Virus record (IMG/VR): IMGVR_UViG_3300045988_151684
Location: 39,994 to 103,993 of that record
DNA: 64,000 bases
From: a virus
Reading direction: 5' to 3' (one strand)
Shown here: positions 1 to 64,000 of the stretch, piece by piece
How the letters are laid out: every line of letters starts with the position of its first letter
Position numbering within the stretch: position 1 is the stretch's first letter
Translations under genes and position numbers: made by a program
Notes under the pieces: generated by a model
The model's database searches: none
What the model saw: only the letters and a program-made list of their open reading frames with translations
Told to the model about the DNA's origin: nothing

Positions 1-746
1 GAATGTGTCAATATTTTCCAAGCCGTCGTTGACGTTATTGATAGTTTCTTGTCTGTTATTGATGTTGTTTTTACCATAAAATCATAATAATAATCCAAAA
101 TATTACCACTTATTCTATCTTTAGGTAACATTGAACCAAACATCAAATCCATACTTATATTATCATTAATTGTATTTTCTTGTATGCTAATTGCTGCATT
201 TATTAACCGCATTCCTTTTGGCTGAACAACTTGACCATTTTGCCACGATATATTTTTTAATGCCTGTGCTAAAGTATCAAATTTTATTTCAATCGAACCA
301 TTTTGAATTACTTTCGTTGAAAAATTCCACTTTGTCAAATATCCTTGCTTACGAAATGTATCCGATGATAAACTTATATGTTTGTATACATAACGTTTTA
401 AATCAAAATCACTAACTATGCTTATATATTGTGCTAAATCTCTTTGAACATCATATGAAATAGTCATTGTCTTATCTATAATTCGTTTTGCAATGCTATT
501 ATTTATTTCAAAATTACTAATATAACGTTTTATATCATATTGAACAGCTATTGCTGTTCCAATAGATAAGTCTCGTTTAGTTGCATAATAAGCCTGCAAC
601 GACTTTTCAACATTACGTTGTATATAATAATTTTCATCTATAGTTATAGCGTTGTCTGCAATTATATACGCATATAACGATATTGATGATATATCCGCTT
701 TTTGTTTTCTACAATTTGCATAACTAATGAACGACAGATTCGCCAT
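1..746 (-). CDS. Partial distal tail / receptor-binding-region protein running off the left edge. ATG at 746 is coupled to the upstream stop, but the frame started there closes near 550 while a -1-shifted frame is open from about 606 to position 1, so there is a frameshift or sequencing error.
   Basis: Manual minus-strand translation. Very AT-rich. Sits downstream of the tail genes. ORF track shows no complete ORF here, which is consistent with an edge-truncated gene. Confidence 0.3.
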   Translation of the reverse strand, partial: MANLSFISYANCRKQKADISSISLYAYIIADNAITIDENYYIQRNVEKSLQAYYATKRDLSIGTAIAVQYDIKRYISNFEINNSIAKRIIDKTMTISYDVQRDLAQYISIVSDFDLKRYVYKHISLSSDTFRKQGYLTKWNFSTKVIQNGSIEIKFDTLAQALKNISWQNGQVVQPKGMRLINAAISIQENTINDNISMDLMFGSMLPKDRISGNILDYYYDFMVKTTSITDKKLSITSTTAWKILTH

Positions 747-747
747 A

Positions 748-1572
748 TTAACTTCCCTCGCTCGTTATAACAATTTTTTCTTTATCTATAGCTGTAAATA
801 CAGTTTGCTTTTCAGTTGTTAATCCAATTTTTTTTGATATTTCATTGGCTTGAACCGTTAAGCCGGTTACATCACCACCACCAGCAACATTAAATATTGC
901 TTGTAAACAATCAATATTGTACCCCTTTAGTTCATCAATATTCTCTGGTGCTGCCAACATTATTTTTTTATTAATATTATCTGTTTCATAGCTGCTATCA
1001 TCTTTTAAAATCCAGTCAGTAGTTATTGTTGGCTTTATTTTTACAATTTTATCATTAAAGTCAATTTTACTATCTGAAATTATAATCATTTTAAAATCAT
1101 ATCTATATTTACTATATGGATCACATATTAATAGTTTTGTAATTGATTCATCAGCTAGATAATTACCATTCAATGATACTACCGGTGAATCATCTCCTGC
1201 TTGTTTTATGACAAAAACACCATCTGTACCACTTTTTATATGAATAATAATATCAAGATTTTTTGTATTTAAAACAAATGGTTCAGAACTGATTTTATCA
1301 TCGGTTTTTATCACCCAATTTAAAGAATTTGCATTACACGATATTATTATTTGATGATTAGCGGACTGAAACGATATTATGTCTGTATCAAAACCACCAG
1401 TATAATATTCTGCTTTAACTCTCACCCAATATTCTTTTTTATTTTCACTAACCAGGTCCAAAACAGGCGCATTAACCAACTTATATGGCAATGCTAATGA
1501 GTTGGTTCTTTCAAAAACATCTGTATAATCATCAAAAAAATATTTACTATTTATCGTAAATTTTTTAAACAT
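748..1572 (-). CDS. phage tail-associated protein (hypothetical)
   Basis: 274-aa ORF in the tail module downstream of the tape measure; no recognisable motif. Confidence 0.45.
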   Translation of the reverse strand: MFKKFTINSKYFFDDYTDVFERTNSLALPYKLVNAPVLDLVSENKKEYWVRVKAEYYTGGFDTDIISFQSANHQIIISCNANSLNWVIKTDDKISSEPFVLNTKNLDIIIHIKSGTDGVFVIKQAGDDSPVVSLNGNYLADESITKLLICDPYSKYRYDFKMIIISDSKIDFNDKIVKIKPTITTDWILKDDSSYETDNINKKIMLAAPENIDELKGYNIDCLQAIFNVAGGGDVTGLTVQANEISKKIGLTTEKQTVFTAIDKEKIVITSEGS

Positions 1573-1589
1573 AAATTATCCTCATTCAC

Positions 1590-2000
1590 TTATACAGCCT
1601 TGATTTTTGTTGTTATTCTAATATTAGTTGAACTATCAATGACTGGATCTTCATCAGCTGTTGATAGTGCTTTAATATATAATATTTTATTGGTTTCATT
1701 TATTGAATCTCTAATGATTAATGAACTTTCAAACGAACTGTTTTCACTAGCAGATATTACCCATTTATTACTATTACTACCAACAAAAGTTATAGCTGTA
1801 TTGCCTGTAGTAATAAACCCTGGTTCACACCGTACTGCTACTTTAACTGTCTTGCTTTCATTATTGGCAGCATCAAGTGTAATTTCTAATGGTGATGTTT
1901 CTGTATTATCTGTAGATATTGGTATTCCGTCACTTCCGCCCTCTGTTACATCTCCCATGTATAAATTAATATATTTATTAGACATTTTATTCATCCTCAT
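1590..2000 (-). CDS. tail-module protein, tandem paralog 1
   Basis: 136 aa. N-terminus NKYINLYMGDVTEGGSDGIPIS resembles the neighbouring 136-aa ORF. Confidence 0.45.
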   Translation of the reverse strand: MRMNKMSNKYINLYMGDVTEGGSDGIPISTDNTETSPLEITLDAANNESKTVKVAVRCEPGFITTGNTAITFVGSNSNKWVISASENSSFESSLIIRDSINETNKILYIKALSTADEDPVIDSSTNIRITTKIKAV

Positions 2001-2407
2001 TCATTTACTAAAATCATTGCCTTTAACTGCAAAACAACTGACCTATCATTTTTAGGCAATGCTGCATCTGATTTCACTTTAACAAAAAAAATTGTATTCG
2101 TAGTATTTATTTCATCTTCAAATATCAAGCTCTTTTTAAATTCATCTGTTTCATTTTTAGCAAACAACCAATTAGTTTTATCATCATTGACAGCAGTTAT
2201 AACTGCTCCTGGTGCTGCCTTCCACCTGTTTTCACATCTTAATCCCAGTTTTATATTTTTGCTTTCAAATTCACCTACATCCAAAACAACTTCCACTGGA
2301 TTACTTTGTTCACCATTAAGACTAACTAATACTCCATCTAATGCGCCTTCTGTTGGATTGTTTTTATATAAGTTTATATATTGATTAGCTGCCATTATAT
2401 TCTCCAA
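1997..2407 (-). CDS. tail-module protein, tandem paralog 2
   Basis: 136 aa. N-terminus NQYINLYKNNPTEGALDGVLVS is paralogous to 1590..2000 and overlaps it by 4 nt. Confidence 0.45.
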   Translation of the reverse strand: MENIMAANQYINLYKNNPTEGALDGVLVSLNGEQSNPVEVVLDVGEFESKNIKLGLRCENRWKAAPGAVITAVNDDKTNWLFAKNETDEFKKSLIFEDEINTTNTIFFVKVKSDAALPKNDRSVVLQLKAMILVNE

Positions 2408-2751
2408 ATTTCCAATGCTGCTTTTACTGCCTGCTTAGCATAATATTCTACATATTGCCAGTTTTTTATCACTATACGGCAATTTGATATTTTTTTCCCA
2501 CTTTCATCAGTTACAGTAACTAACGTCCTTGACTCCCATAATTGATAAATTTTGCTAAAATCTTCACTTCTAAAAGTCGTTGAAACTGTAATTTTATCCC
2601 CTGCTGTATTGTGACCAAAATCTTGTACTACCGTTCCATCAATCACATCAATTCTAGTTTGCCGATCATCTGGTGTTATTTGCCATGATTCAGCTTTTCC
2701 AAGTGATGATATATCATTTATTTGTAAAACTGCCAAAATACTCACCTTCAT
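2395..2751 (-). CDS. tail protein (hypothetical), immediately downstream of the tape measure
   Basis: 118-aa ORF in a tightly packed operon. Confidence 0.4.
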   Translation of the reverse strand: MKVSILAVLQINDISSLGKAESWQITPDDRQTRIDVIDGTVVQDFGHNTAGDKITVSTTFRSEDFSKIYQLWESRTLVTVTDESGKKISNCRIVIKNWQYVEYYAKQAVKAALEIWRI

Positions 2752-2752
2752 T

Positions 2753-5629
2753 CTAATAACTTAAACCTACATCAGCATCACCTAATGCTTTAGCTACTAT
2801 TTCCGCTCCAGCTTCCGCTACTTTATTTTCAGCATCTTCCAAACCGCTTACTAGTATATGCATCTGAATTTTTTTAGTAGCTTCTGGATAATTATTAATT
2901 TGTCTTGCGCTAGGATTATAATTTAGTTTACTAGAATTATTTTCTAATGTGCCAACTATTTTAGTCAGGCTATCAGTAACCCTAGTAATATCATCACTGC
3001 TAAACATTGCATTAGCCTGTTGCTGCGTCCATAAAGGATAATCCTGCCAATTTGCCGTCCCGCTTGGCTGACTATAATTATAATAATCTGTCTGCGTTCC
3101 TTTAATCACTGATACAGCCGCTTCCCCAGTTATCATACCTGCCATTTTAAATGCATCAACTGCCTCAGTATTAATACCGGCCAATACATCCCCTGGCAAT
3201 TGGTAACTGCTTTGCGTTCCGCCCACTACTTCAACCATCGCTGCTTTTACCCCTCTATAGGTCGCATCTGACAAAATAGGAACTAAATTATTATTAGCTA
3301 TCTGCATTGCTTGCTGAAATTGTGCTATTTCAGCAGGTGAGGTAAATGACATATTAGCAATTCCTTTGTCTTTTCGCATTTGTTCAGCAATCTGTTGTGC
3401 AGCTCCATTAATATCCGCTCCTCCAGCCATTGCATTTCTAAATATTTCTAAATATTTTTTCTGTGATGTAAACATTTCTTGTGCTGATTGCTGTTGTAAT
3501 TGTTTTTTAGATTCTTCTGCCCACTTAGTTGCTTTTACTTCATCTAATCCTTTTTGAATCCAAGCTTGTTTTTCCCGATTAATTTCTGATAATCTTTTTT
3601 GATAATTATTTCCCCAAATAGAATCTATCTGACCAGCAACTTGCGCATCCCAATCAGAACGTATTTTAGATTTTCTTGCCTGCGCCCATTTGTTGGCTTC
3701 ATCTGAACTTGCACCACGCTTAATATAATCTTTAGCTTGCAAATCTACATCATCAAGCTGATTTTGTAAGTCTGTCTTAAAAGCTTGTGCCATTGGAGCA
3801 GTTACATTCCTAAACTTATCCTCTGCTATACGTGTTGATTTAGCATTGATAAAATCATTTATTAAATCATCAGGAACACCATTTGCTTTAGCCTTTTCAG
3901 CTTCCACATACATAGCATGTGTGGCACTGTCAATATCATTATGGGTTAGCGTATAAATGGTTTCTGCCAGCTGTCCGGCAGCAGTTGCCCGCCATTTCAT
4001 GGCGTCAGCAGCCTTTAATTGAGCGCTGGCGTTTTTATTTGCCGTTTCTGCATTCTTTTTATCTGCATTTTCCGCTTTCATGCTTGAATTAACAACGCGG
4101 TTCCAAGCTTCTTCAATAAATGGCGTATTTTTATTTATTATATTGGCATATTTCGTAAATCCTTCCGTGCTAGGTGCATCTATGCCCTTATGTAAGGCTT
4201 TTTGAAAAACATTCCCTATGCTGCTATAGTCTTTGCCTTTTTGTATATCATCATAAACGCCTTGTTGCATCCTATAGGCATCATAATCTTTTTTTATTAG
4301 CGAGCCTCCCAAATAGGCACTAATTGGATTAGACATCATAGCTATGGTATTCAATTTGCCTTTATTGTTCCAGGAATATTCTAATTCTTTGAGCACTTGA
4401 CCAGACTTTAAGCCTATAACCCCAATTACTTTAGCAACTGCCTCTATAGCTGTTGCCCAGCCTTCAATAGAGTCTTTTACATCATCCTTGTTATCCTTAA
4501 TAATGCTAACAAATGTTTTCATCCCGTCGGTTACTTCTGGCATTATTGCTTGCGCTATTGGTATCATTGCTGCACCAAAAGCTGTTTTAAGCTGTCCAGC
4601 TTCCGCATTCATGGTTCTCCATTCAATTGATAATTTATGTGCTTCAACTGGATCAAGCAAACCGGTAGTCTTAACATTATTCGCTATCTGCATATTAGTT
4701 TTATAATCTTCTAACAACGGAATCAGCTCTGCACCACGACGCCCTAATATTTGCGCTTGAAATTCTTCCAGCTTCCCGGCTTCGGCTGCTCTTTGATATC
4801 CTGCGGCTAATTCATCTAGCTGACGATTTAACGGCAATAAATTACCTGCTGAATCCTTTAGATTTATACCAAATGACAGTAAAGCTAAACTTGTGCTATT
4901 AAGTCCTTTATTTGAACTCAACACTTGTTTATCCAGATTGGAAAAAAAAGGAATAACTGCTTGTATATTAACTCCACTGATAGAAAACACTCTATTCAAA
5001 CTGGCAGCTTCTCCAGTAGTAAGATGAAGTCTATTGGATAATTTATACAGGTTTTCTCCAGCCTGCATTGCATCTTGCGTTATATTGAATAATCCTGCTC
5101 CAGTAGTAGCTATCGCCATAAAAGCCGCTAATTTACCACTTAAAAGTCCAAAACTTCCTGTTAATTTATCCAAGCCTGAACTAGCACCATTTGCCATTTT
5201 TGATATTCCTGATTGGTTAACTTTATTTTGTTCAACTTGAACCATTTTTAGCGCATTTTTTAACTTTTCTAATTGTGTTGCCTGTTGAAGATAATTATTT
5301 TGAGCCCTATATGTTACTTTAGATTTTCCACCGAATTGTTCATTGGCTGCTTTATACGCCTGTGCTAAAATGTCAACCTTTCGTTTTTGAATTTCAATTT
5401 GCTGTGTTAATGACTGCTCTTTTATTTTTAGCTTGTCAACATCATTCCCAGCTTCCCCAAGCTTTGCCGCATCAAAGCTAGCTTTTAGCTTGATAGTTTT
5501 TGCTTCCGCATTTAGTTTTTGAATCTCAGCATTTATTGAATTTTTCGCAGCATTAAAACCGCCCGCTAAATCATCAATATTAAGTCCCAATGATAAATAT
5601 AATTTTGATACTTCCGTTCCTGCTGCCAT
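2753..5629 (-). CDS. phage tail tape measure protein
   Basis: 958 aa, highly alpha-helical, A/Q/K-rich coiled-coil composition. Position is after the major tail protein and chaperone. Confidence 0.8.
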   Translation of the reverse strand: MAAGTEVSKLYLSLGLNIDDLAGGFNAAKNSINAEIQKLNAEAKTIKLKASFDAAKLGEAGNDVDKLKIKEQSLTQQIEIQKRKVDILAQAYKAANEQFGGKSKVTYRAQNNYLQQATQLEKLKNALKMVQVEQNKVNQSGISKMANGASSGLDKLTGSFGLLSGKLAAFMAIATTGAGLFNITQDAMQAGENLYKLSNRLHLTTGEAASLNRVFSISGVNIQAVIPFFSNLDKQVLSSNKGLNSTSLALLSFGINLKDSAGNLLPLNRQLDELAAGYQRAAEAGKLEEFQAQILGRRGAELIPLLEDYKTNMQIANNVKTTGLLDPVEAHKLSIEWRTMNAEAGQLKTAFGAAMIPIAQAIMPEVTDGMKTFVSIIKDNKDDVKDSIEGWATAIEAVAKVIGVIGLKSGQVLKELEYSWNNKGKLNTIAMMSNPISAYLGGSLIKKDYDAYRMQQGVYDDIQKGKDYSSIGNVFQKALHKGIDAPSTEGFTKYANIINKNTPFIEEAWNRVVNSSMKAENADKKNAETANKNASAQLKAADAMKWRATAAGQLAETIYTLTHNDIDSATHAMYVEAEKAKANGVPDDLINDFINAKSTRIAEDKFRNVTAPMAQAFKTDLQNQLDDVDLQAKDYIKRGASSDEANKWAQARKSKIRSDWDAQVAGQIDSIWGNNYQKRLSEINREKQAWIQKGLDEVKATKWAEESKKQLQQQSAQEMFTSQKKYLEIFRNAMAGGADINGAAQQIAEQMRKDKGIANMSFTSPAEIAQFQQAMQIANNNLVPILSDATYRGVKAAMVEVVGGTQSSYQLPGDVLAGINTEAVDAFKMAGMITGEAAVSVIKGTQTDYYNYSQPSGTANWQDYPLWTQQQANAMFSSDDITRVTDSLTKIVGTLENNSSKLNYNPSARQINNYPEATKKIQMHILVSGLEDAENKVAEAGAEIVAKALGDADVGLSY

Positions 5630-5640
5630 TATTTTCTCCT

Positions 5641-6125
5641 TTATATAGGCAAAACATCATCAATAAATGCCTGTGTTGGTTCATTTTCTACTTTATCCAT
5701 CACATATATCATTTCAAACAAATCTTCTAAATCAGTATCATCTATTTGTTTGATAGTCCAATGATATGTCTTAGCTAACTGACAATATAATGAAAGTGCT
5801 GTTTCATGGGCGGTCAGCTTTATTGTTCTGCTGCCGCCGTTTCTACGTTTGGGAGGTTATTTATTTTTTCATAAAAAGTCCGGTATACATATTTGCTTGC
5901 ATCAATATAAGCATTTGCCACATCTTCAAATGACATTTTTTCAATTTCCTTATCTGAAACGTCGTATATCAGCAATATTCCCTGTATTGCTATATTGGCA
6001 GCGTCTTTTATTGAATTTTCACTCTCATATTTTTCATTTAATTTCAAGATTTCACGCCAATCACCAACAGTTATTTTTTTTGCACTATATTCAGTTCCAT
6101 CTATCACAATTTTTGGGATTTCCAT
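5641..6125 (-). CDS. tail assembly chaperone G-T fusion made by a programmed -1 frameshift
   Basis: Slippery heptamer CCCAAAC (minus sense, about 5847-5853) inside the G 3' end, followed 8 nt later by a GGCGGCAGC / GCTGACCGCC stem. The -1 frame stays open for about 60 codons to a TAA at 5641-5643 just before the tape-measure RBS. Confidence 0.45.
5820..6125 (-). CDS. tail assembly chaperone (gpG-like)
   Basis: 101-aa acidic protein between the major tail protein and the tape measure. The -1 frame is open across its 3' end. Confidence 0.55.
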   Translation of the reverse strand: MEIPKIVIDGTEYSAKKITVGDWREILKLNEKYESENSIKDAANIAIQGILLIYDVSDKEIEKMSFEDVANAYIDASKYVYRTFYEKINNLPNVETAAAEQ

Positions 6126-6182
6126 AAACGTTATCCTTTCTATGTAGAAAAAACAGACGGTAATTAACCGCCTGCTATATTA

Positions 6183-6767
6183 TCAGGCTGTTGCAAACCA
6201 ATCCGTTTTAGTCTGCTCAATATAGCCTTCTGCTTCTTCATCTGCCTGCATAACCGCTACATGATCACTGTTTCTATACACAGCTGTAGCTGTCATTTGT
6301 GGCGTATTGTACGAAATATTTTCTTCTTTGGTCTTAGCATCTTCATCCGGCTCAGCAAATTTAACTTTTACAAATTTTATAAATCTTGCTTTGCCATTAG
6401 ACTTATTGGCTTGAAATGCTACTAAAAAATATGGTGCTGCATCAGTAGACTTTATCGTCATTATGCCAGTTTTATCATCGTAATCATGACCGCATAATAA
6501 TGCTCTATATTCTAGTGGTATATTAGCCATATCAACAGTTAACTGATATTTTGATACTACATTGGACGATTCTACAGCTGCATCATCTGCGTATAGCGAT
6601 TCTTCATTTGTTTGCGGTTTAATTTGTACTTCCCGCAATTGCGGAATATGAATCATTTCAGCATACGTAGCTATTCCCTCTGCTGGATCCGTAAGCATTT
6701 CCGCAATATGAAATTGCGAAATACCTATGAACGGAGAATTGGTAATGCCTGATTTTGTTCCTGCCAT
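6183..6767 (-). CDS. phage major tail protein
   Basis: 194 aa. Position and sequence character fit siphovirus major tail proteins. Confidence 0.65.
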   Translation of the reverse strand: MAGTKSGITNSPFIGISQFHIAEMLTDPAEGIATYAEMIHIPQLREVQIKPQTNEESLYADDAAVESSNVVSKYQLTVDMANIPLEYRALLCGHDYDDKTGIMTIKSTDAAPYFLVAFQANKSNGKARFIKFVKVKFAEPDEDAKTKEENISYNTPQMTATAVYRNSDHVAVMQADEEAEGYIEQTKTDWFATA

Positions 6768-7147
6768 TATGCTTCAACTCCAATCTTATAATCAGCCACG
6801 CATAATGCATGGCCATCATCTTCCTTTAACTCATTTACTTGTAAGCGTGAAAATCCTAACTTGACCATTATAGTATTAATTATCTCGTAAAGCTGCCAAT
6901 ATCCCCCAGTATTTCCTGTTACAACATGTATTCTTAATGTTACATAATGCCCTAATTCATAATCATCACCACATATTCCTGGTATATCTGATACAACAGA
7001 ATAAACAATATATGGTATTCGGGCTTCATTGCCTGGCGGAGCTTGTATATGATATATACCTTGACTTCCTTTAGCCAAATTATCCGTAAGCTTTTGGTCT
7101 TTACTTAATGCACTATAAACTTTTGTCAATAATTCTGCTGTTTTCAA
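6767..7147 (-). CDS. tail terminator / tail completion protein (putative)
   Basis: 126 aa, by gene order in the head-tail joining module. Confidence 0.4.
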   Translation of the reverse strand: MKTAELLTKVYSALSKDQKLTDNLAKGSQGIYHIQAPPGNEARIPYIVYSVVSDIPGICGDDYELGHYVTLRIHVVTGNTGGYWQLYEIINTIMVKLGFSRLQVNELKEDDGHALCVADYKIGVEA

Positions 7148-7579
7148 TTATTTGCTTCCTCGTCGTTTTGTAGCATTTTGAACTGCTTGAATAATTGAAT
7201 TTCTTACAGCCTGTTGATGTGCATCAAACGCTGGGTATAAAAACGGTTTATTTATTTTACTAGAAAATTCAACAAATAATCCATACGGCAGTCCTGATGT
7301 GCTACTTTTGGCATTAGCTTCAATATGATATACCGAACCTTCTTTTTTACCAACTGCTTTAATTGAAGCTTTTAAAGCTCCCGCCTCAACATCAGCTCTT
7401 GGTAAGCCGTTATATACTGGAACTCTATTTTTAGCATCCTCAGTAATTGTATTGACGCCCTGTTTTAAAGCTGCTTTAGCAGCTTTAACAACATTTACGC
7501 CAATTTCTTCTAATGCTTTTACTGCCTGAGCAACACCACGTACATCACCACGAGTAAAATCATTATAGCGTTTGGCCAT
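7148..7579 (-). CDS. HK97 gp10-like tail-component / neck protein (putative)
   Basis: 143 aa, by gene order. Confidence 0.4.
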   Translation of the reverse strand: MAKRYNDFTRGDVRGVAQAVKALEEIGVNVVKAAKAALKQGVNTITEDAKNRVPVYNGLPRADVEAGALKASIKAVGKKEGSVYHIEANAKSSTSGLPYGLFVEFSSKINKPFLYPAFDAHQQAVRNSIIQAVQNATKRRGSK

Positions 7580-7994
7580 CTTCCACTAACTCCCTACAAT
7601 CAATGACTAGCCATATATGACGATTCTCGGCATCATATGGCGGTGATACTATTTGTAATTTTTTTGACCGCCAAAATATTATATCGTCCGTTTTAATATT
7701 TTTACGATAACGGATTATTATCCTGTAATATATTTCAGCTGATTTACTTGCCACATCATGACCATCCTTTGCAGCATATGGCAAAATTTTAGCCCAACAA
7801 GTGTAACGCGTTTTCTCTGTACGACTAACGATGTCGCCAATTTCATCACGGCTATAGTCATAATAAAGAACCTTTATTCTCTCTCGTAAATCATCAAAAG
7901 AAGTTCCCTTTATGATACTTCCTTTACTAATCACAATTAATCCTCCGCAAAATTCTGTAACTGCGAAATCATCGAACGTATAAAATATGGCCAT
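7563..7994 (-). CDS. head closure / head-tail adaptor protein (putative)
   Basis: 143 aa, by gene order. Confidence 0.4.
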   Translation of the reverse strand: MAIFYTFDDFAVTEFCGGLIVISKGSIIKGTSFDDLRERIKVLYYDYSRDEIGDIVSRTEKTRYTCWAKILPYAAKDGHDVASKSAEIYYRIIIRYRKNIKTDDIIFWRSKKLQIVSPPYDAENRHIWLVIDCRELVEDGQTL

Positions 7995-8233
7995 TCAGTG
8001 CGACTATCATTATGTGAATCTCTATTAGAATACATTTCCGCTATTAACGCATATAACAACATATTAGCTTCAGGCTCAAATTTATTGTTTTTCATAAGTT
8101 GTTCAAAATTATCTATTGAATTTTTGCAATAACTTTCAGCAGATACTATACATTGTTGCAAAAACGCATCATCATGAGTAATATCATCATCTATGCGCAA
8201 ATAATTTTTTATTCCACTTAAATCAATTGCCAT
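7937..8233 (-). CDS. gp6-like head-tail connector protein (putative)
   Basis: 98 aa, directly downstream of the capsid gene. Confidence 0.45.
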   Translation of the reverse strand: MAIDLSGIKNYLRIDDDITHDDAFLQQCIVSAESYCKNSIDNFEQLMKNNKFEPEANMLLYALIAEMYSNRDSHNDSRTEWPYFIRSMISQLQNFAED

Positions 8234-8250
8234 AATTTCAGTTAACCTTC

Positions 8251-9231
8251 TTATGCAGTCGTAACAGCGTATGCCTTCATTGCATTCACATCATCAGCTA
8301 CTACATCAAAACGTTCAACACAACGTAAGGCTGTCGCATATTTATCAAAAAGAAAATCTTGTGATACCGCTATTTCTATTCCCTGACGTTCAAAAAATGC
8401 TGCATAATCTGCCAACGAACCAACATAGAATGGTATTTTTTTGGCGGTAGTAGCTAATGTATTGTTCGGTAATACAACAATTTCCTTTCCTCTAAAACGA
8501 TATGTATCTGGTGCAGCAACATCCGGCAATAATAAAGGGCGATTCTGACCATCTTCCAATTCTGATAACCACTGAAAACCATCCTGATTAGTGATAATTT
8601 TTGCATTAGCATAATAAGCTGGATCAATATCTACATTTAACGCTTTTACCAAATTTTTATAACCTGTTAGCGCAGTTGATGATAATTTAGCCAACAGCTT
8701 TAATATTTCAGCATTTTCCGTATTTACTGCTTTTCTAGCAAACCGTTTACCAATAATATCTACAATACTTACATCTGCATCCGCTAACAGCTGATTTGAT
8801 ACTGGAATGATATCACCGTAATCTTTGATTTCATACTTCAATTGACCAAAATCAAAATCAGACTGTGTTATACTATTAAGTTCTTCAAAAGCAGTAAGCA
8901 AACCAGATTCATCACCAAGTGTTGGCATTTTCCCTGATAAACTATTTGCATTTTGAACATGTGTAAGCTGCTTTATTGCAGTATATGCTTTTCTGTATTC
9001 TCGTATAGTTGCCAATTGCTCCTCAGGCACCAAATAGCCGCCCTTATTCGGTGTCCCAGCAACCTGTCCCGGCGAACCAATTGTATTAGCTATTTCTTTT
9101 TCATCGTCATTAAGCTTATGCCCTAATACCAGCTTATTAAATACTCGATTTTTTAATTTAACATTATTCACATGCCTTCCATTCACAGGAGCAGCATTTT
9201 TGGTAAAATTGGTCATTGCTGCTGCTTCCAT
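8251..9231 (-). CDS. major capsid protein (HK97 fold)
   Basis: 326 aa, downstream of the prohead protease and portal. Confidence 0.7.
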   Translation of the reverse strand: MEAAAMTNFTKNAAPVNGRHVNNVKLKNRVFNKLVLGHKLNDDEKEIANTIGSPGQVAGTPNKGGYLVPEEQLATIREYRKAYTAIKQLTHVQNANSLSGKMPTLGDESGLLTAFEELNSITQSDFDFGQLKYEIKDYGDIIPVSNQLLADADVSIVDIIGKRFARKAVNTENAEILKLLAKLSSTALTGYKNLVKALNVDIDPAYYANAKIITNQDGFQWLSELEDGQNRPLLLPDVAAPDTYRFRGKEIVVLPNNTLATTAKKIPFYVGSLADYAAFFERQGIEIAVSQDFLFDKYATALRCVERFDVVADDVNAMKAYAVTTA

Positions 9232-9374
9232 AGCTTTTGCTGTATGGTATTTGTTTACTGTCTCTGTTAATTCCGTGCTTAGTTTTGCTGCATCAGAATA
9301 CTTTTAATTCTGTTGCAGTTGTTCTATTTTTCCAGTCAATTCATCTACAACTTTTTTCAATTCATCAGATTTTT

Positions 9375-10118
9375 TCATTTCAACATTGCTCCTTTCGCAA
9401 GTGCCAAAGCTATTTCAGCTTTGTATTTATCATTATTTTTATCTAACATTGTTTTTTTCAATGCCATTTTTTGTTGTTGCACTATTTCATAAGGGATTTT
9501 GGTTTTATTCATATAATTCAAGCCTTTGCCTGCACATGCAGCTACTTGTATTGGTTCAGTTTTATTTATATTGAATATTTTAGACGCTTCGTCACCAGTT
9601 AACCATGTTTCTGACTCTACCATAGAATGTATTTTTTCAGCTGTTATTCCATCTAAAGCGCAATTTATATAAATTTTTTCAAGTCCGTCTTGAATTGTGT
9701 CAAGGATTTCCGCCATTTTTTTCATATCATTAGAATTACCACTACTATATGCGGATGGTTTATGTATCATTAAATATGTGTTGCTTGGCATTTCTCGCTC
9801 ATCTGCTGAAAAAAATATTTGTGTTGCTATACTGCAACACCAGCCTTCAACAATTGCCTTGGTATGACCATCATGATTATGTATCATATTCGCAATTGCT
9901 ACTCCTGCCGGTACACTGCCACCGTCAGAGTTAATATATATCGTTAAATCTTTTCCTTGTAAATCATCCAGTTGTTTACGAATTTTTTCAGGCCATTGAT
10001 ATCCTGTGGTATTGCTATACCATTCTTCTATGCAACCACCATTATCATCATCTATTATATTTCCACTAATAACTATTTCCGCACTATCATTAGTTTGATT
10101 TTGGATTCTTATCCCCAT
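9375..10118 (-). CDS. ClpP-like prohead serine protease
   Basis: ClpP family signature IYINSDGGSV...HTKAIVEGW...MIHKPS, located between the portal and capsid genes. Confidence 0.75.
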   Translation of the reverse strand: MGIRIQNQTNDSAEIVISGNIIDDDNGGCIEEWYSNTTGYQWPEKIRKQLDDLQGKDLTIYINSDGGSVPAGVAIANMIHNHDGHTKAIVEGWCCSIATQIFFSADEREMPSNTYLMIHKPSAYSSGNSNDMKKMAEILDTIQDGLEKIYINCALDGITAEKIHSMVESETWLTGDEASKIFNINKTEPIQVAACAGKGLNYMNKTKIPYEIVQQQKMALKKTMLDKNNDKYKAEIALALAKGAMLK

Positions 10119-11346
10119 TGCTTTTCACCTCGTTGTTTTCATACGCTTTTCCTATATCTTCTAATTTCACATATGAACCATTAACCATATGCACATCACC
10201 GCCTATACATGGCGGTATATCTAAACGGTCACGAGCTTCATTGACGCTATACACTGATGATTGAACCATTTTTTGCAAAACATCTGCCTGTTGCTGCGGA
10301 TCACCGCGTAATATTGTCCAAACATTGAATTTAAATCCTAATCCAGCTAATTGTTCTTTTTTAGTTAATAATTTTCTATTCATTTCCTGCTCATAAATTG
10401 TGACATTATATAGCAAGGTATTAACATAAAATTGCAAATTTTGCATAGCACTATTGTTATAACTTGATTTTGTATAATCATTTAGATGATCTGGATTTAC
10501 CCCAAAAGCAGCTGCTATCTGTAATGCATTGTATTTGCGCAATTCATAAAACTGTGAATCGGTCAATTTTAAATCAATTGGCTGAATATCAAAACCTACG
10601 GGTAAGGTAATCATGCGCCTAGCATCATCCCGGGATTGTTCATCAATCCTTTTTAAAAGTTTTCTTTGTTCAATACTATTTAAATCACCAACATATTTAA
10701 CCACGGCATTAGCCGTTAGCCCATGACTATATAAATTGGTTAAAAATTCTTGGGCAGCCTTATTGCCTGCCATATTTGCGGCCAATATCTCTCGTACTGA
10801 TTTTCCAACATAACAACCATTTTCAGTAATCCACGCTTTGACGTGTAACATATTTTCAGGATCTATCCAAAAATCTTTACCGGAACCACTATCAAAATAA
10901 CGATAATAATACTGCCGTTTTGTATAATCAGCTGTATTATTAACCCAAACTTGAACCTTTTGTGGATCAAGTAAATGCAATCCCTTTAAAATAGAATTTT
11001 CCCGCTCAATATACGCATAACCATTGCCATAATGGTTGCGACAATATTCCAATCTAGAAAAAAATTGTATTGGTGTCATTATTTTATTTGGTGCTATGCT
11101 AAAAATTGAAACAGTTTCATGATGGCTTATTCTATTCTTTTCCTTATCAATTAGATAAACTGGCATTTTTCCCAAATTTTCAGCTAACGTTTTTAAACAT
11201 GTAAAATAAGTTATTTCAGCTAAATCCGGACCACCAATTTTATTTTTTGATGCAAAAAATAATTCATTTATATCATTCAAAGAAATATTAGCTGTCATAT
11301 TATTTATTTTTCTTTTAAGCAACGTCAATATACTAATCTTCCTCAC
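10090..11346 (-). CDS. phage portal protein
   Basis: 418 aa, immediately downstream of the large terminase. Confidence 0.75.
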   Translation of the reverse strand: MRKISILTLLKRKINNMTANISLNDINELFFASKNKIGGPDLAEITYFTCLKTLAENLGKMPVYLIDKEKNRISHHETVSIFSIAPNKIMTPIQFFSRLEYCRNHYGNGYAYIERENSILKGLHLLDPQKVQVWVNNTADYTKRQYYYRYFDSGSGKDFWIDPENMLHVKAWITENGCYVGKSVREILAANMAGNKAAQEFLTNLYSHGLTANAVVKYVGDLNSIEQRKLLKRIDEQSRDDARRMITLPVGFDIQPIDLKLTDSQFYELRKYNALQIAAAFGVNPDHLNDYTKSSYNNSAMQNLQFYVNTLLYNVTIYEQEMNRKLLTKKEQLAGLGFKFNVWTILRGDPQQQADVLQKMVQSSVYSVNEARDRLDIPPCIGGDVHMVNGSYVKLEDIGKAYENNEVKSNGDKNPKSN

Positions 11347-13081
11347 CTTCTTTCTCAGTGATTTCCAGCCACTCAGCTAAAGCAGCATGACCATCAACTG
11401 TATCACTTTTTTGTGAAAACCATACTTTCCAAGCATCTATAATGGCATCTACACAATCAATACGATTTGTTTGTGTCATCTTATCAATTTTTATCTCACC
11501 AAATGAATTAGGTGCTGAAATAATTGCATTTACAGCGCTCCATGTCATTAATGCATTTTGTTTATCATACATTACTTGCCCAGATTTAACAGATAACTGA
11601 AAATCTTTTGTAACATCATTTAATGACCGTGCTGACTGCTTAATCTCAGTTAAATCACAATCCAAAATTTGTTCCAAATCTTCTAAAAAGGCACTGGCAT
11701 TATGCGCATCATAACCACATCCTATTATTTTTAAATGATATTTGTTTATCATATTATTTAATTCTGAAATGATATGCTTATAATCTGTTTTTATGCCATA
11801 CATGCCAGATGTAAGCGTCAATAAACCTGCATTTTTCCACATTCCATACGGTGCATCATCTGACTGTATATGTTCAGCCAAACGTAACTCTGGCATATAA
11901 CTATGTGAGTATAAATATATCCTTGACTGCTCCAGTGGGAAAAGCAACGCTATACTTGTTAAATCACCGCCACTAGATAAATCTATACCTAAAAAACATT
12001 CCTTGCCTTCCATGTCAGAAATTTTTTTATTAGCGCCGCATCGCTTCCAGCACTCTAAATCCAGTAACGCACCGCCTGTATATGTTACCCAGCGGTTTAA
12101 CGATTTGGTTTGAAAATTAACTAATTCATTTCCTTGTTTTTCCTTTGCATCTATTGCCTTTTCAGCCATTCGTGCAACCATTTGCTTATTGATAGTATCA
12201 TCATCATTCCATAGATACAGCGGATTTGCTTTAGCCCAATTTTCTGGCAGCCAAATATCATCATCTTGATCCATTTCAGCAATATATATAAATAGCGATT
12301 CTTTTTTTACATTTCCTGTCAACACTTTTTTGCAATATTGATATTGCTCATAGCATGGACCATTAAGATTAAATCCAGCCGTTGTAATCGCTAGCGTCAA
12401 AGCATTATCAACCAAAATTTGACCATCATTTACTAACTTGTACATCTGATTGGTTGGATGCGCATGATATTCATCAACAATTGCTAGTATTGTTCTAAAA
12501 CCATCTGCGCTTTTAGTGTCTCTGCCAATAGCTTTTATAACTGTTCCAGTTATACGTGATGTAATAACATGATCGTATTTACGGATTGTATATAATTCAG
12601 CTAGGTCTGAATCTGATTCAATAAATTTTTGCACATCTTCCCAAACAATATTAGCCTGGTCCTGTTTAGTAGCTGTACAAAATATCCGCCCATAATTATA
12701 TCCTCCAAATGTAGCAAAATCATTGCATAATTCACCAGCTATAAATGATTTACCATTTTGTCGTCCCATTTGGATATAACCCTCACGAAAGCGACGCAAT
12801 TTACTACGTTTTTTTCGCCAGCCAAATAAGCTTCCAATTATAAAATTTTGAAAACCTCTTGTTTTTAACGGTTTCGGACTGCCTTCACCTATTGTCAATG
12901 TATTTGCTATAGCTATATGACGCTCTGCTTGTTTAACATCAAAAATATATTCAAAATTTTTATTTTCCATGTCATTAAGATGACGTTTACAAGCTAAATA
13001 CTCAGCACGACCACATATTTTTTTACCACTTATTATTTTTTTTGCGTATTCAGTAGTTAAGTCTTTCATCACACATAGCAA
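11333..13081 (-). CDS. terL: terminase large subunit
   Basis: 582 aa with an ATPase-like N-terminal half and a nuclease-like C-terminal half, between the small terminase and portal. Confidence 0.85.
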   Translation of the reverse strand: MLCVMKDLTTEYAKKIISGKKICGRAEYLACKRHLNDMENKNFEYIFDVKQAERHIAIANTLTIGEGSPKPLKTRGFQNFIIGSLFGWRKKRSKLRRFREGYIQMGRQNGKSFIAGELCNDFATFGGYNYGRIFCTATKQDQANIVWEDVQKFIESDSDLAELYTIRKYDHVITSRITGTVIKAIGRDTKSADGFRTILAIVDEYHAHPTNQMYKLVNDGQILVDNALTLAITTAGFNLNGPCYEQYQYCKKVLTGNVKKESLFIYIAEMDQDDDIWLPENWAKANPLYLWNDDDTINKQMVARMAEKAIDAKEKQGNELVNFQTKSLNRWVTYTGGALLDLECWKRCGANKKISDMEGKECFLGIDLSSGGDLTSIALLFPLEQSRIYLYSHSYMPELRLAEHIQSDDAPYGMWKNAGLLTLTSGMYGIKTDYKHIISELNNMINKYHLKIIGCGYDAHNASAFLEDLEQILDCDLTEIKQSARSLNDVTKDFQLSVKSGQVMYDKQNALMTWSAVNAIISAPNSFGEIKIDKMTQTNRIDCVDAIIDAWKVWFSQKSDTVDGHAALAEWLEITEKEGEED

Positions 13082-13085
13082 CTAC

Positions 13086-13559
13086 CTATAGGTATTTCAA
13101 ATACTTATTTACCGTTTTTTCTTCTTTAGTTGGAACAATTAATTTCAATCGATCCGTTGTAGCTAATCCTAGTTTCGTACTGCATTTCATTATTTGAGTC
13201 GCTGAATCATTAGCAATTCGACAATAAGCCGATGGTATTTCTCCAACTTTGCCTTCTGTAGTCAAACCTTTTTCATTAAGTGATTTACTCGCAACGATAT
13301 ACCTGCTGTAATTATCTGCATAAATTGCCAATATTGATAAATCCAGGTTATCAAGCAAATTAACTTTAGCTGCTTCACGAACTACTCTATTATATTCATA
13401 AGCAGCCTCATCATTAAGCCACTTGGGAGCGCCTGTTTCTAATTGATCACGTCCGACTTTTAATTTGGATTCTTGCAATTCACGATTCATACGGTCTTTT
13501 TTACTTATTTTACCGGTTGATATACCAATTACTTTTCTTGGTCTTGCCACATGATTCAC
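13086..13559 (-). CDS. terS: terminase small subunit (P27-like)
   Basis: 157 aa, directly upstream of terL. Confidence 0.65.
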   Translation of the reverse strand: MNHVARPRKVIGISTGKISKKDRMNRELQESKLKVGRDQLETGAPKWLNDEAAYEYNRVVREAAKVNLLDNLDLSILAIYADNYSRYIVASKSLNEKGLTTEGKVGEIPSAYCRIANDSATQIMKCSTKLGLATTDRLKLIVPTKEEKTVNKYLKYL

Positions 13560-13668
13560 CTCCTACTAATGTATGTTCACTCAATGCGTATTTGCTTGCA
13601 GTTATATCTATTGGCATTTTTGGCATTTTTCCAAAATAAAAGGGGGAGCGCGCTCCAACTAGTAAATA

Positions 13669-14088
13669 CTAAAACTTTTTTCGCCTTCCCCTGGCAGTAA
13701 CAATATCTATAAGCTTAGCTTGCAATAATTTCTTTTCGTTTCCTTCTTTTTTATAAATATCATGGACCTTTTTATGATTCTTGCGTGATAAAAAAATAAG
13801 ATTATTTATATCAAGTGCTTTGTCCGGTTTTTCTTCCAGTGTATATATGTGATGTACTATATTTCCAGCCTGATATTGTTTTGATTCTGCCATAACCAAT
13901 TCATCAGCACCGTGTGCTATTATCTTTATTTTTTCAACTATCTTTCGCCATGCTAAACTATGATAAAATTTATTTTTTTTCTGATCACGTTTCTCATTGT
14001 TATACTGACGTTGCCGTAAGCTAACGCATGGGCAAGTTACACCTTGTGGTAGTTTACGGCCACATGCGCTACATATGGTCATAAGCAC
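13669..14088 (-). CDS. HNH endonuclease (packaging-associated)
   Basis: CxxC pairs and the HHIYTLEE...N...H motif, upstream of terS. Confidence 0.75.
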   Translation of the reverse strand: MLMTICSACGRKLPQGVTCPCVSLRQRQYNNEKRDQKKNKFYHSLAWRKIVEKIKIIAHGADELVMAESKQYQAGNIVHHIYTLEEKPDKALDINNLIFLSRKNHKKVHDIYKKEGNEKKLLQAKLIDIVTARGRRKKF

Positions 14089-14189
14089 ATTATATTCACC
14101 TTCCCTCTATTCATTTTAGATAATAAGCCTAAATAACTATCTCGGCATTAAATATAGTTATCCTTATTGAAAATAATAGCATTGATTGG

Positions 14190-14600
14190 CTAGTTTAAGG
14201 TGCTGCCTTTTAATCGCAAATGCATTTCAATTATTCGATTTATTATTTGCCGCCACCACTCTTTTAATGTTCTTTCAGCAAATAAACAACGAGCATTAAT
14301 AAAACGTTTATTTATTTCCTCTGCATATCGTCTTTGAACATATGCTGTCCAAGCGTGCCGCCCACGGCCATTTGTTTTCTTGCCTTCTGCTTCTTGACGT
14401 ACCATAATAAATATTCTTTTTCGTTCACCGTATGTTCGCAAGGTTAAATCTATAGCCTGCAACCACTCATTATCTTTAATATTTTTATCCACTTGGGTTT
14501 GGTAAATATCATAATTTAGAATATACTTAGCTGCCATTTTACGATCTTCCCGCATTTGTTTAACAATTTCTTGCGCATTGTCATACTGATATTTTTTCAT
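14190..14600 (-). CDS. putative late-gene transcriptional regulator (ArpU/RinA-like); likely start MKKYQYDN
   Basis: About 136 aa, upstream of HNH-terS. Basic C-terminus. RBS AAGGGG before the ATG at about 14600. Confidence 0.3.
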   Translation of the reverse strand: MKKYQYDNAQEIVKQMREDRKMAAKYILNYDIYQTQVDKNIKDNEWLQAIDLTLRTYGERKRIFIMVRQEAEGKKTNGRGRHAWTAYVQRRYAEEINKRFINARCLFAERTLKEWWRQIINRIIEMHLRLKGSTLN

Positions 14601-14666
14601 AATTTCCCCTTTTATGTAATACGTGTTTATAAAACTCCTTGGCAATAGTCAGTTTTTGAAATCTCC

Positions 14667-14695
14667 TTGACAATATAGGATAAAACATATATTAT
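14667..14695 (+). promoter_or_regulatory. Sigma70-like promoter TTGACA-17-TATTAT for TA module 1, with 9-bp TATAGGATA direct repeats at about 14674 and 14699 flanking the -10
   Basis: Read directly from the sequence. Confidence 0.5.
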
Positions 14696-14732
14696 ATCTA
14701 TAGGATATATCACATATTATCAAGGAGTAACA

Positions 14733-15089
14733 ATGTCAGATTTTGAAGTCAGTTTCTATACTTGCCACGATGGCGGCAAGCCTGCTAAAGATTTTATCCT
14801 TGGTCTGGATAAGAAGATGCGTACCAAAATGTTACGCACCATCGAAATTCTTGAAGATAAGGGCAATCTGCTCCGTGAGTCATATTCTAAGCATTTAGAC
14901 GATGGTATCTTTGAACTTCGTGCCAAAGTCGGCAGCGATATTTCACGGGTGCTATATTTCTTCGTGGTAAACCACGAAATTATACTCTCCCACGGCTTCA
15001 TCAAGAAAACTCAAAAGACACCACCTGCCGAAATCGAACGTGCAAAAAAGAACCGTAAGGACTATTTGGAAAGGATGACTGACAAATGA
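14733..15089 (+). CDS. type II toxin, Gp49-like / HigB-RelE superfamily
   Basis: 118 aa. The motif GFIKKTQKTPPAEIERAKK is characteristic of phage Gp49-like (PF05973-type) toxins. It sits toxin-first and overlaps the downstream HTH gene by 4 nt. Confidence 0.65.
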   Translation: MSDFEVSFYTCHDGGKPAKDFILGLDKKMRTKMLRTIEILEDKGNLLRESYSKHLDDGIFELRAKVGSDISRVLYFFVVNHEIILSHGFIKKTQKTPPAEIERAKKNRKDYLERMTDK

Positions 15090-15364
15090 GCGAATTTAGG
15101 GATTTTCTCAATAAACAACTGCAAGATCCAGAAATTAAGGCCGAATATGATGCTTTAGAACCGGAATTTGCCATTATTCGCGCCATGATTGATGCACGGG
15201 AACGGCAGGGCATAACTCAAAAGGAATTAGCCGCCCGCACCGGCATTGCGCAGGCCGATATAAGCAAACTGGAAAACGGCAACGCCAATCCATCCATCAA
15301 GACTCTTAAACGCCTGGCATCCGGCCTTGGTTGTCGCCTAAAAATTGAATTTGCAGCCCTATGA
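15086..15364 (+). CDS. XRE-family HTH antitoxin (HigA-like)
   Basis: HTH QKELAARTGIAQADISKLENG. Confidence 0.65.
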   Translation: MSEFRDFLNKQLQDPEIKAEYDALEPEFAIIRAMIDARERQGITQKELAARTGIAQADISKLENGNANPSIKTLKRLASGLGCRLKIEFAAL

Positions 15365-15391
15365 GGAAAGGCCTTTGCAGAATTTGATATG

Positions 15392-15446
15392 ATACCTCTA
15401 AAGTAGATAAGGTAAATAACTAAAATCTACTTTGGAGGTATTTTTA
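15392..15446 (+). terminator. Rho-independent terminator: 17-bp inverted repeat ATACCTCTAAAGTAGAT / ATCTACTTTGGAGGTAT with a 16-nt loop, then TTTTT
   Basis: Read directly from the sequence, just after the antitoxin stop. Confidence 0.6.
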
Positions 15447-15595
15447 TGGGTAGAAAAACCAAATGTACGTTTGAAGAAAAAGTTTCTGCTGATAAAAATT
15501 TGCACTAGAAAAGGCCACCCGCATTTTTGCGAGTGGCCATCAGGTACACTTCTATGCCCTGATAATATCATGTTCGGTATTCGGTTGTCAAATTT

Positions 15596-15793
15596 TTATT
15601 TTGTTGTCATCATACGCTCGGCGCGAGCGCGGTCTTTTTTGACGATTTCAGCGTATTTCTTGATAAGTTCCCATTCGTCATCATGCGCCCGTACCTGCCG
15701 TTGTTTGCGCTGATTGCTTTCGGCCTTGGTTGTTCCCTTTGGCCTGCCAGCCCCGGCGCGTTTGCCGCCCCAACCGTTGTTAGTATCTGCCAT
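15596..15793 (-). CDS. small basic phage protein (hypothetical)
   Basis: 65 aa with GWGGKRAGAGRPKG. Confidence 0.35.
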   Translation of the reverse strand: MADTNNGWGGKRAGAGRPKGTTKAESNQRKQRQVRAHDDEWELIKKYAEIVKKDRARAERMMTTK

Positions 15794-15953
15794 GCCCCAT
15801 CACCTTCTTCAGAACAAAAAGCGATACCGCCAGAGCTGCTAGTGACACTGCCAAAGTTACACTTGTCAATATTTCCATTTTCGTGATATGAAAACTATGC
15901 TATAATTATCTTAACCCTCCAATGGAGGGGGAGGCTTTCGCCTCCCATCGCTT

Positions 15954-16064
15954 TTACTTGCGATGTTCTTCTTTATAAGCCTTGTACATCAGTAATGCCG
16001 TTACCAGTTGGATTACTGCTGTTACAAGGCTTATTGTGTTTGCTATAATTTGCATTGTTTCCAT
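15954..16064 (-). CDS. small single-TM peptide (36 aa, METMQIIANTISLVTAVIQLVTALLMYKAYKEEHRK)
   Basis: RBS GGAGGTGAGGAT before the ATG. A GGGAGGC / GCCTCCC hairpin lies 8 nt past the stop. Below the ORF-track cutoff. Confidence 0.3.
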   Translation of the reverse strand: METMQIIANTISLVTAVIQLVTALLMYKAYKEEHRK

Positions 16065-16192
16065 ATCCTCACCTCCTTTCTATGATTTTATTATATATCA
16101 TCTTGATTATTTTGTCAATCATAAAATCAAAAAATTTATGGGAACATCATTTTTAGCTCCCGCTAGTACCTATAACCCCCGGGGGCTATATT

Positions 16193-16211
16193 TGTGCCCA
16201 AGTTGGGCACA
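16193..16211. repeat. 19-bp perfect palindrome TGTGCCCAAGTTGGGCACA (candidate parS copy), with CCCCCGGGGG next to it
   Basis: Read directly. A near-identical palindrome occurs at 19843. Confidence 0.4.
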
Positions 16212-16216
16212 ATCTC

Positions 16217-16567
16217 TCAGACATCCCAGCCCATTGCCTTCCTGTTGAGCCTATAGACTTCGTCTGCGCTCATCCCCTCACGCTCTGCAACGATTGCAAG
16301 CAATTCATCACGTTGAATGTTACCTGAATGAGCACCAATATGGCAGCACGTACACAGCTGAACCAAGTTGTATGATACATCGCCACCGCCGCTGCCAACC
16401 GTGAAAATGTGATGTGGTTCAATTCCTGCGTAACGCCCGCAACGTTCGCAGAAGTTCTTGCGTGCAGCTTTGATGGCTTTGCGGTCCTTTATTCTCTTGT
16501 GTTTACTGAGTCCCAACAACATATTTCCTCCTTTGCATACAAAAAGACCGTTGGGGTACTCCCGCAA
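16217..16567 (-). CDS. HNH / zinc-finger nuclease-like protein
   Basis: CERCGR...HHIF...C..CH motifs. Confidence 0.45.
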   Translation of the reverse strand: MREYPNGLFVCKGGNMLLGLSKHKRIKDRKAIKAARKNFCERCGRYAGIEPHHIFTVGSGGGDVSYNLVQLCTCCHIGAHSGNIQRDELLAIVAEREGMSADEVYRLNRKAMGWDV

Positions 16568-16679
16568 CGGTCTGCTTTCTTTTGGGCACTAAAATAGCCG
16601 CCCGTTATACGCGGACGGCTTTGCTCTGCAATAGTTAGTGCTTTACACGCTCTATTATACCTTCCTCTCATTCTGACTG

Positions 16680-17156
16680 TCAACCGTCGCACAATCTTCG
16701 ATAAAGTTCTTTTGTCGTGGGTTTGGATAAGTCCGTCTTGTGCCGGGGCTTTCCGCTTCTTGAGCCGCCGCCTTTCGTAGGCCGTCCGCCAATTATAGCC
16801 GCATATATGTCTTGCGAATGATTGAACACCGGGAAATCCTCGGTGGTCTCCATAACTGCGCGGATATCGTTGCGGGTTTCCGCGTGTGTTTTTTTGCCGT
16901 ACCAGACTTCAGTGGCACATTGCGGACATTTGCAATAGGTATCGTCTATTGCTATCATCGGGACACGGCATCGCTGGCAATACCATACACCGTGTTTCTT
17001 GATCGCAAGTTCCGCGCCTTGCTTATTTTGTTTGTAGCTTGCTTCGCCGCTTGGCCATGCTTCGGCTCCGCACTCCGGGCATTTATCAAACATTCCCGCT
17101 TGTGGCTCCATTAGCACCCTGCATTCCTGACAAAACCACGTCTTGTCGTTTTCCAT
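16680..17156 (-). CDS. tandem zinc-ribbon protein (hypothetical)
   Basis: Two CxxC...CPxC repeats. Confidence 0.45.
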   Translation of the reverse strand: MENDKTWFCQECRVLMEPQAGMFDKCPECGAEAWPSGEASYKQNKQGAELAIKKHGVWYCQRCRVPMIAIDDTYCKCPQCATEVWYGKKTHAETRNDIRAVMETTEDFPVFNHSQDIYAAIIGGRPTKGGGSRSGKPRHKTDLSKPTTKELYRRLCDG

Positions 17157-17222
17157 TAGTTCGAGCCTCCTCCGCGGTTCTTCTTTTTCCTCTGCTTGTG
17201 TTTCTTTCGATTCTTTGGCTGC

Positions 17223-17393
17223 TTATTTATTATAACGGTGTGCTGGCTGGCTATTTTCACCAGCCTTAGATATTCCCTTAGCTTCATGACTTCGTCCCTC
17301 CCAGCCAGGTATTTTATCCGGCTTATCAGATTTTGTTCCGCTCACCCAAATAATGGTCATGATGAAGATAGCCACTGCTAATATATCAAGCAT
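17223..17393 (-). CDS. small membrane protein (56 aa from MLDILAVAIFIMTIIWV)
   Basis: Internal ATG with RBS GGAGGG. One TM helix. Confidence 0.35.
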   Translation of the reverse strand: MLDILAVAIFIMTIIWVSGTKSDKPDKIPGWEGRSHEAKGISKAGENSQPAHRYNK

Positions 17394-17535
17394 GTTTATC
17401 CCTCCGGTTTGCTTCTTTCTCGTAATACCTGCGAACGCTTCTTTCGTAGTCGCAACGTCCGCCCACGGCAAAAATTACGGTTATCATCATGCCAAAGATG
17501 GCACCGAGCATAAAATCGATTACACACTCCAGCAT
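17386..17535 (-). CDS. small membrane protein (49 aa from MLECVIDFMLGAIFGMMITVIFAV)
   Basis: Internal ATG with RBS GGGGAGG. One TM helix. Confidence 0.35.
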   Translation of the reverse strand: MLECVIDFMLGAIFGMMITVIFAVGGRCDYERSVRRYYEKEANRRDKHA

Positions 17536-17540
17536 GTTTT

Positions 17541-17849
17541 TTATTCCTCCCCGTATATGATTCTCTTTCCCTGTTGCAGCGCAAAAGCTGTTTCCGCTCG
17601 GCATCCGTTAGAATCTTCCCAGCCGTTGCAAACCAGCAACGTATCGCAACGTGATAATAGTTCAAGGCACTGGCTCAGTTCCTGACAGTAGTTCACGGTT
17701 TTATTATCCGCATCGCCGAACAACCCCAGTGGCGTTATAAATACTTTGTCCGGGTATTTCGCCTGTAAACACGCCCTGATAGCTTTCGCCTTTTTTATAT
17801 TACTTTCTTCGTCCCCCGTGAACGGGTGGGCAATATATACAAGCTCCAT
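17541..17849 (-). CDS. DUF4406-type nucleoside 2-deoxyribosyltransferase-like protein
   Basis: 102 aa. MELVYIAHPFTGDEE...LLVCNGWEDSNGCRAE resembles the phage-associated DUF4406 family. Confidence 0.45.
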   Translation of the reverse strand: MELVYIAHPFTGDEESNIKKAKAIRACLQAKYPDKVFITPLGLFGDADNKTVNYCQELSQCLELLSRCDTLLVCNGWEDSNGCRAETAFALQQGKRIIYGEE

Positions 17850-17850
17850 G

Positions 17851-18093
17851 TTATTTTCGTCCTTTCCGTTCTTTTACCTTGCGCTGCTTGATTTGCCCGC
17901 ACATAATGCCAAAATACCGACGCCAATATTTCTCGCTCCGGTTGTCGATAGCCACCTGCAGCTTAATCTTGACACCGAACACTTTTTCAACGCTTGCACT
18001 GATATCTGCAATAATCTTCCTCTTTTCTTTTTCCCATTCCTTGCGAAACTCGGCGAAGTCCGCCGTGGCGTCCTCTGCCCATAGCTTTATCAT
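17851..18093 (-). CDS. hypothetical phage protein
   Basis: 80-aa ORF in an operon. Confidence 0.35.
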   Translation of the reverse strand: MIKLWAEDATADFAEFRKEWEKEKRKIIADISASVEKVFGVKIKLQVAIDNRSEKYWRRYFGIMCGQIKQRKVKERKGRK

Positions 18094-18284
18094 TTCATCA
18101 CCTTCTTTTTTTTCCGTTCCAGTTCTTCTAACATCGTGTCACAGCTTCGGCGGACGGCATTTACAGTATGGCTTTTCATTATTCCAGCCTTAAATGCGTC
18201 CAGCGCTTTTTTTCGTTGTTTTAAAACTTCACTTTCTGCCTGCTTGATTTCATCAAGTGTCATTTTATTTTTTAATACAATCAT
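18090..18284 (-). CDS. hypothetical phage protein
   Basis: 64-aa ORF in an operon. Confidence 0.3.
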   Translation of the reverse strand: MIVLKNKMTLDEIKQAESEVLKQRKKALDAFKAGIMKSHTVNAVRRSCDTMLEELERKKKKVMK

Positions 18285-18302
18285 GCTCTCCCTCTTTCCA
18301 GT

Positions 18303-18569
18303 CTATTCAGTCCACTTCATAACGCCAGCTTTTACCATCTCATTGGCGTCTTTGAATCCATGACTTTGTGCATGGTCATTGCTGACAAAAGTTGACCATT
18401 GCCCGCATATTTTACAAATGCCCGCCCGCCAGCGCGTCGGTTTAACCTGCCGTGGTACAACCGCTGGATGCCGATGATTATCTTGCTCAATGATGGCGCA
18501 TATTGACTGACTGATTTCTTTCCGCCCACAGCGTTGCTGCTTTAAATACTCGCTTTGATGTTTTTTCAT
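18303..18569 (-). CDS. hypothetical phage protein
   Basis: 88-aa ORF. Confidence 0.35.
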   Translation of the reverse strand: MKKHQSEYLKQQRCGRKEISQSICAIIEQDNHRHPAVVPRQVKPTRWRAGICKICGQWSTFVSNDHAQSHGFKDANEMVKAGVMKWTE

Positions 18570-19810
18570 GACGCTGTCTCCCTGATTTTCTGCTCAAGCT
18601 GGCGTGTTTGCATAATTAATGTGTTGATATGGTTAAGGGCAATTTGCAGAGCGTCGATAGTCTCATCGTCCCCGCCGTTTTCCCAAGCGTCCGACTGTTG
18701 TTCGTATAGTTCCGCCCGCGCTTTTTCCAGCGTATATGCCGCCAGCTCGTAGCCTCTTGCTTCTGCCAGCTTGCTGGTGTCCGGTTCCGTGTCATAATGA
18801 ATGGTTTCCTGCGGCTCGTTTTGGTCATCCGAAATGTCCAAGGTGTTTGCTGGTGTCTGCTGTGCTTTCATTTTCAGCAGTTCGTTCCCCAATGCATCCT
18901 GCGTAATCATTTCCAGCGCACCATCCCATGCTGCTTTATAAGAAACATATTTCTGGTTTTTGTCGACATACTCGAAAGCGTGAATCTGTCCATCTGATTC
19001 AGTAGCTTGTCCGCAATATCCAGCATAATACCGCCCGTCATATTGCCCAATTATTATAAATAATTCTCCAGCGCTTTCAGGAATATCTTGCAGGCGGGTT
19101 TTGGTTTCTTTTGGCAAAGGTTTATCATCTTGCAGGTCTGCCAGCTTGACCTTAGCCCCTTTTGTCGCATGTATAACTTTTTGTTCTTTTTCTGACTTAC
19201 TGGCCAGCTTGTCGGCCACTCCCGTGGATATATTGCCGTCTTTGTATTCCTGCTTATATTCATCCGTCAGGCTTTTTTCAATCTTTTCCAAACGACCAAC
19301 GGCTGAAAGGCTCATGCCTAACGCCTCCGCGATATGTTCACGACGGCGCCCTTTTATTTTCTCCCCAGCATCTTCCCGACGTTTAAATATCTCGTTCATC
19401 CGCTTGACGGCCTGCATTTTCTCCCAATCGGAAATAACACGGTTCGGCAGATTTGCTTCTAACAGCATTTGCTCGGCATCCGTTTCGTCAGCATCGATAA
19501 TTACGCAATCGACTTTTCTAAATTCTTCTTTTCCTTCCGCTGCCAGCCGTTCATGCATCAGCTTACGGCGATGTCCCGAAATTAAAGTATACATACCACC
19601 GCCCGCCGGCCGAACGATAAGCGGATCTAAAAGTCCAAACTGCTCGATTGAATCTTTAAGCAGCGCGTTTTTTTTCTCAATCTCTGTACCGCCCGTTACC
19701 TCAAAGTCGTTATTTTCATCGTCTGCGATATTGGCAAGGTCAATTTTTACAATTTCCCTCGTTTTCTCTGCCATGTAGTCGCCCATAGCGCCCATCATGC
19801 TAAAAGCCAT
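18566..19810 (-). CDS. parB: ParB-like partition / nuclease-domain protein; start probably the ATG at about 19810 (MAFSMMGAM) after RBS GGGAGG
   Basis: N-terminal ParB/Srx signature LISGHRRKLMHERL. Its start overlaps the parA stop. Confidence 0.7.
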   Translation of the reverse strand: MAFSMMGAMGDYMAEKTREIVKIDLANIADDENNDFEVTGGTEIEKKNALLKDSIEQFGLLDPLIVRPAGGGMYTLISGHRRKLMHERLAAEGKEEFRKVDCVIIDADETDAEQMLLEANLPNRVISDWEKMQAVKRMNEIFKRREDAGEKIKGRRREHIAEALGMSLSAVGRLEKIEKSLTDEYKQEYKDGNISTGVADKLASKSEKEQKVIHATKGAKVKLADLQDDKPLPKETKTRLQDIPESAGELFIIIGQYDGRYYAGYCGQATESDGQIHAFEYVDKNQKYVSYKAAWDGALEMITQDALGNELLKMKAQQTPANTLDISDDQNEPQETIHYDTEPDTSKLAEARGYELAAYTLEKARAELYEQQSDAWENGGDDETIDALQIALNHINTLIMQTRQLEQKIRETAS

Positions 19811-19836
19811 TATAAAACCTCCCTTATGCCTTATGT

Positions 19837-20619
19837 TCAAATTGTACCCAAGTTGGGTACAACCTCAGCTATAAAAGTACGATAATCTACTGCCGATCGG
19901 CATTTTTTTGCGTACTCAACGACTGGAATATGCGCAAACACTGATTCTTTAACTTTTACACTCATGTGGATTACTGACTTAAATACCGGGAATTTTGTTT
20001 TTTCGCGCAGAAAAGTCAGTCCATCCCGATCCATTTTGGTGCGGGCGCTGAATTTCGTAATCAGTACCCCTGCCAGTTTGCAGTCCGGGTTATAACTCTG
20101 CCTTGCTTCCAGTATACGGTTTTCTACTTCCCGCAAGCCATCAATACTGAAGCCGTCTATCTCCATCGGCACAATAACATCCGTGGCGGCTAAAAATGCA
20201 TTGATTACGTTCGGTGTCATATTCGGGGCGCAATCGATAATGACAAAATCAAAGCTATCGGCAACGCTTCCCAACGCCTCTTTTAAAATCAGTGCTGCGC
20301 TAACCCCCTGATCATTGCGCTGTCTAGCCATAAGTTCCATGTTCACGCTTGCCAAATCCATATCGCCCATGATTACAAAAAGATTTTCGTATTTCGTCGG
20401 GCGGATAGCCTTCCGCAGGTCAGCCCCACGGAACACATCAGCAATAGTCGGGACGCCTGCCGTTTTGCGCTGTTCGTAAAATGCGGATGCGTTGCCCTGT
20501 ATGTCATTGTCTACCAGCAAGACACGCTTACCTTCCTCAGCCAATAAATAAGCCATATTGCAGGCGGTGGTAGTCTTTGCGACGCCACCTTTCATGTTGA
20601 CAATAGCAAATATTCTCAT
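19837..20619 (-). CDS. parA: ParA/Soj-family partition ATPase
   Basis: Deviant Walker A MKGGVAKTTTACN. RBS GGAGGG before the ATG at 20619. Confidence 0.8.
   Translation of the reverse strand: MRIFAIVNMKGGVAKTTTACNMAYLLAEEGKRVLLVDNDIQGNASAFYEQRKTAGVPTIADVFRGADLRKAIRPTKYENLFVIMGDMDLASVNMELMARQRNDQGVSAALILKEALGSVADSFDFVIIDCAPNMTPNVINAFLAATDVIVPMEIDGFSIDGLREVENRILEARQSYNPDCKLAGVLITKFSARTKMDRDGLTFLREKTKFPVFKSVIHMSVKVKESVFAHIPVVEYAKKCRSAVDYRTFIAEVVPNLGTI
19843..19861. repeat. 19-bp perfect palindrome TGTACCCAAGTTGGGTACA (candidate parS) inside the parA 3' end, just upstream of the parB RBS
   Basis: Read directly. It is the second copy of the 16193 palindrome. Confidence 0.4.
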
Positions 20620-21158
20620 TGTTTGCCCTCCTTGTGCACTATAAAACTGTTTTTTTGCCATGCATCATCCAGCATAAGCGTCAGTACATTACAGCCGTTA
20701 ACCACGACCATATCTCCGATGCATACCAGTTCTAGTTTATCGCCTATCATGTTCAGGTAATCTCCTTGGACTAAAATATAACCGTCCGCCCCAGCATAAA
20801 GCCTGCCGTCCATAGGGGTATTTTCGTAAAGAACAACAGCAATACCAGTCGGGGTTAATATTTCGCCCTGTTCAGCCTGCTTTATCCATGATAGATATTT
20901 TTCCAGCACACCATCACAATCCGGCTCCCTTGCCGACTGCACCCAATTGGACTTTATGCGCTCATAATAAACGTTTCGTTTTTCTACTTCCAGCTTGCAC
21001 TGGATCCGGAACGCATCGCGCTGGCGCAGGTGTAAAATAAATGTTTCTGTCACCAAGTAATGTTCTTCATCACGATCAAGCAACATGAACGTGCCGGACT
21101 GTTTCACTGCCCGTACTACTGCCGAACAGTTTATCGGATCTATTTTTTCTTCCTCCAT
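20616..21158 (-). CDS. hypothetical protein between Rep and ParA
   Basis: 180-aa ORF. Confidence 0.4.
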   Translation of the reverse strand: MEEEKIDPINCSAVVRAVKQSGTFMLLDRDEEHYLVTETFILHLRQRDAFRIQCKLEVEKRNVYYERIKSNWVQSAREPDCDGVLEKYLSWIKQAEQGEILTPTGIAVVLYENTPMDGRLYAGADGYILVQGDYLNMIGDKLELVCIGDMVVVNGCNVLTLMLDDAWQKNSFIVHKEGKQ

Positions 21159-21176
21159 GTCTTTCTCCTTTTCTGA

Positions 21177-22025
21177 CTACATGTTTTTATCTTGCAACGT
21201 CTGCACTTTTCGGGGCTTTTGCCAACACAAAACGTGCTGAGCAGTTCCCCCGCCTTTTTGGGATTCATTCTTCTGCTTTCCCTCCAGCTTGACGTATACC
21301 GCGTATTGCATGGGGTAGCCGTACCGGTTTACGCCACTATAAGATAAATTCTTGTCGATGTAATAGCCTTTTCTTTCCGGCGGTTCCTTCCTCCACGTTT
21401 TAGCATGGACAACACGAGCCTTTGGCGTCGCCTCTCGCAAGTTACGGGATGACGAAAATCTTTTTTTTATTATCGGATCGTCGCTTAGAAAAGTTTCCTC
21501 CCCGTTCTTGATGATGTACGCTGCCACACTGTGCCAGTTCTGCGTTTTATCAAGGTGGCTGGCGTGAACATGTACCCACTCACCACCGTTTACAATATTC
21601 TGCCAGTTGGTCGCTATTATCTCCGTGTCAATTTTGGTCAGTATCATGTGCAAATGGATTGCTCCACGTTTTCCACGACCAACCGAAAAGATATACTTAC
21701 ATTCTTTGCCATCCTGCCGATATTTCTTGCGGATCCGCTTCAAGAACTCTTTTATATTTTTCTTTACTGTATCACTGTCAGGAGTGCTCTTTGCTGGGTA
21801 GGTCAGTGTTACCCATAGATCTCCCGGCTGAAAGTTCTGTTTATCTCGCAGAAGTCTCCACACCTTTCTGACTGCTTCCTTGCTCTGCCATCTTAGCTGT
21901 TCTTCTGGTGTAGCTCTCTGTGCTGCTGCTTTCTCTCTTTTTTCTCTTATTCCATATCGGCCATTGGTATATTTATGGACTTCTACCACGTTTCCCCGAT
22001 CTATTACTTTTTCAAGATAAGCCAT
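21177..22025 (-). CDS. rep: rolling-circle replication initiator (HUH endonuclease, Rep_trans-like); start at MAYLEKV
   Basis: HUH motif AIHLHMIL, tyrosine motif AAYIIKNG, RBS AGGAGG 9 nt before the ATG at about 22025. Confidence 0.55.
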   Translation of the reverse strand: MAYLEKVIDRGNVVEVHKYTNGRYGIREKREKAAAQRATPEEQLRWQSKEAVRKVWRLLRDKQNFQPGDLWVTLTYPAKSTPDSDTVKKNIKEFLKRIRKKYRQDGKECKYIFSVGRGKRGAIHLHMILTKIDTEIIATNWQNIVNGGEWVHVHASHLDKTQNWHSVAAYIIKNGEETFLSDDPIIKKRFSSSRNLREATPKARVVHAKTWRKEPPERKGYYIDKNLSYSGVNRYGYPMQYAVYVKLEGKQKNESQKGGGTAQHVLCWQKPRKVQTLQDKNM

Positions 22026-22180
22026 TATGCAGCACCTCCTTCTGCTACTCTTTATTTTTTTTATTATTCTTTTATTATTGGTTCTTAAAACAATATGTTT
22101 AACAAGCCCAAACAGTCCCCCAGCGGGGAATAAAAAAGCAAGCTTGAAAAAAGCGCCAGGCAATAACTGGCGCGCTTTTC

Positions 22181-22420
22181 TTACTCGTCTATGGTCGCCG
22201 ATGCCAATGTTGCCAGTAAATCCTCGCCCATGTGCTCTACAAAAAACGCATGGAGGCACGATTTGGGGACTCGGCACTCATTGCCGAATCTGATAGCCCC
22301 CAGCAATCCGGCGTCTATCAGTCCTTTGACAAATTTTCTTCCCGTCCGCATCCGCTTTGCGGTTTCTTCTAAATTCATCAAGCGGTCAGCATCGTCTAAA
22401 ATCAACACATTTTCAGTCAT
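22181..22420 (-). CDS. excisionase-like / MerR-type HTH DNA-binding protein
   Basis: About 80 aa. LEETAKRMRTGRKFVKGLIDAGLL is an HTH. Confidence 0.4.
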   Translation of the reverse strand: MTENVLILDDADRLMNLEETAKRMRTGRKFVKGLIDAGLLGAIRFGNECRVPKSCLHAFFVEHMGEDLLATLASATIDE

Positions 22421-22425
22421 GTCTA

Positions 22426-22593
22426 TCACCTCCTTAAATCAGCTTTATCTTCTGGCGTAGCGGTAAGGATATAACCCGCAAGAGTTAATATCGTATTTGT
22501 TCCGCCCATCTCGCGGATTTTTTTTATTATCCGCATTGTTTCCATGCGGGCCTGCTCGCTACGCAGGGCTTCAAGTATAGTTCCTTTATTCAT
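22426..22593 (-). CDS. small hypothetical protein (about 55 aa, MNKGTILEALRSEQARM...)
   Basis: RBS AAAGGAGG before the ATG at about 22593. Below the ORF-track cutoff. Confidence 0.3.
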   Translation of the reverse strand: MNKGTILEALRSEQARMETMRIIKKIREMGGTNTILTLAGYILTATPEDKADLRR

Positions 22594-22695
22594 TTTTATC
22601 CTCCTTTTAATAATTTCATTTTGTGCTTTTCAAGCTTTGTTGTCGTTCTTTTCTTTTAATAACAAATATGTTATAATTTTCTTGGAGGTGATATT

Positions 22696-23055
22696 TTGCA
22701 CCAAGTAGAGTTTTATGCTGACTCCCAGGGTAATGAGCCTGTCAAGGATTTCCTTGTAGAGCTTCAAGCAAAGAGGGATTCCGATAAGTCAGCCCGCATC
22801 TTGTCAGAGAAAATACTGACATACATCCGTGTATTGCAGGAATACGGCACCAGAGCAGGTATGCCATATATGCGCCATTTGGATGGTGATATATGGGAAC
22901 TTCGACCACAGCCGGAGCGGGTTCTGTTCTTCTCTCATCACAATGGAAAATTCATTCTGCTCCACCATTTCCGCAAGAAAACTCAGAAAACTCCCAAAAG
23001 AGAAATTGACTGTGCCAAGCGACGTGCCAAGGCCTATAACGAAAGGAATGATTAA
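22696..23055 (+). CDS. type II toxin, Gp49-like / HigB-RelE superfamily (paralog of 14733..15089)
   Basis: HFRKKTQKTPKREIDCAKRR motif. TTG start with RBS GGAGGTGA. Extended -10 TGTTATAAT upstream. Confidence 0.65.
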   Translation: MHQVEFYADSQGNEPVKDFLVELQAKRDSDKSARILSEKILTYIRVLQEYGTRAGMPYMRHLDGDIWELRPQPERVLFFSHHNGKFILLHHFRKKTQKTPKREIDCAKRRAKAYNERND

Positions 23056-23056
23056 C

Positions 23057-23329
23057 ATGGGTACTAACTTTAATGATTTGTGGAATGACTCCTCATTCAT
23101 CAGCGAGGAGCAACGAAACAAAATAGATTTTGAGGTTGCTCTGATTGGCAAGCTGATTGAAGTCAGAGAAAGCAAAGGCTTATCCCAAAAACAGCTGGCT
23201 GATATGTGCGGGCTGAAACAGTCTGCTATTGCTAGACTGGAAAAAATGAATGTCACCCCTCAGCTCAATACCCTTATTAAAGTCTTAAAACCTTTGGGCT
23301 ATAGACTGGATATTGTTCCCTGTGATTAA
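23057..23329 (+). CDS. XRE-family HTH antitoxin
   Basis: SQKQLADMCGLKQSAIARLE is an HTH. The 166-aa track ORF 22829..23329 is a chimera. The likely start is the ATG at 23057, or 23048. Confidence 0.6.
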   Translation: MGTNFNDLWNDSSFISEEQRNKIDFEVALIGKLIEVRESKGLSQKQLADMCGLKQSAIARLEKMNVTPQLNTLIKVLKPLGYRLDIVPCD

Positions 23330-23351
23330 GCTCCGCCCCGTGGGGCTTTTT
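23330..23351 (+). terminator. GC-rich hairpin followed by TTTTT after TA module 2
   Basis: GCTCC-GCCCCGT-GGGGC then TTTTT, read directly. Confidence 0.4.
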
Positions 23352-23377
23352 CATGTGTCAGAGGTTCTAGCAATTTA

Positions 23378-23575
23378 TCACCTCCTCAAGGATTTTTTTT
23401 TAGCCTTATACATCGTCTTGAAGCGATGCTTCCCGACCTTGGCGTTAGGCTTGTTTAGCCTATTGCGCCACATCTTCAACCAGAAAACTTTATCCCATTT
23501 TCTTAAATATTTGTTTATCTTGCGAGCTTCTTTCCCAGTAAGTGGCTCGCTTTTTTCATGCGCTAATTCAGTCAT
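23378..23575 (-). CDS. small basic protein in the Cro position (hypothetical)
   Basis: 65 aa, transcribed divergently from the repressor. Confidence 0.35.
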   Translation of the reverse strand: MTELAHEKSEPLTGKEARKINKYLRKWDKVFWLKMWRNRLNKPNAKVGKHRFKTMYKAKKKSLRR

Positions 23576-23646
23576 TTAGCAACCTCCTTTCCTAGCTCCG
23601 CTTTACTCATTTCTAGACCATCCTAATCTTGCGTACTTTTGCGATA

Positions 23647-23754
23647 TTTTTATAGTTGTTTTGCGTTTACATACTCATTATACCAAATTCAATACGTATG
23701 TCAACGTTTTTATAGTTGTTTTGCGTTGACATACGCAATAAAAGATATTATGAT
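23647..23754. promoter_or_regulatory. Divergent lysogeny-switch promoters and operators
   Basis: Two 27/28-bp direct repeats TTTTTATAGTTGTTTTGCGTT(T/G)ACATAC at about 23647 and 23706. Rightward promoter TTGACA-17-TATGAT overlaps repeat 2. Leftward promoter TTGACA-16-TATAAT is immediately upstream of repeat 1. Confidence 0.5.
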
Positions 23755-23779
23755 TATATTAATGAAAGGTGGTGACTAT

Positions 23780-24262
23780 ATGACAAACATAGGAGAGCGC
23801 TTGAAAATCTTTCGAAAATCAATCAAAAAAACACAGGCTGCGTTCGGCGAACTTTTAGGAACCGGTCGTGACACAATTTCGAACTATGAAATCGGGCGCG
23901 TTGAACCTACGGAAACATTTATACAGTTGCTAATAACTAAATATAATGTTTCTGAGAACTGGCTAAGGACTGGCCAAGGGGAAATGTATGCGGAAACGGA
24001 AACGACTTTGTTTTCTGCCTTTGCCAAGCAGTACGATTTAAGTAAAGCGGAACAAAAAGCCGCCCGTTATCTTTTGCAGCTGTCCAGTGCCGAACGCCAG
24101 CAAATTCTTAAGTGTGTTTCAGGACTTGCGGCAGCTATCGCCAGTGCAGAAGATGAAACAGCAACGGCTATCGACAAAGAACTTGCAGCCTACAAAAAAG
24201 AATTGCTTGCAGAACAAAAGGGGTTGTCAGCCTCCGGCATTGGCGAAGAAAAAAACGCATAG
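23780..24262 (+). CDS. XRE-family repressor (CI-like); start at MTNIGERL
   Basis: N-terminal HTH IKKTQAAFGELLGTGRDTISNYE. RBS AAAGGTGGTGA. Confidence 0.6.
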   Translation: MTNIGERLKIFRKSIKKTQAAFGELLGTGRDTISNYEIGRVEPTETFIQLLITKYNVSENWLRTGQGEMYAETETTLFSAFAKQYDLSKAEQKAARYLLQLSSAERQQILKCVSGLAAAIASAEDETATAIDKELAAYKKELLAEQKGLSASGIGEEKNA

Positions 24263-24460
24263 CAAAAAAGCCGCCCATCACAGGCGGCCACGCAAAGATT
24301 TATTCATTTTTCAAACGAATCATGTGAAGGACTGACTCATTGCAAAACAAAAGCCGCCCGCTAGCAACGGACGGCAAATATAAGGGTACATAATTGAACC
24401 CATACAACTAACAGTTCAATTATACACCTTATCTTGTAATATTGAAAGGGTGTGTTTTTT

Positions 24461-25558
24461 ATGTCTTATATTCGCAAGAAAGGAAATCGCTGGTATTTCA
24501 CAATAGAAATTGGCGAAGGCGGCAAACGCAAGCGCAAGGAACTGGCGGGCGGTAAGACGAAGGCAGAAGCAGCCTACGCCCGCGCCTTGGTTGACCTGCA
24601 AGTGAATGGTGCTTATATCGAGCCAACCAAAAAGACGCTCAATGAATTTGCCAGTGAATTTTTTACCGATAATTCCCGTAATGTTCACGCTAACACCATT
24701 AAGTCGTATCAATCTATCTACAGAAATCACATCGCCCCAATTATTGGTGAGCATAAGCTAAGGACGATAAAACCGCGGACGCTGCAAAACCTCTTGAATC
24801 AGAAAAAGGAAGCAGGACTCGCCCGTTCCACGGTTTCCTCTATTTATACCGTCTTGAAAAGGCTTTTTGTTTATGCTGCTGATTTCTGCGAATACATTCC
24901 TAAAAATCCGGCGCAAAACATCCACCTGCCGAAATACACTCAGCCTCCCCGTACGGTTTTAAGCTTTTCCCCGCAACAAATAGCGGAAATCTTTCGGCGC
25001 TTCCCTAAAGGGCATCAGTTTTTTCTGCCATTAGCTATTTCCTATTATACTGGCGCCCGATTCGGGGAATGTTGTGCCCTTACCTGGCAGGACGTGGACT
25101 TCGACACGCGGGAAATATCTATAACCCGAACAGTTGTCGAAATGTCCGGCGGTCTTACGGTCCAGGACGTGCCGAAAACATCGAGCAGTTTCCGGATTAT
25201 TCCTTGCGGTAAAAAGCTTATAAGTATTTTGCGGGCAGAAAAAGCACTGCAAGCAGCCGCCCGCCTTGCCGGATCCGGTTATGCTGATAACTTTATCATT
25301 CATGACAAACATGGCAAACTCATGGAACCAAACGCAATCAGATACTTTAATATGTATATAAAAAAATACGGCAACGGTTACTCGGTTCATTCCATGCGCC
25401 ATACGCACGCTACTATGCTGCTGGAAGCTGGCGAAGAACTTGAACTCGTCTCAAAACGCCTTGGACATGCCTCAATTGACATCACCGCAAAAACCTATTC
25501 TCATGTCCTCGAAGCACGCAAAAATAAATCCCGCCGACTAATCGACGAGATACTTTGA
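24461..25558 (+). CDS. int: tyrosine site-specific integrase
   Basis: Catalytic motifs R...HSMRHTHAT...TYSHV. Confidence 0.85.
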   Translation: MSYIRKKGNRWYFTIEIGEGGKRKRKELAGGKTKAEAAYARALVDLQVNGAYIEPTKKTLNEFASEFFTDNSRNVHANTIKSYQSIYRNHIAPIIGEHKLRTIKPRTLQNLLNQKKEAGLARSTVSSIYTVLKRLFVYAADFCEYIPKNPAQNIHLPKYTQPPRTVLSFSPQQIAEIFRRFPKGHQFFLPLAISYYTGARFGECCALTWQDVDFDTREISITRTVVEMSGGLTVQDVPKTSSSFRIIPCGKKLISILRAEKALQAAARLAGSGYADNFIIHDKHGKLMEPNAIRYFNMYIKKYGNGYSVHSMRHTHATMLLEAGEELELVSKRLGHASIDITAKTYSHVLEARKNKSRRLIDEIL

Positions 25559-25667
25559 CAGGGCATATACCATATATGCTATTCAATTAATTGAAAAAAC
25601 TACATATAGTATACAGTTAATTTTATATATTATAATTATGGAATACTGCTTTACAACCTTAGTTTTT

Positions 25668-25713
25668 TTATATAAAATTAAAGCAGAAGTCAATGTACCA
25701 GATTGACTTCTGC
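25668..25713 (-). terminator. Perfect 12-bp hairpin GCAGAAGTCAAT / ATTGACTTCTGC with a 7-nt loop, followed on the minus strand by a T-rich run
   Basis: Read directly, in the inter-element junction. Confidence 0.45.
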
Positions 25714-25743
25714 AATGGAATAAACTCTTTTTTGAGAGCCTCT

Positions 25744-25860
25744 GCTATTTGGAAATCCAAATGCGGAAGGCTCTTTTTCCATAGTTCTTTGCGTATATAC
25801 GCGTTCCATCTTTCAGCGTTATCCAAGCTCTAAAGATGTAGTGCCCTTTTCCTTTCGCCA
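25744..25860 (-). CDS. small basic peptide (38 aa, MAKGKGHYIFRAWITLKDGTRIYAKNYGKRAFRIWISK)
   Basis: RBS AGGAGG 8 nt before the ATG, and the terminator above lies downstream. Below the ORF-track cutoff. Confidence 0.3.
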
Positions 25861-25909
25861 TGCCACTCACCTCCTCATGTTTATGTCATATATCTATGAT
25901 AAACAAGGT

Positions 25910-26446
25910 TTAGTTCCTTGGAATTTTGGAAAGCTGGTATTTGGCGGATGAATACGATACTCCACATGACTCCTTGATGTAGTCAGCAGTCATATCTCGC
26001 GATACTAAGTGTGCCGGGACAAGTAACTCTCCAGAGAAGGCTTTTGCTTGCCATTCAGGCGAACAATATGTTGGTATTGTTCCACTTGCAATGCGCGCAT
26101 GAGCTTTATTATTACGATGAAAAAGCCAATGCCCTAATTCATGCGCCATGGTATCACGATCCATGCCTGCACCTCTCGCCGCACGCATATATACATCTTC
26201 TCGGATTTTTACAGTTCCATTTGGTAGTGTCAATCCATGAAAATCCCCCATCTCAGGCTGGCTAGTTACTTCCATATTCCAATCTGTAAAAACCTCTGGC
26301 ATGCTATTCATGATCTCCATGACCTCGACAATGGGGAAATACATTGTTTTGTCTGCCCCAAACATCTGTCTAAACGTCAATGCTCGACGTCTTATGTCCA
26401 TTCGACTAAGCGGCGGCACCACTAAATCTTGCTGGCTCATTGGCAT
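25910..26446 (-). CDS. ImmA/IrrE-family metallopeptidase
   Basis: HExxH motif AHELGHWLFH. Overlaps the upstream XRE gene by 1 nt. Confidence 0.7.
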   Translation of the reverse strand: MPMSQQDLVVPPLSRMDIRRRALTFRQMFGADKTMYFPIVEVMEIMNSMPEVFTDWNMEVTSQPEMGDFHGLTLPNGTVKIREDVYMRAARGAGMDRDTMAHELGHWLFHRNNKAHARIASGTIPTYCSPEWQAKAFSGELLVPAHLVSRDMTADYIKESCGVSYSSAKYQLSKIPRN

Positions 26447-26808
26447 CAGTCCTTCCTTTCTGCACTCAGCATCTTGAAAATTTCTTTTTTCTGTTCGCTA
26501 TTGAGCGAGCCAAACTCTCTTGCGAAAGCTATAGCTAGATTTCTATCCTGCTCAGAATGCTTGCTCAAATTGATTCGTATTTCTGTCTTTGACTTGTTAA
26601 TCGCATCCATCAGCTCCAGTGATTTCTCTTCTGATAGCTTATACGCCTTGACAATTTTATCCCTCCACTGTGCAGGGATATTTTTTTTTCCGTTTTCTAC
26701 AGCCGACAAAAACGCCGGGGATACCTGCAGATATTCAGCCATATCTAGCATAATCTGGCCACGATCAATCCGCAGTTTCCTACAAAACTTCCCGAATGCC
26801 GTTACCAT
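26446..26808 (-). CDS. XRE-family HTH regulator (ImmR-like)
   Basis: HTH LDMAEYLQVSPAFLSAVENG. Own promoter TTTACA-17-TATAAT and RBS GGAGGG upstream. Confidence 0.65.
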   Translation of the reverse strand: MVTAFGKFCRKLRIDRGQIMLDMAEYLQVSPAFLSAVENGKKNIPAQWRDKIVKAYKLSEEKSLELMDAINKSKTEIRINLSKHSEQDRNLAIAFAREFGSLNSEQKKEIFKMLSAERKD

Positions 26809-26914
26809 AATAAACCCTCCATAATGTTCTTCCTCCCTTTGTAACTTAATTATACATCTTCTGATTATTTTTGTAAACCTTATTCGGTTAATTTATTTCA
26901 TGTATTTAGTAAAA

Positions 26915-26962
26915 CCAATACAATACAAAAGGCCGCACCCCATTCAAGGGTGCGACCTTCTC
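26915..26962 (-). terminator. 10-bp stem GGTCGCACCC / GGGTGCGGCC (one mismatch) followed by TTTTGTATTGTATT on the minus strand
   Basis: Read directly, just downstream of the 26989 stop. Confidence 0.5.
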
Positions 26963-26988
26963 ATGTATACGCTATGCAGTTGTGCACG

Positions 26989-27468
26989 TCACTGATGTGT
27001 ATCGGTCTTGTCGTTCTGTTTAGGGAAATGCTTGGTTATCGTCACATTCTTCGATGAGAGAAAACTGACCACTATAAAGCCGACATACATGACGCCGGAT
27101 GAACCAGCAAAAACATAGTTTTCGGTATAGAGTGAGTACATCATGATCGCCAGCAAGGTCATGGATACGACGAACGCCATCCATTGGCCTTGCCACTTTT
27201 CCTTTATGCTCGCTTCTAATGCCATACGTTCCTGCTCTCTTATGTGAGCAGAATTCTTCTCGAATTCGGTGAATATCCGTTCTGGCAAACTCTCATCGAT
27301 ATCTTTATACCCGCGTAGCAACGACGGTGGCGGTATCGGTCCAGCGTATTTTGTTGCTATGCTCACATACTCCTGTGGCAAAACGTCAGCACGTTGCTCT
27401 TGTTGAGGTGCCGATTCTCTCGATGATGCCTCAACCTGGTTATTCGCCTCTACTGGTTCCATTGCCAT
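26989..27468 (-). CDS. DUF2335-like membrane protein
   Basis: Two C-terminal TM helices. N-terminal DESLPERIFTEFEKNSAHIREQERMAL block. Confidence 0.35.
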   Translation of the reverse strand: MAMEPVEANNQVEASSRESAPQQEQRADVLPQEYVSIATKYAGPIPPPSLLRGYKDIDESLPERIFTEFEKNSAHIREQERMALEASIKEKWQGQWMAFVVSMTLLAIMMYSLYTENYVFAGSSGVMYVGFIVVSFLSSKNVTITKHFPKQNDKTDTHQ

Positions 27469-27658
27469 TCAAAACTCCTCTGTTGTTGTCGATTGCCTGT
27501 TTCAGCATAAAGCCGGTGCGTTCCCAGCTATTCTGCGCAATCTTGTCAGCCCCGGAAATATATGTGCTATAATCCGATGAAGGGAATAGCGAAAACGTCA
27601 TCGCCCCGTAAAAAGTCGCTGCAACTGCGCAAGCAAGTGCATGTAATTTCTCTGCCAT
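27440..27658 (-). CDS. hypothetical small protein (72 aa from MAEKLHALACAV)
   Basis: RBS AAGGAGG before an internal ATG. Extended -10 TGCTATAAT upstream. Confidence 0.3.
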   Translation of the reverse strand: MAEKLHALACAVAATFYGAMTFSLFPSSDYSTYISGADKIAQNSWERTGFMLKQAIDNNRGVLNGNGTSRGE

Positions 27659-27936
27659 AACATTCCCCTCCTTTTCGTTCTTCTCGTTCATTATAGCACA
27701 CATTTTACCAATTAGGTATCCCCCGAGAACTTCCGCCATTTCCAAAAGCGGCGGAAGAATTGGCGGAAAAGCGCTTGCAAGCCTTGAAATTATTGGGCAG
27801 TACATTTGTTTTATACTTATCGGAAGTTATGCGCAGGAGGAATTATCTTTAACTACTAAAACACCGCCATCCCTTTATTATTAAAGGATTGACGACGTTT
27901 TAGTAACTAAGCGTGTCTAGGCAAAATTTATGCGTT

Positions 27937-27989
27937 TGCAGACTTTTTGCAGACAAATCCCTCTTTTATGCAGACAATATGCAGACAAA
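27937..27989. repeat. Four direct copies of TGCAGAC(AA) at about 27937, 27948, 27969 and 27980
   Basis: Read directly. Spacing is 11, 21 and 11 bp. Sits between the endolysin stop and the next operon. Confidence 0.45.
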
Positions 27990-28073
27990 CTGCTGCTGCA
28001 TCCTTTAACTCAATCTAACGTAATCTAACTCGTTTTTAACTTATGATTAACTCAACGATGAATTGTCGTCGAG

Positions 28074-28685
28074 TTAATCATCATAATAGATATTGGCATC
28101 GTACCCGAAACCGGCCAGATTATCCGTGAACTGATGCATCCGAATGATGTTGTTCGGGTACTCCTCTTTGAGATAATCCCGACAGGCCGTTTCGAACGTG
28201 TTGCCCTCGCCGTAGTTGGCTACCCAATACGGCACATAGTCCGGCAAATCCTCGATACGGATATAATGCGAACTTTCGGCACTCAGCCAACTCCAACTTG
28301 CATATACACCATTGTACTGGTGCCCGTAGTTTGTGAGCTGGTTGATAAAGGCGCGGCAGCACTCAGTCACATCACCGTTAAGCATCCGGTTTGACTCTGC
28401 ATCATACCAAATACCCAGCGGCGGTGTTTCGCCTCTCAGGTATTCTTTCAGCCATGCAGCAACCTGATCCGCCTCTGCCACAGCCTCATCATAAGTGCAG
28501 GCATGAGCGAAATAATAAACGCCATACTGCAGGCCATATTCCACAGCGTGATTGATGTGCTCGACAAACATATTGTCGAGGCTGGAGCGCTCGCCGATCT
28601 TTAAGATAACACCCTCAATGCCGGTATCAGCGAGTGCCTGCCAGTCAATTTCAGTCTGCCATGCGGATATATCAATTACTTTCAT
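28074..28685 (-). CDS. endolysin, GH25-family muramidase
   Basis: GH25 N-terminal signature MKVIDISAWQTEIDWQAL...GVILKIGE. Confidence 0.8.
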   Translation of the reverse strand: MKVIDISAWQTEIDWQALADTGIEGVILKIGERSSLDNMFVEHINHAVEYGLQYGVYYFAHACTYDEAVAEADQVAAWLKEYLRGETPPLGIWYDAESNRMLNGDVTECCRAFINQLTNYGHQYNGVYASWSWLSAESSHYIRIEDLPDYVPYWVANYGEGNTFETACRDYLKEEYPNNIIRMHQFTDNLAGFGYDANIYYDD

Positions 28686-28690
28686 TTTGC

Positions 28691-29134
28691 TTACTTCCTT
28701 TCTCGTTCTTCAGATAGCTGCTTTAACGTATTTTTTAATTTTGCTGGTATTGGCACTCCTGCCTTGCCAGCATTTTCTAATATAGATAGCCCTTCATTGC
28801 CTAGAAAAAACCATGTTACCGCTACACAAATAAGCTGCTGCCCCATAGCATTATCCATGAAGTGAGCTAATGACACTAACAGCAAAATCATTAGTTTTTT
28901 GCAAATGCCTTGAAACCCTCTATGACTGTCAAGAGCCATGTCAGGGTTTACATAAGCCGCCAGCACTCCGCTGATATAGTCAATGACCATTGCGAATATA
29001 AGTGCTTCAAGTACACTGTTCCATGCGCCAAACAGGTATGTTGTCACCATGCCAATTGCTCCTGTCGTCGTCCCCCATAGGGCTTCGACACGAACGGGGA
29101 CGAGTGACCTTATCGCTTCTATTATTACATTCAT
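28691..29134 (-). CDS. holin (TcdE/phage_holin_4_1-like)
   Basis: 147 aa with multiple TM helices, directly upstream of the endolysin. Confidence 0.6.
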   Translation of the reverse strand: MNVIIEAIRSLVPVRVEALWGTTTGAIGMVTTYLFGAWNSVLEALIFAMVIDYISGVLAAYVNPDMALDSHRGFQGICKKLMILLLVSLAHFMDNAMGQQLICVAVTWFFLGNEGLSILENAGKAGVPIPAKLKNTLKQLSEERERK

Positions 29135-29235
29135 GCGCCCTCCATTATTCTTCTGTACCCGTTATTTCCCGTTTTCCTTACATCAACACTATCATGGCGG
29201 ATGAATGTATTTTCTATACTTCATGATTTTCTCCA

Positions 29236-29276
29236 CTAAAAAAGCCAACCTATCTTTACTTTGATAAGTTGGCTGT
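29236..29276 (-). terminator. Hairpin GCCAAC...GTTGGC followed by TTTTTT on the minus strand, separating the virion-protein operon from the lysis cassette
   Basis: Read directly. Confidence 0.45.
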
Positions 29277-29415
29277 TATTCTGTTGTTTATAGATAGAGC
29301 ACGCCCCATCCAAATTTATTTATTAATTCTTCATCTTCTGTTAGCTATATTATAGCTTACATTCTAATCTTTTTCAATTAGTGGATTTATATATTTCATA
29401 TTTCCTCCGTTCTAT

Positions 29416-31119
29416 TTACTGCACAAAATCTTTCAGCGCTTTCGCATCATGCAGCAGCTGTGCTTCCTTAGCCGTTGGTTTTTTCTTTGTATGCCACTCT
29501 TTTTGAGCACGCTCCTGAGCGCTCCTATTAGAATCGCTTTCATACCGCTTGAACTGCTTATCCGTTATGCCTAAATCCTGCATAGCCCGCTTATTCTCAG
29601 ATGTCTTATCCTTACGGTATGCATCCATAGCATCCTTCTTTTCATCACCATAACGGCTGCGCATATCATAAAGGTAGCTGTTAATGAAGGATGTATTAGA
29701 TTCATCAGTGCTGCGGAAACCCAGCCCATGAATGACTTTAGCAAAACCATCTTCATATACGCTATTAACGCGGTGATGCGTACCATAGCTTGCACCGTTA
29801 ACCCAGGCCTGAATCATATTGCCCAATGCTGGTGATATTGCCTTGATTGCTTCCGCTGGATTTCCATTATGCAGCTGGTCAATAGTATTAAATGCTGTGC
29901 CCAGAACCGGACCGCCTAAAGCATTGGCAATAGCTCCTGCTGCCGATGACGGCGCCGTACCATAATATTTCCCGCTGAACGCACCTGACATCCCGACACG
30001 ACCTGAAATATCAATGCCAGCTAATGCCGGTATTCCATAGATAACCGTTTCAACAAGTTTCTTGCTTGCCGGGTCGTTGCCTGCCCATTTCATCATAGCT
30101 GCCTTGCACTCATCAGCAAGATTTTCATCTTTACCGGTATAAATACCAAACAGGAATGAGAAGAATTCATTTAGCAAATCGCCAAATGGCAGCGCTCCGG
30201 CCGCACCGGCCAGCAGCATATAAGGAACAAGGAATCTTGCCCGCTGCGCATTGTTTTCAGCATGAACAACATTGTTCCACATAAATTCAAGCTGCATAAT
30301 CGGGTACTTTTGGAACTGGAACATTTGCTGGGTTAATACCGATCCCGCTCTCATTACGCCCGGAGTTGCTACATTTGAATAATCAAAGTTAGCATCAAAG
30401 TTTACTTCCTTGGCATATTGCATAGCTTTTTTAGAAATGGTCTTGCCTGGTTCAGGTTTCATTCCCTTTTCAGTTACACCCTGATAGTATGCTCCTAGGA
30501 TAGCAGCTTTACGCATTAATGAATCAGCCATAGTAAACGGCAGCATGGTTTTATTGGCAGCACGTTTTATATTGCCTAAAACATTACGCACTCTGCCTGA
30601 ATCACGGTTATGGGAATAGCCGCCACTGTTATCAGCTAATGTTATTTCATTCATAACACCGCTATTCTTCAGTATGCGCCGGTCTAGCTTATTTGGCTTG
30701 AGTGCCCGCTTAAGTCCCTCCATTGCCCATTTGTAACTATTCAGCTTTGTACCAATATTTACAAACTGCATGAAGTTAATTGCTGCTGATGCAAAGTTAC
30801 CTAAACCAAGTTTAACTACTGCTATGAAAGAACTGAAATTACTGGATAATGCTAGTGCTGGTCTGCCATTATAATAATCGCTCAGCCGTCGTCCTAGTGC
30901 TGTTTTCTCTAATGACTTATTCAAAAGTTTCTCAAGCCGGCTCGGAACACCGTTCATATCGTTGATATGGTTCTTGATATACCATGCTATATCTGTCTTA
31001 GGCTCGGCATTGAAATCACCAAACCAGCGCTCATAGGTAGATATTGCCTGCGGTTTCCAATGTTCCATTGCTACATAACGTGAGGATGCATTGAAGTAAT
31101 GCTCCAGCAGCCACGGCAC
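29416..31119 (-). CDS. virion / ejection-associated protein (hypothetical); 5' end overlaps the giant ORF by about 49 nt
   Basis: 567-aa ORF. An alternative start MEHWKPQ lies immediately after the giant ORF stop. Confidence 0.4.
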   Translation of the reverse strand: MPWLLEHYFNASSRYVAMEHWKPQAISTYERWFGDFNAEPKTDIAWYIKNHINDMNGVPSRLEKLLNKSLEKTALGRRLSDYYNGRPALALSSNFSSFIAVVKLGLGNFASAAINFMQFVNIGTKLNSYKWAMEGLKRALKPNKLDRRILKNSGVMNEITLADNSGGYSHNRDSGRVRNVLGNIKRAANKTMLPFTMADSLMRKAAILGAYYQGVTEKGMKPEPGKTISKKAMQYAKEVNFDANFDYSNVATPGVMRAGSVLTQQMFQFQKYPIMQLEFMWNNVVHAENNAQRARFLVPYMLLAGAAGALPFGDLLNEFFSFLFGIYTGKDENLADECKAAMMKWAGNDPASKKLVETVIYGIPALAGIDISGRVGMSGAFSGKYYGTAPSSAAGAIANALGGPVLGTAFNTIDQLHNGNPAEAIKAISPALGNMIQAWVNGASYGTHHRVNSVYEDGFAKVIHGLGFRSTDESNTSFINSYLYDMRSRYGDEKKDAMDAYRKDKTSENKRAMQDLGITDKQFKRYESDSNRSAQERAQKEWHTKKKPTAKEAQLLHDAKALKDFVQ

Positions 31120-34100
31120 ATCTTTTTCAAACCCCTCGGCGCCTTGCGTTTTTTCATATTACCAAAGAAACGATGCCGTCCCTTTATTTTTGCGCCAGCT
31201 GATTCACGCAGGAACTTTCTTGCTTCATTGAGTGACATATCCGTATTCTTATGTATCTGGCTAGTCATTCTAGCAAAATCACGGTCCCCAACTACGACGT
31301 TGTTGTATTCCTCATCATATTCAAAGCCCTGTGCTCTAATAACATATTCAGAATCTGGATTTTCCTTTGCATAACCATTAGCAAGTTTAGCAGCCTCTTT
31401 TAAACTTCTGCCACTGCCACGAGTTACAAGTATTTCTTCTCCATCTTCATTAGTATATTTTTGATAAACCATGAATTTATGAAAGAAATGCGGTACATAG
31501 CCAGTTAATTTAGTTAAAGGCTTGGGCCGTTCTGTATAATCAACCCGCCATAAAGTAGTACCTAAATCATCCGTCACGGGTTCAAAATCTATAACGCAAA
31601 CATCCTTATCTGCCTTTAATTTACTTAAGGCCTCAGGCGATACCATCTCGCCCGTATGTTCATAAATTTTAGCGCCGCGATATGTTACCAGTATTTTGCC
31701 ATTGCCTTTATTAATTATACTAAGAATATCGCTGTCCTTAAGGAAATGTGCCTTTTTGAAATCATCCAGCTGGCTTCTATGAAGAATCTTATTGCGCTCT
31801 ATCACCTGCATCCGAGCATCATTTATCAGCTTATAGGCACTGCCAAGACGCAGCCGAACCAGCTTATAGGCACGAATTGCATTATCGGAAAGTCCCATTT
31901 CCTTCAAATCCTTAACTTTGTATTCCTTGCCTTCCATATCACCTTGCAGCAGCGCCTGTGATACATCGTCCAAATCCTTCTTATCTTTGGTATACTGGTT
32001 AAACCGTTTCATAGCCTCGCCATAATGCGCCCTGAGTTTTTCCTGCTCATCGTATGCCTTGCGGGCTAAATTATAGAAATACTTGACAGCATTATTCTTC
32101 TTTGAAACCTGTCTTACCGTCTTAACCCACATATCGAGCATATTCAAGTTGTCAATATCACGCTCCTTTTTCTTGCGAATTTCAACGTTCTTTTCGGTGG
32201 CAATTTTACCCAGCTCGCTCATTGACCTTTTAATGCGGTTCAGCGAACCAGCCGGTTCCGTCTCCGTCTGCATTTCACTGATGGAGTATTTTTGCGTACT
32301 AGAAAAGCCGTCCTTGTCAGAACGGCTTACTGATAATTTGTTGTTGTCGTATTCATAATCGTGAATTGCCTTAACATCGTTTAGATATAATACTGATTGA
32401 ACCTCGTAGCTTACATTTTTCTCGGGTTGTTGATTACGTGCATTAAGCTCTCGTACTCCTCCTGTATAGCCTTTCTCAACCTCGACTTCACTTCTTCTAT
32501 CGGCATTGTCGGGTGTTCTTTTATCATATCTGGCAGGAGTTCCTCCATCTTTAATGGCTCTATTTTTGACGTTGTTTTGTCGGTTGTCTGATACATAACG
32601 CTCAAACTCCTCTCCTAATCGGTTAAAACGGCGTGAGTATTCATACGCTTCTTTTGGAAAACCATTCATATCGAAGTTGAATTTTGACCGCAATTCACGA
32701 ACTATCTTAGTTCCTAAAAACGCTTGGTCTAACTCATCGTCCGTCATGTCAGGTTTTAGCTTGCCTGCTAATTCCTGCTTCATCTGCTTAATGTCATTAT
32801 CGGTCACTTTTAGGGCATTGTCAAGCTCTCTTTCCCATACTTTTCCAGATTCTATATCCTTAAAAATACGGTTTACTTCCTCAGTCTTGGCAATGATGGA
32901 ACGCAGCTTATCAACCATTTCACGGAATTTTTTCCATAGCTTGCCAAACTTGAATGAATTACCGTTAGGGTCTTTAGTAACTCCCTTATTTCTAGCTAGG
33001 AACCAGTCACGGTATCTGTCAGCCGCATACTCAATAACGTCCTTGCCAGCTTTCCTAGCGTCCTCTTTATACGCCTTGATGATTGCAGATTTTTCTTTAT
33101 CTGTGAGCACCATATCCCATACCGCATGAAATACTTCATGGTATACGGAACCTTCATCGCCATTTAATGCTAACTGTATTACTGCCTTACTGCCAACCGT
33201 ATACTCTTTGCCGTTGACCTTTATCTTTACGCCAGCTTCTAACCCGTGAGCCTTCCTTGCTTTGTCAGCGTCTCCATTATCAACATTGAGTTCATCAGCA
33301 ATTTGTATTTCCACTTCTGCTTTATTGAACATAGTGAAATAAAGTGATGAGCCATCATCACGAATATTTTTGGCAGTCGGCAATGCTTCAGCTATTTCCG
33401 TGCGTAACCGCCCCATAGCCTGCGCTTTTGCCTGTTCGCTAATCTGCTCTTTTACATTATCTGCTGGGCTGATACTGTAATTGCTTTCGGCTAACAATGC
33501 GTTAGCTTCTTTGACAAATTCATTGCGGTCATTTTCATTTTCAAAGATAAATGAATTGTTAGCATACTTGCTATAGTGACCGTTGTGCTCTTTAGCCAGG
33601 TTACTGATTGAACGGTATTTATCGCTTAAATATTCGGTTGGTCTTGCCGTTGAATAAAGTTTGTCAACGTTTGGACGGGTATCTTCATGCGTGCCAAGCG
33701 TGAAATACTGTTCAGATTCAGTGTTTTCAGCTGGTTTAGATTCCGTTGTCGGTACTTTAGCATTAGGGTTATTGGCTTTTTCTGCCAAGTATTTATTGGC
33801 AGTACGCTCAAATTTATTGCGCAATGATTCAGTCGCAAAACCATAACCGCCAAACTTTACATTCCTTCTTCCTTGGTAGTCAAATGCTATTGCATATAAC
33901 CTATCGTCGTTCATCAGCTTTACATCATCGACTAAAGCCATATAGCTGTTATTAATGCTTTTTTTATTAACAGTATTGGTGAAATGATTTTTTATATCGG
34001 CGCCAATACGCTCAGGCATGGTCATATTTTTAATACGGCTGAAAAGGTCTTTGATATTCTCTATACCTCTAAGGTCTACTTCATTTCCACCTTGTGCCTG

Positions 34101-37100
34101 TTTCATATCCTCGTCAGTAAGGTATTTATCAATGACTAATATCTTTGTAGCTACGCTTGTTCCAGCACGCTTAAACGTGCATTGTGGAAGTCTTATGGTA
34201 TTAATGAGTAAGGCATGTTTTGCTTCATTGTTTCCGTACCATTCATCAAACCGCTTATTAAATGCAGGACCATCAGGGACAATTGCTATTACTCGCCCGC
34301 CATCATAAAGATGTTCAAAGGCTTTTGCCAAGTGTTCCATAGCGGTCTTGCCACCTTTACCGTAAGGAGGATTCATAGCAATACCATCAAACTTATTGGC
34401 TTTGGCGAACTGCTCAAAGGTCGTAGTTTCTACTCTTGAAGTAGTACCGCCTTTTAACCGCATTTTAGCAAGTGTAGCCAGCTGTTCGCTTGGCTCAATA
34501 ATAGTATTCCTTGTCGTAGCACTAAAGTAACGGGATATTGCGCCATGACCTGCGGACGGCTCCAATGCTTTGTTGCCATTCTTCAAGCCTAACCATTCTA
34601 CCATCTTAAAGCCTACTGGTTCAGGTGTCGGGTAGTAGTCTACACCTTCACTTGATTTATTACGGCTGTTCTTTTTCGCATTGGTGAAATAATCCGATAC
34701 GGCTTCATCAAATTGGCTAACGCCACTCATTGCTTTGCCATCACGGGCTTTACCGCCTGTACCTTCGGTCTTGCTGTTTGGCAGATAACGTTTCCATGTA
34801 TCACCGTCTATTGATTCCATAAAGCCGTTTACGATAGCGTCTCTAAGGTTGCGTGCTTCATAGCCCATAGAAAGATTTTCAGCGGTTGAAGAACGTCCCG
34901 CAATCGTATCAGCAAAAGCCTGTCTTTCAAAATTCATGCCAGTATTCAGATAGCGGATAATAGCATTAGTTACTACGCCAGTACGATAGATTCGCCCTTC
35001 ACATTGGATTAAGTCCGTTGGTCTTGTTGCCAGCCCCAAGTCTATTAATACCCGCTGGTGTTTTCCTGTCCTGTCGTGCAGGGATATACCTTCTTTAGCA
35101 GACGCCCGCTGACAAAGAAGAACTCTTAAATCATCCTCATCGTCATTAAATTTGTCAACACTATCCTGTCTTAATGATTTTTTCACATCACCATTAAATA
35201 TGCCGACTGTCTTTCCAAGCTCCGACTGAAAACGTTCTATAGGTGACATCAGGTCTTTCATATCCAGCTTTAGCAGTTCAGGATTTTCAGCACAAAAATC
35301 CTCATACTGCTTGTGAGCCTTAGCCTGATCAGACGGGTCAAGCTCTGCAAAATCATCACTAATAAGCATAAATGGATTTGCAGCTTCATTCTTTTTGAAA
35401 TCATGGAACACTACTACCTGCTTGCCAGCTTTTAAATATTCCTTGATTATTGGGATTGCCGCTTTAGCCTTGACTGCTTCCAGCAGATAACGCCGTCCAT
35501 TCTTCTTTAGTTTTTCATCAACCATCTTGGCAATCAGACTGTATTTGTCTCTATCGCCTTTTTCATCGTTGCCATGCAGAATGTCAAGTCCTCTATCAAT
35601 CTGCTTGCCTACGCCACCATCAACTAGGATATAGCCACGCTCATAATCGGGCTTAACTTCTAATTTACGGCTGGAAACAGCGCCAATGCTTTTCAGCCAT
35701 TCATTAAATTTTATTTCCATAATGTCTTGGTTAACTTCTGCGTCAGGCTTATTCAGCTTGTTATTGCGCATACGATAACCAAAATGGTCAATCATAAACT
35801 GTTCTTGACCATCGGTATCATTGTAGTAGCCATGTTTTTCTTTGGCAGGATAATCAAACAAATACCCCTCAGCATATTCTATATTTTTGATGTAGGCAAA
35901 TGGCGTAGCTGACAGGAACAGCACTTTATGGCGGTCATTAGCTCCCTTGGCGTCCTCTGCCTGCATAGCTTCATACTCTGCCTTTAGCTTATGGCGTATT
36001 CTTTCATTTTTAACATGCAGGTCTGCCAGCTGCTGTCTATCACTAGCCGTAAAATCAGATGCTCCGGCTCTGCTGTTCAATGACCTTTCCTGCATTACAT
36101 TATCATAATTTTTAGCTTCGTAATAATCGTTAAAGCCTCTATTATGATAGGTCATGGCACGAACTTTGTTAAGTGCATTAGTATTATTTGCCTGTTCTCC
36201 CTGCATTAGTTTATGAGATTCATCAGTTACGATTAAATCCCAGTCACGTTCTAAAAGGGCGTTGTTTTCACCTACATTTTGATATGAAGTGATAACAATG
36301 CCCTCGCCTTTATCCTTGGTGCTTTTCAGTTTGCTAATATCCAAGCCAAAGAAACCTTTACCCGCATTAATCCAGTCATTCTGTGTTTTATCCTGTGGCG
36401 CAATGATAAGAATATTCTTTTTGCCACGCTGTACAAAACGCTTGATAACGCCTAAGCCTGTAAAGGTTTTGCCTGTTCCTGTACCGTTGGTAAACATCAT
36501 ACCTTTATACGGTTTACCGTTTTTATCGGTGCTGAACAAACGGTTATCAGCTTTTACAACATCATCAACCTGTCCTTTCATCAGGAACGGCATACTAGCT
36601 TCTATTTGCTTTTTACTGCCAGTTTTAAAATTCTTCTTATCGACTTTAGCACCATTTATTGCGCCACGTTTACTGCTTTCATTGACTGGTCGGTTTTCAG
36701 CAGATTTAATACTTTCTGCGCTTCGTCCATCGTCAACCGGCGGTCTGTCGAAACTGTCTCTAATGCTTCTTGATAGGTGTTCAGCTCCGGTGCTATCATT
36801 TCCAGCTGACTGTTTGGTTTCTTCGCTTTGTACTCGGCTATTGCCAGTCTTTCCGCTAGTATCGGTGCTACGTCCGTGAACGCCGCCGCTACGTTGTGAC
36901 CGTACTTCTTTTCCAGACGATTGTACACTCTGTCCTCGCCCTGTTCGGGATTCTCCATCTTCATGTACTGACCCCACTGCGTCTTGATTGTCCCCTGCGC
37001 TATTTCGTTCAGCAGGTTTGTTGGTGCTGTCATAAAGCTCACTGTCCGTTACCTCCTTAGGATTGTTAATTACATTATCTGCGCCAATAAAGCCAAGTTT

Positions 37101-40100
37101 GAGTAATGGTTCAAAATCCTTAGCATTATCTTCACCATATTTTTTAGCAAACTCATTGCGAATATCTTCAAAACCTGCTTTGGGATTCTTTTCCATGACA
37201 CTGCCAACATAGTTAAATGCAGGTATCATTTGAGATTCATCAACCTTGCCGTCAGCAGATTCGAGCATTGACCATACAGGGTGCAGCCATCCACGTATAT
37301 CATCACCAAGAGTATCAATCATGGTTTTAGCAAATTCGGTAAAGCCTTTTGCGCCACGTGCTACATACAGTCTGCCTAACTTAAATGCTGGTGCAAGAAT
37401 GTCGGGGTCAAATACCGGCAGGGAATTTAATCTGTTGCGGGATTTTTCAAGTGCCTGTTTTAACTCTGCTACCAATTTTGTTTCGGCTTCTTCTGAAATA
37501 TCAACGCCAGCAAATTTTTTAGGGTCAATATCCTTCGGCTTATTACCATCAGATTCATCTTTTGATTCTGCTTTAGCTGGTTTTTCCTCAGCCTTTTTCT
37601 TTACAGGTCGAATACCTAAAGCCTTTTCAAGCTCTTTTTCGGCTTCCTCCTGTGTTGAGAAAATCCTGTGTTTCTTTTCTTCTTTTGGCTTTTCATCTTT
37701 TACCACGGGTTCGGATTGAACGGTTTCAGTCCCCTGTGTATGCTCGCTAGATACTTCTCCGCCGTTTCCTTCGGCAACTGTTTCATTACCATCAGTTCCA
37801 GCTCGTTCGGTTCCCTTTTTCTTAGCTTTACTATTGCTAGGCTTTGCAGACGTATTACTATCTTGTTCCTCCTCATGTATTCTTTCCAACAAGTGCTTCC
37901 TTATAAGCACACTATCTGCTAACACACCAGCTCTACTGTACGGATATAAGTCTGGGTTGAATACATTATCGTCTGTATCTTCTATTTCCTTCTCTAACTT
38001 GGCTAATCTCTCTATTGCTTCTTCATAAGTGATACTTTTTGCCCGATAAGCCTTGATAATCTTGCTTCCTTTTTGGTTAAAACCTTCTCTTATTTCCTCT
38101 TTCTCTTTGTATGAATAGGTTCTGTGCTCATTTTCATTTGTAGCTTTTTCGTTGCCTTCCTCAGCTGGTTCAGCTCCTGCCTTTTTTTCCTGTTCTTCGG
38201 CAAGCTCCTTAGCATAATCAGGTTCGCTCGTATCGGTATCAATTTCTTTTGATTCACCATAGAAATCTTTGACAAAACGGGCTTTATCATCAGAAGTTTC
38301 AAAGTCAAGATTATATACAGGTTTACCATTTTCCAAGTGTCCACGATAGCTTTCAATGTTATAGCCACGGTCGATATAATCCTTTATGTCAGATTCATAG
38401 ATACCGCTAACTCCTTTTAGAACAGTATCTTCTTTAGCTGATTTTTCTGCTTTAACTTCCTGTTTATCCTGCTCAGTAACGTTTTCAGCTGCTTCATTCT
38501 TGGCAATAGCTGGTGTTGCTTCCTCAGCTGGTTTAATTTCCTGCTCTGCTTCATCGTTGGTTTCAGCATTAGCAAGTTTCTTCTCAGCATTGACTATAGC
38601 CTTTGGCACGCCATGTTCTAGGTCATTGCGCAAATTATCATTAACAGAAATATTCTTTGCTTTCAGCTCATTTAAAAGCTCCTTGCCTAGTTCAATGCGA
38701 TCAGCCCGTGACATTTTCTTGACTTCGCTTAACCGTTTTTTATAGTCAAACCTGCTTGGAACATTGCCATACTGACTGTTTCTTATTTGCTCTGCTTCCT
38801 TATGGAACCCCATTGCGTCCGCTTCATTTGCCATTGCACCTATATCACTCTTGGCTTTTGCTTGACGGAATACAGGCGAATCGTTAAGCCGTGCCATTGG
38901 GTCATTGGTATTTACGGTTGGTGCTTTACGTTTTGGCGTGTCAGGAATAACAATATCAGGAGTTTCAGCAGGTGCGCCATTCGGAACAATAATCCCTGCA
39001 TTAGGCGTAGCAGGATTAATTGCAAGCCCAGCTTTCTGCATACGTGCGTCTATTGCTTGACGGTTGGCATTAGCCTGTTGCTGGTTATTGTTTAAATCCT
39101 GCTGTATGGTGCTGTCTAAAACATTACCGTCTATTGGCTGTCCATTCATAGCTGACTGCATAATAGCACTAGCCGTTGTGGGCAGATTTTGCTGTGTGGC
39201 CTGTGCAGCAGCATATTGCGGGTTATTATTTGCTATGCTGGCTAACTCTTCAAGATTTGCTATTGAAATATGCTGCTGATTATTTTTTATATTGCCAGCC
39301 AGTCCCTGACCATCCGGCAGTGCGGGGAAAGCATTTGGCACATCAAGCTGGATGCCATTCATGATAGCATTTTGAATGTTGCCAGCTGAGGCATTAACTC
39401 CCTGCGTCAGCAGATTGACCATAGTATTGTTCCAGCCATTACTGCGGGCAACTAAAGCAGCCTCAGCAATTTTTCCCTGTGATGCCAGTTTAGTGATATC
39501 ATCTACTGTCTGAGCAAATCTGTTGCCATAATTAGTTGAAACTCTTGTCTGTGCTGGTGCCTGCGGATTAATATTGTCAATTTTCGGTGTGGCCGGCGCT
39601 CTCCTTGGTGATGGGGCTTTAGCTGCCATCACGGTCTTCATCATAGCATTAGCAGTTTCCTGCGGATGCATCTTAAATATTGCGCCAATATCACCACCAT
39701 CAATTGCATTTTGCATAGCAGCTGCATGGGCTGCGTCCTCATTTACATCATCACTTACTGGCATATTCATCAACTGAGTAGCCATTTCCATTACTGACTG
39801 CTGCTGCTCCGGCGTCACCTCATTATTGCTAATAAGTGCCTGCGCTGCTTCCATATTCGCCTTTTCCTGCTCTGGTGTCAGGTCATATTGAGATAAATTG
39901 AATCCGGGAACAGTTATATTATAACTGCCACCACTGCCATTTAAAGCTTCACCATGGTCACTGAAATGTAAATGACCGCCGGTAGCATTAGCCGAAGGAT
40001 TACTATATTCGTCTAAACCATATAATCCATATTCCTTAGCCTTATCTATTAACCAGTTACGCGCATCCGCATTACCCTCAAGAAAATCATCGGCCGTATC

Positions 40101-41870
40101 AAAAGCCTGTGCCGAATCATGCCAGCTTTCACCACCGCCATTGCGAGCCATCGACGTTATATAAAAGTGCCGTCCATACTGGTTATAATAGTCACGGTCT
40201 AACAGTCTTAATTTCTGCTCAGTCAAATCAGTTAGATTAGGATTAGAAACTTCACCGCTTATAGTATAGTCTGCTGTCTGTGGAATATCTAAAGCTGGTG
40301 ACTGCGCTTTTTCATCAGCAAAATGCCCCATTGCACTATTTACATAGCCAGCTATGGATGGACCATTGCCCTGTGGCGCATCCCAAGGTCTGCCATTTTG
40401 GTCAGTAGCTTCTCCCTCAACCCAGCGCTGAGCATTGTTTGGACCGGAATACCATGCAACTAATGCCCCTTCTGGACCATACTCATCAAAATACTGTCCC
40501 ATTTTAAAACGTCCGACTTGACGGTACGCATCATCATCATCCATGCTTGCACCACCAAGACCAGCTTCTTTTGACCATGCATCCCAATTTTCCGGCTGAA
40601 TCTGATAAACACCACGCGCACCCGTAGATGATACCGCATCAGGATCACCGCCGCTTTCCTGCATTTCAATAGCGTTGAAAAATGCTTCTTTGTCGCTGCC
40701 GCCGTTATTAGCATTGCCACGTTGTACCGTAACTGTGCTTTCCGGAACATCAGCAATCTCTGTTTTATTGCCAGCAGTTTCTTCCATGCCATTAAATGGA
40801 TTATTAGGATTACTTTTAGCAGCTTCATTATTCATTCTATTAATTCTAGCTTTATAATCCCTATAAGCAGTATGGCCTGCGCCAAACAGACCTAATGGCA
40901 GGCTGCCCATAAAGGCAGCTCGTCCTGCCTGCTGTTCGTCCTCTGTTGGATTAAAGAACGTACCATACGGCTTGCCACTCCATTTATTTTGTGCCTGCTG
41001 TTGTGTCATTTCCTGAGCATACTCCGAGGCTGCCGAGCCCGGAATATTAACGCCATAGCCGGCAATCTTGCCTGCTCTGCCACCCCGTTTGAATATCGGC
41101 TTAAAGCCTTTACCTTCAAGGATAGGTCCCATAATACCCTGAGTAAGCATATCCATTGGCAGTTCTTCTTGTATCATGCTATTCATACGACGAGCAATTT
41201 CATCATCAGAAAGTCCCTCGTCTTTTAAATCAGCATACATATCGCCGGCATTAGTTGCTGCTTCCAGTGGTCCCGTACCTAAGGCCCATTTTGCTGCTGA
41301 AGCTCCTGCCTGCTGTCCTGCCTTTGACATAATAGCCTTGCCTATCTGCTTAGCTCCAGCACGGGCAGCCATTGAACCAATACCACGTGCAGCAAGTGCG
41401 CCAGCACCGCCAAATGGTGCTGCGGCACTAGCAGCCGCAAACGGAATAGCCGAACCTGCCATCTGACTAAAGTCAGCCAGCAGACCTCGTTTGTCTGTCA
41501 AATAATCAGCACTGGTTAATCTGTCAATTATACTCATATCCTGATATTTATCAAGCGTGCCAGATTCAGCAAAATTCTTAGCTGCTTTATCATTAAGATA
41601 TTCACCATTATTTATAAATGAATCGCCCCATTTACCGAGCGTACCCTCATCTGAATTGCGGATTGAATCAACATAAGAACTTTCCCGCCCTGCCTCGTCA
41701 AAACGTTTCAGTTGTGCTCCTATATAATCAAGCCCGCCACCAATTACGCTTTCGGCTCCGCCTGCTAAGTTATCCATTATGGTTGAAAACAATCCCTTTT
41801 CTTTTGGTGCAGCAGCTGATACGCCAGCTACTACAGGATTGCTTATTGCATGTTCTTTTAAAAATGACAT
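31071..41870 (-). CDS. giant polyvalent virion protein (3,599 aa) with lytic transglycosylase, M15 peptidase, SNF2-type helicase, N6-adenine DNA methyltransferase (DarB-like) and HExxH zincin-like modules
   Basis: SLT motif EMQESGG...GARGVYQIQ at about aa 400-430. M15 motifs SWHDSAQAFD and GGHLHFSD at about aa 580-640. Helicase Walker A GTGKT at about aa 1797, DESH at about aa 1883 and QCEGRIYRTG at about aa 2290. MTase motifs EPSAGHG and NPPY at about aa 2437-2503. HEVFH at about aa 2911. Confidence 0.8.
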   Translation of the reverse strand: MSFLKEHAISNPVVAGVSAAAPKEKGLFSTIMDNLAGGAESVIGGGLDYIGAQLKRFDEAGRESSYVDSIRNSDEGTLGKWGDSFINNGEYLNDKAAKNFAESGTLDKYQDMSIIDRLTSADYLTDKRGLLADFSQMAGSAIPFAAASAAAPFGGAGALAARGIGSMAARAGAKQIGKAIMSKAGQQAGASAAKWALGTGPLEAATNAGDMYADLKDEGLSDDEIARRMNSMIQEELPMDMLTQGIMGPILEGKGFKPIFKRGGRAGKIAGYGVNIPGSAASEYAQEMTQQQAQNKWSGKPYGTFFNPTEDEQQAGRAAFMGSLPLGLFGAGHTAYRDYKARINRMNNEAAKSNPNNPFNGMEETAGNKTEIADVPESTVTVQRGNANNGGSDKEAFFNAIEMQESGGDPDAVSSTGARGVYQIQPENWDAWSKEAGLGGASMDDDDAYRQVGRFKMGQYFDEYGPEGALVAWYSGPNNAQRWVEGEATDQNGRPWDAPQGNGPSIAGYVNSAMGHFADEKAQSPALDIPQTADYTISGEVSNPNLTDLTEQKLRLLDRDYYNQYGRHFYITSMARNGGGESWHDSAQAFDTADDFLEGNADARNWLIDKAKEYGLYGLDEYSNPSANATGGHLHFSDHGEALNGSGGSYNITVPGFNLSQYDLTPEQEKANMEAAQALISNNEVTPEQQQSVMEMATQLMNMPVSDDVNEDAAHAAAMQNAIDGGDIGAIFKMHPQETANAMMKTVMAAKAPSPRRAPATPKIDNINPQAPAQTRVSTNYGNRFAQTVDDITKLASQGKIAEAALVARSNGWNNTMVNLLTQGVNASAGNIQNAIMNGIQLDVPNAFPALPDGQGLAGNIKNNQQHISIANLEELASIANNNPQYAAAQATQQNLPTTASAIMQSAMNGQPIDGNVLDSTIQQDLNNNQQQANANRQAIDARMQKAGLAINPATPNAGIIVPNGAPAETPDIVIPDTPKRKAPTVNTNDPMARLNDSPVFRQAKAKSDIGAMANEADAMGFHKEAEQIRNSQYGNVPSRFDYKKRLSEVKKMSRADRIELGKELLNELKAKNISVNDNLRNDLEHGVPKAIVNAEKKLANAETNDEAEQEIKPAEEATPAIAKNEAAENVTEQDKQEVKAEKSAKEDTVLKGVSGIYESDIKDYIDRGYNIESYRGHLENGKPVYNLDFETSDDKARFVKDFYGESKEIDTDTSEPDYAKELAEEQEKKAGAEPAEEGNEKATNENEHRTYSYKEKEEIREGFNQKGSKIIKAYRAKSITYEEAIERLAKLEKEIEDTDDNVFNPDLYPYSRAGVLADSVLIRKHLLERIHEEEQDSNTSAKPSNSKAKKKGTERAGTDGNETVAEGNGGEVSSEHTQGTETVQSEPVVKDEKPKEEKKHRIFSTQEEAEKELEKALGIRPVKKKAEEKPAKAESKDESDGNKPKDIDPKKFAGVDISEEAETKLVAELKQALEKSRNRLNSLPVFDPDILAPAFKLGRLYVARGAKGFTEFAKTMIDTLGDDIRGWLHPVWSMLESADGKVDESQMIPAFNYVGSVMEKNPKAGFEDIRNEFAKKYGEDNAKDFEPLLKLGFIGADNVINNPKEVTDSELYDSTNKPAERNSAGDNQDAVGSVHEDGESRTGRGQSVQSSGKEVRSQRSGGVHGRSTDTSGKTGNSRVQSEETKQSAGNDSTGAEHLSRSIRDSFDRPPVDDGRSAESIKSAENRPVNESSKRGAINGAKVDKKNFKTGSKKQIEASMPFLMKGQVDDVVKADNRLFSTDKNGKPYKGMMFTNGTGTGKTFTGLGVIKRFVQRGKKNILIIAPQDKTQNDWINAGKGFFGLDISKLKSTKDKGEGIVITSYQNVGENNALLERDWDLIVTDESHKLMQGEQANNTNALNKVRAMTYHNRGFNDYYEAKNYDNVMQERSLNSRAGASDFTASDRQQLADLHVKNERIRHKLKAEYEAMQAEDAKGANDRHKVLFLSATPFAYIKNIEYAEGYLFDYPAKEKHGYYNDTDGQEQFMIDHFGYRMRNNKLNKPDAEVNQDIMEIKFNEWLKSIGAVSSRKLEVKPDYERGYILVDGGVGKQIDRGLDILHGNDEKGDRDKYSLIAKMVDEKLKKNGRRYLLEAVKAKAAIPIIKEYLKAGKQVVVFHDFKKNEAANPFMLISDDFAELDPSDQAKAHKQYEDFCAENPELLKLDMKDLMSPIERFQSELGKTVGIFNGDVKKSLRQDSVDKFNDDEDDLRVLLCQRASAKEGISLHDRTGKHQRVLIDLGLATRPTDLIQCEGRIYRTGVVTNAIIRYLNTGMNFERQAFADTIAGRSSTAENLSMGYEARNLRDAIVNGFMESIDGDTWKRYLPNSKTEGTGGKARDGKAMSGVSQFDEAVSDYFTNAKKNSRNKSSEGVDYYPTPEPVGFKMVEWLGLKNGNKALEPSAGHGAISRYFSATTRNTIIEPSEQLATLAKMRLKGGTTSRVETTTFEQFAKANKFDGIAMNPPYGKGGKTAMEHLAKAFEHLYDGGRVIAIVPDGPAFNKRFDEWYGNNEAKHALLINTIRLPQCTFKRAGTSVATKILVIDKYLTDEDMKQAQGGNEVDLRGIENIKDLFSRIKNMTMPERIGADIKNHFTNTVNKKSINNSYMALVDDVKLMNDDRLYAIAFDYQGRRNVKFGGYGFATESLRNKFERTANKYLAEKANNPNAKVPTTESKPAENTESEQYFTLGTHEDTRPNVDKLYSTARPTEYLSDKYRSISNLAKEHNGHYSKYANNSFIFENENDRNEFVKEANALLAESNYSISPADNVKEQISEQAKAQAMGRLRTEIAEALPTAKNIRDDGSSLYFTMFNKAEVEIQIADELNVDNGDADKARKAHGLEAGVKIKVNGKEYTVGSKAVIQLALNGDEGSVYHEVFHAVWDMVLTDKEKSAIIKAYKEDARKAGKDVIEYAADRYRDWFLARNKGVTKDPNGNSFKFGKLWKKFREMVDKLRSIIAKTEEVNRIFKDIESGKVWERELDNALKVTDNDIKQMKQELAGKLKPDMTDDELDQAFLGTKIVRELRSKFNFDMNGFPKEAYEYSRRFNRLGEEFERYVSDNRQNNVKNRAIKDGGTPARYDKRTPDNADRRSEVEVEKGYTGGVRELNARNQQPEKNVSYEVQSVLYLNDVKAIHDYEYDNNKLSVSRSDKDGFSSTQKYSISEMQTETEPAGSLNRIKRSMSELGKIATEKNVEIRKKKERDIDNLNMLDMWVKTVRQVSKKNNAVKYFYNLARKAYDEQEKLRAHYGEAMKRFNQYTKDKKDLDDVSQALLQGDMEGKEYKVKDLKEMGLSDNAIRAYKLVRLRLGSAYKLINDARMQVIERNKILHRSQLDDFKKAHFLKDSDILSIINKGNGKILVTYRGAKIYEHTGEMVSPEALSKLKADKDVCVIDFEPVTDDLGTTLWRVDYTERPKPLTKLTGYVPHFFHKFMVYQKYTNEDGEEILVTRGSGRSLKEAAKLANGYAKENPDSEYVIRAQGFEYDEEYNNVVVGDRDFARMTSQIHKNTDMSLNEARKFLRESAGAKIKGRHRFFGNMKKRKAPRGLKKMCRGCWSITSMHPHVM

Positions 41871-41891
41871 TTGTTTCCTCCAATATAAGAA

Positions 41892-43682
41892 TTAATCACC
41901 ATATCGGTTTCTCATGTCTTGAATAATAGCAGGATCTATACGTGCCAAAAGCTCGTCATTGCCTGTTTTTATATCATCCCAATAAATTTTGGTATTTGGA
42001 TTTGCTGGATCCCGATTATATTCTCTTAAAAAATTCCCTAGATACTGCAATTCATTATCCTCCCAAGCATTATCATCTTCATCATGCCCAGGAATACCAA
42101 TAGCTTTTTCTTTAAACCCATTAAAATCTATATCGCCACTAAGATATTGCTGTATATACTGGTCATATTTGGCTTTATGACCTTCTTCCTTAGCTGTTGC
42201 TGCTGATGATTTAGCACCTCTTTGGTACTTTCCACTTGCTAAATCTTCGGCGTGCCATTTATCTCTTGCTTGTATATCCTCAGCCTTACGTTTATTTGCT
42301 GCCTGCTCTTTCATAACCGCCGTCTGATAACCAAAATTCTGACCGCGGGCCGTAAGATTCCCCTTCATTTTATCCGTTGGACTTATTGCTTTGTTGAATG
42401 TCTGCGTACTGCCAGCACCATAACCGCTCGGGTCATAATAAGAAACATACTTCTTATCACCTGTATCAGTTTCATGCATAGTGTAATTACGCTTTGTTTT
42501 ATCAAAAGCATTGATAATGTCTTTCGGATCAGCGCCGGATGCTACCAGCATAGCCAGCATACTTCCAGCTTGAGGATTGCTTGCCAGGCTTTCAATGAAT
42601 TTACCCTGTAGCATTTTCTTAGTCTTTTCTGCTTCCTGCTTATCCATCTTGGCCAACGCCGCCTCAACCTGATTTTGTGGCAACCCCTGGTTAATCAAAG
42701 CACGGCGCAAATTATCCCGATAATCCGGTGAAGCTTTTTCGCTAGCAATATCTTTCATAGCCAGTTGCTTGGCTGTTGCGTCTAACACAGTGTTGTAATC
42801 TGCACCCTTGCCATAGACATCGTATATATCCTGCATGGTAATAGTATCTGGATTACTATAGGCTTGTTTTGCAGCATCCTGAACATCCTTAACACTGAAC
42901 GTATAAGGATTAGTATTGGCAGCATTATTTCCCGCCGGAAGCTGATTTTGTGCTGCTCCGTTTTGTCTTATTGGCTGTGCTCCAGCTAATTCATTAGCTA
43001 CTTCCTGTAATGTCTGTGGCGATGCATTGCCATTTCTGTACAGCTCACTTATTTCTGCTTTGGTAGGCGCATAGTTAAACGGCTTTAGTCCTAATGCTGC
43101 CTGAGCTATTTCTTCTTTGGTGGGTGGCTTCTTATATGATATATCCAGCTCATTTTTTGGCATTTGATAATTGCCAAATCTGTAATTTGGTGACATTTCC
43201 GCCTCAGCAGCAGCCTTGGCAGCAGCTAAACTGTTGACATTCCCCCCTACTTTTGACATATCTATATGCTTTCTGTCACCAATCTTACGGAACTCATCGG
43301 CCATAGTATGTGCCGTATTTTGTATATCACGGAATTTTTTTACATCATCGGAATCTTCACCGTAACCATTATTAAGTAAATATTGTGCATCATTCTGTGC
43401 CTGCCACCAGCGACGTTTAGCATTTAATAAACCTTGCTGTGGTGTAAGACCTACATAATCACCCGCATTAGACTGATTCTTTAATGCCTCTGCTGCTTCT
43501 GCTCTATGCTGATCAGCATACTTATCAAGCATATCCTGCTGATACCTCTTGATAGCGTCACCAGCTTTATCTATGCCACGCTGATTATAATTTTGTGCCC
43601 AGGCATTACCTAGTGCTGCCCCTAAAGCACTGCCAAGCTCCGGTGAAAAAACATCATCTCTTATATCACTCCACCAGCCCAT
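41892..43682 (-). CDS. internal virion / ejection protein (hypothetical)
   Basis: 596-aa ORF overlapping the giant ORF start region. Confidence 0.35.
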   Translation of the reverse strand: MGWWSDIRDDVFSPELGSALGAALGNAWAQNYNQRGIDKAGDAIKRYQQDMLDKYADQHRAEAAEALKNQSNAGDYVGLTPQQGLLNAKRRWWQAQNDAQYLLNNGYGEDSDDVKKFRDIQNTAHTMADEFRKIGDRKHIDMSKVGGNVNSLAAAKAAAEAEMSPNYRFGNYQMPKNELDISYKKPPTKEEIAQAALGLKPFNYAPTKAEISELYRNGNASPQTLQEVANELAGAQPIRQNGAAQNQLPAGNNAANTNPYTFSVKDVQDAAKQAYSNPDTITMQDIYDVYGKGADYNTVLDATAKQLAMKDIASEKASPDYRDNLRRALINQGLPQNQVEAALAKMDKQEAEKTKKMLQGKFIESLASNPQAGSMLAMLVASGADPKDIINAFDKTKRNYTMHETDTGDKKYVSYYDPSGYGAGSTQTFNKAISPTDKMKGNLTARGQNFGYQTAVMKEQAANKRKAEDIQARDKWHAEDLASGKYQRGAKSSAATAKEEGHKAKYDQYIQQYLSGDIDFNGFKEKAIGIPGHDEDDNAWEDNELQYLGNFLREYNRDPANPNTKIYWDDIKTGNDELLARIDPAIIQDMRNRYGD

Positions 43683-45190
43683 TAATCATCACCCCATATC
43701 TCGCTGCTGCCACCATTGGCAATGAAGCCATCCGCAATGTAGTTGTTTGCGCCGTCAACCTGCAAATCATAGACCCTGCGTTCACCGCTATAGACAACAC
43801 TTTGAACTTTGCCAACATTTTTAAGCTCTGTACCAATCGTAAGGTAACTTAGCATTACATACTCGCCATCAGGCTTCATAAAGCTCTGTGTAAGTGTGGT
43901 ACTCGTATGACCGTCTTTTGCAATGACACAATAAACGTCATTGTATCTAGGTTCCATAGTCTTTACTACCTTAGCAGTAGTGCCATCAGCCGTCATGACT
44001 TCATCACCTGCATGAACATGCTTAATATCCCGCTTACTGCCATCAGCCATGTCAATCATAGTTCCCTCCGGGAAACAAGCCCAGCCCATAGCAGCACCAC
44101 CTACAGCTGACCCTAGCAAGTTGCCAAAGAAACTGCCGCCTGATGTATGCTGATTTTGTGTTGATGTACTAGTTCCTTTTCCGGCAGCTGCGGCCAACGC
44201 TCCAGTATTGGCACCATTGAGACCAAGCGAAGTCTGCCACAAATTCATTGCTGGCGTCTGCGCTGCTTCCTGCGCTGTTGCCGCTGCCGTAATAGGTGAT
44301 GTAGCTGAATCAATAAGATTGCCATACAAACCTTGGTTAGCACTGTTATTGCCCTGCGTATTGCTTAGCTGCTGCTGCGTTATGGCTCCTGCCTGGCCAA
44401 GAGCACCACTATTAACACCGTACTGCCGGCTTATAATATCACCTAAGCTGTTCGTTGCATTGTTAGTATTTTGATTTTGCTGCTGGGCAAGATTGGCTGC
44501 CTGATTAATATTGTTTTGATACTGTGATGCCACACTGTCGCTGGCATTTTTCTCAATGTCATTAAGTGCACTCGATGTTACGGACGAATTTAGTACGCCT
44601 CGATTGCCTAAATTGTTAATCGCTTTGCCAACCGTATTATTAACCGCTGAGTTGATACTTTTTTCCATATTCTGCTGATATGCAGAAGGCAAATTGCCAT
44701 TTTCTAAGCTGCTAAGCGTACTATTTGCTTTATTTGCCGAATCAACATAGCTTCCCGCAAGATTTCCATACTGATTTGATGTACTATTAGCCAGTTTATA
44801 ATTCTGATTTACTAAATCACCAAGCGTGCCGTTAGCGTTGTTAGTTGCTGAATTATTACTGCCAATAAGCCCTGCCAGCCCATTTGTCGCATTGCCTATC
44901 TGATTTTGTGCATTTTTGTTCATGGCGTTATAGTCGACCTGAACCGTACCTAGAGAATCTCTAAGCAAATTCATAGCATAATCATTAAGCGTTATGGCAT
45001 TTGGCATAACAGCATCAATATATTTGCCCTGCTGCTTCATCAGATACTTTTCTTCCTCTGATGGAGTATAGGTACTGGTATTAGTAACGGTTGTCGAATG
45101 TCCTTTGAAGTAGCAACGATGGAAATATTTTCTGTATACTTCGCTGTGTAAATTATCTTGCGGTCTATCAAACCACATCTGCTGAAACAT
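43682..45190 (-). CDS. N/Q-rich protein with a C-terminal Hint (hedgehog/intein-like) autoprocessing domain
   Basis: Hint block A CFPEGTMIDMADGSKRDIKHVHAGDEVMTADG and block B-like TLTQSFMKPDGEYVML, after about 300 aa of N/Q/S/G-rich low complexity. Confidence 0.5.
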   Translation of the reverse strand: MFQQMWFDRPQDNLHSEVYRKYFHRCYFKGHSTTVTNTSTYTPSEEEKYLMKQQGKYIDAVMPNAITLNDYAMNLLRDSLGTVQVDYNAMNKNAQNQIGNATNGLAGLIGSNNSATNNANGTLGDLVNQNYKLANSTSNQYGNLAGSYVDSANKANSTLSSLENGNLPSAYQQNMEKSINSAVNNTVGKAINNLGNRGVLNSSVTSSALNDIEKNASDSVASQYQNNINQAANLAQQQNQNTNNATNSLGDIISRQYGVNSGALGQAGAITQQQLSNTQGNNSANQGLYGNLIDSATSPITAAATAQEAAQTPAMNLWQTSLGLNGANTGALAAAAGKGTSTSTQNQHTSGGSFFGNLLGSAVGGAAMGWACFPEGTMIDMADGSKRDIKHVHAGDEVMTADGTTAKVVKTMEPRYNDVYCVIAKDGHTSTTLTQSFMKPDGEYVMLSYLTIGTELKNVGKVQSVVYSGERRVYDLQVDGANNYIADGFIANGGSSEIWGDD

Positions 45191-45202
45191 TTCTGCACCC
45201 CC

Positions 45203-45622
45203 TTATATGTCCCATGTAATATAAAAGGCCTGCCTGCCATCATCCTTATATTTGAATGCTGGCGAAGCATAGCCCATCTTCTTTGTAGTTTTATTTATTG
45301 CCTGATATCTAGTCGCACCATCTTTCAGTAACTCTTTTTTTACTACTTTATAGCCAAACAATCTGAAATATGCTGGTGGATTACAGCGGATATTTATAGT
45401 ACCACCGTGATGTATACCTGCTTTTTCCGCCGCCTTATCTACGGCATTTTTCCAATAGCGTGCATCACCGCCAAGCTGTCCAATAAATGCCATGCGTTTT
45501 GTCATAAGAACCTCACAGAATCCTTTATCTTCTTTAAAGAAAAGCGCATACCTATTGTCACGCTGAAACTTATCATGCAGATTCTTTCTGTTGTAAAAAT
45601 CTATCCATTCATCCAGTGTCAT
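45203..45622 (-). CDS. hypothetical protein
   Basis: 139-aa ORF in an operon. Confidence 0.3.
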   Translation of the reverse strand: MTLDEWIDFYNRKNLHDKFQRDNRYALFFKEDKGFCEVLMTKRMAFIGQLGGDARYWKNAVDKAAEKAGIHHGGTINIRCNPPAYFRLFGYKVVKKELLKDGATRYQAINKTTKKMGYASPAFKYKDDGRQAFYITWDI

Positions 45623-46977
45623 AAGTCAGCCACCTCAACAATAACATGCTTCGGGGAGAACGGCGTGCTGCTAGATAGTTCAAGCGTCATTTTCGATGTC
45701 GTATGATTGCACCGTATCTTGCGCCGGTCATTTGCCGGCATATCGACTTCGATGTTATCAAGCTTTAAGTGCAGCTTGCCAGCGCTTGGAGCGTCAGCGT
45801 CTGTATCGACTGCTCTTGTGATTATCTTTTCTGTGCTGACTGTATCCTTAAATTTCATACGGAAAAGTATTGGCTTCCCATTATCATCACCAATAGTATC
45901 AGATAATTCGTAAAGGCCACTGCCACTTGCCACGATAACCTTATCCAATGTTTCCACAATATCAGTTACAGGAATAGCAAACTGCAAAGTAGTAGCGCTG
46001 CCCAAAGCATAGTTAAAAGCTATCATATAGTGCCAGTCTGCTGTCGGTCTAATAAGCAGCAGCTTCCTGCGCCTGAGATTAAAAAGTCTTGGCTCATACT
46101 GACCTTGTGTGACAAGCGCCGTGAACTTTTGTCCGATGTCACCCGTAGCAATATTCCCGTAATCCATAGTAGTAGCAAGCGTTCTAAGCCCGCCTCTGGT
46201 CACGAAAATCACGTCATTTCCGACCGGCATAGCACACTGACGACCGACTATATCCGTCTCAGTAGCTATACGATATACCGCCCATGAGCTTACATCAGCG
46301 TCGCCGGTCAACTGGTAAACCATGCCATTTGACTTGAAAATCATCAAATCCGTTGCCAACGGTGCTATTGCTATCACATCACCACTGTCACCATAGCCAA
46401 TATCTATCCACTGACCGCTAGAAGCGTCATTATCATCAGTAGTCCATGTTTCGCCGTCACCTGTAGCCGAATAAGTTATGCGGTCACTGCCGGTCATACA
46501 TACGCATAGCCGTGCAAAGCGCTGAAAGACTACATCGCATTTCGGCGATGATAGCACTGTCTTTATGCTCTCTTTAGTCGAATAATCATAGTATTGAAGA
46601 TAGTCGCCACTTGCTATCCACATTCTGTCTTGAAATTTTGCGCAGCTCGGACGCTTAGTACCCGTCAGACTGCCGATTTTCTCGGGTGCTTTATCTATAG
46701 TGACTACTCGATATATCCCGCCGTCTATGGTAAAAAGCAAAAAAGTGTTGGTATCGACATCATAAAAAAGCGATAGTATCTCTGTCTCAAGCGTAGAAAA
46801 CGGCTTAGACAAGCCACCACGGGGCGACAAAGACCGCTGAAATCCGACAAAAAGCAAATTTTGGCACTCTTGAAGCTCATTCTGCGCTATCATATCGCCG
46901 TCAGACATGACATTTATACCGCCTGTGAAGTCATTAAAAGCTATCTGAGTAGCTTGGTGCTTGCTTGTGCGGCGCAT
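45619..46977 (-). CDS. virion structural protein (hypothetical; possibly tail tube / nozzle-like)
   Basis: 452-aa ORF. Confidence 0.35.
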   Translation of the reverse strand: MRRTSKHQATQIAFNDFTGGINVMSDGDMIAQNELQECQNLLFVGFQRSLSPRGGLSKPFSTLETEILSLFYDVDTNTFLLFTIDGGIYRVVTIDKAPEKIGSLTGTKRPSCAKFQDRMWIASGDYLQYYDYSTKESIKTVLSSPKCDVVFQRFARLCVCMTGSDRITYSATGDGETWTTDDNDASSGQWIDIGYGDSGDVIAIAPLATDLMIFKSNGMVYQLTGDADVSSWAVYRIATETDIVGRQCAMPVGNDVIFVTRGGLRTLATTMDYGNIATGDIGQKFTALVTQGQYEPRLFNLRRRKLLLIRPTADWHYMIAFNYALGSATTLQFAIPVTDIVETLDKVIVASGSGLYELSDTIGDDNGKPILFRMKFKDTVSTEKIITRAVDTDADAPSAGKLHLKLDNIEVDMPANDRRKIRCNHTTSKMTLELSSSTPFSPKHVIVEVADL

Positions 46978-46992
46978 AAAATCACCACCTTT

Positions 46993-47229
46993 TTATGATA
47001 AAGTACCAGCTACCACATTTAAGGTAGCGTGGCTGCCAAGCGCCCTTGCGTACACGATACCGCTGCTTGAGTACGTCTTGGCACACCCACCGTGCAAGAT
47101 AAAGCCAGTATCTGCCTTGGCTGTATCACTTACTTCTATAGACTGCCCAGGCATGACATAAAAGACACCACTACTCTCTGCTATCTTTGTAAAATCACTC
47201 GATAACTTATACTGTGACATAAAATACAC
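46993..47229 (-). CDS. hypothetical protein
   Basis: 78-aa ORF. Confidence 0.3.
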   Translation of the reverse strand: MYFMSQYKLSSDFTKIAESSGVFYVMPGQSIEVSDTAKADTGFILHGGCAKTYSSSGIVYARALGSHATLNVVAGTLS

Positions 47230-47383
47230 CTCTCTTTTACACTAAAAAAGCACCTGCCCAAGCGCAAGTGCATATTTTTTCTTTGTATCTACTTTATAAA
47301 GCCACAAAATAGCTTACATTGATATTTTACTACTATATATAGCCTAAAAACTTTTAAAGCTCAAAAAAAAATAAAAAAAGACT

Positions 47384-47412
47384 TGACATTATATACTGAC
47401 TACAGTATACTT
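47384..47412 (+). promoter_or_regulatory. Consensus sigma70 promoter TTGACA-17-TATACT with an upstream A-tract
   Basis: Read directly. Drives the plus-strand moron cassette. Confidence 0.6.
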
Positions 47413-47444
47413 AAATTATCAAATACAGAAGGGAGTTGATAAGG

Positions 47445-47558
47445 TTGCCGACAAGAAGGGAACGGCAAGCACAAAAAAGAGCTGAGTTAATGCAAGAAAT
47501 TCAGACGGTTTGTGCTATTATCTCAACCATAATAGCAATTCTGTCATTCTTGCGATAA
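47445..47558 (+). CDS. small peptide with a basic N-terminus and a C-terminal TM segment (37 aa from the TTG start, or 22 aa from ATG 47490: MQEIQTVCAIISTIIAILSFLR)
   Basis: RBS GGGAG before the TTG start. Directly downstream of the promoter. Confidence 0.3.
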   Translation: MPTRRERQAQKRAELMQEIQTVCAIISTIIAILSFLR

Positions 47559-47636
47559 TCTCAGCTTGTGGCTTACAGGAGGGCGTTAATCTCCCTCTTG
47601 TAAGTAAATTATATCAAATTTGAGGAGGACAAAGCA

Positions 47637-47726
47637 ATGGAACAAAGGGCAAAATTACTTTTTTGGCTAACAATTATTAACATGTTCCTAATTATTGGTT
47701 TAGCAATCAAAATTTGGAGCAAATAA
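47637..47726 (+). CDS. small single-TM peptide (29 aa, MEQRAKLLFWLTIINMFLIIGLAIKIWSK)
   Basis: RBS GAGGAGG 8 nt before the ATG. Confidence 0.4.
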   Translation: MEQRAKLLFWLTIINMFLIIGLAIKIWSK

Positions 47727-47735
47727 GGTGATAAT

Positions 47736-47936
47736 ATGGGAAAAACCAAAGCGCAAATTCGTGCTACAGAAAAATTCAACAAGAACAACTATGAACGGCT
47801 TAGTTGCTCAATCCCTATTGGGGAGCGTGAAGTTATAAAAGGTTTTGCGCAAGAACATGGTTTGTCTCTTGCACAATATATACGACAAGCCTGCTACGAA
47901 AAAGCTGGTAAGAAAGCACCAGCGATGAAAAAATAA
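47736..47936 (+). CDS. ribbon-helix-helix (CopG/Arc-like) DNA-binding protein
   Basis: 66 aa. MGKTKAQIRATEKFNKNNYERLSCSIP fits an RHH fold. Confidence 0.4.
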   Translation: MGKTKAQIRATEKFNKNNYERLSCSIPIGEREVIKGFAQEHGLSLAQYIRQACYEKAGKKAPAMKK

Positions 47937-47984
47937 AGTGTGGTTTCCCTCCCTTCACGGGGAGGGATTAAGGAGGTAATTAAC

Positions 47985-48245
47985 ATGAAAAAGCAGGAAT
48001 TTGAAGTACGGGAAATCCACACTGATGGGCATGTGTCCTACTTCTGTTTTTTAGCCAAATCAATTAGGGGCGCTAAGATTTTGGCTAAAAAATACAGAGG
48101 TAGCCAAAATTCTGACTTGCAAGTCATGTGGCGTGACGTGCAAGTCGCAAGTATGTACTCCAATAAGTGGCAAGGGGGGCGTGATGATGAAATTGGTACT
48201 GAGGCGTATATAAAAGAGCGCCTTGGTAATGGCTTGCCTTGGTAA
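47985..48245 (+). CDS. hypothetical protein (86 aa from MKKQEFEV)
   Basis: RBS AGGAGG 8 nt before an internal ATG. The track ORF begins at 47940. Confidence 0.35.
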   Translation: MKKQEFEVREIHTDGHVSYFCFLAKSIRGAKILAKKYRGSQNSDLQVMWRDVQVASMYSNKWQGGRDDEIGTEAYIKERLGNGLPW

Positions 48246-48258
48246 TGGCGCAAGCAGT

Positions 48259-48294
48259 AAAAAAAAAGAGAGGGCGAAAAGCCCTCTCTTTTTT
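48259..48294. terminator. Bidirectional rho-independent terminator: AGAGAGGGC-GAAAA-GCCCTCTCT flanked by an A-run and a T-run
   Basis: Read directly, between convergent genes. Confidence 0.7.
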
Positions 48295-48745
48295 AATCGG
48301 CTGAACCGTTAGTTGCGTGCTTGTTTATTTCTTCTGACCACGAAATAGTTACTTCATCATCATAAAGGGAAGCATCAACATACACATTAACAATGGGTGC
48401 CGTGTGATAATACTTGCCTATGCTTATCAAATAGCATTGCCACCATGTATAGTCATCTGCATCTGTTTCGTACACGTCACCACAACCTACTGCGTAAGTT
48501 TTCCCCGGCGTCACTTTTACATAAGCAGTATAATATCTTTGCTGATGACCTCTACCATATCCTACAATCTTCACCACCGTAACCCTAGCTGGCACTGTAA
48601 AGCTTGTTGTTACTTGTTTGCTTCCTGCTGGTACAGGTACATATCTCTGCCATACAACTACCCCGTCCAGCTTTACAGTCTGAACTTCCTTGCCGTTATA
48701 CAAAATATTAGAAGGTCGTACCCCCCCGAAAAGCAAATTACCCAT
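48293..48745 (-). CDS. tail fiber-associated protein, tandem paralog 1
   Basis: 150 aa. N-terminus MGNLLFGGVRPSNILYNGKEVQTVKLDGVVVW. Confidence 0.4.
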   Translation of the reverse strand: MGNLLFGGVRPSNILYNGKEVQTVKLDGVVVWQRYVPVPAGSKQVTTSFTVPARVTVVKIVGYGRGHQQRYYTAYVKVTPGKTYAVGCGDVYETDADDYTWWQCYLISIGKYYHTAPIVNVYVDASLYDDEVTISWSEEINKHATNGSAD

Positions 48746-48754
48746 GTTGTCCTC

Positions 48755-49285
48755 CTACTTAGTCCAATCTAAATGTTGGTGGTCACTTGTACTATCGCTG
48801 AAATTATGCTTGTTAATTTCAGGTGAGCAATATATTTTTACGGTAGCATACACGCTTTTTTTATCGTAAATGGTCACAGCTACTATCGGTGCACCGCTTA
48901 GCCCTACGCCAAACTGTACCTCTGCTTTTGAAACAAACTGCGGATAAACCACGCCATACTGTGTATGCAATGTTACTTTTATTTTCTGCCCAGCCTTTAC
49001 TTTTATATACATTTCTTTAGATTCGGTTTTTTTGCCGTCTATACCGCCTTCGCCATAGTACCTGATAACATTAACCCCAGTTGGCACCACATATTCTTCT
49101 TCTTTGTTATCAAAAGCGGAACTGGTTGCACTATAGCTAGTAACATTAGTTGGTACATTTTCCCACACCGTAACTCCATTAAATTTAAGTGTCTGCACAT
49201 CTTTTCCCTGATATGTGATACTAGTCGGGCGCTTACCGCCGTATAAAAAATTACCCATGTTTCCTCCTTGACTTACATACGCCAA
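48755..49285 (-). CDS. tail fiber-associated protein, tandem paralog 2
   Basis: 176 aa. N-terminus MGNFLYGGKRPTSITYQGKDVQTLKFNGVTVW. Confidence 0.4.
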   Translation of the reverse strand: MAYVSQGGNMGNFLYGGKRPTSITYQGKDVQTLKFNGVTVWENVPTNVTSYSATSSAFDNKEEEYVVPTGVNVIRYYGEGGIDGKKTESKEMYIKVKAGQKIKVTLHTQYGVVYPQFVSKAEVQFGVGLSGAPIVAVTIYDKKSVYATVKIYCSPEINKHNFSDSTSDHQHLDWTK

Positions 49286-49296
49286 TGACGTATACT
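49268..49296 (+). promoter_or_regulatory. Sigma70 promoter TTGACT-17-TATACT. The predicted start site coincides with the ATG at 49303, so the mRNA would be leaderless.
   Basis: Read directly. Confidence 0.45.
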
Positions 49297-49302
49297 AACG
49301 AT

Positions 49303-49677
49303 ATGAATACTATTTCCATTCCACAAGTTGTTGCTGAAACAACCCCATATATCAAAGCTGTAAATGCTATATGGGATGAAGAAACTCAAATAGAATTTAA
49401 AAATTACATAGGTGCTAATCCATATAAAGGTGATATTATTCCTCATACTGGTGGCATAAGAAAAATTCGCTGGCAAAGTGGAGGTCATGGCAAGCGTGGC
49501 GGTGCTAGAATAATTTATTACCTTTATAACGAAAATCACCCGATTTATCTTCTATTTGCTTATCCTAAAAATGTACAGATCAACTTGTCAGAAACTGAAA
49601 CAAAACTTTTGAAAAGTGCCGTTGCTAAATTAAAAGAAGTTTTTAGAACAAAGGAGGAATCATCGCATGAAAAATGA
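49303..49677 (+). CDS. type II toxin, RelE/ParE superfamily (RelE_like/DUF1044-type)
   Basis: Motif GIRKIRWQSGGHGKRGGARIIYY. The track start 49285 lies inside the promoter, so MNTISIPQ at 49303 is preferred. Confidence 0.55.
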   Translation: MNTISIPQVVAETTPYIKAVNAIWDEETQIEFKNYIGANPYKGDIIPHTGGIRKIRWQSGGHGKRGGARIIYYLYNENHPIYLLFAYPKNVQINLSETETKLLKSAVAKLKEVFRTKEESSHEK

Positions 49678-49969
49678 AATCTCACCTGCTGTTTCAGCTA
49701 TTCTTAATGGTCTAAACGAAGCCGTGCTAGACGCTCAAGGTTCTTCCGTTACAGGTTTACGCAAGACTGTCATTCAAACAGTTAAGCCTAAAGAAATTCG
49801 AGAAGAACTCAATATGTCTCAACAAGAATTTTCAAAAGCCTACGGCATCCCTCTTGCTACTCTGCGCAATTGGGAGCAAGGCAGGCGCAAGTTAGATACA
49901 ACCGCAATAGCGTACCTAAAAGCTATTATGCGCTTTCCAAAAGAAGTTATGGTTGCACAAACAAATTAA
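49667..49969 (+). CDS. HTH antitoxin partner
   Basis: HTH MSQQEFSKAYGIPLATLRNWEQGRR. RBS AAGGAGGA. Overlaps the toxin by 11 nt. Confidence 0.55.
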   Translation: MKNEISPAVSAILNGLNEAVLDAQGSSVTGLRKTVIQTVKPKEIREELNMSQQEFSKAYGIPLATLRNWEQGRRKLDTTAIAYLKAIMRFPKEVMVAQTN

Positions 49970-50000
49970 CCTTTAGCCGTGGCGTTTATGCTACGGCTTT

Positions 50001-50936
50001 TTAAGTGCAAGTCGTTAGATTAAGCGTTGAGCCGTCCCACGACGCTACCTTAACTATGCTTGCTGGCTTAGACGATACATTTCCCCATGCTACTGCATTG
50101 GCACTGCCTGCGCTGTTAGCATAGCTGACACAGAAATTGCTTGGATTGTAGACATACTGATTTGCTCTGTCATTCCCGCCCCACATCCAAGTCGGCTGAC
50201 CGCTTTGTCCTGACCAATGAAAAGTTATCGGATTACCAGTGTTTCCGCCTTCCCCGATTTTTCCTGCCGTATTCGCCGTACTAGAGTTACCAGTACATGA
50301 ACTTGCTGTTTTCGCATTGCCCGTACATGAAGCAGACGAGCCAGTTATATTAATTCCCCACGTACCAATAGCCCTTGAGCCGTTTGTTGCAGGATATGCG
50401 CTATCATGATTATGACCTGACGGCGGGTACGTGCTTGGTTTTCCCGTTACACCCGCCCACGGTACACTGCTGGCACTAGACGCATTGCCTTTAAGCGTAG
50501 CATTGATACCACCGCTAACGCTTATAGTGCCGTCGTCATTAGCTGTTATGCGGGCAGTATAGTCTGTAGTCTGCTTGTTAGTGCTATGAAAGTCAATGTA
50601 TTTACCAACTTCCATGACACCACTGCCATCTATTTTCGGAATCTTGTTCGTGATAGCTTGGCTGTCATTGCTCCCCGCTACATTCAGACCACTTAATTTA
50701 TTCGCTGAATCCGCAAGGGTAGCATGATTATCTTCTCTCCAAGTCTTATTAGCAACGTTGATAAGCGTGTACGTTTTGCTGAAATCGGTACGGTAGCACT
50801 TCATACCTACCTGCAAATTGGTAGTTGGAAAAGCCGTACCACTGTTGTTGCTCATAACTGTTTTAATCGAATCGTTTATCGTTGTTCGGGAATTTTTTAT
50901 GTTATCCTGCCCGTTAATTTCTTTGAATGCCTGCAT
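50001..50936 (-). CDS. tail fiber protein
   Basis: G/S/T/N-rich repetitive C-terminal half (GVTGKPSTYPPSGHNHDSAY). Confidence 0.5.
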   Translation of the reverse strand: MQAFKEINGQDNIKNSRTTINDSIKTVMSNNSGTAFPTTNLQVGMKCYRTDFSKTYTLINVANKTWREDNHATLADSANKLSGLNVAGSNDSQAITNKIPKIDGSGVMEVGKYIDFHSTNKQTTDYTARITANDDGTISVSGGINATLKGNASSASSVPWAGVTGKPSTYPPSGHNHDSAYPATNGSRAIGTWGINITGSSASCTGNAKTASSCTGNSSTANTAGKIGEGGNTGNPITFHWSGQSGQPTWMWGGNDRANQYVYNPSNFCVSYANSAGSANAVAWGNVSSKPASIVKVASWDGSTLNLTTCT

Positions 50937-50948
50937 TTTATCACCCCT

Positions 50949-52148
50949 TTAATAGCCTACTGCCTGCCAAGATATAGTGCCTGTAGTCCGTGTGTAGTCA
51001 TCTTTTAGAAGTTCAACTTCAAAATAGTAGCCTGCGTCGTCCTTGTCTATATCAGTGATGTTCGGCGTTATAGCTCCGTCCTTGGTATTTCCGCTATATA
51101 AAGCGACTGCTACCTCTGGTTTAGTATAGTAGTGCTTGCTGAAATGAATTCTCGTTGCCTTGCTGGTGTCAGTTATAGCAGTCTTGCCACGGTCAACGGT
51201 ATCATCTATATCAACGTGAATAACTGCATCATAGACGGCAGGTTCTGCACCCGCTGAACCCGCTTCAATGCTTAATCTGACCAAGGCTTTTTGATATTCG
51301 TACTCACCGACTATGTATGGTATAAAGTGCTCATAGCCAGCAGGCTGATTGACTAAAATTTTAAAAGCGTCCATATCCATAGCACCTTTTTTGACGGCCA
51401 CATCAGCAAGCACGCCGTCAGCTGCATGGAATTTTTTGTCTTTAGTATGAAATTCTTCCTGCTGTTTTTCGGTATAGTGAGTAGCATAACCCTCAGCAGC
51501 ATTGACGTTCTCAGCAAATTCACGCTTCATATCGGCTATATGGCGCAAGGTTTCAAGAAAGTCTACATGTTCCCTGCTCCCCTGCTTCATATCCTGCCTG
51601 CGGTATTCTTTGATAGAAGTCTGTTCTTTCGCCTTTGTTTCAGCATAATTAGCATGAAACTCCATAGCCTTCACTGCTTCATCAAACCCTTTATGAAATT
51701 CTGCGTGCCTTAGTGCCTGGTCTATCATGGCTACCTGTTCAAGCGTCAAAGAACTTAAACTTACTGTTCTGCTGTCCACTATAGCCACTCTTTCATTTTC
51801 TGCATGTGCCGTGCTATTAGCATTGTTATCTGCTATGCTAGCATTTTCTACGACTTTCAGCAGGTAATTTATTAAATCCCAATAGGTTTCTTGTGTAGTT
51901 ATGTTTTCCCTGCCTGCAAGCGTAGTTAAACTCCGTGACAGCCGTTCTGCTGGTTTTATTTTTTCCTTGGCACATTTACCTAAGTCACGGCGTTTTCTTT
52001 CGCCTACACTAATATAGTGCGTATCAGAACGGTCATGACTATATATACCAAAGTTATCCCACGTTTCATTAGTGCATTGAAATGCTTCCCAGCTAAAATT
52101 AGCCGTTTCCCATGTATATAGTGCCTTTAGTGTCGATACCGTCCCCAT
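50949..52148 (-). CDS. tail / baseplate protein (hypothetical)
   Basis: 399-aa ORF. Confidence 0.35.
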   Translation of the reverse strand: MGTVSTLKALYTWETANFSWEAFQCTNETWDNFGIYSHDRSDTHYISVGERKRRDLGKCAKEKIKPAERLSRSLTTLAGRENITTQETYWDLINYLLKVVENASIADNNANSTAHAENERVAIVDSRTVSLSSLTLEQVAMIDQALRHAEFHKGFDEAVKAMEFHANYAETKAKEQTSIKEYRRQDMKQGSREHVDFLETLRHIADMKREFAENVNAAEGYATHYTEKQQEEFHTKDKKFHAADGVLADVAVKKGAMDMDAFKILVNQPAGYEHFIPYIVGEYEYQKALVRLSIEAGSAGAEPAVYDAVIHVDIDDTVDRGKTAITDTSKATRIHFSKHYYTKPEVAVALYSGNTKDGAITPNITDIDKDDAGYYFEVELLKDDYTRTTGTISWQAVGY

Positions 52149-52160
52149 GACTATTACCTC

Positions 52161-52604
52161 TTATGACAGAGTGAATTGAAAATGCGACTCGTAGGTATCG
52201 TCACTGCCTTTATTGATAACAGCAAATGTTACTCTGTCTAGGAAAATACCACCGCTAGACGCATTGCATATACCTGCTTCCGTGATTGCGCCCGTGGCTT
52301 CACCTTCGGCAAATTTAGTCGTATAAGTAAATACCTTAGTACCTGCCGTATGCTCATAAGTGGCAGGCTTGCGGGCTAATTCTTTAGCAAGTGCGGTCTG
52401 CTCAGGTGCCGTCGCATTGGTGCCCGTGCCTACCGCCGTATAGCCCATGCAGGCAGGTCTGCCGTTTGCTTTGCCGATAGCGTCTGCAATAAAGTCAAAA
52501 CCGACGTTTAAGATAAGATTGTCTTTCCGTCTTACTTCAACGCTGCCGTCCTTGTGGCGCAAAATGCCTGTAAAACTGCCTTTTAGTTTTAATTTATCCA
52601 TCAT
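52161..52604 (-). CDS. tail protein (hypothetical)
   Basis: 147-aa ORF. Confidence 0.3.
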   Translation of the reverse strand: MMDKLKLKGSFTGILRHKDGSVEVRRKDNLILNVGFDFIADAIGKANGRPACMGYTAVGTGTNATAPEQTALAKELARKPATYEHTAGTKVFTYTTKFAEGEATGAITEAGICNASSGGIFLDRVTFAVINKGSDDTYESHFQFTLS

Positions 52605-52610
52605 ATCACC

Positions 52611-54386
52611 TCATAATTTAGGATATAGATATATTTCTGAAAAAGCTCCGATTGGTGTTGCTTTTTCTTTGCCATAAAAAATCATGTCATAGTTCATTGA
52701 ATGAGCGAATAACCTGCGCTCCTGTTCGTCCTGCGCAATGGCTACCGTCAGCCAGTCACGCTCTCTTATAGCTAATTCATCAGTCCATACCGTAATACCG
52801 TCGCTGCCACGCAAGAACATCTTGTTACTGTCACCATCAACACCAAGAACTAAATAACTGCTATTGCCTTTTATAGTTGCCAGCATAGTATCTTTTATGC
52901 CCTTCTTGAACGCTATATTGAATGAAAACGTAAACACCTCAGGAGCAGCAATCTTATACGCAAGCCTAGTAGTATCGCCAATATAAAGGCCTGTATGCCA
53001 TCTGCCATCACGGTAACTGTCAGCGTGCTGTGCTTCAAACGGATTTACCTTTGAATCACTCTCAAGCGTTCTGTTAAGCCCTACTATGTCAATAAAGCCC
53101 TCAGCCCGCTTGCCTGTATACCTAGCGATTTCATGTGTTACCGTCACGCCCTGCAAATCACCAACAGTACCGTTCCACATGGTATTGGTGGCTTCAACTG
53201 AATCCCATAGCCAGTCCATATCGTCCCATAGAATAGTCGAATTTGTCTCGCCTATGACTTTGTACTCGAACCAATTACGTGCCCTGTAAACCTGTGGGAG
53301 TTCCACATCAACGATATATTCGCCATGCGTACCTTCCTTATCCAGCTTCAACTCCTGCGCTGGTGCGTCATAGTACATGTTGTTCTTAACGCCATTATAT
53401 GCTACCTGTTCTTGGTCAAGCTCAATAATAACATTCTTATGAATATCAAGTTTATTGGTGCAAAACACATAAGTAGCATTTTCTGACATGTTGCCATGTT
53501 CATCAACCGCTTTAATCAGCATGTAATAGTCGCCGGTGTTAGGATAAATGTACCTGTGTTTGTTGTTTGGCGTATCAAAAAGCTGTAGTGCCTTGTTCCA
53601 ATCAGGCGTAACACCAACTTTTACTATATAGTGAACGCCATGTATTTCAACTGCGTCCCAGTAAAAATACAACTGTGAATCGTTACGTTCAACCATAAAA
53701 TTAGTAACATCGGGCAAAATACAGTAGAGTGTTTCTCTTTCGCCCTCACCGAATTGGTCATAGTAAGCAACACTTACCACCTTGACAATATCAGGGTCGG
53801 TATATAAGAAAAGATTGTCAGTCGATACATACTGCGTACCGTTTATATAAATATTAGCCCCCATACAATCTAAAGGAATTTCCAAAAAAGATATGAGTGT
53901 ACCCTCTTGGTTTTTGGTAAGTGCCAAGTCTTTAGGTGCGGTAGGTCTAGCCTTGGAATAGTGCAGCTCCACTCCTGTACTGCTATCGCCATTCTTATTG
54001 ACCGCAAACAGGTAGATATGACCAACATAGCTGGTAGGCAGTACGGTTGATTTATTGTCTCTCGTACGCTCCAGCAAACCATCAACATTGCCTAACTGCT
54101 TGTTTGTACGTGTCTCATAATAAGCTAGATTTTCTACGTCATAAACATGCGACCATGTAAGCACCCCGCCCAAGCGGTCAAACGACAAGAAAAAATTCTT
54201 CGGTGCTGGTATCTTTCCTTCATCGGCCTTTTGTATATCCTCTGCCGAAAAACCGTTAGCAAGGTTTACTTCATGCGCTGTCTGTGCTAAAAAATCCCTT
54301 AGCAATGTCATGAGATAGCGGCCATCGCCTTTTACCACGTTAGGCAGGTCAGGCACTCTAAGGATTGTCGCTTTTTCTTCTGCCAT
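52611..54386 (-). CDS. large tail / host-specificity protein (hypothetical)
   Basis: 591-aa ORF. Confidence 0.35.
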   Translation of the reverse strand: MAEEKATILRVPDLPNVVKGDGRYLMTLLRDFLAQTAHEVNLANGFSAEDIQKADEGKIPAPKNFFLSFDRLGGVLTWSHVYDVENLAYYETRTNKQLGNVDGLLERTRDNKSTVLPTSYVGHIYLFAVNKNGDSSTGVELHYSKARPTAPKDLALTKNQEGTLISFLEIPLDCMGANIYINGTQYVSTDNLFLYTDPDIVKVVSVAYYDQFGEGERETLYCILPDVTNFMVERNDSQLYFYWDAVEIHGVHYIVKVGVTPDWNKALQLFDTPNNKHRYIYPNTGDYYMLIKAVDEHGNMSENATYVFCTNKLDIHKNVIIELDQEQVAYNGVKNNMYYDAPAQELKLDKEGTHGEYIVDVELPQVYRARNWFEYKVIGETNSTILWDDMDWLWDSVEATNTMWNGTVGDLQGVTVTHEIARYTGKRAEGFIDIVGLNRTLESDSKVNPFEAQHADSYRDGRWHTGLYIGDTTRLAYKIAAPEVFTFSFNIAFKKGIKDTMLATIKGNSSYLVLGVDGDSNKMFLRGSDGITVWTDELAIRERDWLTVAIAQDEQERRLFAHSMNYDMIFYGKEKATPIGAFSEIYLYPKL

Positions 54387-54399
54387 AACGCTTCACCCC

Positions 54400-54873
54400 T
54401 TATGTATCTGCCATGCCTTGCGCAATGACCTGCTTAATCTCATCGACTAAAGCCTTATCCTGCGATATATCATACTCATTCTGATTAAGTGCCAGCAGGA
54501 CTGCGCTCTTGACTGCTACATCGTTAAGCTGCTCGTGCCTGAATGGCATATCCTCGACAATATCCTCAATCTGCTTTTTAGTCGCAAAGTATCTGAAACG
54601 AATTTCATCCATTTCCTCATCAAGAAACGCCATTTTCTGCCCTGTAATTTTAATAGGGTAAGTTCCAGCAGGCTTTACAAAATCATCAGGCAAGTCCTCT
54701 AGGTTATGAATTTTTATTTCCATAACCATCTGCGGGGACTTTGCAGCAATGAGCAAGTGGGAAATCTGCTGTACCGCCGTATTCAAAAAGCCTATGCACT
54801 CATCAGTAGAGTATTCATCAGATATATCATGTGTAGCCGTCTTTATGTTGGCTACCGCTTTTTCAACCTTCAT
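54400..54873 (-). CDS. head-tail joining protein (hypothetical)
   Basis: 157-aa ORF. Confidence 0.3.
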   Translation of the reverse strand: MKVEKAVANIKTATHDISDEYSTDECIGFLNTAVQQISHLLIAAKSPQMVMEIKIHNLEDLPDDFVKPAGTYPIKITGQKMAFLDEEMDEIRFRYFATKKQIEDIVEDMPFRHEQLNDVAVKSAVLLALNQNEYDISQDKALVDEIKQVIAQGMADT

Positions 54874-54882
54874 ACTCTCACC

Positions 54883-55548
54883 TCACAAATAAAATGGCAT
54901 TTTTTGTCTTGAGTTGCTGTATCGCCGTCTTGGAATAACTTCATCAACTGCTCCGGTTACTGCCTGGGTCATAGTATCTACGTCAGTATTATTAAGCACT
55001 ATGCGAATAAGTTTCACTAGTGTATCAAAGAATATCTCCGGCAAATCGACTTCATCTTTTTCGATATTCTTTACTGGTGCAGCACCGCCCATATAGCCTA
55101 AAATGAACTCTTTGTGCTTAACATAAATCCTGCCGCCAGCCATAAGATACTTATCTTCGCCATACCCGCTTTGCAGTTCCAGCAGCGTGCTGACTGGATG
55201 CAGTCTATAACCATCCGTCCGCTGAATATACATAATGGATATAAAACTATCAGGAACTTTGACACCTGTAACAGCAAAGTCAACTAATTCTTTCGGTTCA
55301 TATTCCGGCGTATCAACATTGGCTTCATTATCAGCTACTATGGCCGCGTTAATCTCATCCTGGTTATATCTGGCCATTTTGTGCAGATAATCACTGCCCT
55401 TATTTGATAGGTCCACATTGACATACCTCAGCACTTCATTCATAGCACAGGTTATATCATAGTCACTATATTTTACTTCATCATTATCCTGCTCCTTCTG
55501 TCTTACAGCTCGCAGGATATTTATTGCTTTCATTAAGCACCACTCCAA
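54883..55548 (-). CDS. head completion / adaptor protein (hypothetical)
   Basis: 221-aa ORF. Confidence 0.3.
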   Translation of the reverse strand: MEWCLMKAINILRAVRQKEQDNDEVKYSDYDITCAMNEVLRYVNVDLSNKGSDYLHKMARYNQDEINAAIVADNEANVDTPEYEPKELVDFAVTGVKVPDSFISIMYIQRTDGYRLHPVSTLLELQSGYGEDKYLMAGGRIYVKHKEFILGYMGGAAPVKNIEKDEVDLPEIFFDTLVKLIRIVLNNTDVDTMTQAVTGAVDEVIPRRRYSNSRQKMPFYL

Positions 55549-55835
55549 TACTTTGCACTTCTTAGCACTGCAAATTCTGGATGCAGGCTAAAAAACTTCA
55601 TTACATACTTCTGATATTCATGCCGGTCACCTGCCGCCCTTGCCTTTTTAGCTTCCAGCAGCCACGGGTCAAAATTCCAATACTCAGGCGGGATGTAGCC
55701 TAGTGGAATCAAATTCTTGCCACGGGCCTGTGATTCACTTACTTCTTTGGCCATGCCTATAGCTTGTGACACATCTATGGTATTGCAAAGCACTGTTTTG
55801 CCATCACGTTCATATAATTTTTGATTTAATATCAC
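55533..55835 (-). CDS. hypothetical protein downstream of the capsid gene
   Basis: 100-aa ORF. Confidence 0.3.
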   Translation of the reverse strand: MILNQKLYERDGKTVLCNTIDVSQAIGMAKEVSESQARGKNLIPLGYIPPEYWNFDPWLLEAKKARAAGDRHEYQKYVMKFFSLHPEFAVLRSAKYWSGA

Positions 55836-55910
55836 ATTGTCACCACCTTCTAACCAATAGAAAAAAGGCTACCCACCTAGGAATAGCCCTGTATTCTATC
55901 AATTTTTATT

Positions 55911-57167
55911 TCACGCTGGCAAGTTCACAATAGCACCGCTGGCTTTCGGCTGCGTGCCTTTCACACCAATCGACGCCTCCAACACGTACTCGGTATAGGT
56001 ACCTTTCTTTGGCAAGCCTGAAACCTCATGCGGGCGGTTGAAATATTTGAGTGCCCAATAGTTCGGGTCAATAAAATCAATGCGATCATTGCCGTACTGC
56101 CGATGAACATGTGCCGTGATAGTACCAAAGTCGGAAATATAGGTATCAGTCACATTTACCACATCACGCTCTTTCTGTCCGCGCTGTTTCTGTGCCTGCC
56201 CTGTAATGATTTTCGAGAACCGGCGTTTATTAGCCGCACTCATTACGGCCATCATCGGATCACCACCACGCTTGTAGCACATTTCCATAACATCATTGAT
56301 TTCATCTTCAGTAAAGTCTGCACCATTGCCATCAACAATGTTGTTTTTAAGAATGTAGAACTTACCACCGGTGCCAGCATCGCCCAAAGCTACTACTTCA
56401 GCCTTAGCTGGTGTAGATACTGCGCTTTCGGCAGAAGCAGCATTTACTGCCAGCTCCAGCGTCTTGTAAAGCTCAAAAGTCGTTGCGCTAAGCACGTTTA
56501 CATAATACTCACGGCCTGCCACGATTCCCGATGGAAGTTTAGCGCCTTTATCCTTATTGAAATAAACAAAGTCACCAGTAGTAAGTTTATGTGCTTCTGC
56601 CGAAGTCAGTACATTAGTAGAGCTGTCAGCCGTTATTGCAAGTGTCTCTGCCTGCAAGAAGAATGGAACACCGCCAGTAAGTGCTGGAATGCTGCCAGCT
56701 TCAAGGCGGGATAATGCTCCAGTAGCAATAGCAAACTCTATATCCCGTGCCAGCTGTTTGAAAGCCAGCTCCTTCTGACGCAGGAATTCATCCTGCTGAT
56801 TGTACTTTTTAGCGACCTTGCGCTGCGCATCCGATACACGACCGGTTGCCTGGAAGAACTGCACCGTATTTTTCCGGCGTTCGAGTGCGCCTACTTTTGA
56901 AGTCGTATAATCTTCCATTTCAAGATGGGCATTGCGCTTTGGTGGTTTCAGGCTCTCAGTAAGCCAATTAAATTCCAATTCTGTCGCATCAGCTTCAACC
57001 GGCATCTGTCCCAGATAGAAATTGTGGTCCGGGTCAATGTTTGTGATAATGTTGCTGTAATCATCATCGAGACCTTCTGCCTCATAGGTTACAGACTGTG
57101 ATTCAGACGTATTTACCAAAGAACCGGCAAAACGCTGTAAATCGAATCGTAAATTCATTTTGTTCAC
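55911..57167 (-). CDS. major capsid protein (putative), with an N-terminal processed motif
   Basis: 418 aa, downstream of the scaffold. N-terminus MNKMNLRFDLQRFAGS shares the LQxFA motif with the scaffold. Confidence 0.5.
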   Translation of the reverse strand: MNKMNLRFDLQRFAGSLVNTSESQSVTYEAEGLDDDYSNIITNIDPDHNFYLGQMPVEADATELEFNWLTESLKPPKRNAHLEMEDYTTSKVGALERRKNTVQFFQATGRVSDAQRKVAKKYNQQDEFLRQKELAFKQLARDIEFAIATGALSRLEAGSIPALTGGVPFFLQAETLAITADSSTNVLTSAEAHKLTTGDFVYFNKDKGAKLPSGIVAGREYYVNVLSATTFELYKTLELAVNAASAESAVSTPAKAEVVALGDAGTGGKFYILKNNIVDGNGADFTEDEINDVMEMCYKRGGDPMMAVMSAANKRRFSKIITGQAQKQRGQKERDVVNVTDTYISDFGTITAHVHRQYGNDRIDFIDPNYWALKYFNRPHEVSGLPKKGTYTEYVLEASIGVKGTQPKASGAIVNLPA

Positions 57168-57224
57168 CTCGTAAAATAAAATTTAACTCATATATATTAA
57201 CCATGCGCGCTTATGGATAATACC

Positions 57225-58379
57225 TTAATGGAAATTTGCTCTAAAGAACTGACTGCGCTGAGCTGGTGTCATATTGCGCATTTTAGACCAATCTACTGTT
57301 TTATGTGGCGCTGCTGAAGTCTGCCCAGTAGCTTCTACATAAGGTGGTGCGCTCTTATGTACTGGCTGAGGAACTGTCCCTACGCCAGTCTGTTTAGCAT
57401 AATACGCTTCCTTAGTTTTCAAATAATAGTTATTAAGAATATCATAATCTGCTTTGACAGGTCTTCCTGACAGCAGCCGATCTATAGATGCTTTGACTTT
57501 TATTCCCTCACTATAGGGCATATTCTCATAATAATGCTCCATCATGTCATCAATTTCATTATAGTGCGGGTCCTTTTTATATTCCTCCCATTTAGGACCA
57601 ATAACCGCCATTGCTTCCTGCGTTTCCTGCTGGCGCTGTGCCTCAATAGCCTGCTGCTTGGCTCTGTTTGCCATTATCTGCTGATTGATGATGTTCATAT
57701 TCATCTGTACCGCTTGCTTATAAGCCTGCATTTTTAGCTGAACATCATCATCATCACTATACGCAGCATCCTCTATATCTTCATCAGTGATACCAAGGTC
57801 AGCTTTGGCTTTGTTTTCGGCCATTTTCTGAATTTCCCTTAGTGCCTCAAGCTGTGCCTGCCTTGCCTGCTGCTGCAATTCCTCCTTAGAAGGTCCTTGC
57901 TGTTCCGGCTGATGCATTGTTGGTACTTCTTGAACTTGTTGTGTTACCTGCACTTGTTGATTAACAGCATTTAATTGCTGCTGACGAATAGCAGAATAAT
58001 CATTAGCTAATTCCTGCGGTATTCTTGATTCGTCAACCTTATGTCCTAGCGCAATTTCCTGAAAAAGCTCGCCTGCGGTATACGGTTTAACAGCTGAATC
58101 AGTTTCCGCTGTTGCCTCAGCAGGTTCAATCTGCGCAACAGCTGGTGGCGCAGCAGCTTCCATTTCTTGTGGAAATACTACTCTTCGCCGTCCCATATCA
58201 TCCTTAGTGATAGCTACCGGCGGTTTAGCAGTTTCAGCCGATTCACCTGCATTAGCCGGTGCCGGCTCCGTAGCATTATCAGCAATATCAGTATTGCTTG
58301 CTGCTGATGCCAATGCCTCACCTGTATCACTGCCAGCAGCATCTTCTGCAAATAACTGTAAATTAAATTTTTTTTCCAT
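57225..58379 (-). CDS. scaffolding protein (putative)
   Basis: 384 aa, Q/A/E-rich and helical. N-terminus MEKKFNLQLFAEDAAGS. Confidence 0.45.
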   Translation of the reverse strand: MEKKFNLQLFAEDAAGSDTGEALASAASNTDIADNATEPAPANAGESAETAKPPVAITKDDMGRRRVVFPQEMEAAAPPAVAQIEPAEATAETDSAVKPYTAGELFQEIALGHKVDESRIPQELANDYSAIRQQQLNAVNQQVQVTQQVQEVPTMHQPEQQGPSKEELQQQARQAQLEALREIQKMAENKAKADLGITDEDIEDAAYSDDDDVQLKMQAYKQAVQMNMNIINQQIMANRAKQQAIEAQRQQETQEAMAVIGPKWEEYKKDPHYNEIDDMMEHYYENMPYSEGIKVKASIDRLLSGRPVKADYDILNNYYLKTKEAYYAKQTGVGTVPQPVHKSAPPYVEATGQTSAAPHKTVDWSKMRNMTPAQRSQFFRANFH

Positions 58380-58656
58380 GAATATCCTCCTCTAATCTCT
58401 TTTGTGCCCGCTTTCCTTCCATGATAAGGTGCTGAAATTCCGCCTTTAAGCTCTGACAGGCATTATAAAAGCCCTGACATTGGAACAAAGCCTCAGCACA
58501 TTCAGCGACTTCAAGCCGCTTTAATGCTACTTTTGCAGTTTTTTCTGCCCATGGTTCAATGAAATGATTGTAGATATCTTCGGCGTCCCGGCCATCTTTA
58601 ACTGATTTGACCAGCCGTCCTTTCTTTTCAGCTTCCATATAGTGACCTCCGTGCAT
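58363..58656 (-). CDS. hypothetical protein between the portal and scaffold genes
   Basis: 97-aa ORF. Confidence 0.3.
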   Translation of the reverse strand: MHGGHYMEAEKKGRLVKSVKDGRDAEDIYNHFIEPWAEKTAKVALKRLEVAECAEALFQCQGFYNACQSLKAEFQHLIMEGKRAQKRLEEDIHGKKI

Positions 58657-60829
58657 TATTTATAGTCTGCATTGCCTGCTGCTGGGTAAAAGACTGAGGT
58701 GTTGTCTGTATTCCAATCTGTTGCAATGCCTGTATTTGCGCATCAATTGGAAGTTCTGCCAACCTGGCGTTCAGTTTCGCCAAAGTCTTAGCTTTAATAT
58801 CCTGTTCTTTAAGCTGCAACTGTGCCTGCGTTAATGCGTCCTGCTTCTGTTCTGCCTTCTGCTGCGCCTGTTGCTGCTGAGCTTGCATTTGCTGATACTC
58901 AGGCGATTCAGGGTCAAGCAAGAAATTAGCCGTACTGCGTATTCCCATACGTTCCAATAGTTCCTTAGTTATCTTATACCATGATGAAGCATTAACAATT
59001 CCGACCTGCTGCAACACCGGATATAGCTGATTTATCAGTACCATCAAATATTGGATTTCTGCTTCCTTCGTCCCTGCGCCCTGACCAACATTAACCACTA
59101 AATCATAGTCAAGGTTCAAATCTTCACGCCTTAAAGCTACATCACGATTCATCAACCGAACAATCTGTCCTTCATCAATGAATTTCTGACACAACAAAAT
59201 CAGAAACTTCACAATTGGTATCCATGCTGTTTCGGCCAGCAGACGGGCAATAAGTTTTATTTTCTTATCAGCAGCGCCCATGATTGCACTGATACCTGTA
59301 GCAGTCATATTAAGGCTATTGCTGTCTAAGCCTTGATTGTATCGAGTTGAACCTGACTGGCTCTCAAGCTCATTCTGTGCATATTGTACTAAAGTCATTG
59401 CATTAGGGTCAGTAGGAATTGAGGGCGGGAACATCACGGCTGCGGTAGGATTACCACGAACCCCAACATATTCATCGCCATCAAGCACCGCATCCATATC
59501 CACGGCTGTTTCATCAACAAACTTTTGACCACGACCGTTTTTAGCTGTGGCAATAATCATTTGACGGACTAAAGCTGTTTTTAAATCCTGCAGCTGCTCC
59601 CATTCTTCGGCGAAACCATCTTCATTGAATATCGCATACGGCTCATATTCTGGTGAAAAAATAAAGAACGGCGGCATTTCAAAGCTGTTATCGCTTATCT
59701 TAAGGGGCGTATCACCTACCGCATGAACGATAACATTCTCCATGATACCATCATTGTTATAGTCAACCTTGAGATACGCTTCATAGAGTTCGTATTCACG
59801 TGAGGCATTGTCACCATCATTTAACCTGCTGGAAGCATCCGTGAGCTCTTTGTCGTGCTCTTTATCTAAGGTGGTGTGACGAACTTCGCCACCAGTCTTA
59901 AAAGCTTTATCAACGTTTTGGAATACTCCTTCAATTTCCTTGCGTTTTAGATAATCGCCTTTGACAATTTTTCGCTGGGCAACAAACTTAGCATCGTGCA
60001 AGTCCTTGGTTTCATGAGTAAACCTAAGCTCAGATGGCGACATATTTTCTAATATAGGCGTGTTGCTCTTTATCTTTATTACATCAAATGTAACCATCAG
60101 CAAATCACCTTGCGGGTCTACCGGCTCAACATTTTGTATCTCAATTCTGCCCTGGCTCTGTTCTATCATCAGCATTTGCATCATCTGATAATCTGCCAGC
60201 ACTTGCATAGGCTCCCGATCTTCATCGCGGTTCCAATACACTTTAGCGCAGCCAAAGTTAGTAACTAACCCATCTTTGGCAAACGTATAGATGAAAGTAA
60301 AGAAATTGTTTTTCTTGGTTACAAAATAATTTATGATTTCCTGTAGCAGCTTAGCATTTTCATCATCCTCAGCCGACTGACCAACTATATCAACCGGTGA
60401 TTCACTGCCGTTAAATACCTCGATTAAGTTAGGAAGTATCCAGTCAATAGTAGTCTTGACATCTTTACTCAGCCAGTTATTAAGCTCTGACAAAGCAGGG
60501 AATTTCTTTTTATAAAGGGCCTTATCTGCCTTATACACCTTTAACCGATGCATGATTTTCGGCTCTATCTTGCTTTTATAATAGTCGTCAGCAGCTTCTT
60601 TACCAGCCTTAAATGCCCGCATTATCTTTTGAATTTCCTCATCACTAAGAGTAGCCAAGGATATTTCCGCATCGCTGCTATCACTTGGAGCAATCATCGG
60701 CTGCCCAAATTGTGGTCCGGTAACTATACTCTGGGACATTGGCGCCTGATGAGCTGCTAATTGATTTGTTTGTTGCTGTGCCCCATGCTGGGCAGCATCA
60801 AACATACCTGCATCATTTTGATTAGCCAC
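58628..60829 (-). CDS. portal protein (large, 733 aa)
   Basis: Immediately downstream of terL. Q-rich termini. Confidence 0.6.
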   Translation of the reverse strand: MANQNDAGMFDAAQHGAQQQTNQLAAHQAPMSQSIVTGPQFGQPMIAPSDSSDAEISLATLSDEEIQKIMRAFKAGKEAADDYYKSKIEPKIMHRLKVYKADKALYKKKFPALSELNNWLSKDVKTTIDWILPNLIEVFNGSESPVDIVGQSAEDDENAKLLQEIINYFVTKKNNFFTFIYTFAKDGLVTNFGCAKVYWNRDEDREPMQVLADYQMMQMLMIEQSQGRIEIQNVEPVDPQGDLLMVTFDVIKIKSNTPILENMSPSELRFTHETKDLHDAKFVAQRKIVKGDYLKRKEIEGVFQNVDKAFKTGGEVRHTTLDKEHDKELTDASSRLNDGDNASREYELYEAYLKVDYNNDGIMENVIVHAVGDTPLKISDNSFEMPPFFIFSPEYEPYAIFNEDGFAEEWEQLQDLKTALVRQMIIATAKNGRGQKFVDETAVDMDAVLDGDEYVGVRGNPTAAVMFPPSIPTDPNAMTLVQYAQNELESQSGSTRYNQGLDSNSLNMTATGISAIMGAADKKIKLIARLLAETAWIPIVKFLILLCQKFIDEGQIVRLMNRDVALRREDLNLDYDLVVNVGQGAGTKEAEIQYLMVLINQLYPVLQQVGIVNASSWYKITKELLERMGIRSTANFLLDPESPEYQQMQAQQQQAQQKAEQKQDALTQAQLQLKEQDIKAKTLAKLNARLAELPIDAQIQALQQIGIQTTPQSFTQQQAMQTINNARRSLYGS

Positions 60830-60850
60830 GGCTTCGCCTCCATTTCTGCT

Positions 60851-62311
60851 TTATAATGAACCTATCCTGTGCAATTTGCCTGATTTACGTGCCTTGCGAT
60901 ATCTTATGTTATGACTGACAGTCACTGGAAAAGCAAATGTCAAAGCTAAGGCATCTGCTTTGTTTGGAGACGCTATCCCACGCCTTTTCATATCCTGCTT
61001 AGCTTCTAACTGTAATTTACCGCTGCGATTAATAAATGCCTCCGGTGCTGTAAGCTCAGTTATAAGTTCATCACAGTCAATACTGCCACCGTCCTGTAAC
61101 CATTTTTTCATTTCATTCCACATTTCAGCACGCTTGTTAGCATATTCCTGCTGATCTGACTTCTCTGCAAATGACACTAAACGCCAATTACTGCGGCCCA
61201 TATCAATACCGCCCGAATATATTCCCGTGCCATATCCCATGTCGATGAACACGGCGCTGGCCGTATACTCGTCTTGCCAGCGGGCAACCTTGCGAGCTAT
61301 CATCATATCATTGTCATTCCTAGGCACGGTCTCGAGACACCTGCTGTATAATCCCTGCCGCATAACAATCTCTAAAGTGTCATCACCGCTCCAAGCTGGA
61401 TCCACGCCAATAACTACTGGCGCAAATTCATACTGCTTAGGCACCAGTTCCCGCCGTCGTGCCATTTCAGCAAGGCTCCTGCTTATAAGCTGATTATCTG
61501 ACTGTGATGGAAAGACACCACGAACACGAATTTTTACAAAATCACTGTCCTCGCCATACATTTCCACCCATTCATTAAGCTGCTGCTTATTGCTTATTGC
61601 TACATTACGACTATCAATCTGCTTATGCTTCCAATATTTAGCTTGCGAATTAAAACACTCAAAGAACCTGCCTTGACTTCTGGTCGGGTTCCCAAAGGCC
61701 GCAAAGACAACTTCGGTATCACTATCTGTCGTAGCACCTTCAGCGACGGTCCATATCTCATCAATGATTGCAGACGCTTCATCAAATAGTATCAGTATTC
61801 TTTTGCCTTGGTTATGCAAACCTGCAAACGCTTCCGGATTATCCTTTGACCACGGTATAGCGTCAATACGCCAAGTCTTTTCATGACCTGCTTCAATACT
61901 GAAAATACTAGTCGCCGTCAGTTTAAATAAATCCTTAGCAATAAAAAGGCGATACCACTTGGCAAGCTCTGCCCAAGTCTTTGCTCTTAGCTGTGTATCA
62001 GTATTAGCCGTTACTACACCACGGGTATCTTCATGCGTTGATATTGCCCATAGTATCAGCCATGAAACACATGCACTCTTGCCAATCCCGTGGCCTGACG
62101 CTATCGCTATACGAATCGCCGTCGATATATCAGCCAAACCATCACGTATCAACGCCAGTACAGATAACTGCCACTCCTGCGGCTTTTTGCCTGCAAGGTC
62201 TCCTTCCCCCCACGGAAACACTGCATAGACAAACTTTACAGGGTCATGTGTCAGCTCGCCTAAAAAGGCTGCCAGCTCTTCATATTCCTCATTATTATTC
62301 TGTTTCGCCAT
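60851..62311 (-). CDS. terL: terminase large subunit
   Basis: 486 aa with an ATPase N-terminal half (SGHGIGKS). Its start overlaps the terS stop. Confidence 0.75.
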   Translation of the reverse strand: MAKQNNNEEYEELAAFLGELTHDPVKFVYAVFPWGEGDLAGKKPQEWQLSVLALIRDGLADISTAIRIAIASGHGIGKSACVSWLILWAISTHEDTRGVVTANTDTQLRAKTWAELAKWYRLFIAKDLFKLTATSIFSIEAGHEKTWRIDAIPWSKDNPEAFAGLHNQGKRILILFDEASAIIDEIWTVAEGATTDSDTEVVFAAFGNPTRSQGRFFECFNSQAKYWKHKQIDSRNVAISNKQQLNEWVEMYGEDSDFVKIRVRGVFPSQSDNQLISRSLAEMARRRELVPKQYEFAPVVIGVDPAWSGDDTLEIVMRQGLYSRCLETVPRNDNDMMIARKVARWQDEYTASAVFIDMGYGTGIYSGGIDMGRSNWRLVSFAEKSDQQEYANKRAEMWNEMKKWLQDGGSIDCDELITELTAPEAFINRSGKLQLEAKQDMKRRGIASPNKADALALTFAFPVTVSHNIRYRKARKSGKLHRIGSL

Positions 62312-62768
62312 GCTTCATGCGCTCCCTTGCCTTGCTGATTGCGTCAGATATACCAAGACTGCCCGACATTTCGACTTCACGTTTATCCCGCCAATCATTT
62401 GGACGGCGATTTTTCAGCCAGAATATTTGTGCGGTGGTATTTGGCTGCGCATAGCGCTTGACTTTCCTAGTCTCTTGACGCCCATCCGGCAACTCTACGA
62501 TGGTTTCTTCTTCATAGTAATAGCCACGGGCTGATTTTAACAGACTGTTTTCAACCTCCCGATCAACTACTTCCTTCCCCTTTTTAAGCGCCTCCGAAAA
62601 ATCTTTATACTTATCCTGCCATTCATACAAAGTAGCAACTGCTATCCCCATATTATGTGCTATCTGCTCATTATTAAGCCCATCACGGGCCCAGCCTTGA
62701 ATTTTTACCAGCCCTTCCTGCGTCAACCATCCTTCATATTTGCACCTTCTGCCTTTCTTTTTAGCCAT
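62295..62768 (-). CDS. terS: terminase small subunit
   Basis: 157 aa. N-terminal HTH LNNEQIAHNMGIAVATLYEW. Confidence 0.55.
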   Translation of the reverse strand: MAKKKGRRCKYEGWLTQEGLVKIQGWARDGLNNEQIAHNMGIAVATLYEWQDKYKDFSEALKKGKEVVDREVENSLLKSARGYYYEEETIVELPDGRQETRKVKRYAQPNTTAQIFWLKNRRPNDWRDKREVEMSGSLGISDAISKARERMKHGETE

Positions 62769-62841
62769 TTTTCTACCTCTTTACATAAAAATGACGCCCT
62801 AGAATCGTTTCTAAGCCGTTTTTCTATGCCTGCCTATATAT

Positions 62842-63096
62842 TTATACGTCCTCTTTTTCATACTTCTCAGCTGCTTTACTTCGTTTCCTGCTTGGCGTAT
62901 CTGCTTTTTTAGCCACCAGCAACACACTACTGGTAGTTGCACTGCCATCATAGAATATATCTACATCATAGCTGTTGTTAGTCCAATCTTTAATGAATTT
63001 CGCTACATCATTTTCAGCTTCTCGGTAATCAAAACAAATTTCTTTCACTATTACATCTTGCAACACCATTATCACCTGCCTTATTTCACCACGCAA
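62842..63096 (-). CDS. hypothetical protein
   Basis: 84-aa ORF. Confidence 0.3.
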   Translation of the reverse strand: MRGEIRQVIMVLQDVIVKEICFDYREAENDVAKFIKDWTNNSYDVDIFYDGSATTSSVLLVAKKADTPSRKRSKAAEKYEKEDV

Positions 63097-63316
63097 AAAG
63101 CACCCATCTTGATATGATGAGTGCTTTCTGTTGGGGTATTTACAAATTGAGATTCAAGAGGTTATTTAAGACGCCCGCCTCTTATTTCCTTCGCTCGCGC
63201 CTTATGATAATAATATACCACATCTTTCAAAGGTATTTCTGCATCAATTTTAAAATTTTTTTACTTTCGTGAACGTACACCCGCCTACAGAGGTGGAGGA
63301 GTTCTAGCGGATTAGG

Positions 63317-63793
63317 TTAAACTTCTAACGTGCCAACTTTTACTAGTCCGCACTGACAAGCTAGCTCAACACATGCTTGCCTGAAATCTTCTCTTATATA
63401 GTAGAAATTCCTTTCACTGGTTTCAAAGCGCATACTCGTTTCAACTGCACTGTGACCATCATAAAAATATCTAACAGCCCGTCGCTCCGATTTCGGAAAA
63501 ACACTATACAGGTAGTTCAATACCATCAGCCACTTTTCCGGCTGATAAACTATGTTTCCATCAGACAAAACTACACTTTTTATTCTTGACGTTTGCTTGA
63601 TAGCTGAAATAGCTGTCGGGTCACTTACCATTGCATGACCTGAACCACCACCGCCTGTATTACCACCACTACTTTGTTCTAAGCGTGCTTCTACTATGGC
63701 ATTCTTGATAGCCTCATCATTTCGCAATATGTATTCTACTAACTTATAAGCTCTGACCCTTATCTTGAACTCTGCTTTACTGCTCTGCACCAT
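63317..63793 (-). CDS. ArpU/RinA-like late transcriptional regulator (sigma-region-4-like)
   Basis: 158 aa. C-terminus ERRAVRYFYDGHSAVETSMRFETSERNFYYIREDF. Sits upstream of terS. Confidence 0.45.
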   Translation of the reverse strand: MVQSSKAEFKIRVRAYKLVEYILRNDEAIKNAIVEARLEQSSGGNTGGGGSGHAMVSDPTAISAIKQTSRIKSVVLSDGNIVYQPEKWLMVLNYLYSVFPKSERRAVRYFYDGHSAVETSMRFETSERNFYYIREDFRQACVELACQCGLVKVGTLEV

Positions 63794-64000
63794 TTTGTTG
63801 TCCTTTCACTTAGTATAGCTGACCTGGCTCCGCTTTATTCTTTTTCCGTCATTTCGTACCCTGTTTCTTTGGTTAATGTGACGCGTCATTTGCTGGCGCA
63901 TTTTCTCATCAAACTGCATTTTTTCCTGATAACTCGTGACTGCTGTTATTAGATCCTGACATTCTGCCATCAGTTTGATATATAATTCGGCTGCTTCTTT

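Follow-up and report, generated by a model that had tools for sequence, protein, structure and literature searches.

The work of Iyer, Burroughs, Anand, de Souza and Aravind (2017; PMC5512222) sets out both the polyvalent-protein concept and the helicase-methyltransferase (MTase) mechanism. Polyvalent proteins, one of them a giant protein from a prophage of the Negativicute Acetonema longum, unite numerous unrelated enzymatic domains within a single polypeptide, including a SWI2/SNF2 ATPase with an adenine MTase, an HExxH metallopeptidase, and lysozyme-type and DD-peptidase wall enzymes. They are encoded by phages or conjugative elements, in phages have a late-gene and virion context, and are understood to enter the recipient cell together with the DNA; a zincin-like MPTase domain is common in the class, though not obligatory.

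Giant proteins of this kind, known as 'DarB-like antirestriction' or 'PLxRFG' proteins, are also found in podophages. In Serratia phage Parlo (gp81, 3,764 aa) and in Klebsiella phage vB_KpnP_ZX1 and other Lastavirus phages (3,867 aa) the protein is encoded by the final gene of the virion set, ahead of the lysis cassette, and that of Parlo was reported with an N-terminal transglycosylase (PMC6606913). The Bcep22-like phages (Lessievirus), here Bcep22 (gp75, 4,602 aa) and JC1 (gp69, 4,515 aa), have a giant protein between the virion genes and the lysis module, and 51 peptides of JC1 gp69, a Bcep22-type homologue, were recovered by mass spectrometry from purified virions (PMC9144972). DarB of the myovirus P1 (2,255 aa), a defence of incoming DNA against type I restriction, is carried in the virion, and in it an N6-adenine MTase is joined to an SF2 helicase; its packaging requires DarA, Hdf, DdrA and Ulx (PMC9144972, citing Piya 2017). 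A further point of reference is the internal core or ejection protein of the T7 gp16 type, a podovirus protein of ~1,300 aa with an N-terminal lytic transglycosylase and without helicase or MTase, which is ejected and assists in bridging the envelope. That podophage internal proteins are ejected to span the envelope is stated as a general principle in PMC11784390.

The locus analysed here lies in a viral stretch of 64,000 nucleotides (the window; table 1). We consider it likely that its giant gene encodes a polyvalent virion protein of a temperate, podovirus-like prophage, whose host was probably a Selenomonadaceae (Negativicutes) bacterium. Relatives are present in Selenomonas and Mitsuokella genomes. 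No match emerged when the gene was compared by megablast with phages and plasmids, and a scan of genome contigs yielded nothing with a single protein as query and three loci only with an alignment as query. A preliminary description had proposed a polyvalent virion protein in which wall-breaching enzymes accompany a DarB-like helicase/methylase, a core reading that fits the domains, the late-gene position and the annotated relatives. It misjudged the extent of the gene and overstated the rarity of the domain combination, and the domain order is the reverse of that in P1 DarB. The gene is a member of the already described polyvalent-protein class, and it is frameshifted in the window copy.

Table 1. 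Features of the giant gene and its surroundings, in window coordinates.
Feature	Coordinates	Strand	Description or basis
Reconstructed giant gene	29416..41870	-	4,151 aa with the missing A restored
ORF1	31071..41870	-	3,599 aa, last 17 codons an out-of-frame read-through to TAG
ORF2	29416..31119	-	567 aa from a mechanical GTG start; distal C-terminal module, -1 frame relative to ORF1
N-terminal conserved region, aa 1-380	40731..41870	-	Gly/Ala-rich; one hydrophobic stretch, aa 142-160 (hydropathy)
SLT lytic transglycosylase, aa 393-487	40410..40694	-	Pfam PF01464; EMQESGG catalytic motif
LAS/M15 zinc peptidase, aa ~541-660	39891..40250	-	PHROG 30973, E=2e-19; profile-structure matches
Low-complexity linkers, aa ~700-1480	37431..39773	-	Q/N-rich, then K/E-rich (composition); few homologues
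Conserved pre-helicase module, aa 1481-1780	36531..37430	-	Covered by PHROG 10691
SF2 (SNF2-related) helicase/translocase, aa 1788-2298	34977..36509	-	Pfam ResIII, SNF2-rel_dom, Helicase_C
N6-adenine DNA methyltransferase, aa 2410-2590	34101..34643	-	PHROG 6263; motif I EPSAGHG, motif IV NPPY
Conserved HExxH domain, aa 2811-3010	32841..33440	-	HEVFH 2911-2915, downstream Glu 2947
Family-defining C-terminal module, fused aa ~3194-4151 (~930 aa)	29416..32291	-	Profile A1
Frameshift site	31144..31145	-	One A of an AAA run missing; DNA alignment to relatives
Lysis cassette, immediately downstream	28074..29134	-	Holin 28691-29134 (Phage_holin_4_1), GH25 endolysin 28074-28685 (Glyco_hydro_25)
Upstream virion module	41892..62768	-	terS, terL, portal, major head protein, fibre-like and virion structural proteins (PHROG, gene table)

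Gene extent and frameshift

The 3,599-codon ORF described previously is real and begins with ATG, and every catalytic motif quoted for it was found at its position in the translation. It is not the whole gene, since the downstream ORF is its continuation in the -1 frame. Relatives that are 97-99% identical have a single ORF spanning residues 1-4151, and three of the near-identical viral contigs, read across the whole gene, contain one unbroken ORF of ~4,280 codons. At the junction the window reads CGC AAG GCG and the relatives read CGC AAA GGC GCC (CGCAAAGGC in five near-identical viral contigs, CGCAAGGC in the window), with RHRFFGNMMKRKGAEGF as the family consensus. All five near-identical contigs (97-99% identical) are in frame here, as are the more distant homologues that reach the junction (22/22), and homologues span the ORF1/ORF2 junction as a single protein. 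The 49-nt overlap of the two ORFs, for which translational coupling or a frameshift had been suggested, reflects the loss of 1 nt in comparison with the five near-identical copies, which are in frame, and both translational coupling and programmed frameshifting were rejected because the close relatives are in frame.

A programmed -1 ribosomal slip, for example on the A6 run at 31149-31154, would give the 3,599-aa and full-length forms at a fixed ratio. ORF2 does lie in the -1 frame, and the run is found 3 nt upstream of the lesion inside a stretch open in both frames; yet the five close contigs keep the run and are simply in frame, as are the 22 more distant homologues, and frame 0 still encodes the consensus 'RK' past the A run, so that the shift is located where the A is missing instead of on the run itself. 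G AAA AAA in this frame is, we presume, not a canonical X XXY YYZ slip site. We regard such a slip as extremely improbable.

The deletion splits the conserved ~930-aa C-terminal module in the window copy, and the allele as sequenced gives a 3,599-aa product devoid of the hydrophobic part, possibly with a separate 567-aa fragment. The lesion is probably a recent inactivating mutation, an assembly error being less likely, and the window copy may be non-functional owing to it. To the reading that the gene is a dead remnant, a genuine inactivating frameshift in a decaying prophage with nothing functional made in this host, we give slightly better than even chances. The deletion sits inside the most conserved module, and the five near-identical copies are intact. 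Furthermore, the exact 3,599-aa product is recorded on two large (0.2-1 Mb) bacterial contigs, suggesting that the allele is not a one-off error, and a copy with extensive deletions, present on a plasmid-like contig, indicates that the gene does decay. Nevertheless, apart from one base the 4,150 codons are stop-free and 97-99% identical to the intact copies, so that any decay would be very recent; a metagenome consensus error is possible; and the allele could still yield the N-terminal 3,582 in-frame residues, with every enzyme domain among them.

Genomic setting

The position proposed for the gene, between virion genes and a holin/GH25 lysis cassette, was confirmed, and an integrase gene is also found downstream, beside the holin and GH25 genes. 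The gene order is the same as that of Parlo gp81, the ZX1 'PLxRFG protein' and Bcep22 gp75. Like the Bcep22, Parlo and Lastavirus proteins, the product exceeds 3,500 aa (4,151 when repaired), is encoded by the last virion gene before the lysis genes in a ~60-kb podophage type, and combines an N-terminal transglycosylase with a helicase and an MTase. The podovirus type of the window phage is what its gene content points to. In keeping with the polyvalent class, the protein is phage-encoded and its gene adjoins late/virion genes.

Tape measure proteins of long-tailed phages often carry SLT or peptidase domains and precede lysis genes, and the gene described here, with SLT and peptidase near one end of its product, does lie between tail-associated genes and a lysis cassette. 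By the usual rule of ~0.15 nm of tail per residue, however, 4,151 aa would correspond to a tail of ~600 nm. The structural genes scanned gave no tape measure, tail tube or sheath PHROG match, the closest annotated relatives belong to podophages, and helicase and MTase domains are not characteristic of tape measure proteins. We therefore rejected this possibility, which we judge exceedingly remote. An N4-type virion RNA polymerase was likewise dismissed, as no RNA polymerase family was matched.

It is also very improbable that the gene encodes a polyvalent protein of conjugative or plasmid origin that is passed on through a type IV secretion system (T4SS). The polyvalent theme is common to conjugative elements (PMC5512222), ParA, ParB and Rep genes occur at 18.5-22.3 kb of the window, and the degraded copy mentioned above resides on a Rep3/ParA/ParB plasmid-like contig. 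In contrast, the window gene is part of a series of genes read in one direction, with terminase, portal and capsid at one end and holin and endolysin at the other. Among the neighbours examined, neither a relaxase nor a T4SS gene was seen, and near-identical copies sit on viral contigs of 37-47 kb. This origin was rejected. The reading of P0024 as a free-standing module on a plasmid was also discarded, given that it represents a fragment, truncated at the 5' end, of a copy of the gene that has suffered a deletion.

Domain architecture and its relatives

The intact product (~4,150 aa) would comprise, in order, the N-terminal conserved region, SLT, LAS/M15, low-complexity linkers including a swappable cassette, the pre-helicase module, an SNF2-related SF2 translocase, the N6-adenine MTase, the HExxH domain (probably a zincin) and the C-terminal module. 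Profile annotation upheld the SLT, M15/LAS, SF2 helicase and N6-adenine MTase assignments, so that the protein has at least two unrelated predicted activities, including the pairing of SWI2/SNF2 ATPase and adenine MTase that characterizes the polyvalent class (SNF2-rel_dom falling 2 bits below its cut-off). The remainder had been described as linker, which is incorrect for residues 1-380, 1481-1780, 2641-2810 and ~3194 to the end, all of them conserved modules. No Pfam 'PolyVal' or LPD model matches the window protein itself.

The N-terminal region (aa 1-380) is homologous in 67 of 155 giant relatives, and a Pfam search with it gave no match. The SLT domain matches PF01464 at E=2.6e-8 (33.9 bits against a curated cut-off of 21.3), contains EMQESGG at aa 402 (402-408, with the E-S motif) and GARGVYQIQ at 417, and its region is 34% identical to an SLT-annotated protein. 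The M15 assignment rests on a profile: the window segment by itself gave only sub-threshold matches, with no direct Pfam match, but a 20-sequence profile headed by it matches LAS/M15 structures (Sonic hedgehog N-domain 9e-8, S. albus DD-carboxypeptidase 8e-4, LdcB 5e-3), and Pfam Peptidase_M15_3 is matched by 8 of the 20 aligned homologues (best 3e-12). The motifs SWHDSAQAFD (aa 582) and GGHLHFSD (631) provide the H-x6-D ... H(-x-H) zinc-ligand pattern of Peptidase M15/LAS, with H585, D592 and H633/H635 as predicted ligands; H585 and D592 are invariant in homologues, and HLH occupies 633-635. A tblastn search of the segment against phage records found nothing. Inside the linkers, 97-99% identical relatives carry an unrelated 220-aa segment in place of aa ~1250-1343, which we refer to as the swappable cassette.

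The pre-helicase module is common to Parlo gp81, ZX1 and Bcep22 gp75, and occurs in 57/155 giants. In the helicase, ResIII (E=5.8e-12) and Helicase_C exceed their cut-offs and SNF2-rel_dom, at 22.9 bits, is just under its 24.9; GTGKT (aa 1798), DESH (1883) and QCEGRIYRTG (2289) are present, and identity to the Parlo, ZX1 and Skulduggery proteins is 36-38%. The MTase matches PHROG 6263 'DNA methyltransferase' at E=2.4e-21 and Pfam MTS at 8.9e-4, the latter under cut-off, with EPSAGHG at aa 2437 and NPPY at 2500. A PDB sequence search with the helicase-MTase segment found nothing.

The HExxH domain is probably zincin-like, judging from its sequence. The motif is kept in 65 of 67 homologues, where H, E and H are invariant and Glu 2947 is at least 90% conserved. 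Of the zincin module proposed earlier, the conserved domain stands and the fold is not confirmed: its profile gave weak matches only against the PDB, all of them zincins, the segment alone gave one non-significant match (E=0.61), and a fold search of the domain produced no informative match. No Pfam family was matched, including MPTase-PolyVal, and hhalign of the profile against the P1 DdrB metallopeptidase was negative.

The Parlo and ZX1 proteins are 36-38% identical to the window protein over a stretch of ~1,160 aa that takes in the pre-helicase, helicase and MTase modules (37.6% over ~1,160 residues for Parlo gp81), at similar protein positions, and their C-terminal module is homologous (BLAST 1e-7 for Parlo and 2e-12 for ZX1; iterated profile 3-4e-75). 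In contrast, neither shows detectable similarity to window residues 1-1,460 or 2,622-3,780 or matches the M15 profile, and the HExxH-domain profile finds nothing in ZX1 and sub-threshold stretches only in Parlo. The hosts of Parlo and Lastavirus are Enterobacterales, as opposed to Negativicutes here, and the window copy is frameshifted. With iterated profiles, Bcep22 gp75 has the SLT (5.8e-19), pre-helicase (5.7e-25) and MTase (2e-54) modules, but its MTase (aa 1661-1889) comes immediately after the pre-helicase module and the window helicase profile is unmatched; the C-terminal module was not detected in it with the profiles used. The combination of SLT, helicase and MTase in a giant podophage protein is already published (PMC6606913, PMC9144972), and calling it unusual overstated the case.

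The likeness to P1 DarB holds for the MTase, which is homologous (pairwise E=1e-6 with 24% identity; E=1.5e-45 after iteration) and has the matching motifs (L)EPSAGxG and N(P/V)P(Y/F)G. It fails for the domain order, which is reversed: in DarB the MTase (aa 88-281) precedes the helicase (~855-1517), whereas in the window protein the helicase comes first. Between the helicases only motif-sized stretches are alike, with non-significant scores. DarB has no SLT, M15, HExxH or C-terminal module, and the window protein, nearly twice as long and with five extra modules, does not share its architecture. For T7 gp16, no sequence or fold similarity to the window protein was found.

The C-terminal module and its possible role

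The preliminary description missed the family-defining C-terminal module of ~930 aa, which the frameshift splits. The module consists of a beta-rich subdomain, an RHRFFG motif and an all-helical region with three hydrophobic segments by hydropathy (window 30772-30858, 30175-30240 and 30001-30057); R-H-R-F-[FL]-G is invariant at fused aa 3565-3570 in the window and its close relatives. Profile A1 of the module matches 1,089 cluster representatives, 283 of them at E<=1e-30, and among the matches listed it lies at the C-terminus in most giant proteins. More than 280 clusters (up to ~1,000) end in the module, most of their proteins measuring 2,000-5,900 aa. The C-terminus of the ZX1 'PLxRFG protein' is matched by BLAST (2e-12), by the A1 profile with filters off (2e-12) and after iteration (3e-75), and identity to a giant ORF of Selenomonas sp. 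AE3005 is 47.6%.

The NCBIfam model NF032893 ('PLxRFG domain-containing protein', curated cut-off of 100 bits over 681 positions) is matched by ORF2 under the name 'PLxRFG/tail-700' at E=8e-20 and 70.8 bits, over model positions 300-671 of 681, a score by which ORF2 alone does not reach the cut-off. Unlike ORF2 alone, the repaired C-terminus gave no match in an NCBIfam search, probably a filter effect. The AF2 model of the module has a mean pLDDT of 55, and Foldseek of it against the PDB returned nothing below E=0.4. A PDB sequence search with the C-terminal profile and a tblastn of ORF2 against phage records each found nothing, and no description of the module was found in the sections of PMC5512222 consulted.

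Proteins with this C-terminal module differ in cargo, which includes SLT or Phage_lysozyme2, M15, ART, zeta-toxin kinase and helicase-MTase; a Selenomonas giant on the same chassis carries Phage_lysozyme2 and Pfam ART-PolyVal. In a tentative scenario, to which we assign a rather low probability, the module, perhaps together with the conserved N-terminal 380 aa, may provide podophage effectors with a general chassis for packaging and delivery, onto which enzyme cassettes would be exchanged freely, as in polymorphic toxin systems. Both the varied cargo on one C-terminal module and the cassette swap at aa ~1250-1343 fit this scenario. If true, the three hydrophobic helices would form or anchor an envelope-spanning conduit.

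We infer an injected, anti-restriction role for the window protein. The protein would be made late and packaged in the capsid and, on infection, would be ejected with or ahead of the DNA. SLT and M15 would make local cuts in the cell wall, in its glycan strands and its peptide stems, and the C-terminal module might, as a guess, serve packaging and/or envelope passage. The helicase-methylase would track along the entering DNA and methylate adenines, and in this way shield it in cis against restriction by the host, as is thought for P1 DarB. Cleavage of the polyprotein into functional parts may be the task of the HExxH domain.

Podophages and Negativicute prophages were already known to encode giant DarB-like polyvalent virion proteins, and the window copy adds little in this respect. 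For annotation, neither the 3,599-aa nor the 567-aa ORF should be taken as a natural protein, the gene being of ~4,150 codons. The C-terminal module, large, widespread and the common element of the family, without a solved relative or a confident predicted fold, is the obvious target for understanding how proteins of ~450 kDa get packaged and ejected. The cassette-swapped, near-identical relatives, together with the decayed plasmid-like copy, help in the study of how such genes are assembled and lost.

A giant gene interrupted by a frameshift

The minus-strand frame at 31071..41870 translates as 3,599 codons with an ATG start and no interruption, and at 42% G+C it is too long for a chance origin. 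The identical 3,599-aa protein is recorded on two contigs; the one shown here, ERZ27229810 k119_174146 from an ENA metagenome, is 322.5 kb in size, and the window thus belongs to a prophage-carrying bacterial contig. The preliminary description was right that this ORF is real but missed that the gene extends beyond it, into 29416..31119 (ORF2, also on the minus strand).

Relative to the giant ORF, ORF2 is shifted to the -1 frame, and its match to NCBIfam NF032893 ("PLxRFG domain-containing protein/tail-700") covers the distal 370 positions of the model. With the repaired junction as query, 23 homologues were recovered, 22 of which reach the junction region, all as one protein across it, with the consensus RHRFFGNMMKRKGAEGF. 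Five viral contigs of IMG/VR 3300045988, 97-99% identical to the window, read CGC AAA GGC GCC at this point, against CGC AAG GCG CC in the window, where one A is absent at 31144-31145. Three of the five were read over the whole gene, and in each a single frame of 4,282-4,285 codons stays open, spanning residues 1 to 4151 of the repaired window protein. The isolate genome of Selenomonas sp. AE3005 has one 4,730-codon frame, the C-terminal 930 aa of which are 47.6% identical to those of the window. Because homologues and near-identical contigs read through in frame, the 49-nt overlap of the two ORFs represents a frameshift lesion. Translational coupling, one of the options raised earlier for this overlap, is ruled out by the in-frame reading of the five near-identical contigs, and a programmed frameshift by relatives that stay in frame across the junction. 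Two large contigs bear the identical truncated product, which tips the balance somewhat towards a real mutation and away from an assembly error. As sequenced, the window copy has no in-frame version of the last 570 residues, and the protein may be defective.

Domain repertoire and classification

Each catalytic motif quoted in the preliminary description was found in the translation at its reported position, and profile searches uphold the transglycosylase, SF2 helicase and DarB-like N6-adenine methyltransferase assignments (table). The methyltransferase alignment with that of P1 DarB spans both motifs (E=1e-6 pairwise, 1.5e-45 iterated).

Modules of the repaired giant protein and their occurrence among 155 relatives sharing its C-terminal module
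Module	Residues (aa)	Strand	Evidence	Relatives with module
N-terminal 380 aa				67/155
SLT	393-487	(-)	Pfam E=2.6e-8, over cut-off	39/155
M15/LAS peptidase	about 541-660	(-)	superfamily-level confirmation by profile	24/155
Pre-helicase				57/155
SF2 helicase	1788-2298	(-)	ResIII 5.8e-12 and Helicase_C over cut-off; SNF2-rel_dom two bits under	39/155
N6A-MTase	about 2410-2590	(-)	PHROG 6263 "DNA methyltransferase" 2.4e-21; Pfam MTS under cut-off	60/155
HExxH domain	2811-3010	(-)	conserved domain; putative zincin fold	67/155

The M15 segment of the window alone gave a sub-threshold structural match to LdcB, which improved to E=0.02 when six close homologues from viral contigs were added. A profile built from a 20-member alignment of giant relatives matched the Sonic hedgehog N-domain (9e-8), the Streptomyces albus DD-carboxypeptidase (8e-4) and LdcB (5e-3). 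H585 and D592, the zinc ligands, do not vary, and eight of the 20 aligned members match Pfam Peptidase_M15_3 (best 3e-12). The M15/LAS assignment is confirmed at superfamily level, with the domain closer to M15_3 than to the VanY type proposed earlier.

The HExxH motif is kept in 65 of the 67 relatives that have the region; its H, E and H never vary, and a Glu lying 32 residues further on shows at least 90% conservation. Such conservation marks a genuine domain, although one with no family match in Pfam. Its profile gave weak PDB matches led by zincins, and the predicted secondary structure (helix, beta strands, HExxH helix, Glu helix) agrees with the zincin core as outlined in PMC5512222; the zincin fold claimed for it is thus probable.

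The giant protein belongs to the polyvalent-protein class, together with the giant podophage "DarB-like" and "PLxRFG" proteins. It would work in part like P1 DarB, yet it is no DarB orthologue, because demonstrable homology is limited to the MTase, the domain order is reversed and the architecture is different. Nor is it a novel kind: the combination of SLT, helicase and MTase is already published for giant podophage proteins (PMC6606913), and Iyer et al. include DD-peptidase and zincin domains among the components of the class and give as an example a giant prophage protein of Acetonema longum, a Negativicute (PMC5512222). The preliminary description largely recognised the kind of protein, overstated how unusual its composition is and misplaced its 3' end.

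Genomic setting and proposed mode of action

Upstream of the giant gene and co-directional with it are terS, terL, a 733-aa portal, a major head protein, and fibre-like and virion structural proteins, whereas a holin, a GH25 endolysin and an integrase lie downstream. None of the structural genes scanned was recognisable as a tape measure or tail tube. Three phages are annotated with this gene order, in which the giant gene comes last ahead of the lysis genes: Serratia phage Parlo gp81 (3,764 aa, annotated "DarB-like antirestriction"), the Klebsiella phage ZX1 "PLxRFG protein" (3,867 aa) and Burkholderia phage Bcep22 gp75 (4,602 aa). Parlo and ZX1 have the C-terminal module in common with the window protein and are 36-38% identical to it across the pre-helicase, helicase and MTase block; with Bcep22 gp75, the modules in common are SLT, pre-helicase and MTase. 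Relatives occur in Selenomonas and Mitsuokella genomes, and the host is probably a member of the Selenomonadaceae, diderm Firmicutes.

Several other features of the window deserve mention. The second gene upstream of the giant one (43682-45190, minus strand) encodes a 502-aa N/Q-rich virion-module protein with a Hint/intein-like domain at its end (CFPEGTMID...; matches to Pfam Hom_end_hint, 2e-9, and to the TIGR01443 intein C-terminal region); it may be a structural protein with a self-cleaving C-terminus. RelE-family toxin and HTH antitoxin genes (Pfam; 49285-49969, plus strand) lie within the virion gene block on the opposite strand. Between two phage-like blocks, adjoining a tyrosine integrase, are genes for ParB-like (424 aa), ParA-like (274 aa) and rolling-circle Rep-like (366 aa) proteins (18566-22277, minus; 24452-25558, plus), which may form a small integrated plasmid-like element or be the prophage's own maintenance genes. 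Positions 1-14000, presumably the "element A" of the preliminary description, have a G+C of 0.29-0.36 against 0.41-0.47 elsewhere, with co-directional ORFs (958, 582, 418 and 326 aa) whose sizes would be usual for a second phage-like structural module. Outside the window, a heavily deleted copy of the giant gene is present on three plasmid-like contigs, one labelled Hadza. In L007 (ENA ERZ27287082 k141_19925, 64.3 kb; 7929-12247) its remnants correspond to aa 1039-1140, 1354-1474, 2055-2242 and 2537-3305, 82-96% identical to the window protein; the copy adjoins Rep3, ParA, ParB and toxin-antitoxin genes, IS elements and a PBECR4 protein.

Among related proteins, the Bcep22-type homologue JC1 gp69 was detected in CsCl-purified virions by 51 unique peptides (PMC9144972), and P1 DarB is described as virion-associated and as shielding P1 DNA against type I restriction (PMC5512222, PMC9144972). 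According to a proposal by Iyer et al., an SNF2-type ATPase carries the MTase along the injected DNA, polyvalent proteins are processed by HExxH peptidases, and lysozyme and DD-peptidase domains aid wall breaching (PMC5512222). The analysis establishes the domain inventory of the giant protein, its conservation and its late-gene position. By inference, the protein would be packaged and later ejected, with SLT and M15 digesting the wall locally and the helicase-MTase methylating entering DNA in cis; the HExxH domain may act in polyprotein processing, and the C-terminal module would have a packaging or envelope-spanning role.

The C-terminal module and its partners

A profile of the C-terminal module, searched against 1.84 billion proteins, matched 1,089 cluster representatives, 283 of them at E<=1e-30. 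Among the matches listed that exceed 2,000 aa, the module ends at or near the final residue; proteins carrying it reach 5,855 aa, shorter entries being mostly fragments or shorter variants. Each module of the window protein is common to only a subset of the 155 relatives (table), and others carry Zeta_toxin/AAA_33 or ART-PolyVal; the Selenomonas giant has Phage_lysozyme2 together with ART-PolyVal. Strongly hydrophobic stretches are confined to the N-terminal region (142-160) and the C-terminal module (3672-3700, 3878-3899 and 3939-3957), the latter three all 3' of the frameshift. AF2 (mean pLDDT 55 for the module) predicts a beta-rich subdomain with confidence and the helices after it poorly, and neither sequence nor fold search found a solved relative. 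ORF2 alone matches NF032893 at 8e-20, and an NCBIfam scan of the repaired C-terminus (fused aa 3001-4151, 1,151 aa) gave no match. True ZX1 and Parlo matches were removed by HMMER filters unless --max was set; composition-bias filters may hide proteins with this module from routine annotation.

In related contigs that are elsewhere 97-99% identical to the window, an unrelated segment of ~220 aa (L026 8240-8959; ...GLIHAKKHEQQ...), with no match in Pfam, replaces a helical segment of ~90 aa (window 37791-38180, aa about 1250-1343). This looks like a cassette swap within the giant gene. The most interesting point is, in our view, this widespread, uncharacterised C-terminal module together with the exchange of cassettes around it.

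Follow-up and report, generated by a model that had tools for sequence, protein, structure and literature searches.

The evidence leans, on balance, toward reading the gene at 43682..45190 (minus strand) of the window, the 64,000-nucleotide stretch of viral DNA analysed here, as encoding an ejection-type virion protein of a temperate podovirus that bears a self-removing C-terminal Hint domain. The Hint tail most likely cuts itself off, since in nature many of its relatives have no such domain and end just upstream of the predicted cut. The open reading frame reported in the preliminary description is present and translates into a 502-aa precursor composed of a helical N-domain, a Gly-zipper linker, the Hint domain and a short tail. 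Its ATG start lies 7 nt downstream of the Shine-Dalgarno sequence AAGGGGG, and its stop codon overlaps the start of a 596-aa open reading frame as TAATG. Both Hint peptides that had been quoted are found in the translation, CFPEGTMIDMADGSKRDIKHVHAGDEVMTADG at residues 372-403 and TLTQSFMKPDGEYVMLSYLTIGTEL at residues 432-456. The protein has 504 homologues at E<=1e-3. The cleavage, its timing, the location of the product in the virion and the membrane role of its tail are inferred.

The C-terminal domain has a Hint fold

Residues 372-492 (43715..44077, minus strand) comprise blocks A, B and F and a G-like strand that lacks His-Asn, and form a complete, genuine Hint fold with support far beyond chance. 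In profile searches, the Pfam model PF05203 scores 38.1 bits (cut-off 32.1) and the NCBIfam model TIGR01443 (intein_Cterm) scores 20.8 (cut-off 15.6) over residues 473-490. PDB matches of the family profile range from 1e-11 to 1e-8; the best sequence match is 8w20 (1.1e-11), a 1368-aa protein deposited as 'Intein C-terminal splicing domain-containing protein', and another is the BIL of C. thermocellum, 2lwy (1.9e-10), with coverage of residues 372-486. The AF2 model of the domain has a pLDDT of ~95 over residues 371-495, and its Foldseek matches include Tetrahymena BIL2 (1.3e-9; structures 6y75/6tmm), the gp41-1 intein (TM 0.88, rmsd 1.6 Å), Hedgehog-C 1at0 (E 2e-5) and the Ssp DnaB intein structures 6fre and 6frg. 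The earlier assignment of a Hint domain to the C-terminus is thus borne out for the last ~131 residues. With regard to the three classes of profile proposed for comparison, intein-type models lie above their cut-offs and Hedgehog is recovered by structure, whereas PT-HINT (PF07591) falls below threshold in the Pfam search of the 502-aa protein (15.8 bits, cut-off 27.7).

The active site retains the N-terminal junction signature and lacks the usual histidines

Conservation was counted over 179 unique homologous Hint sequences of about 30-99 % identity, and a second alignment was made with MAFFT from 120 homologues. Cys372 (codon tgt, 44075..44077, minus strand), the block A nucleophile at the predicted scissile junction Ala371/Cys372, is kept in 179/179 sequences and is followed by Phe in 178; the catalytic role proposed for the Cys of CFPEGT is therefore attached to an invariant residue. 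In block B (T432-L-T-Q435; 43886..43897, minus strand), Thr432 at B:7 is present in 176/179. At block F position 4 (VYDL), Asp475 (43766..43768, minus strand) is Asp in 174/179 and Glu in 3, and corresponds in the alignment to the block F Asp of the gp41-1 intein; this Asp is a defined Hint feature (PMC4031507).

The description of these blocks as canonical does not hold for the histidines. The block B signature TxxH is not matched, as position B:10 is Gln435 in 176 sequences and Glu in 2; in the alignments, Gln435 stands opposite a His in both 2lwy (in TTFDHP) and 8w20. The block F His is replaced by Asn482 (160/179), and the penultimate-His position, residue 492, is occupied by Lys, Gln, Met or Asn (K100/Q37/M22/N10). 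The block-G-like strand GF[VI]A is kept without its HN. Beyond it lies the tail GGSSEIWGDD (residues 493-502 plus stop; 43682..43714, minus strand), where the intein terminal-Asn and +1 positions are G493 and G494 (Gly in 161/179 and 163/179, respectively). Neither the His-Asn of class 1 inteins (G:6, G:7) nor their Cys/Ser/Thr at +1 is found, and the His-Asn signature of type A BILs is absent. Trp499 of the tail is invariant in the MAFFT set (118/118) and present in 172/179 unique sequences, with gaps in the other 7. Among the 120 best hits, the Hint-bearing homologues all have <=12 aa beyond the Hint domain, and in the window protein only 10 residues follow it, leaving no C-extein of the kind that flanks a class 1 intein inserted within a host protein. 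Given this short tail and the Gly-Gly at the terminal-Asn and +1 positions, the domain can neither splice nor cleave at its C-terminal side, and only the N-terminal reaction is open to it.

Next to no credence is therefore given to a true intein that splices or to a PT-HINT domain that releases a downstream toxin. Such a reading could draw on the matches to Pfam intein-type models, on PT-HINT annotations precomputed for a few homologues and on the intein name under which 8w20 was deposited. It is refuted by the sequence, in which the 10 residues after the Hint domain hold neither a C-extein nor a toxin, Gly-Gly replaces the Asn and +1 nucleophile, a homing endonuclease is lacking and the PT-HINT model stays well under its cut-off. 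There was no sign of recoding that would join on a downstream open reading frame, and the gene that follows opens within the TAATG overlap.

The N-S shift normally requires the block B His. In the Ssp DnaB intein mutant H73A/N154A/S+1A, however, the N-S shift and N-terminal cleavage still occur when the residue before the Cys is bulky: the triple mutant is active with Leu, His or Phe at −1 and inactive with Gly, and Ala is a weaker compensator (PMC6333167). Over 147 junctions of the present family, the −1 residue is Phe in 73, Trp in 29, Ala in 22, Asn in 9 and Gly in 7. The window protein has Ala371 at −1, although the family mostly has Phe or Trp, and Trp370 at −2.

A catalytically silent domain would instead persist, uncleaved, as a globular C-terminal knob or plug in which Cys372 is structural or part of a disulfide. 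We regard this as improbable. The loss of three histidines (Gln at B:10, Asn in block F and K/Q/M/N at the penultimate position) fits such a domain, as does a semi-conserved second Cys at position 424 (78/118 in the MAFFT set), and some podovirus tail needles have C-terminal knobs. Against it, an active N-terminal junction has as its signature the very residues that hardly vary here down to ~30 % identity (Cys1, Phe+1, Thr B:7, Asp F:4), and an intein that likewise lacks the His, the Asn and the +1 residue is active for N-terminal cleavage with a bulky −1 residue (PMC6333167). As described below, the whole domain has also been lost cleanly and more than once, immediately after the Gly-zipper tail, as would be expected of a removable part rather than a structural one.

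Helical N-domain and glycine-zipper tail

Residues 1-87 (44930..45190, minus strand) form a conserved N-terminal region, as judged from alignments and the N-termini of representatives. Many relatives start with M..FDLQLF'GG, an L27/Prp-type cleavage motif; the Prp substrate motif in Firmicutes phages is xx(D/N)LQ(F/L)F' (PMC9405229). The motif has no match at the aligned N-terminal position of the window protein, whose N-terminal end is 25 aa longer and reads ...HRCYF'KG (RCYFKG) there. It is carried by the major capsid protein (MCP) and the scaffold-position protein of the same phage.

Residues 88-345 (44156..44929, minus strand) are rich in Asn, Ala, Ser, Gly and Gln (18.6, 14.7, 11.2, 9.7 and 9.3 %, respectively) and poorly charged, with charged residues at 19 of 258 positions. 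AF2 places long amphipathic helices at residues 87-163, 169-197 and 204-323 (pLDDT 55-73), and the hydrophobic periodicity over residues 87-323 is 3.6 residues (z = 15.5). The region varies in length among relatives and is repeated (multiple matched stretches), and it closes with the conserved motif AQEAAQxPAxNLWxxSLGLNG...ALAAAAGKGT. The biased composition previously noted as an N/Q-rich low-complexity region is real, but the Asn/Gln-rich part is not disordered low complexity, because it is 53-55 % identical to relatives over its full length, is predicted to be helical and is periodic.

The poly-Gly and glycine-zipper hydrophobic segment GGSFFGNLLGSAVGGAAMGWA (residues 346-371; 44078..44155, minus strand), recognized from hydropathy and conservation, contains the conserved sequence GGGGFFxGLLGG. 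The most hydrophobic 19-mer of the protein lies within residues 354-373; its KD value of 1.15 is below the usual transmembrane threshold. The predicted mature product would end with this segment.

Relatives without the Hint domain

Among 112 related loci, the Hint domain is encoded in the same open reading frame at 81, and about a quarter are without it; the other 31 loci include run-off open reading frames, distant Synergistales relatives and three divergent Hint domains (L023, L024 and L090) that were recovered by the family HMM. Of 150 cluster representatives, 58 have the domain and most do not. Intact Hint-less open reading frames end in the Gly-zipper tail with ...GLLGGLF, the closest Hint-less relatives stop 8-9 residues before the Cys position, and no Hint domain is encoded within +-10 kb of the intact Hint-less frames. 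Cleavage at the typical Hint junction, ...GxGLF/CFP, would leave a C-terminal end like that of the Hint-less forms.

Hint-less and Hint-bearing proteins are interleaved. Hint-bearing P0105 is the closest protein (64 %) to the Hint-less L010, and P0155 and P0156 likewise have only Hint-bearing proteins as nearest relatives. Because proteins of the two kinds are mutual nearest neighbours, the module has been lost or gained repeatedly, without replacement. Where it is present, its divergence tracks that of the N-domain (mean identity 48.9 vs 46.6 %, 208 pairs); the Hint domain is therefore under purifying selection and is not decaying. The Hint-less forms, if they work, leave the benefit of retaining the Hint domain without explanation.

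The positions of the Hint-less ends and the interleaving favour the autoproteolytic release of the N-terminal part put forward in the preliminary description. That description had also raised covalent attachment, in which the nucleophile that resolves the Cys372 thioester would not be water but an amine of a lipid head group or of the cell wall, or a Lys of another protein from virion or host, anchoring the Gly-zipper C-terminus. The C-terminus of Hedgehog is attached to cholesterol, and those of Tetrahymena BIL-ubiquitin-like proteins are attached to Lys residues. As far as the thioester, attachment and release share one chemistry, the closest structural matches are the BIL2 domains of the Tetrahymena BUBL locus, the invariant Gly-Gly and Trp499 tail after the Hint domain is without an assigned role, and a domain so strongly retained across most lineages should confer some advantage besides being removed. 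Attachment is nevertheless distinctly improbable. An adduct cannot be essential, since the interleaved Hint-less relatives finish with a plain carboxylate at almost the same point; the tail after the Hint domain, limited to the few residues noted above among the best hits, includes no sterol-recognition-like or adaptor region; and no partner gene correlates with Hint presence. If covalent capture were true, a Hedgehog/BUBL-like anchoring step would be built into a phage DNA-delivery machine. This fuller form of the idea, in which a lipid or protein amine captures the thioester on a membrane-active ejection protein and a naturally histidine-free active site has its rate set by the residue before the Cys, is a long shot.

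Gene neighbourhood and the proposed ejection-protein assignment

The Hint gene is encoded after the tail hub in a late operon, near a large SLT-bearing protein. The gene order, TerS-TerL-portal-scaffold-MCP-...-hub-139aa-Hint-596-3599-567-holin-endolysin, parallels gp10-gp26-gp14-gp7-gp20-gp16 in the P22 record, and synteny is kept in 100/112 loci. The 452-aa protein at 45619..46977 (minus strand) is a podovirus tail hub/nozzle that resembles the P22 gp10 'stabilization protein' (AF2 pLDDT 87; PHROG 'head closure Hc3'); its Foldseek matches include the Pa223 tail (1.6e-20, TMq 0.81), Pan3 9vyg_M (5.8e-20), P22 gp10 (1e-18 to 1e-17) and T7 gp12 (~1e-12). Directly upstream of the Hint gene lies a conserved 139-aa partner (45203..45622, minus strand), which has no Pfam, PHROG or NCBIfam match and whose homologue occupies this position at 82/112 loci, with or without a Hint domain.

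Downstream, the 596-aa protein (41892..43682, minus strand) is translationally coupled to the Hint gene through the shared TAATG. Its homologue is found downstream at 20 loci, it has no family match and no PDB match, and by its position it is a candidate second ejection protein. It is followed by a 3599-aa giant multidomain protein (31071..41870, minus strand) with Pfam matches to an SLT lytic transglycosylase (residues 393-487), a ResIII/SNF2 helicase (about 1788-2298) and a methyltransferase-like region (2430-2532). T7 gp16 likewise carries SLT. Locus L001 has a comparable giant downstream, with Glucosaminidase, ddrB-ParB and ResIII. This class of 'polyvalent' giant proteins has been described (PMC5512222).

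The gene had been placed among ejection proteins. This is half right: downstream, only their position and the SLT domain in the giant mark the genes as ejection-type, and upstream the neighbours are the gp10-like hub and the 139-aa partner. The N-domain gives an hhalign probability of <1 % against P22 gp7, gp26 and gp20, and no PHROG or Pfam match lies outside the Hint domain. As no N-domain homology is detectable, the assignment as an ejection protein is drawn from gene order.

The same position might suit an external tail needle or fibre, like P22 gp26, whose self-cleaving Hint domain would act in the manner of tail-spike chaperone domains. The gene lies two genes past the gp10-like hub, near the place of gp26 in P22, the protein has long regular helices, and minimal Hint-less members, at 240-250 aa, are close in size to gp26 (233 aa). 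A needle is unlikely, however: the protein has no homology to gp26, its periodicity is 3.6 and not the 3.5 of a heptad coiled coil, and its relatives carry a Prp-type N-terminal propeptide motif, as do the scaffold-position protein and the MCP. Translational coupling to the 596-aa and giant SLT proteins downstream also speaks against it, as do fusions of 900-1860 aa in which the family forms the C-terminal part.

Proposed mechanism

In the favoured reading, the gene would encode the precursor of a virion DNA-delivery protein, ejection-protein-like and at the position of gp7 in P22, in a temperate podovirus that probably infects diderm Firmicutes (Negativicutes) among gut and rumen bacteria. 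The functional part would be the N-terminal ~371 residues, with amphipathic, poorly charged helices and a hydrophobic glycine-zipper tail. The C-terminal 131 residues are proposed to perform the first Hint reaction only: Cys372 would attack the Ala371-Cys372 peptide bond in an N-S acyl shift, and the thioester would then be resolved, most likely by hydrolysis, which is favoured over attachment by the plain C-terminus of Hint-less relatives. The reaction is predicted to yield an N-domain whose Gly-zipper C-terminus is free, plus a Hint fragment of ~14 kDa. Catalysis would proceed without the usual histidines, using Thr B:7, Asp F:4, amide side chains (Gln B:10 and the Asn in block F) and the strain that a bulky residue creates just before the Cys. 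Probably, the Hint domain is a removable cap that would prevent the membrane-active tail from doing harm or becoming insoluble while still in the producing cell; alternatively, it may help incorporation into the particle.

Comparison with known systems

With P22 gp7/gp20/gp16 and T7 gp14/gp15/gp16, the system shares its post-hub position in the late operon and a helical series that closes with a lytic transglycosylase protein, although the N-domain has no detectable sequence similarity to these ejection proteins. P22 gp7 is also proteolytically matured, as is predicted for the Hint protein; the P22 record notes that its N-terminal 20 aa are removed by host OpdA. To our knowledge, no known ejection protein has a Hint domain, and none was found in the literature searched. 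C-terminal intramolecular chaperones of phage tail spikes and fibres (Peptidase_S74; K1F endosialidase, T5 pb1) self-cleave after assembly by a trimer-dependent Ser-Lys dyad. They resemble the present case in that a C-terminal domain removes itself from a phage structural protein, but fold and chemistry are unrelated, and a Pfam search of the 502-aa protein gave no Peptidase_S74-type match.

BIL domains (2lwy, 6y75/6tmm) share the Hint fold and the N-terminal Cys nucleophile and provide the best structural and profile matches. They are defined by the lack of a +1 nucleophile and by cleavage rather than canonical splicing, and type A ends in His-Asn (PMC4031507); type B has conserved motifs of its own, lacks an intein-like block G and only cleaves, whereas the block-G-like strand is kept here. 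The present domain resembles cleavage-only BILs in having no +1 nucleophile, which likewise implies cleavage in place of canonical splicing. It differs from type A in having K/Q/M/N and then Gly instead of His-Asn, and Gln instead of His in block B, and it is terminal, whereas BILs are normally internal with a C-terminal flank. The layout is shared with Hedgehog/Hog (1at0), where a cargo precedes a C-terminal Hint domain with a Cys-Phe start and only the N-terminal junction reacts, so that the C-terminus of the released cargo is either free or modified. Unlike Hedgehog, the family has no sterol/adduct recognition region after the Hint domain beyond its GGxxxxW tail, reads TxxQ in place of TxxH, has mostly Phe, Trp or Ala at −1 where Hedgehog has Gly, and occurs in a phage virion context and not in a secreted signalling protein. 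For the active site, the nearest parallel is the H73A/N154A/S+1A Ssp DnaB mini-intein, which also combines a bulky −1 residue with the lack of a block B His, terminal Asn and +1 nucleophile (PMC6333167); there the Ala at B:10 was introduced in the laboratory, whereas here a natural family has an invariant Gln at B:10 and an Asn at the block F His position.

A complete Hint fold at the C-terminus

Positions 43682-45190 on the minus strand form a single ORF in the ORF list, encoding a 502-residue protein. An AAGGGGG ribosome-binding site lies 7 nt 5' of its ATG, and at the 3' end its stop codon and the start codon of the following gene overlap as TAATG. The preliminary description had placed a Hint (intein/Hedgehog-type autoprocessing) domain at the C-terminus of this protein, and both peptides that it quoted are found in the translation, at residues 372-403 and 432-456. 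This assignment is upheld by Pfam PF05203 (38.1 bits; gathering score 32.1), by an NCBIfam intein C-terminal model that lies above its cut-off at residues 473-490, and by the agreement of AlphaFold and Foldseek; the Pfam models Hint_2, Hint, Vint and PT-HINT are all sub-threshold on the protein. A profile built from 80 family members and compared with the PDB matches 8w20 (1.1e-11) and the C. thermocellum bacterial intein-like (BIL) domain 2lwy (1.9e-10) over residues 372-486/492, as well as the gp41-1 intein and Tetrahymena BIL2. The AlphaFold model of residues 371-495 has a pLDDT of about 95. Its Foldseek neighbours are BIL domains and mini-inteins (E about 1e-9), with a TM score of 0.88 and an rmsd of 1.6 Å to the gp41-1 intein, and Hedgehog-C is matched at 2e-5. 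The Hint domain of this protein is real and complete.

An active site without histidines

Residue conservation was counted over 179 unique Hint sequences of the family, with identity down to about 30 %, using the Hint-defining residues given in PMC4031507. Cys372 is kept in all 179 sequences, Phe373 in 178, Thr432 (block B position 7) in 176 and Asp475 (block F position 4) in 174. The block B histidine is replaced by Gln435 in 176 of the 179, this residue being aligned with the His of TTFDHP in 2lwy; the block F histidine (NHNF/NHLF motif) aligns with Asn482, an Asn in 160/179; and K, Q, M or N occupies position 492, the counterpart of the penultimate histidine. The blocks, first described as canonical, are so at Cys372, Thr432 and Asp475, but not at the block B, block F and penultimate histidines. 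Gly493 and Gly494 stand where an intein has its terminal Asn and +1 nucleophile. In the top 120 full-length matches, no Hint-bearing protein continues for more than 12 residues past the domain, and the tail is a conserved GG-x(3-4)-W. Because of the two glycines and the near absence of sequence past the domain, intein splicing and Asn cyclisation are ruled out, as is, on sequence, a PT-HINT-type release of a downstream toxin, for which at most 12 residues are present. The only reaction that would be possible for this Hint is the N-terminal acyl shift.

In the Ssp DnaB intein, the triple mutant H73A/N154A/S+1A is still capable of the N-S acyl shift and of N-terminal cleavage if a bulky residue (Leu, His or Phe) stands at -1, and of neither with Gly there (PMC6333167). 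This mutant is a direct precedent for cutting at a junction without a histidine, the configuration of the present family. Across 147 distinct junctions, the residue before the cysteine is Phe in 73, Trp in 29, Ala in 22, Asn in nine and Gly in seven, and the window protein has Trp-Ala directly before Cys372. In 208 pairs, Hint and N-domain identities (means of 48.9 and 46.6 %) track each other, which argues that purifying selection acts on the Hint just as it does on the remainder of the protein. A catalytically silent Hint that serves only as a structural knob is disfavoured, since the conservation pattern and the engineering precedent both count against it.

An N-domain that ends in a glycine zipper

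In residues 88-345, Asn, Ala, Ser, Gly and Gln are abundant and charged residues scarce, and the biased composition behind the initial label "N/Q-rich low-complexity" is real. The region is not disordered, however: its sequence is conserved, AlphaFold predicts four long helices, and residues 87-323 have a hydrophobic periodicity of 3.6 residues (z = 15.5), from which they are predicted to be amphipathic helices rather than disordered filler. In relatives, its length differs and internal repeats are present. It ends in a conserved AQEAAQxPAxNLWxxSLGLNG...ALAAAAGKGT motif, followed by a Thr/Ser/Gln-rich stretch, poly-Gly and a GxxxG glycine-zipper segment, where the protein is most hydrophobic. 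On visual inspection, AAAAGKGT was rejected as a Walker A motif, as G instead of S/T comes after its K. No relative of the N-domain was found in Pfam, PHROG, NCBIfam or the PDB, and Rosetta-stone Pfam scans of the long fused relatives at loci L012, L019, L017 and L018 gave low-complexity/coiled-coil noise only.

Many family members start with M..FDLQLF'GG, a match to the L27/Prp cleavage motif that is used by the capsid and scaffold proteins of S. aureus phage 80alpha (PMC9405229); the window protein is without a clean copy. One or two small Gln-rich proteins of 160-195 aa follow the N-domain gene at related loci L010 (10689-11183), L014 (10766-11269) and L001 (11579-12163), and at least that of L010 has a Gly-rich hydrophobic C-terminal tail (...GLGRFIGGLLNKFLIPVKFGGGRK). 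These features suggest that the N-domain gene and the small genes encode a group of membrane-directed proteins of similar build. The additional Gln-rich proteins are absent from the window phage.

Relatives with and without the Hint domain

Relatives were collected from species genomes and IMG/VR contigs and through an HMM scan of all 1.84 billion representatives, which gave 362 clusters (50 % identity) at E<=1e-3. A Hint is present in the same ORF at 81 of 112 related loci; among the other 31 are ORFs extending past the end of the locus, distantly related Synergistales proteins and the divergent Hints of L023, L024 and L090, found afterwards by the family HMM. It is also present in 58 of the 150 top cluster representatives. 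In intact Hint-less ORFs, translation ends at a genuine stop codon within the conserved Gly-rich tail, as after ...GGGGFFSGLLGGLF. The closest Hint-less proteins (P0114, P0115 and P0119) are colinear with the entire N-domain at 53-55 % identity and stop 8-9 residues upstream of the Cys position of the window protein, and no Hint is encoded within 10 kb at these Hint-less loci. Cutting at ...GxGLF|CFP, the Hint junction seen most often, would produce a C-terminus like that of the Hint-less genes. The two forms are mutual nearest relatives at several places in the family, which indicates repeated loss or gain of the module.

The strongest case for cleavage is this comparison, as a self-removing appendage is expected to be dispensable there, with nothing taking its place. 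The best-supported reading is that the window protein is the precursor of an ejection-type virion protein whose Hint would remove itself at Ala371|Cys372. Removal at this site by Cys372 would expose the glycine-zipper C-terminus. A protective or assembly role is favoured for the retained Hint, which may aid incorporation or, in the producing cell, mask a putatively membrane-active tail. A Hedgehog- or BUBL-like ligation, with an amine capturing the thioester, is disfavoured, as the Hint-less relatives count against it. For the preferred self-removal, sisters with and without the Hint, some of which are in cultured hosts (Hint-bearing in Selenomonas sp. AE3005, NZ_JMME01000020.1; Hint-less in Anaerovibrio slackiae WCA-693-APC-5D-A, NZ_VUNR01000013.1), allow a direct test.

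A Hint-alone query returned only four proteins because of the word index used for that search, among them P0121, an apparent stand-alone Hint ORF. Its reading as a designed split Hint was rejected, as it is the same gene with a frameshift in assemblies L114 (2904-4411) and L115 (2489-3996). Both assemblies are independent and come from a ~95 % identical phage. The shift lies near the NLWQTS motif and yields a 357-aa ORF whose end is out of frame and a 136-aa ORF that begins with MGWAS|CFPEG and holds the entire Hint; a 3-nt insertion also adds a Ser before the Cys. The break is either a real pseudogene variant or an assembly error common to both. In the Veillonellaceae/Dialister branch (L011, 2910-4526; P0190, P0192, P0195, L023 and L024), the Hint is non-terminal and is followed by a charged tail of 40-60 aa with a weak match to HeH/Rho_N (SAP-like, DNA-binding), and the junction has neither Asn nor nucleophile (...ANGILAEG...). 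A released Hint fragment of this branch may bind packaged DNA.

A podovirus late operon

Bases 15-64 kb of the window belong to a temperate phage, with an integrase, an HTH repressor, a Rep protein and ParA/ParB. Its late genes lie on the minus strand in the order TerS, TerL, T7-like portal, scaffold-position protein (57225-58379), MCP (55911-57167), fibre-like proteins, a 452-aa protein, a 139-aa protein (45203-45622), the Hint protein, a 596-aa protein without a Pfam, PHROG or NCBIfam match, a 3599-aa protein (31071-41870), a 567-aa protein (29416-31119), holin and endolysin. The scaffold-position protein (start at 58379, MEKKFNLQLF'AED) and the MCP (start about 57152, MNLRFDLQRF'AGS) both match the L27/Prp motif; the listed MCP start is a GTG at 57167, and translation probably begins a few codons further on, at an ATG. 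The search for a tube, sheath or tape measure in the 15-64 kb part detected none. Between the fibre genes and the 452-aa gene, two small plus-strand gene islands at 47736-48245 and 49285-49969 break up the minus-strand late genes, and they resemble moron or toxin-antitoxin insertions because L114/L115 carry a RelB-type antitoxin gene at the equivalent position.

The model of the 452-aa protein (pLDDT 87) matches the Pa223 tail (1.6e-20), the Pan3 'stabilization protein' (5.8e-20), P22 gp10 (about 1e-18) and the T7 gp12 nozzle (about 1e-12) in Foldseek, and by this predicted fold the protein is a podovirus tail hub. It accompanies the family at 100 of the 112 loci. The 139-aa gene does so at 82/112, directly upstream of the N-domain gene whether or not a Hint is present, and its product is likely a dedicated partner or chaperone of the N-domain protein; it has no match in PHROGs, Pfam or NCBIfam and no BLASTP similarity to P22 gp14. 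In the P22 record, the hub is followed by the needle gp26, gp14 and the ejection proteins gp7, gp20 and gp16. The N-domain profile has no similarity to gp7, gp26 or gp20 by hhalign. That the N-domain is a needle is a less probable reading than that of an internal protein.

The 3599-aa giant, a single ORF with an SLT lytic transglycosylase, a ResIII/SNF2 helicase and a methyltransferase-like region, is of the 'polyvalent protein' type, for which delivery with the DNA has been proposed (PMC5512222). It contains long stretches without a domain match, and its relatives at other loci carry Glucosaminidase and ddrB-ParB domains instead. Its helicase part has 25-26 % tblastn identity in L034 and L036, contigs that are otherwise 99 % identical, which suggests modular replacement inside the gene. 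Encoded between the 3599-aa protein and the holin, the 567-aa protein has a sub-threshold match to NCBIfam NF032893, 'PLxRFG domain-containing protein (tail-700)' (E 8e-20; 70.8 bits vs 100).

The window comprises two phage-like structural modules of differing base composition, with a break near 14-15 kb. Bases 1-14 kb (GC 0.29-0.36) are siphovirus-like because they have their own large terminase (11333-13081, phrog_9) and tape-measure protein (2753-5629), and bases 15-64 kb (GC 0.40-0.47) hold the podovirus. The two are either adjacent prophages or a composite sequence; no tRNA was found in the window. A tblastn search of 50,697 GenBank phage records with the window protein, the 596-aa protein and the window DNA gave no match, and the hub matched only Microbacterium phage Shocker, at 22 %, leaving no usable isolate relative. 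The family is found in prophages of gut and rumen Negativicutes. Hosts named in genome records are the diderm bacteria Selenomonas, Selenomonadaceae, Megasphaera, Veillonella, Dialister, Anaerovibrio and Synergistales.

Comparison with known systems

The presence of the domain is not new to databases, as UniProt and BFVD label two family members 'Hint' (Phage sp. ctKtV17 and Caudovirales sp. ctUL28). The literature search returned no paper on a terminal Hint of a phage ejection-module protein, on the histidine-free active site of this family or on its Hint-bearing and Hint-less pairs. Searches for Hint in ejection or internal virion proteins matched only ordinary inteins in terminases, and polyvalent-protein and jumbo-phage surveys make no mention of Hint in an ejection-protein role. 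To our knowledge, phage Hint domains are known almost only as inteins within terminases, polymerases and helicases, and an active site without histidine and with an aromatic -1 residue has so far been explored only through protein engineering. Here, a terminal Hint predicted to perform cleavage only is a stable and widespread part of a candidate DNA-delivery protein family. If cleavage occurs, the family would be a natural experiment on Hint chemistry without histidine, conserved in hundreds of sequences with an aromatic -1 residue, and the Hint of about 125 aa could find practical use as a C-terminal self-cleaving tag. In P22, the ejection protein gp7 is trimmed by a host protease according to the record annotation; self-removal of the Hint would represent a new maturation route for phage ejection-type proteins, beside prohead proteases, host OpdA and Prp.
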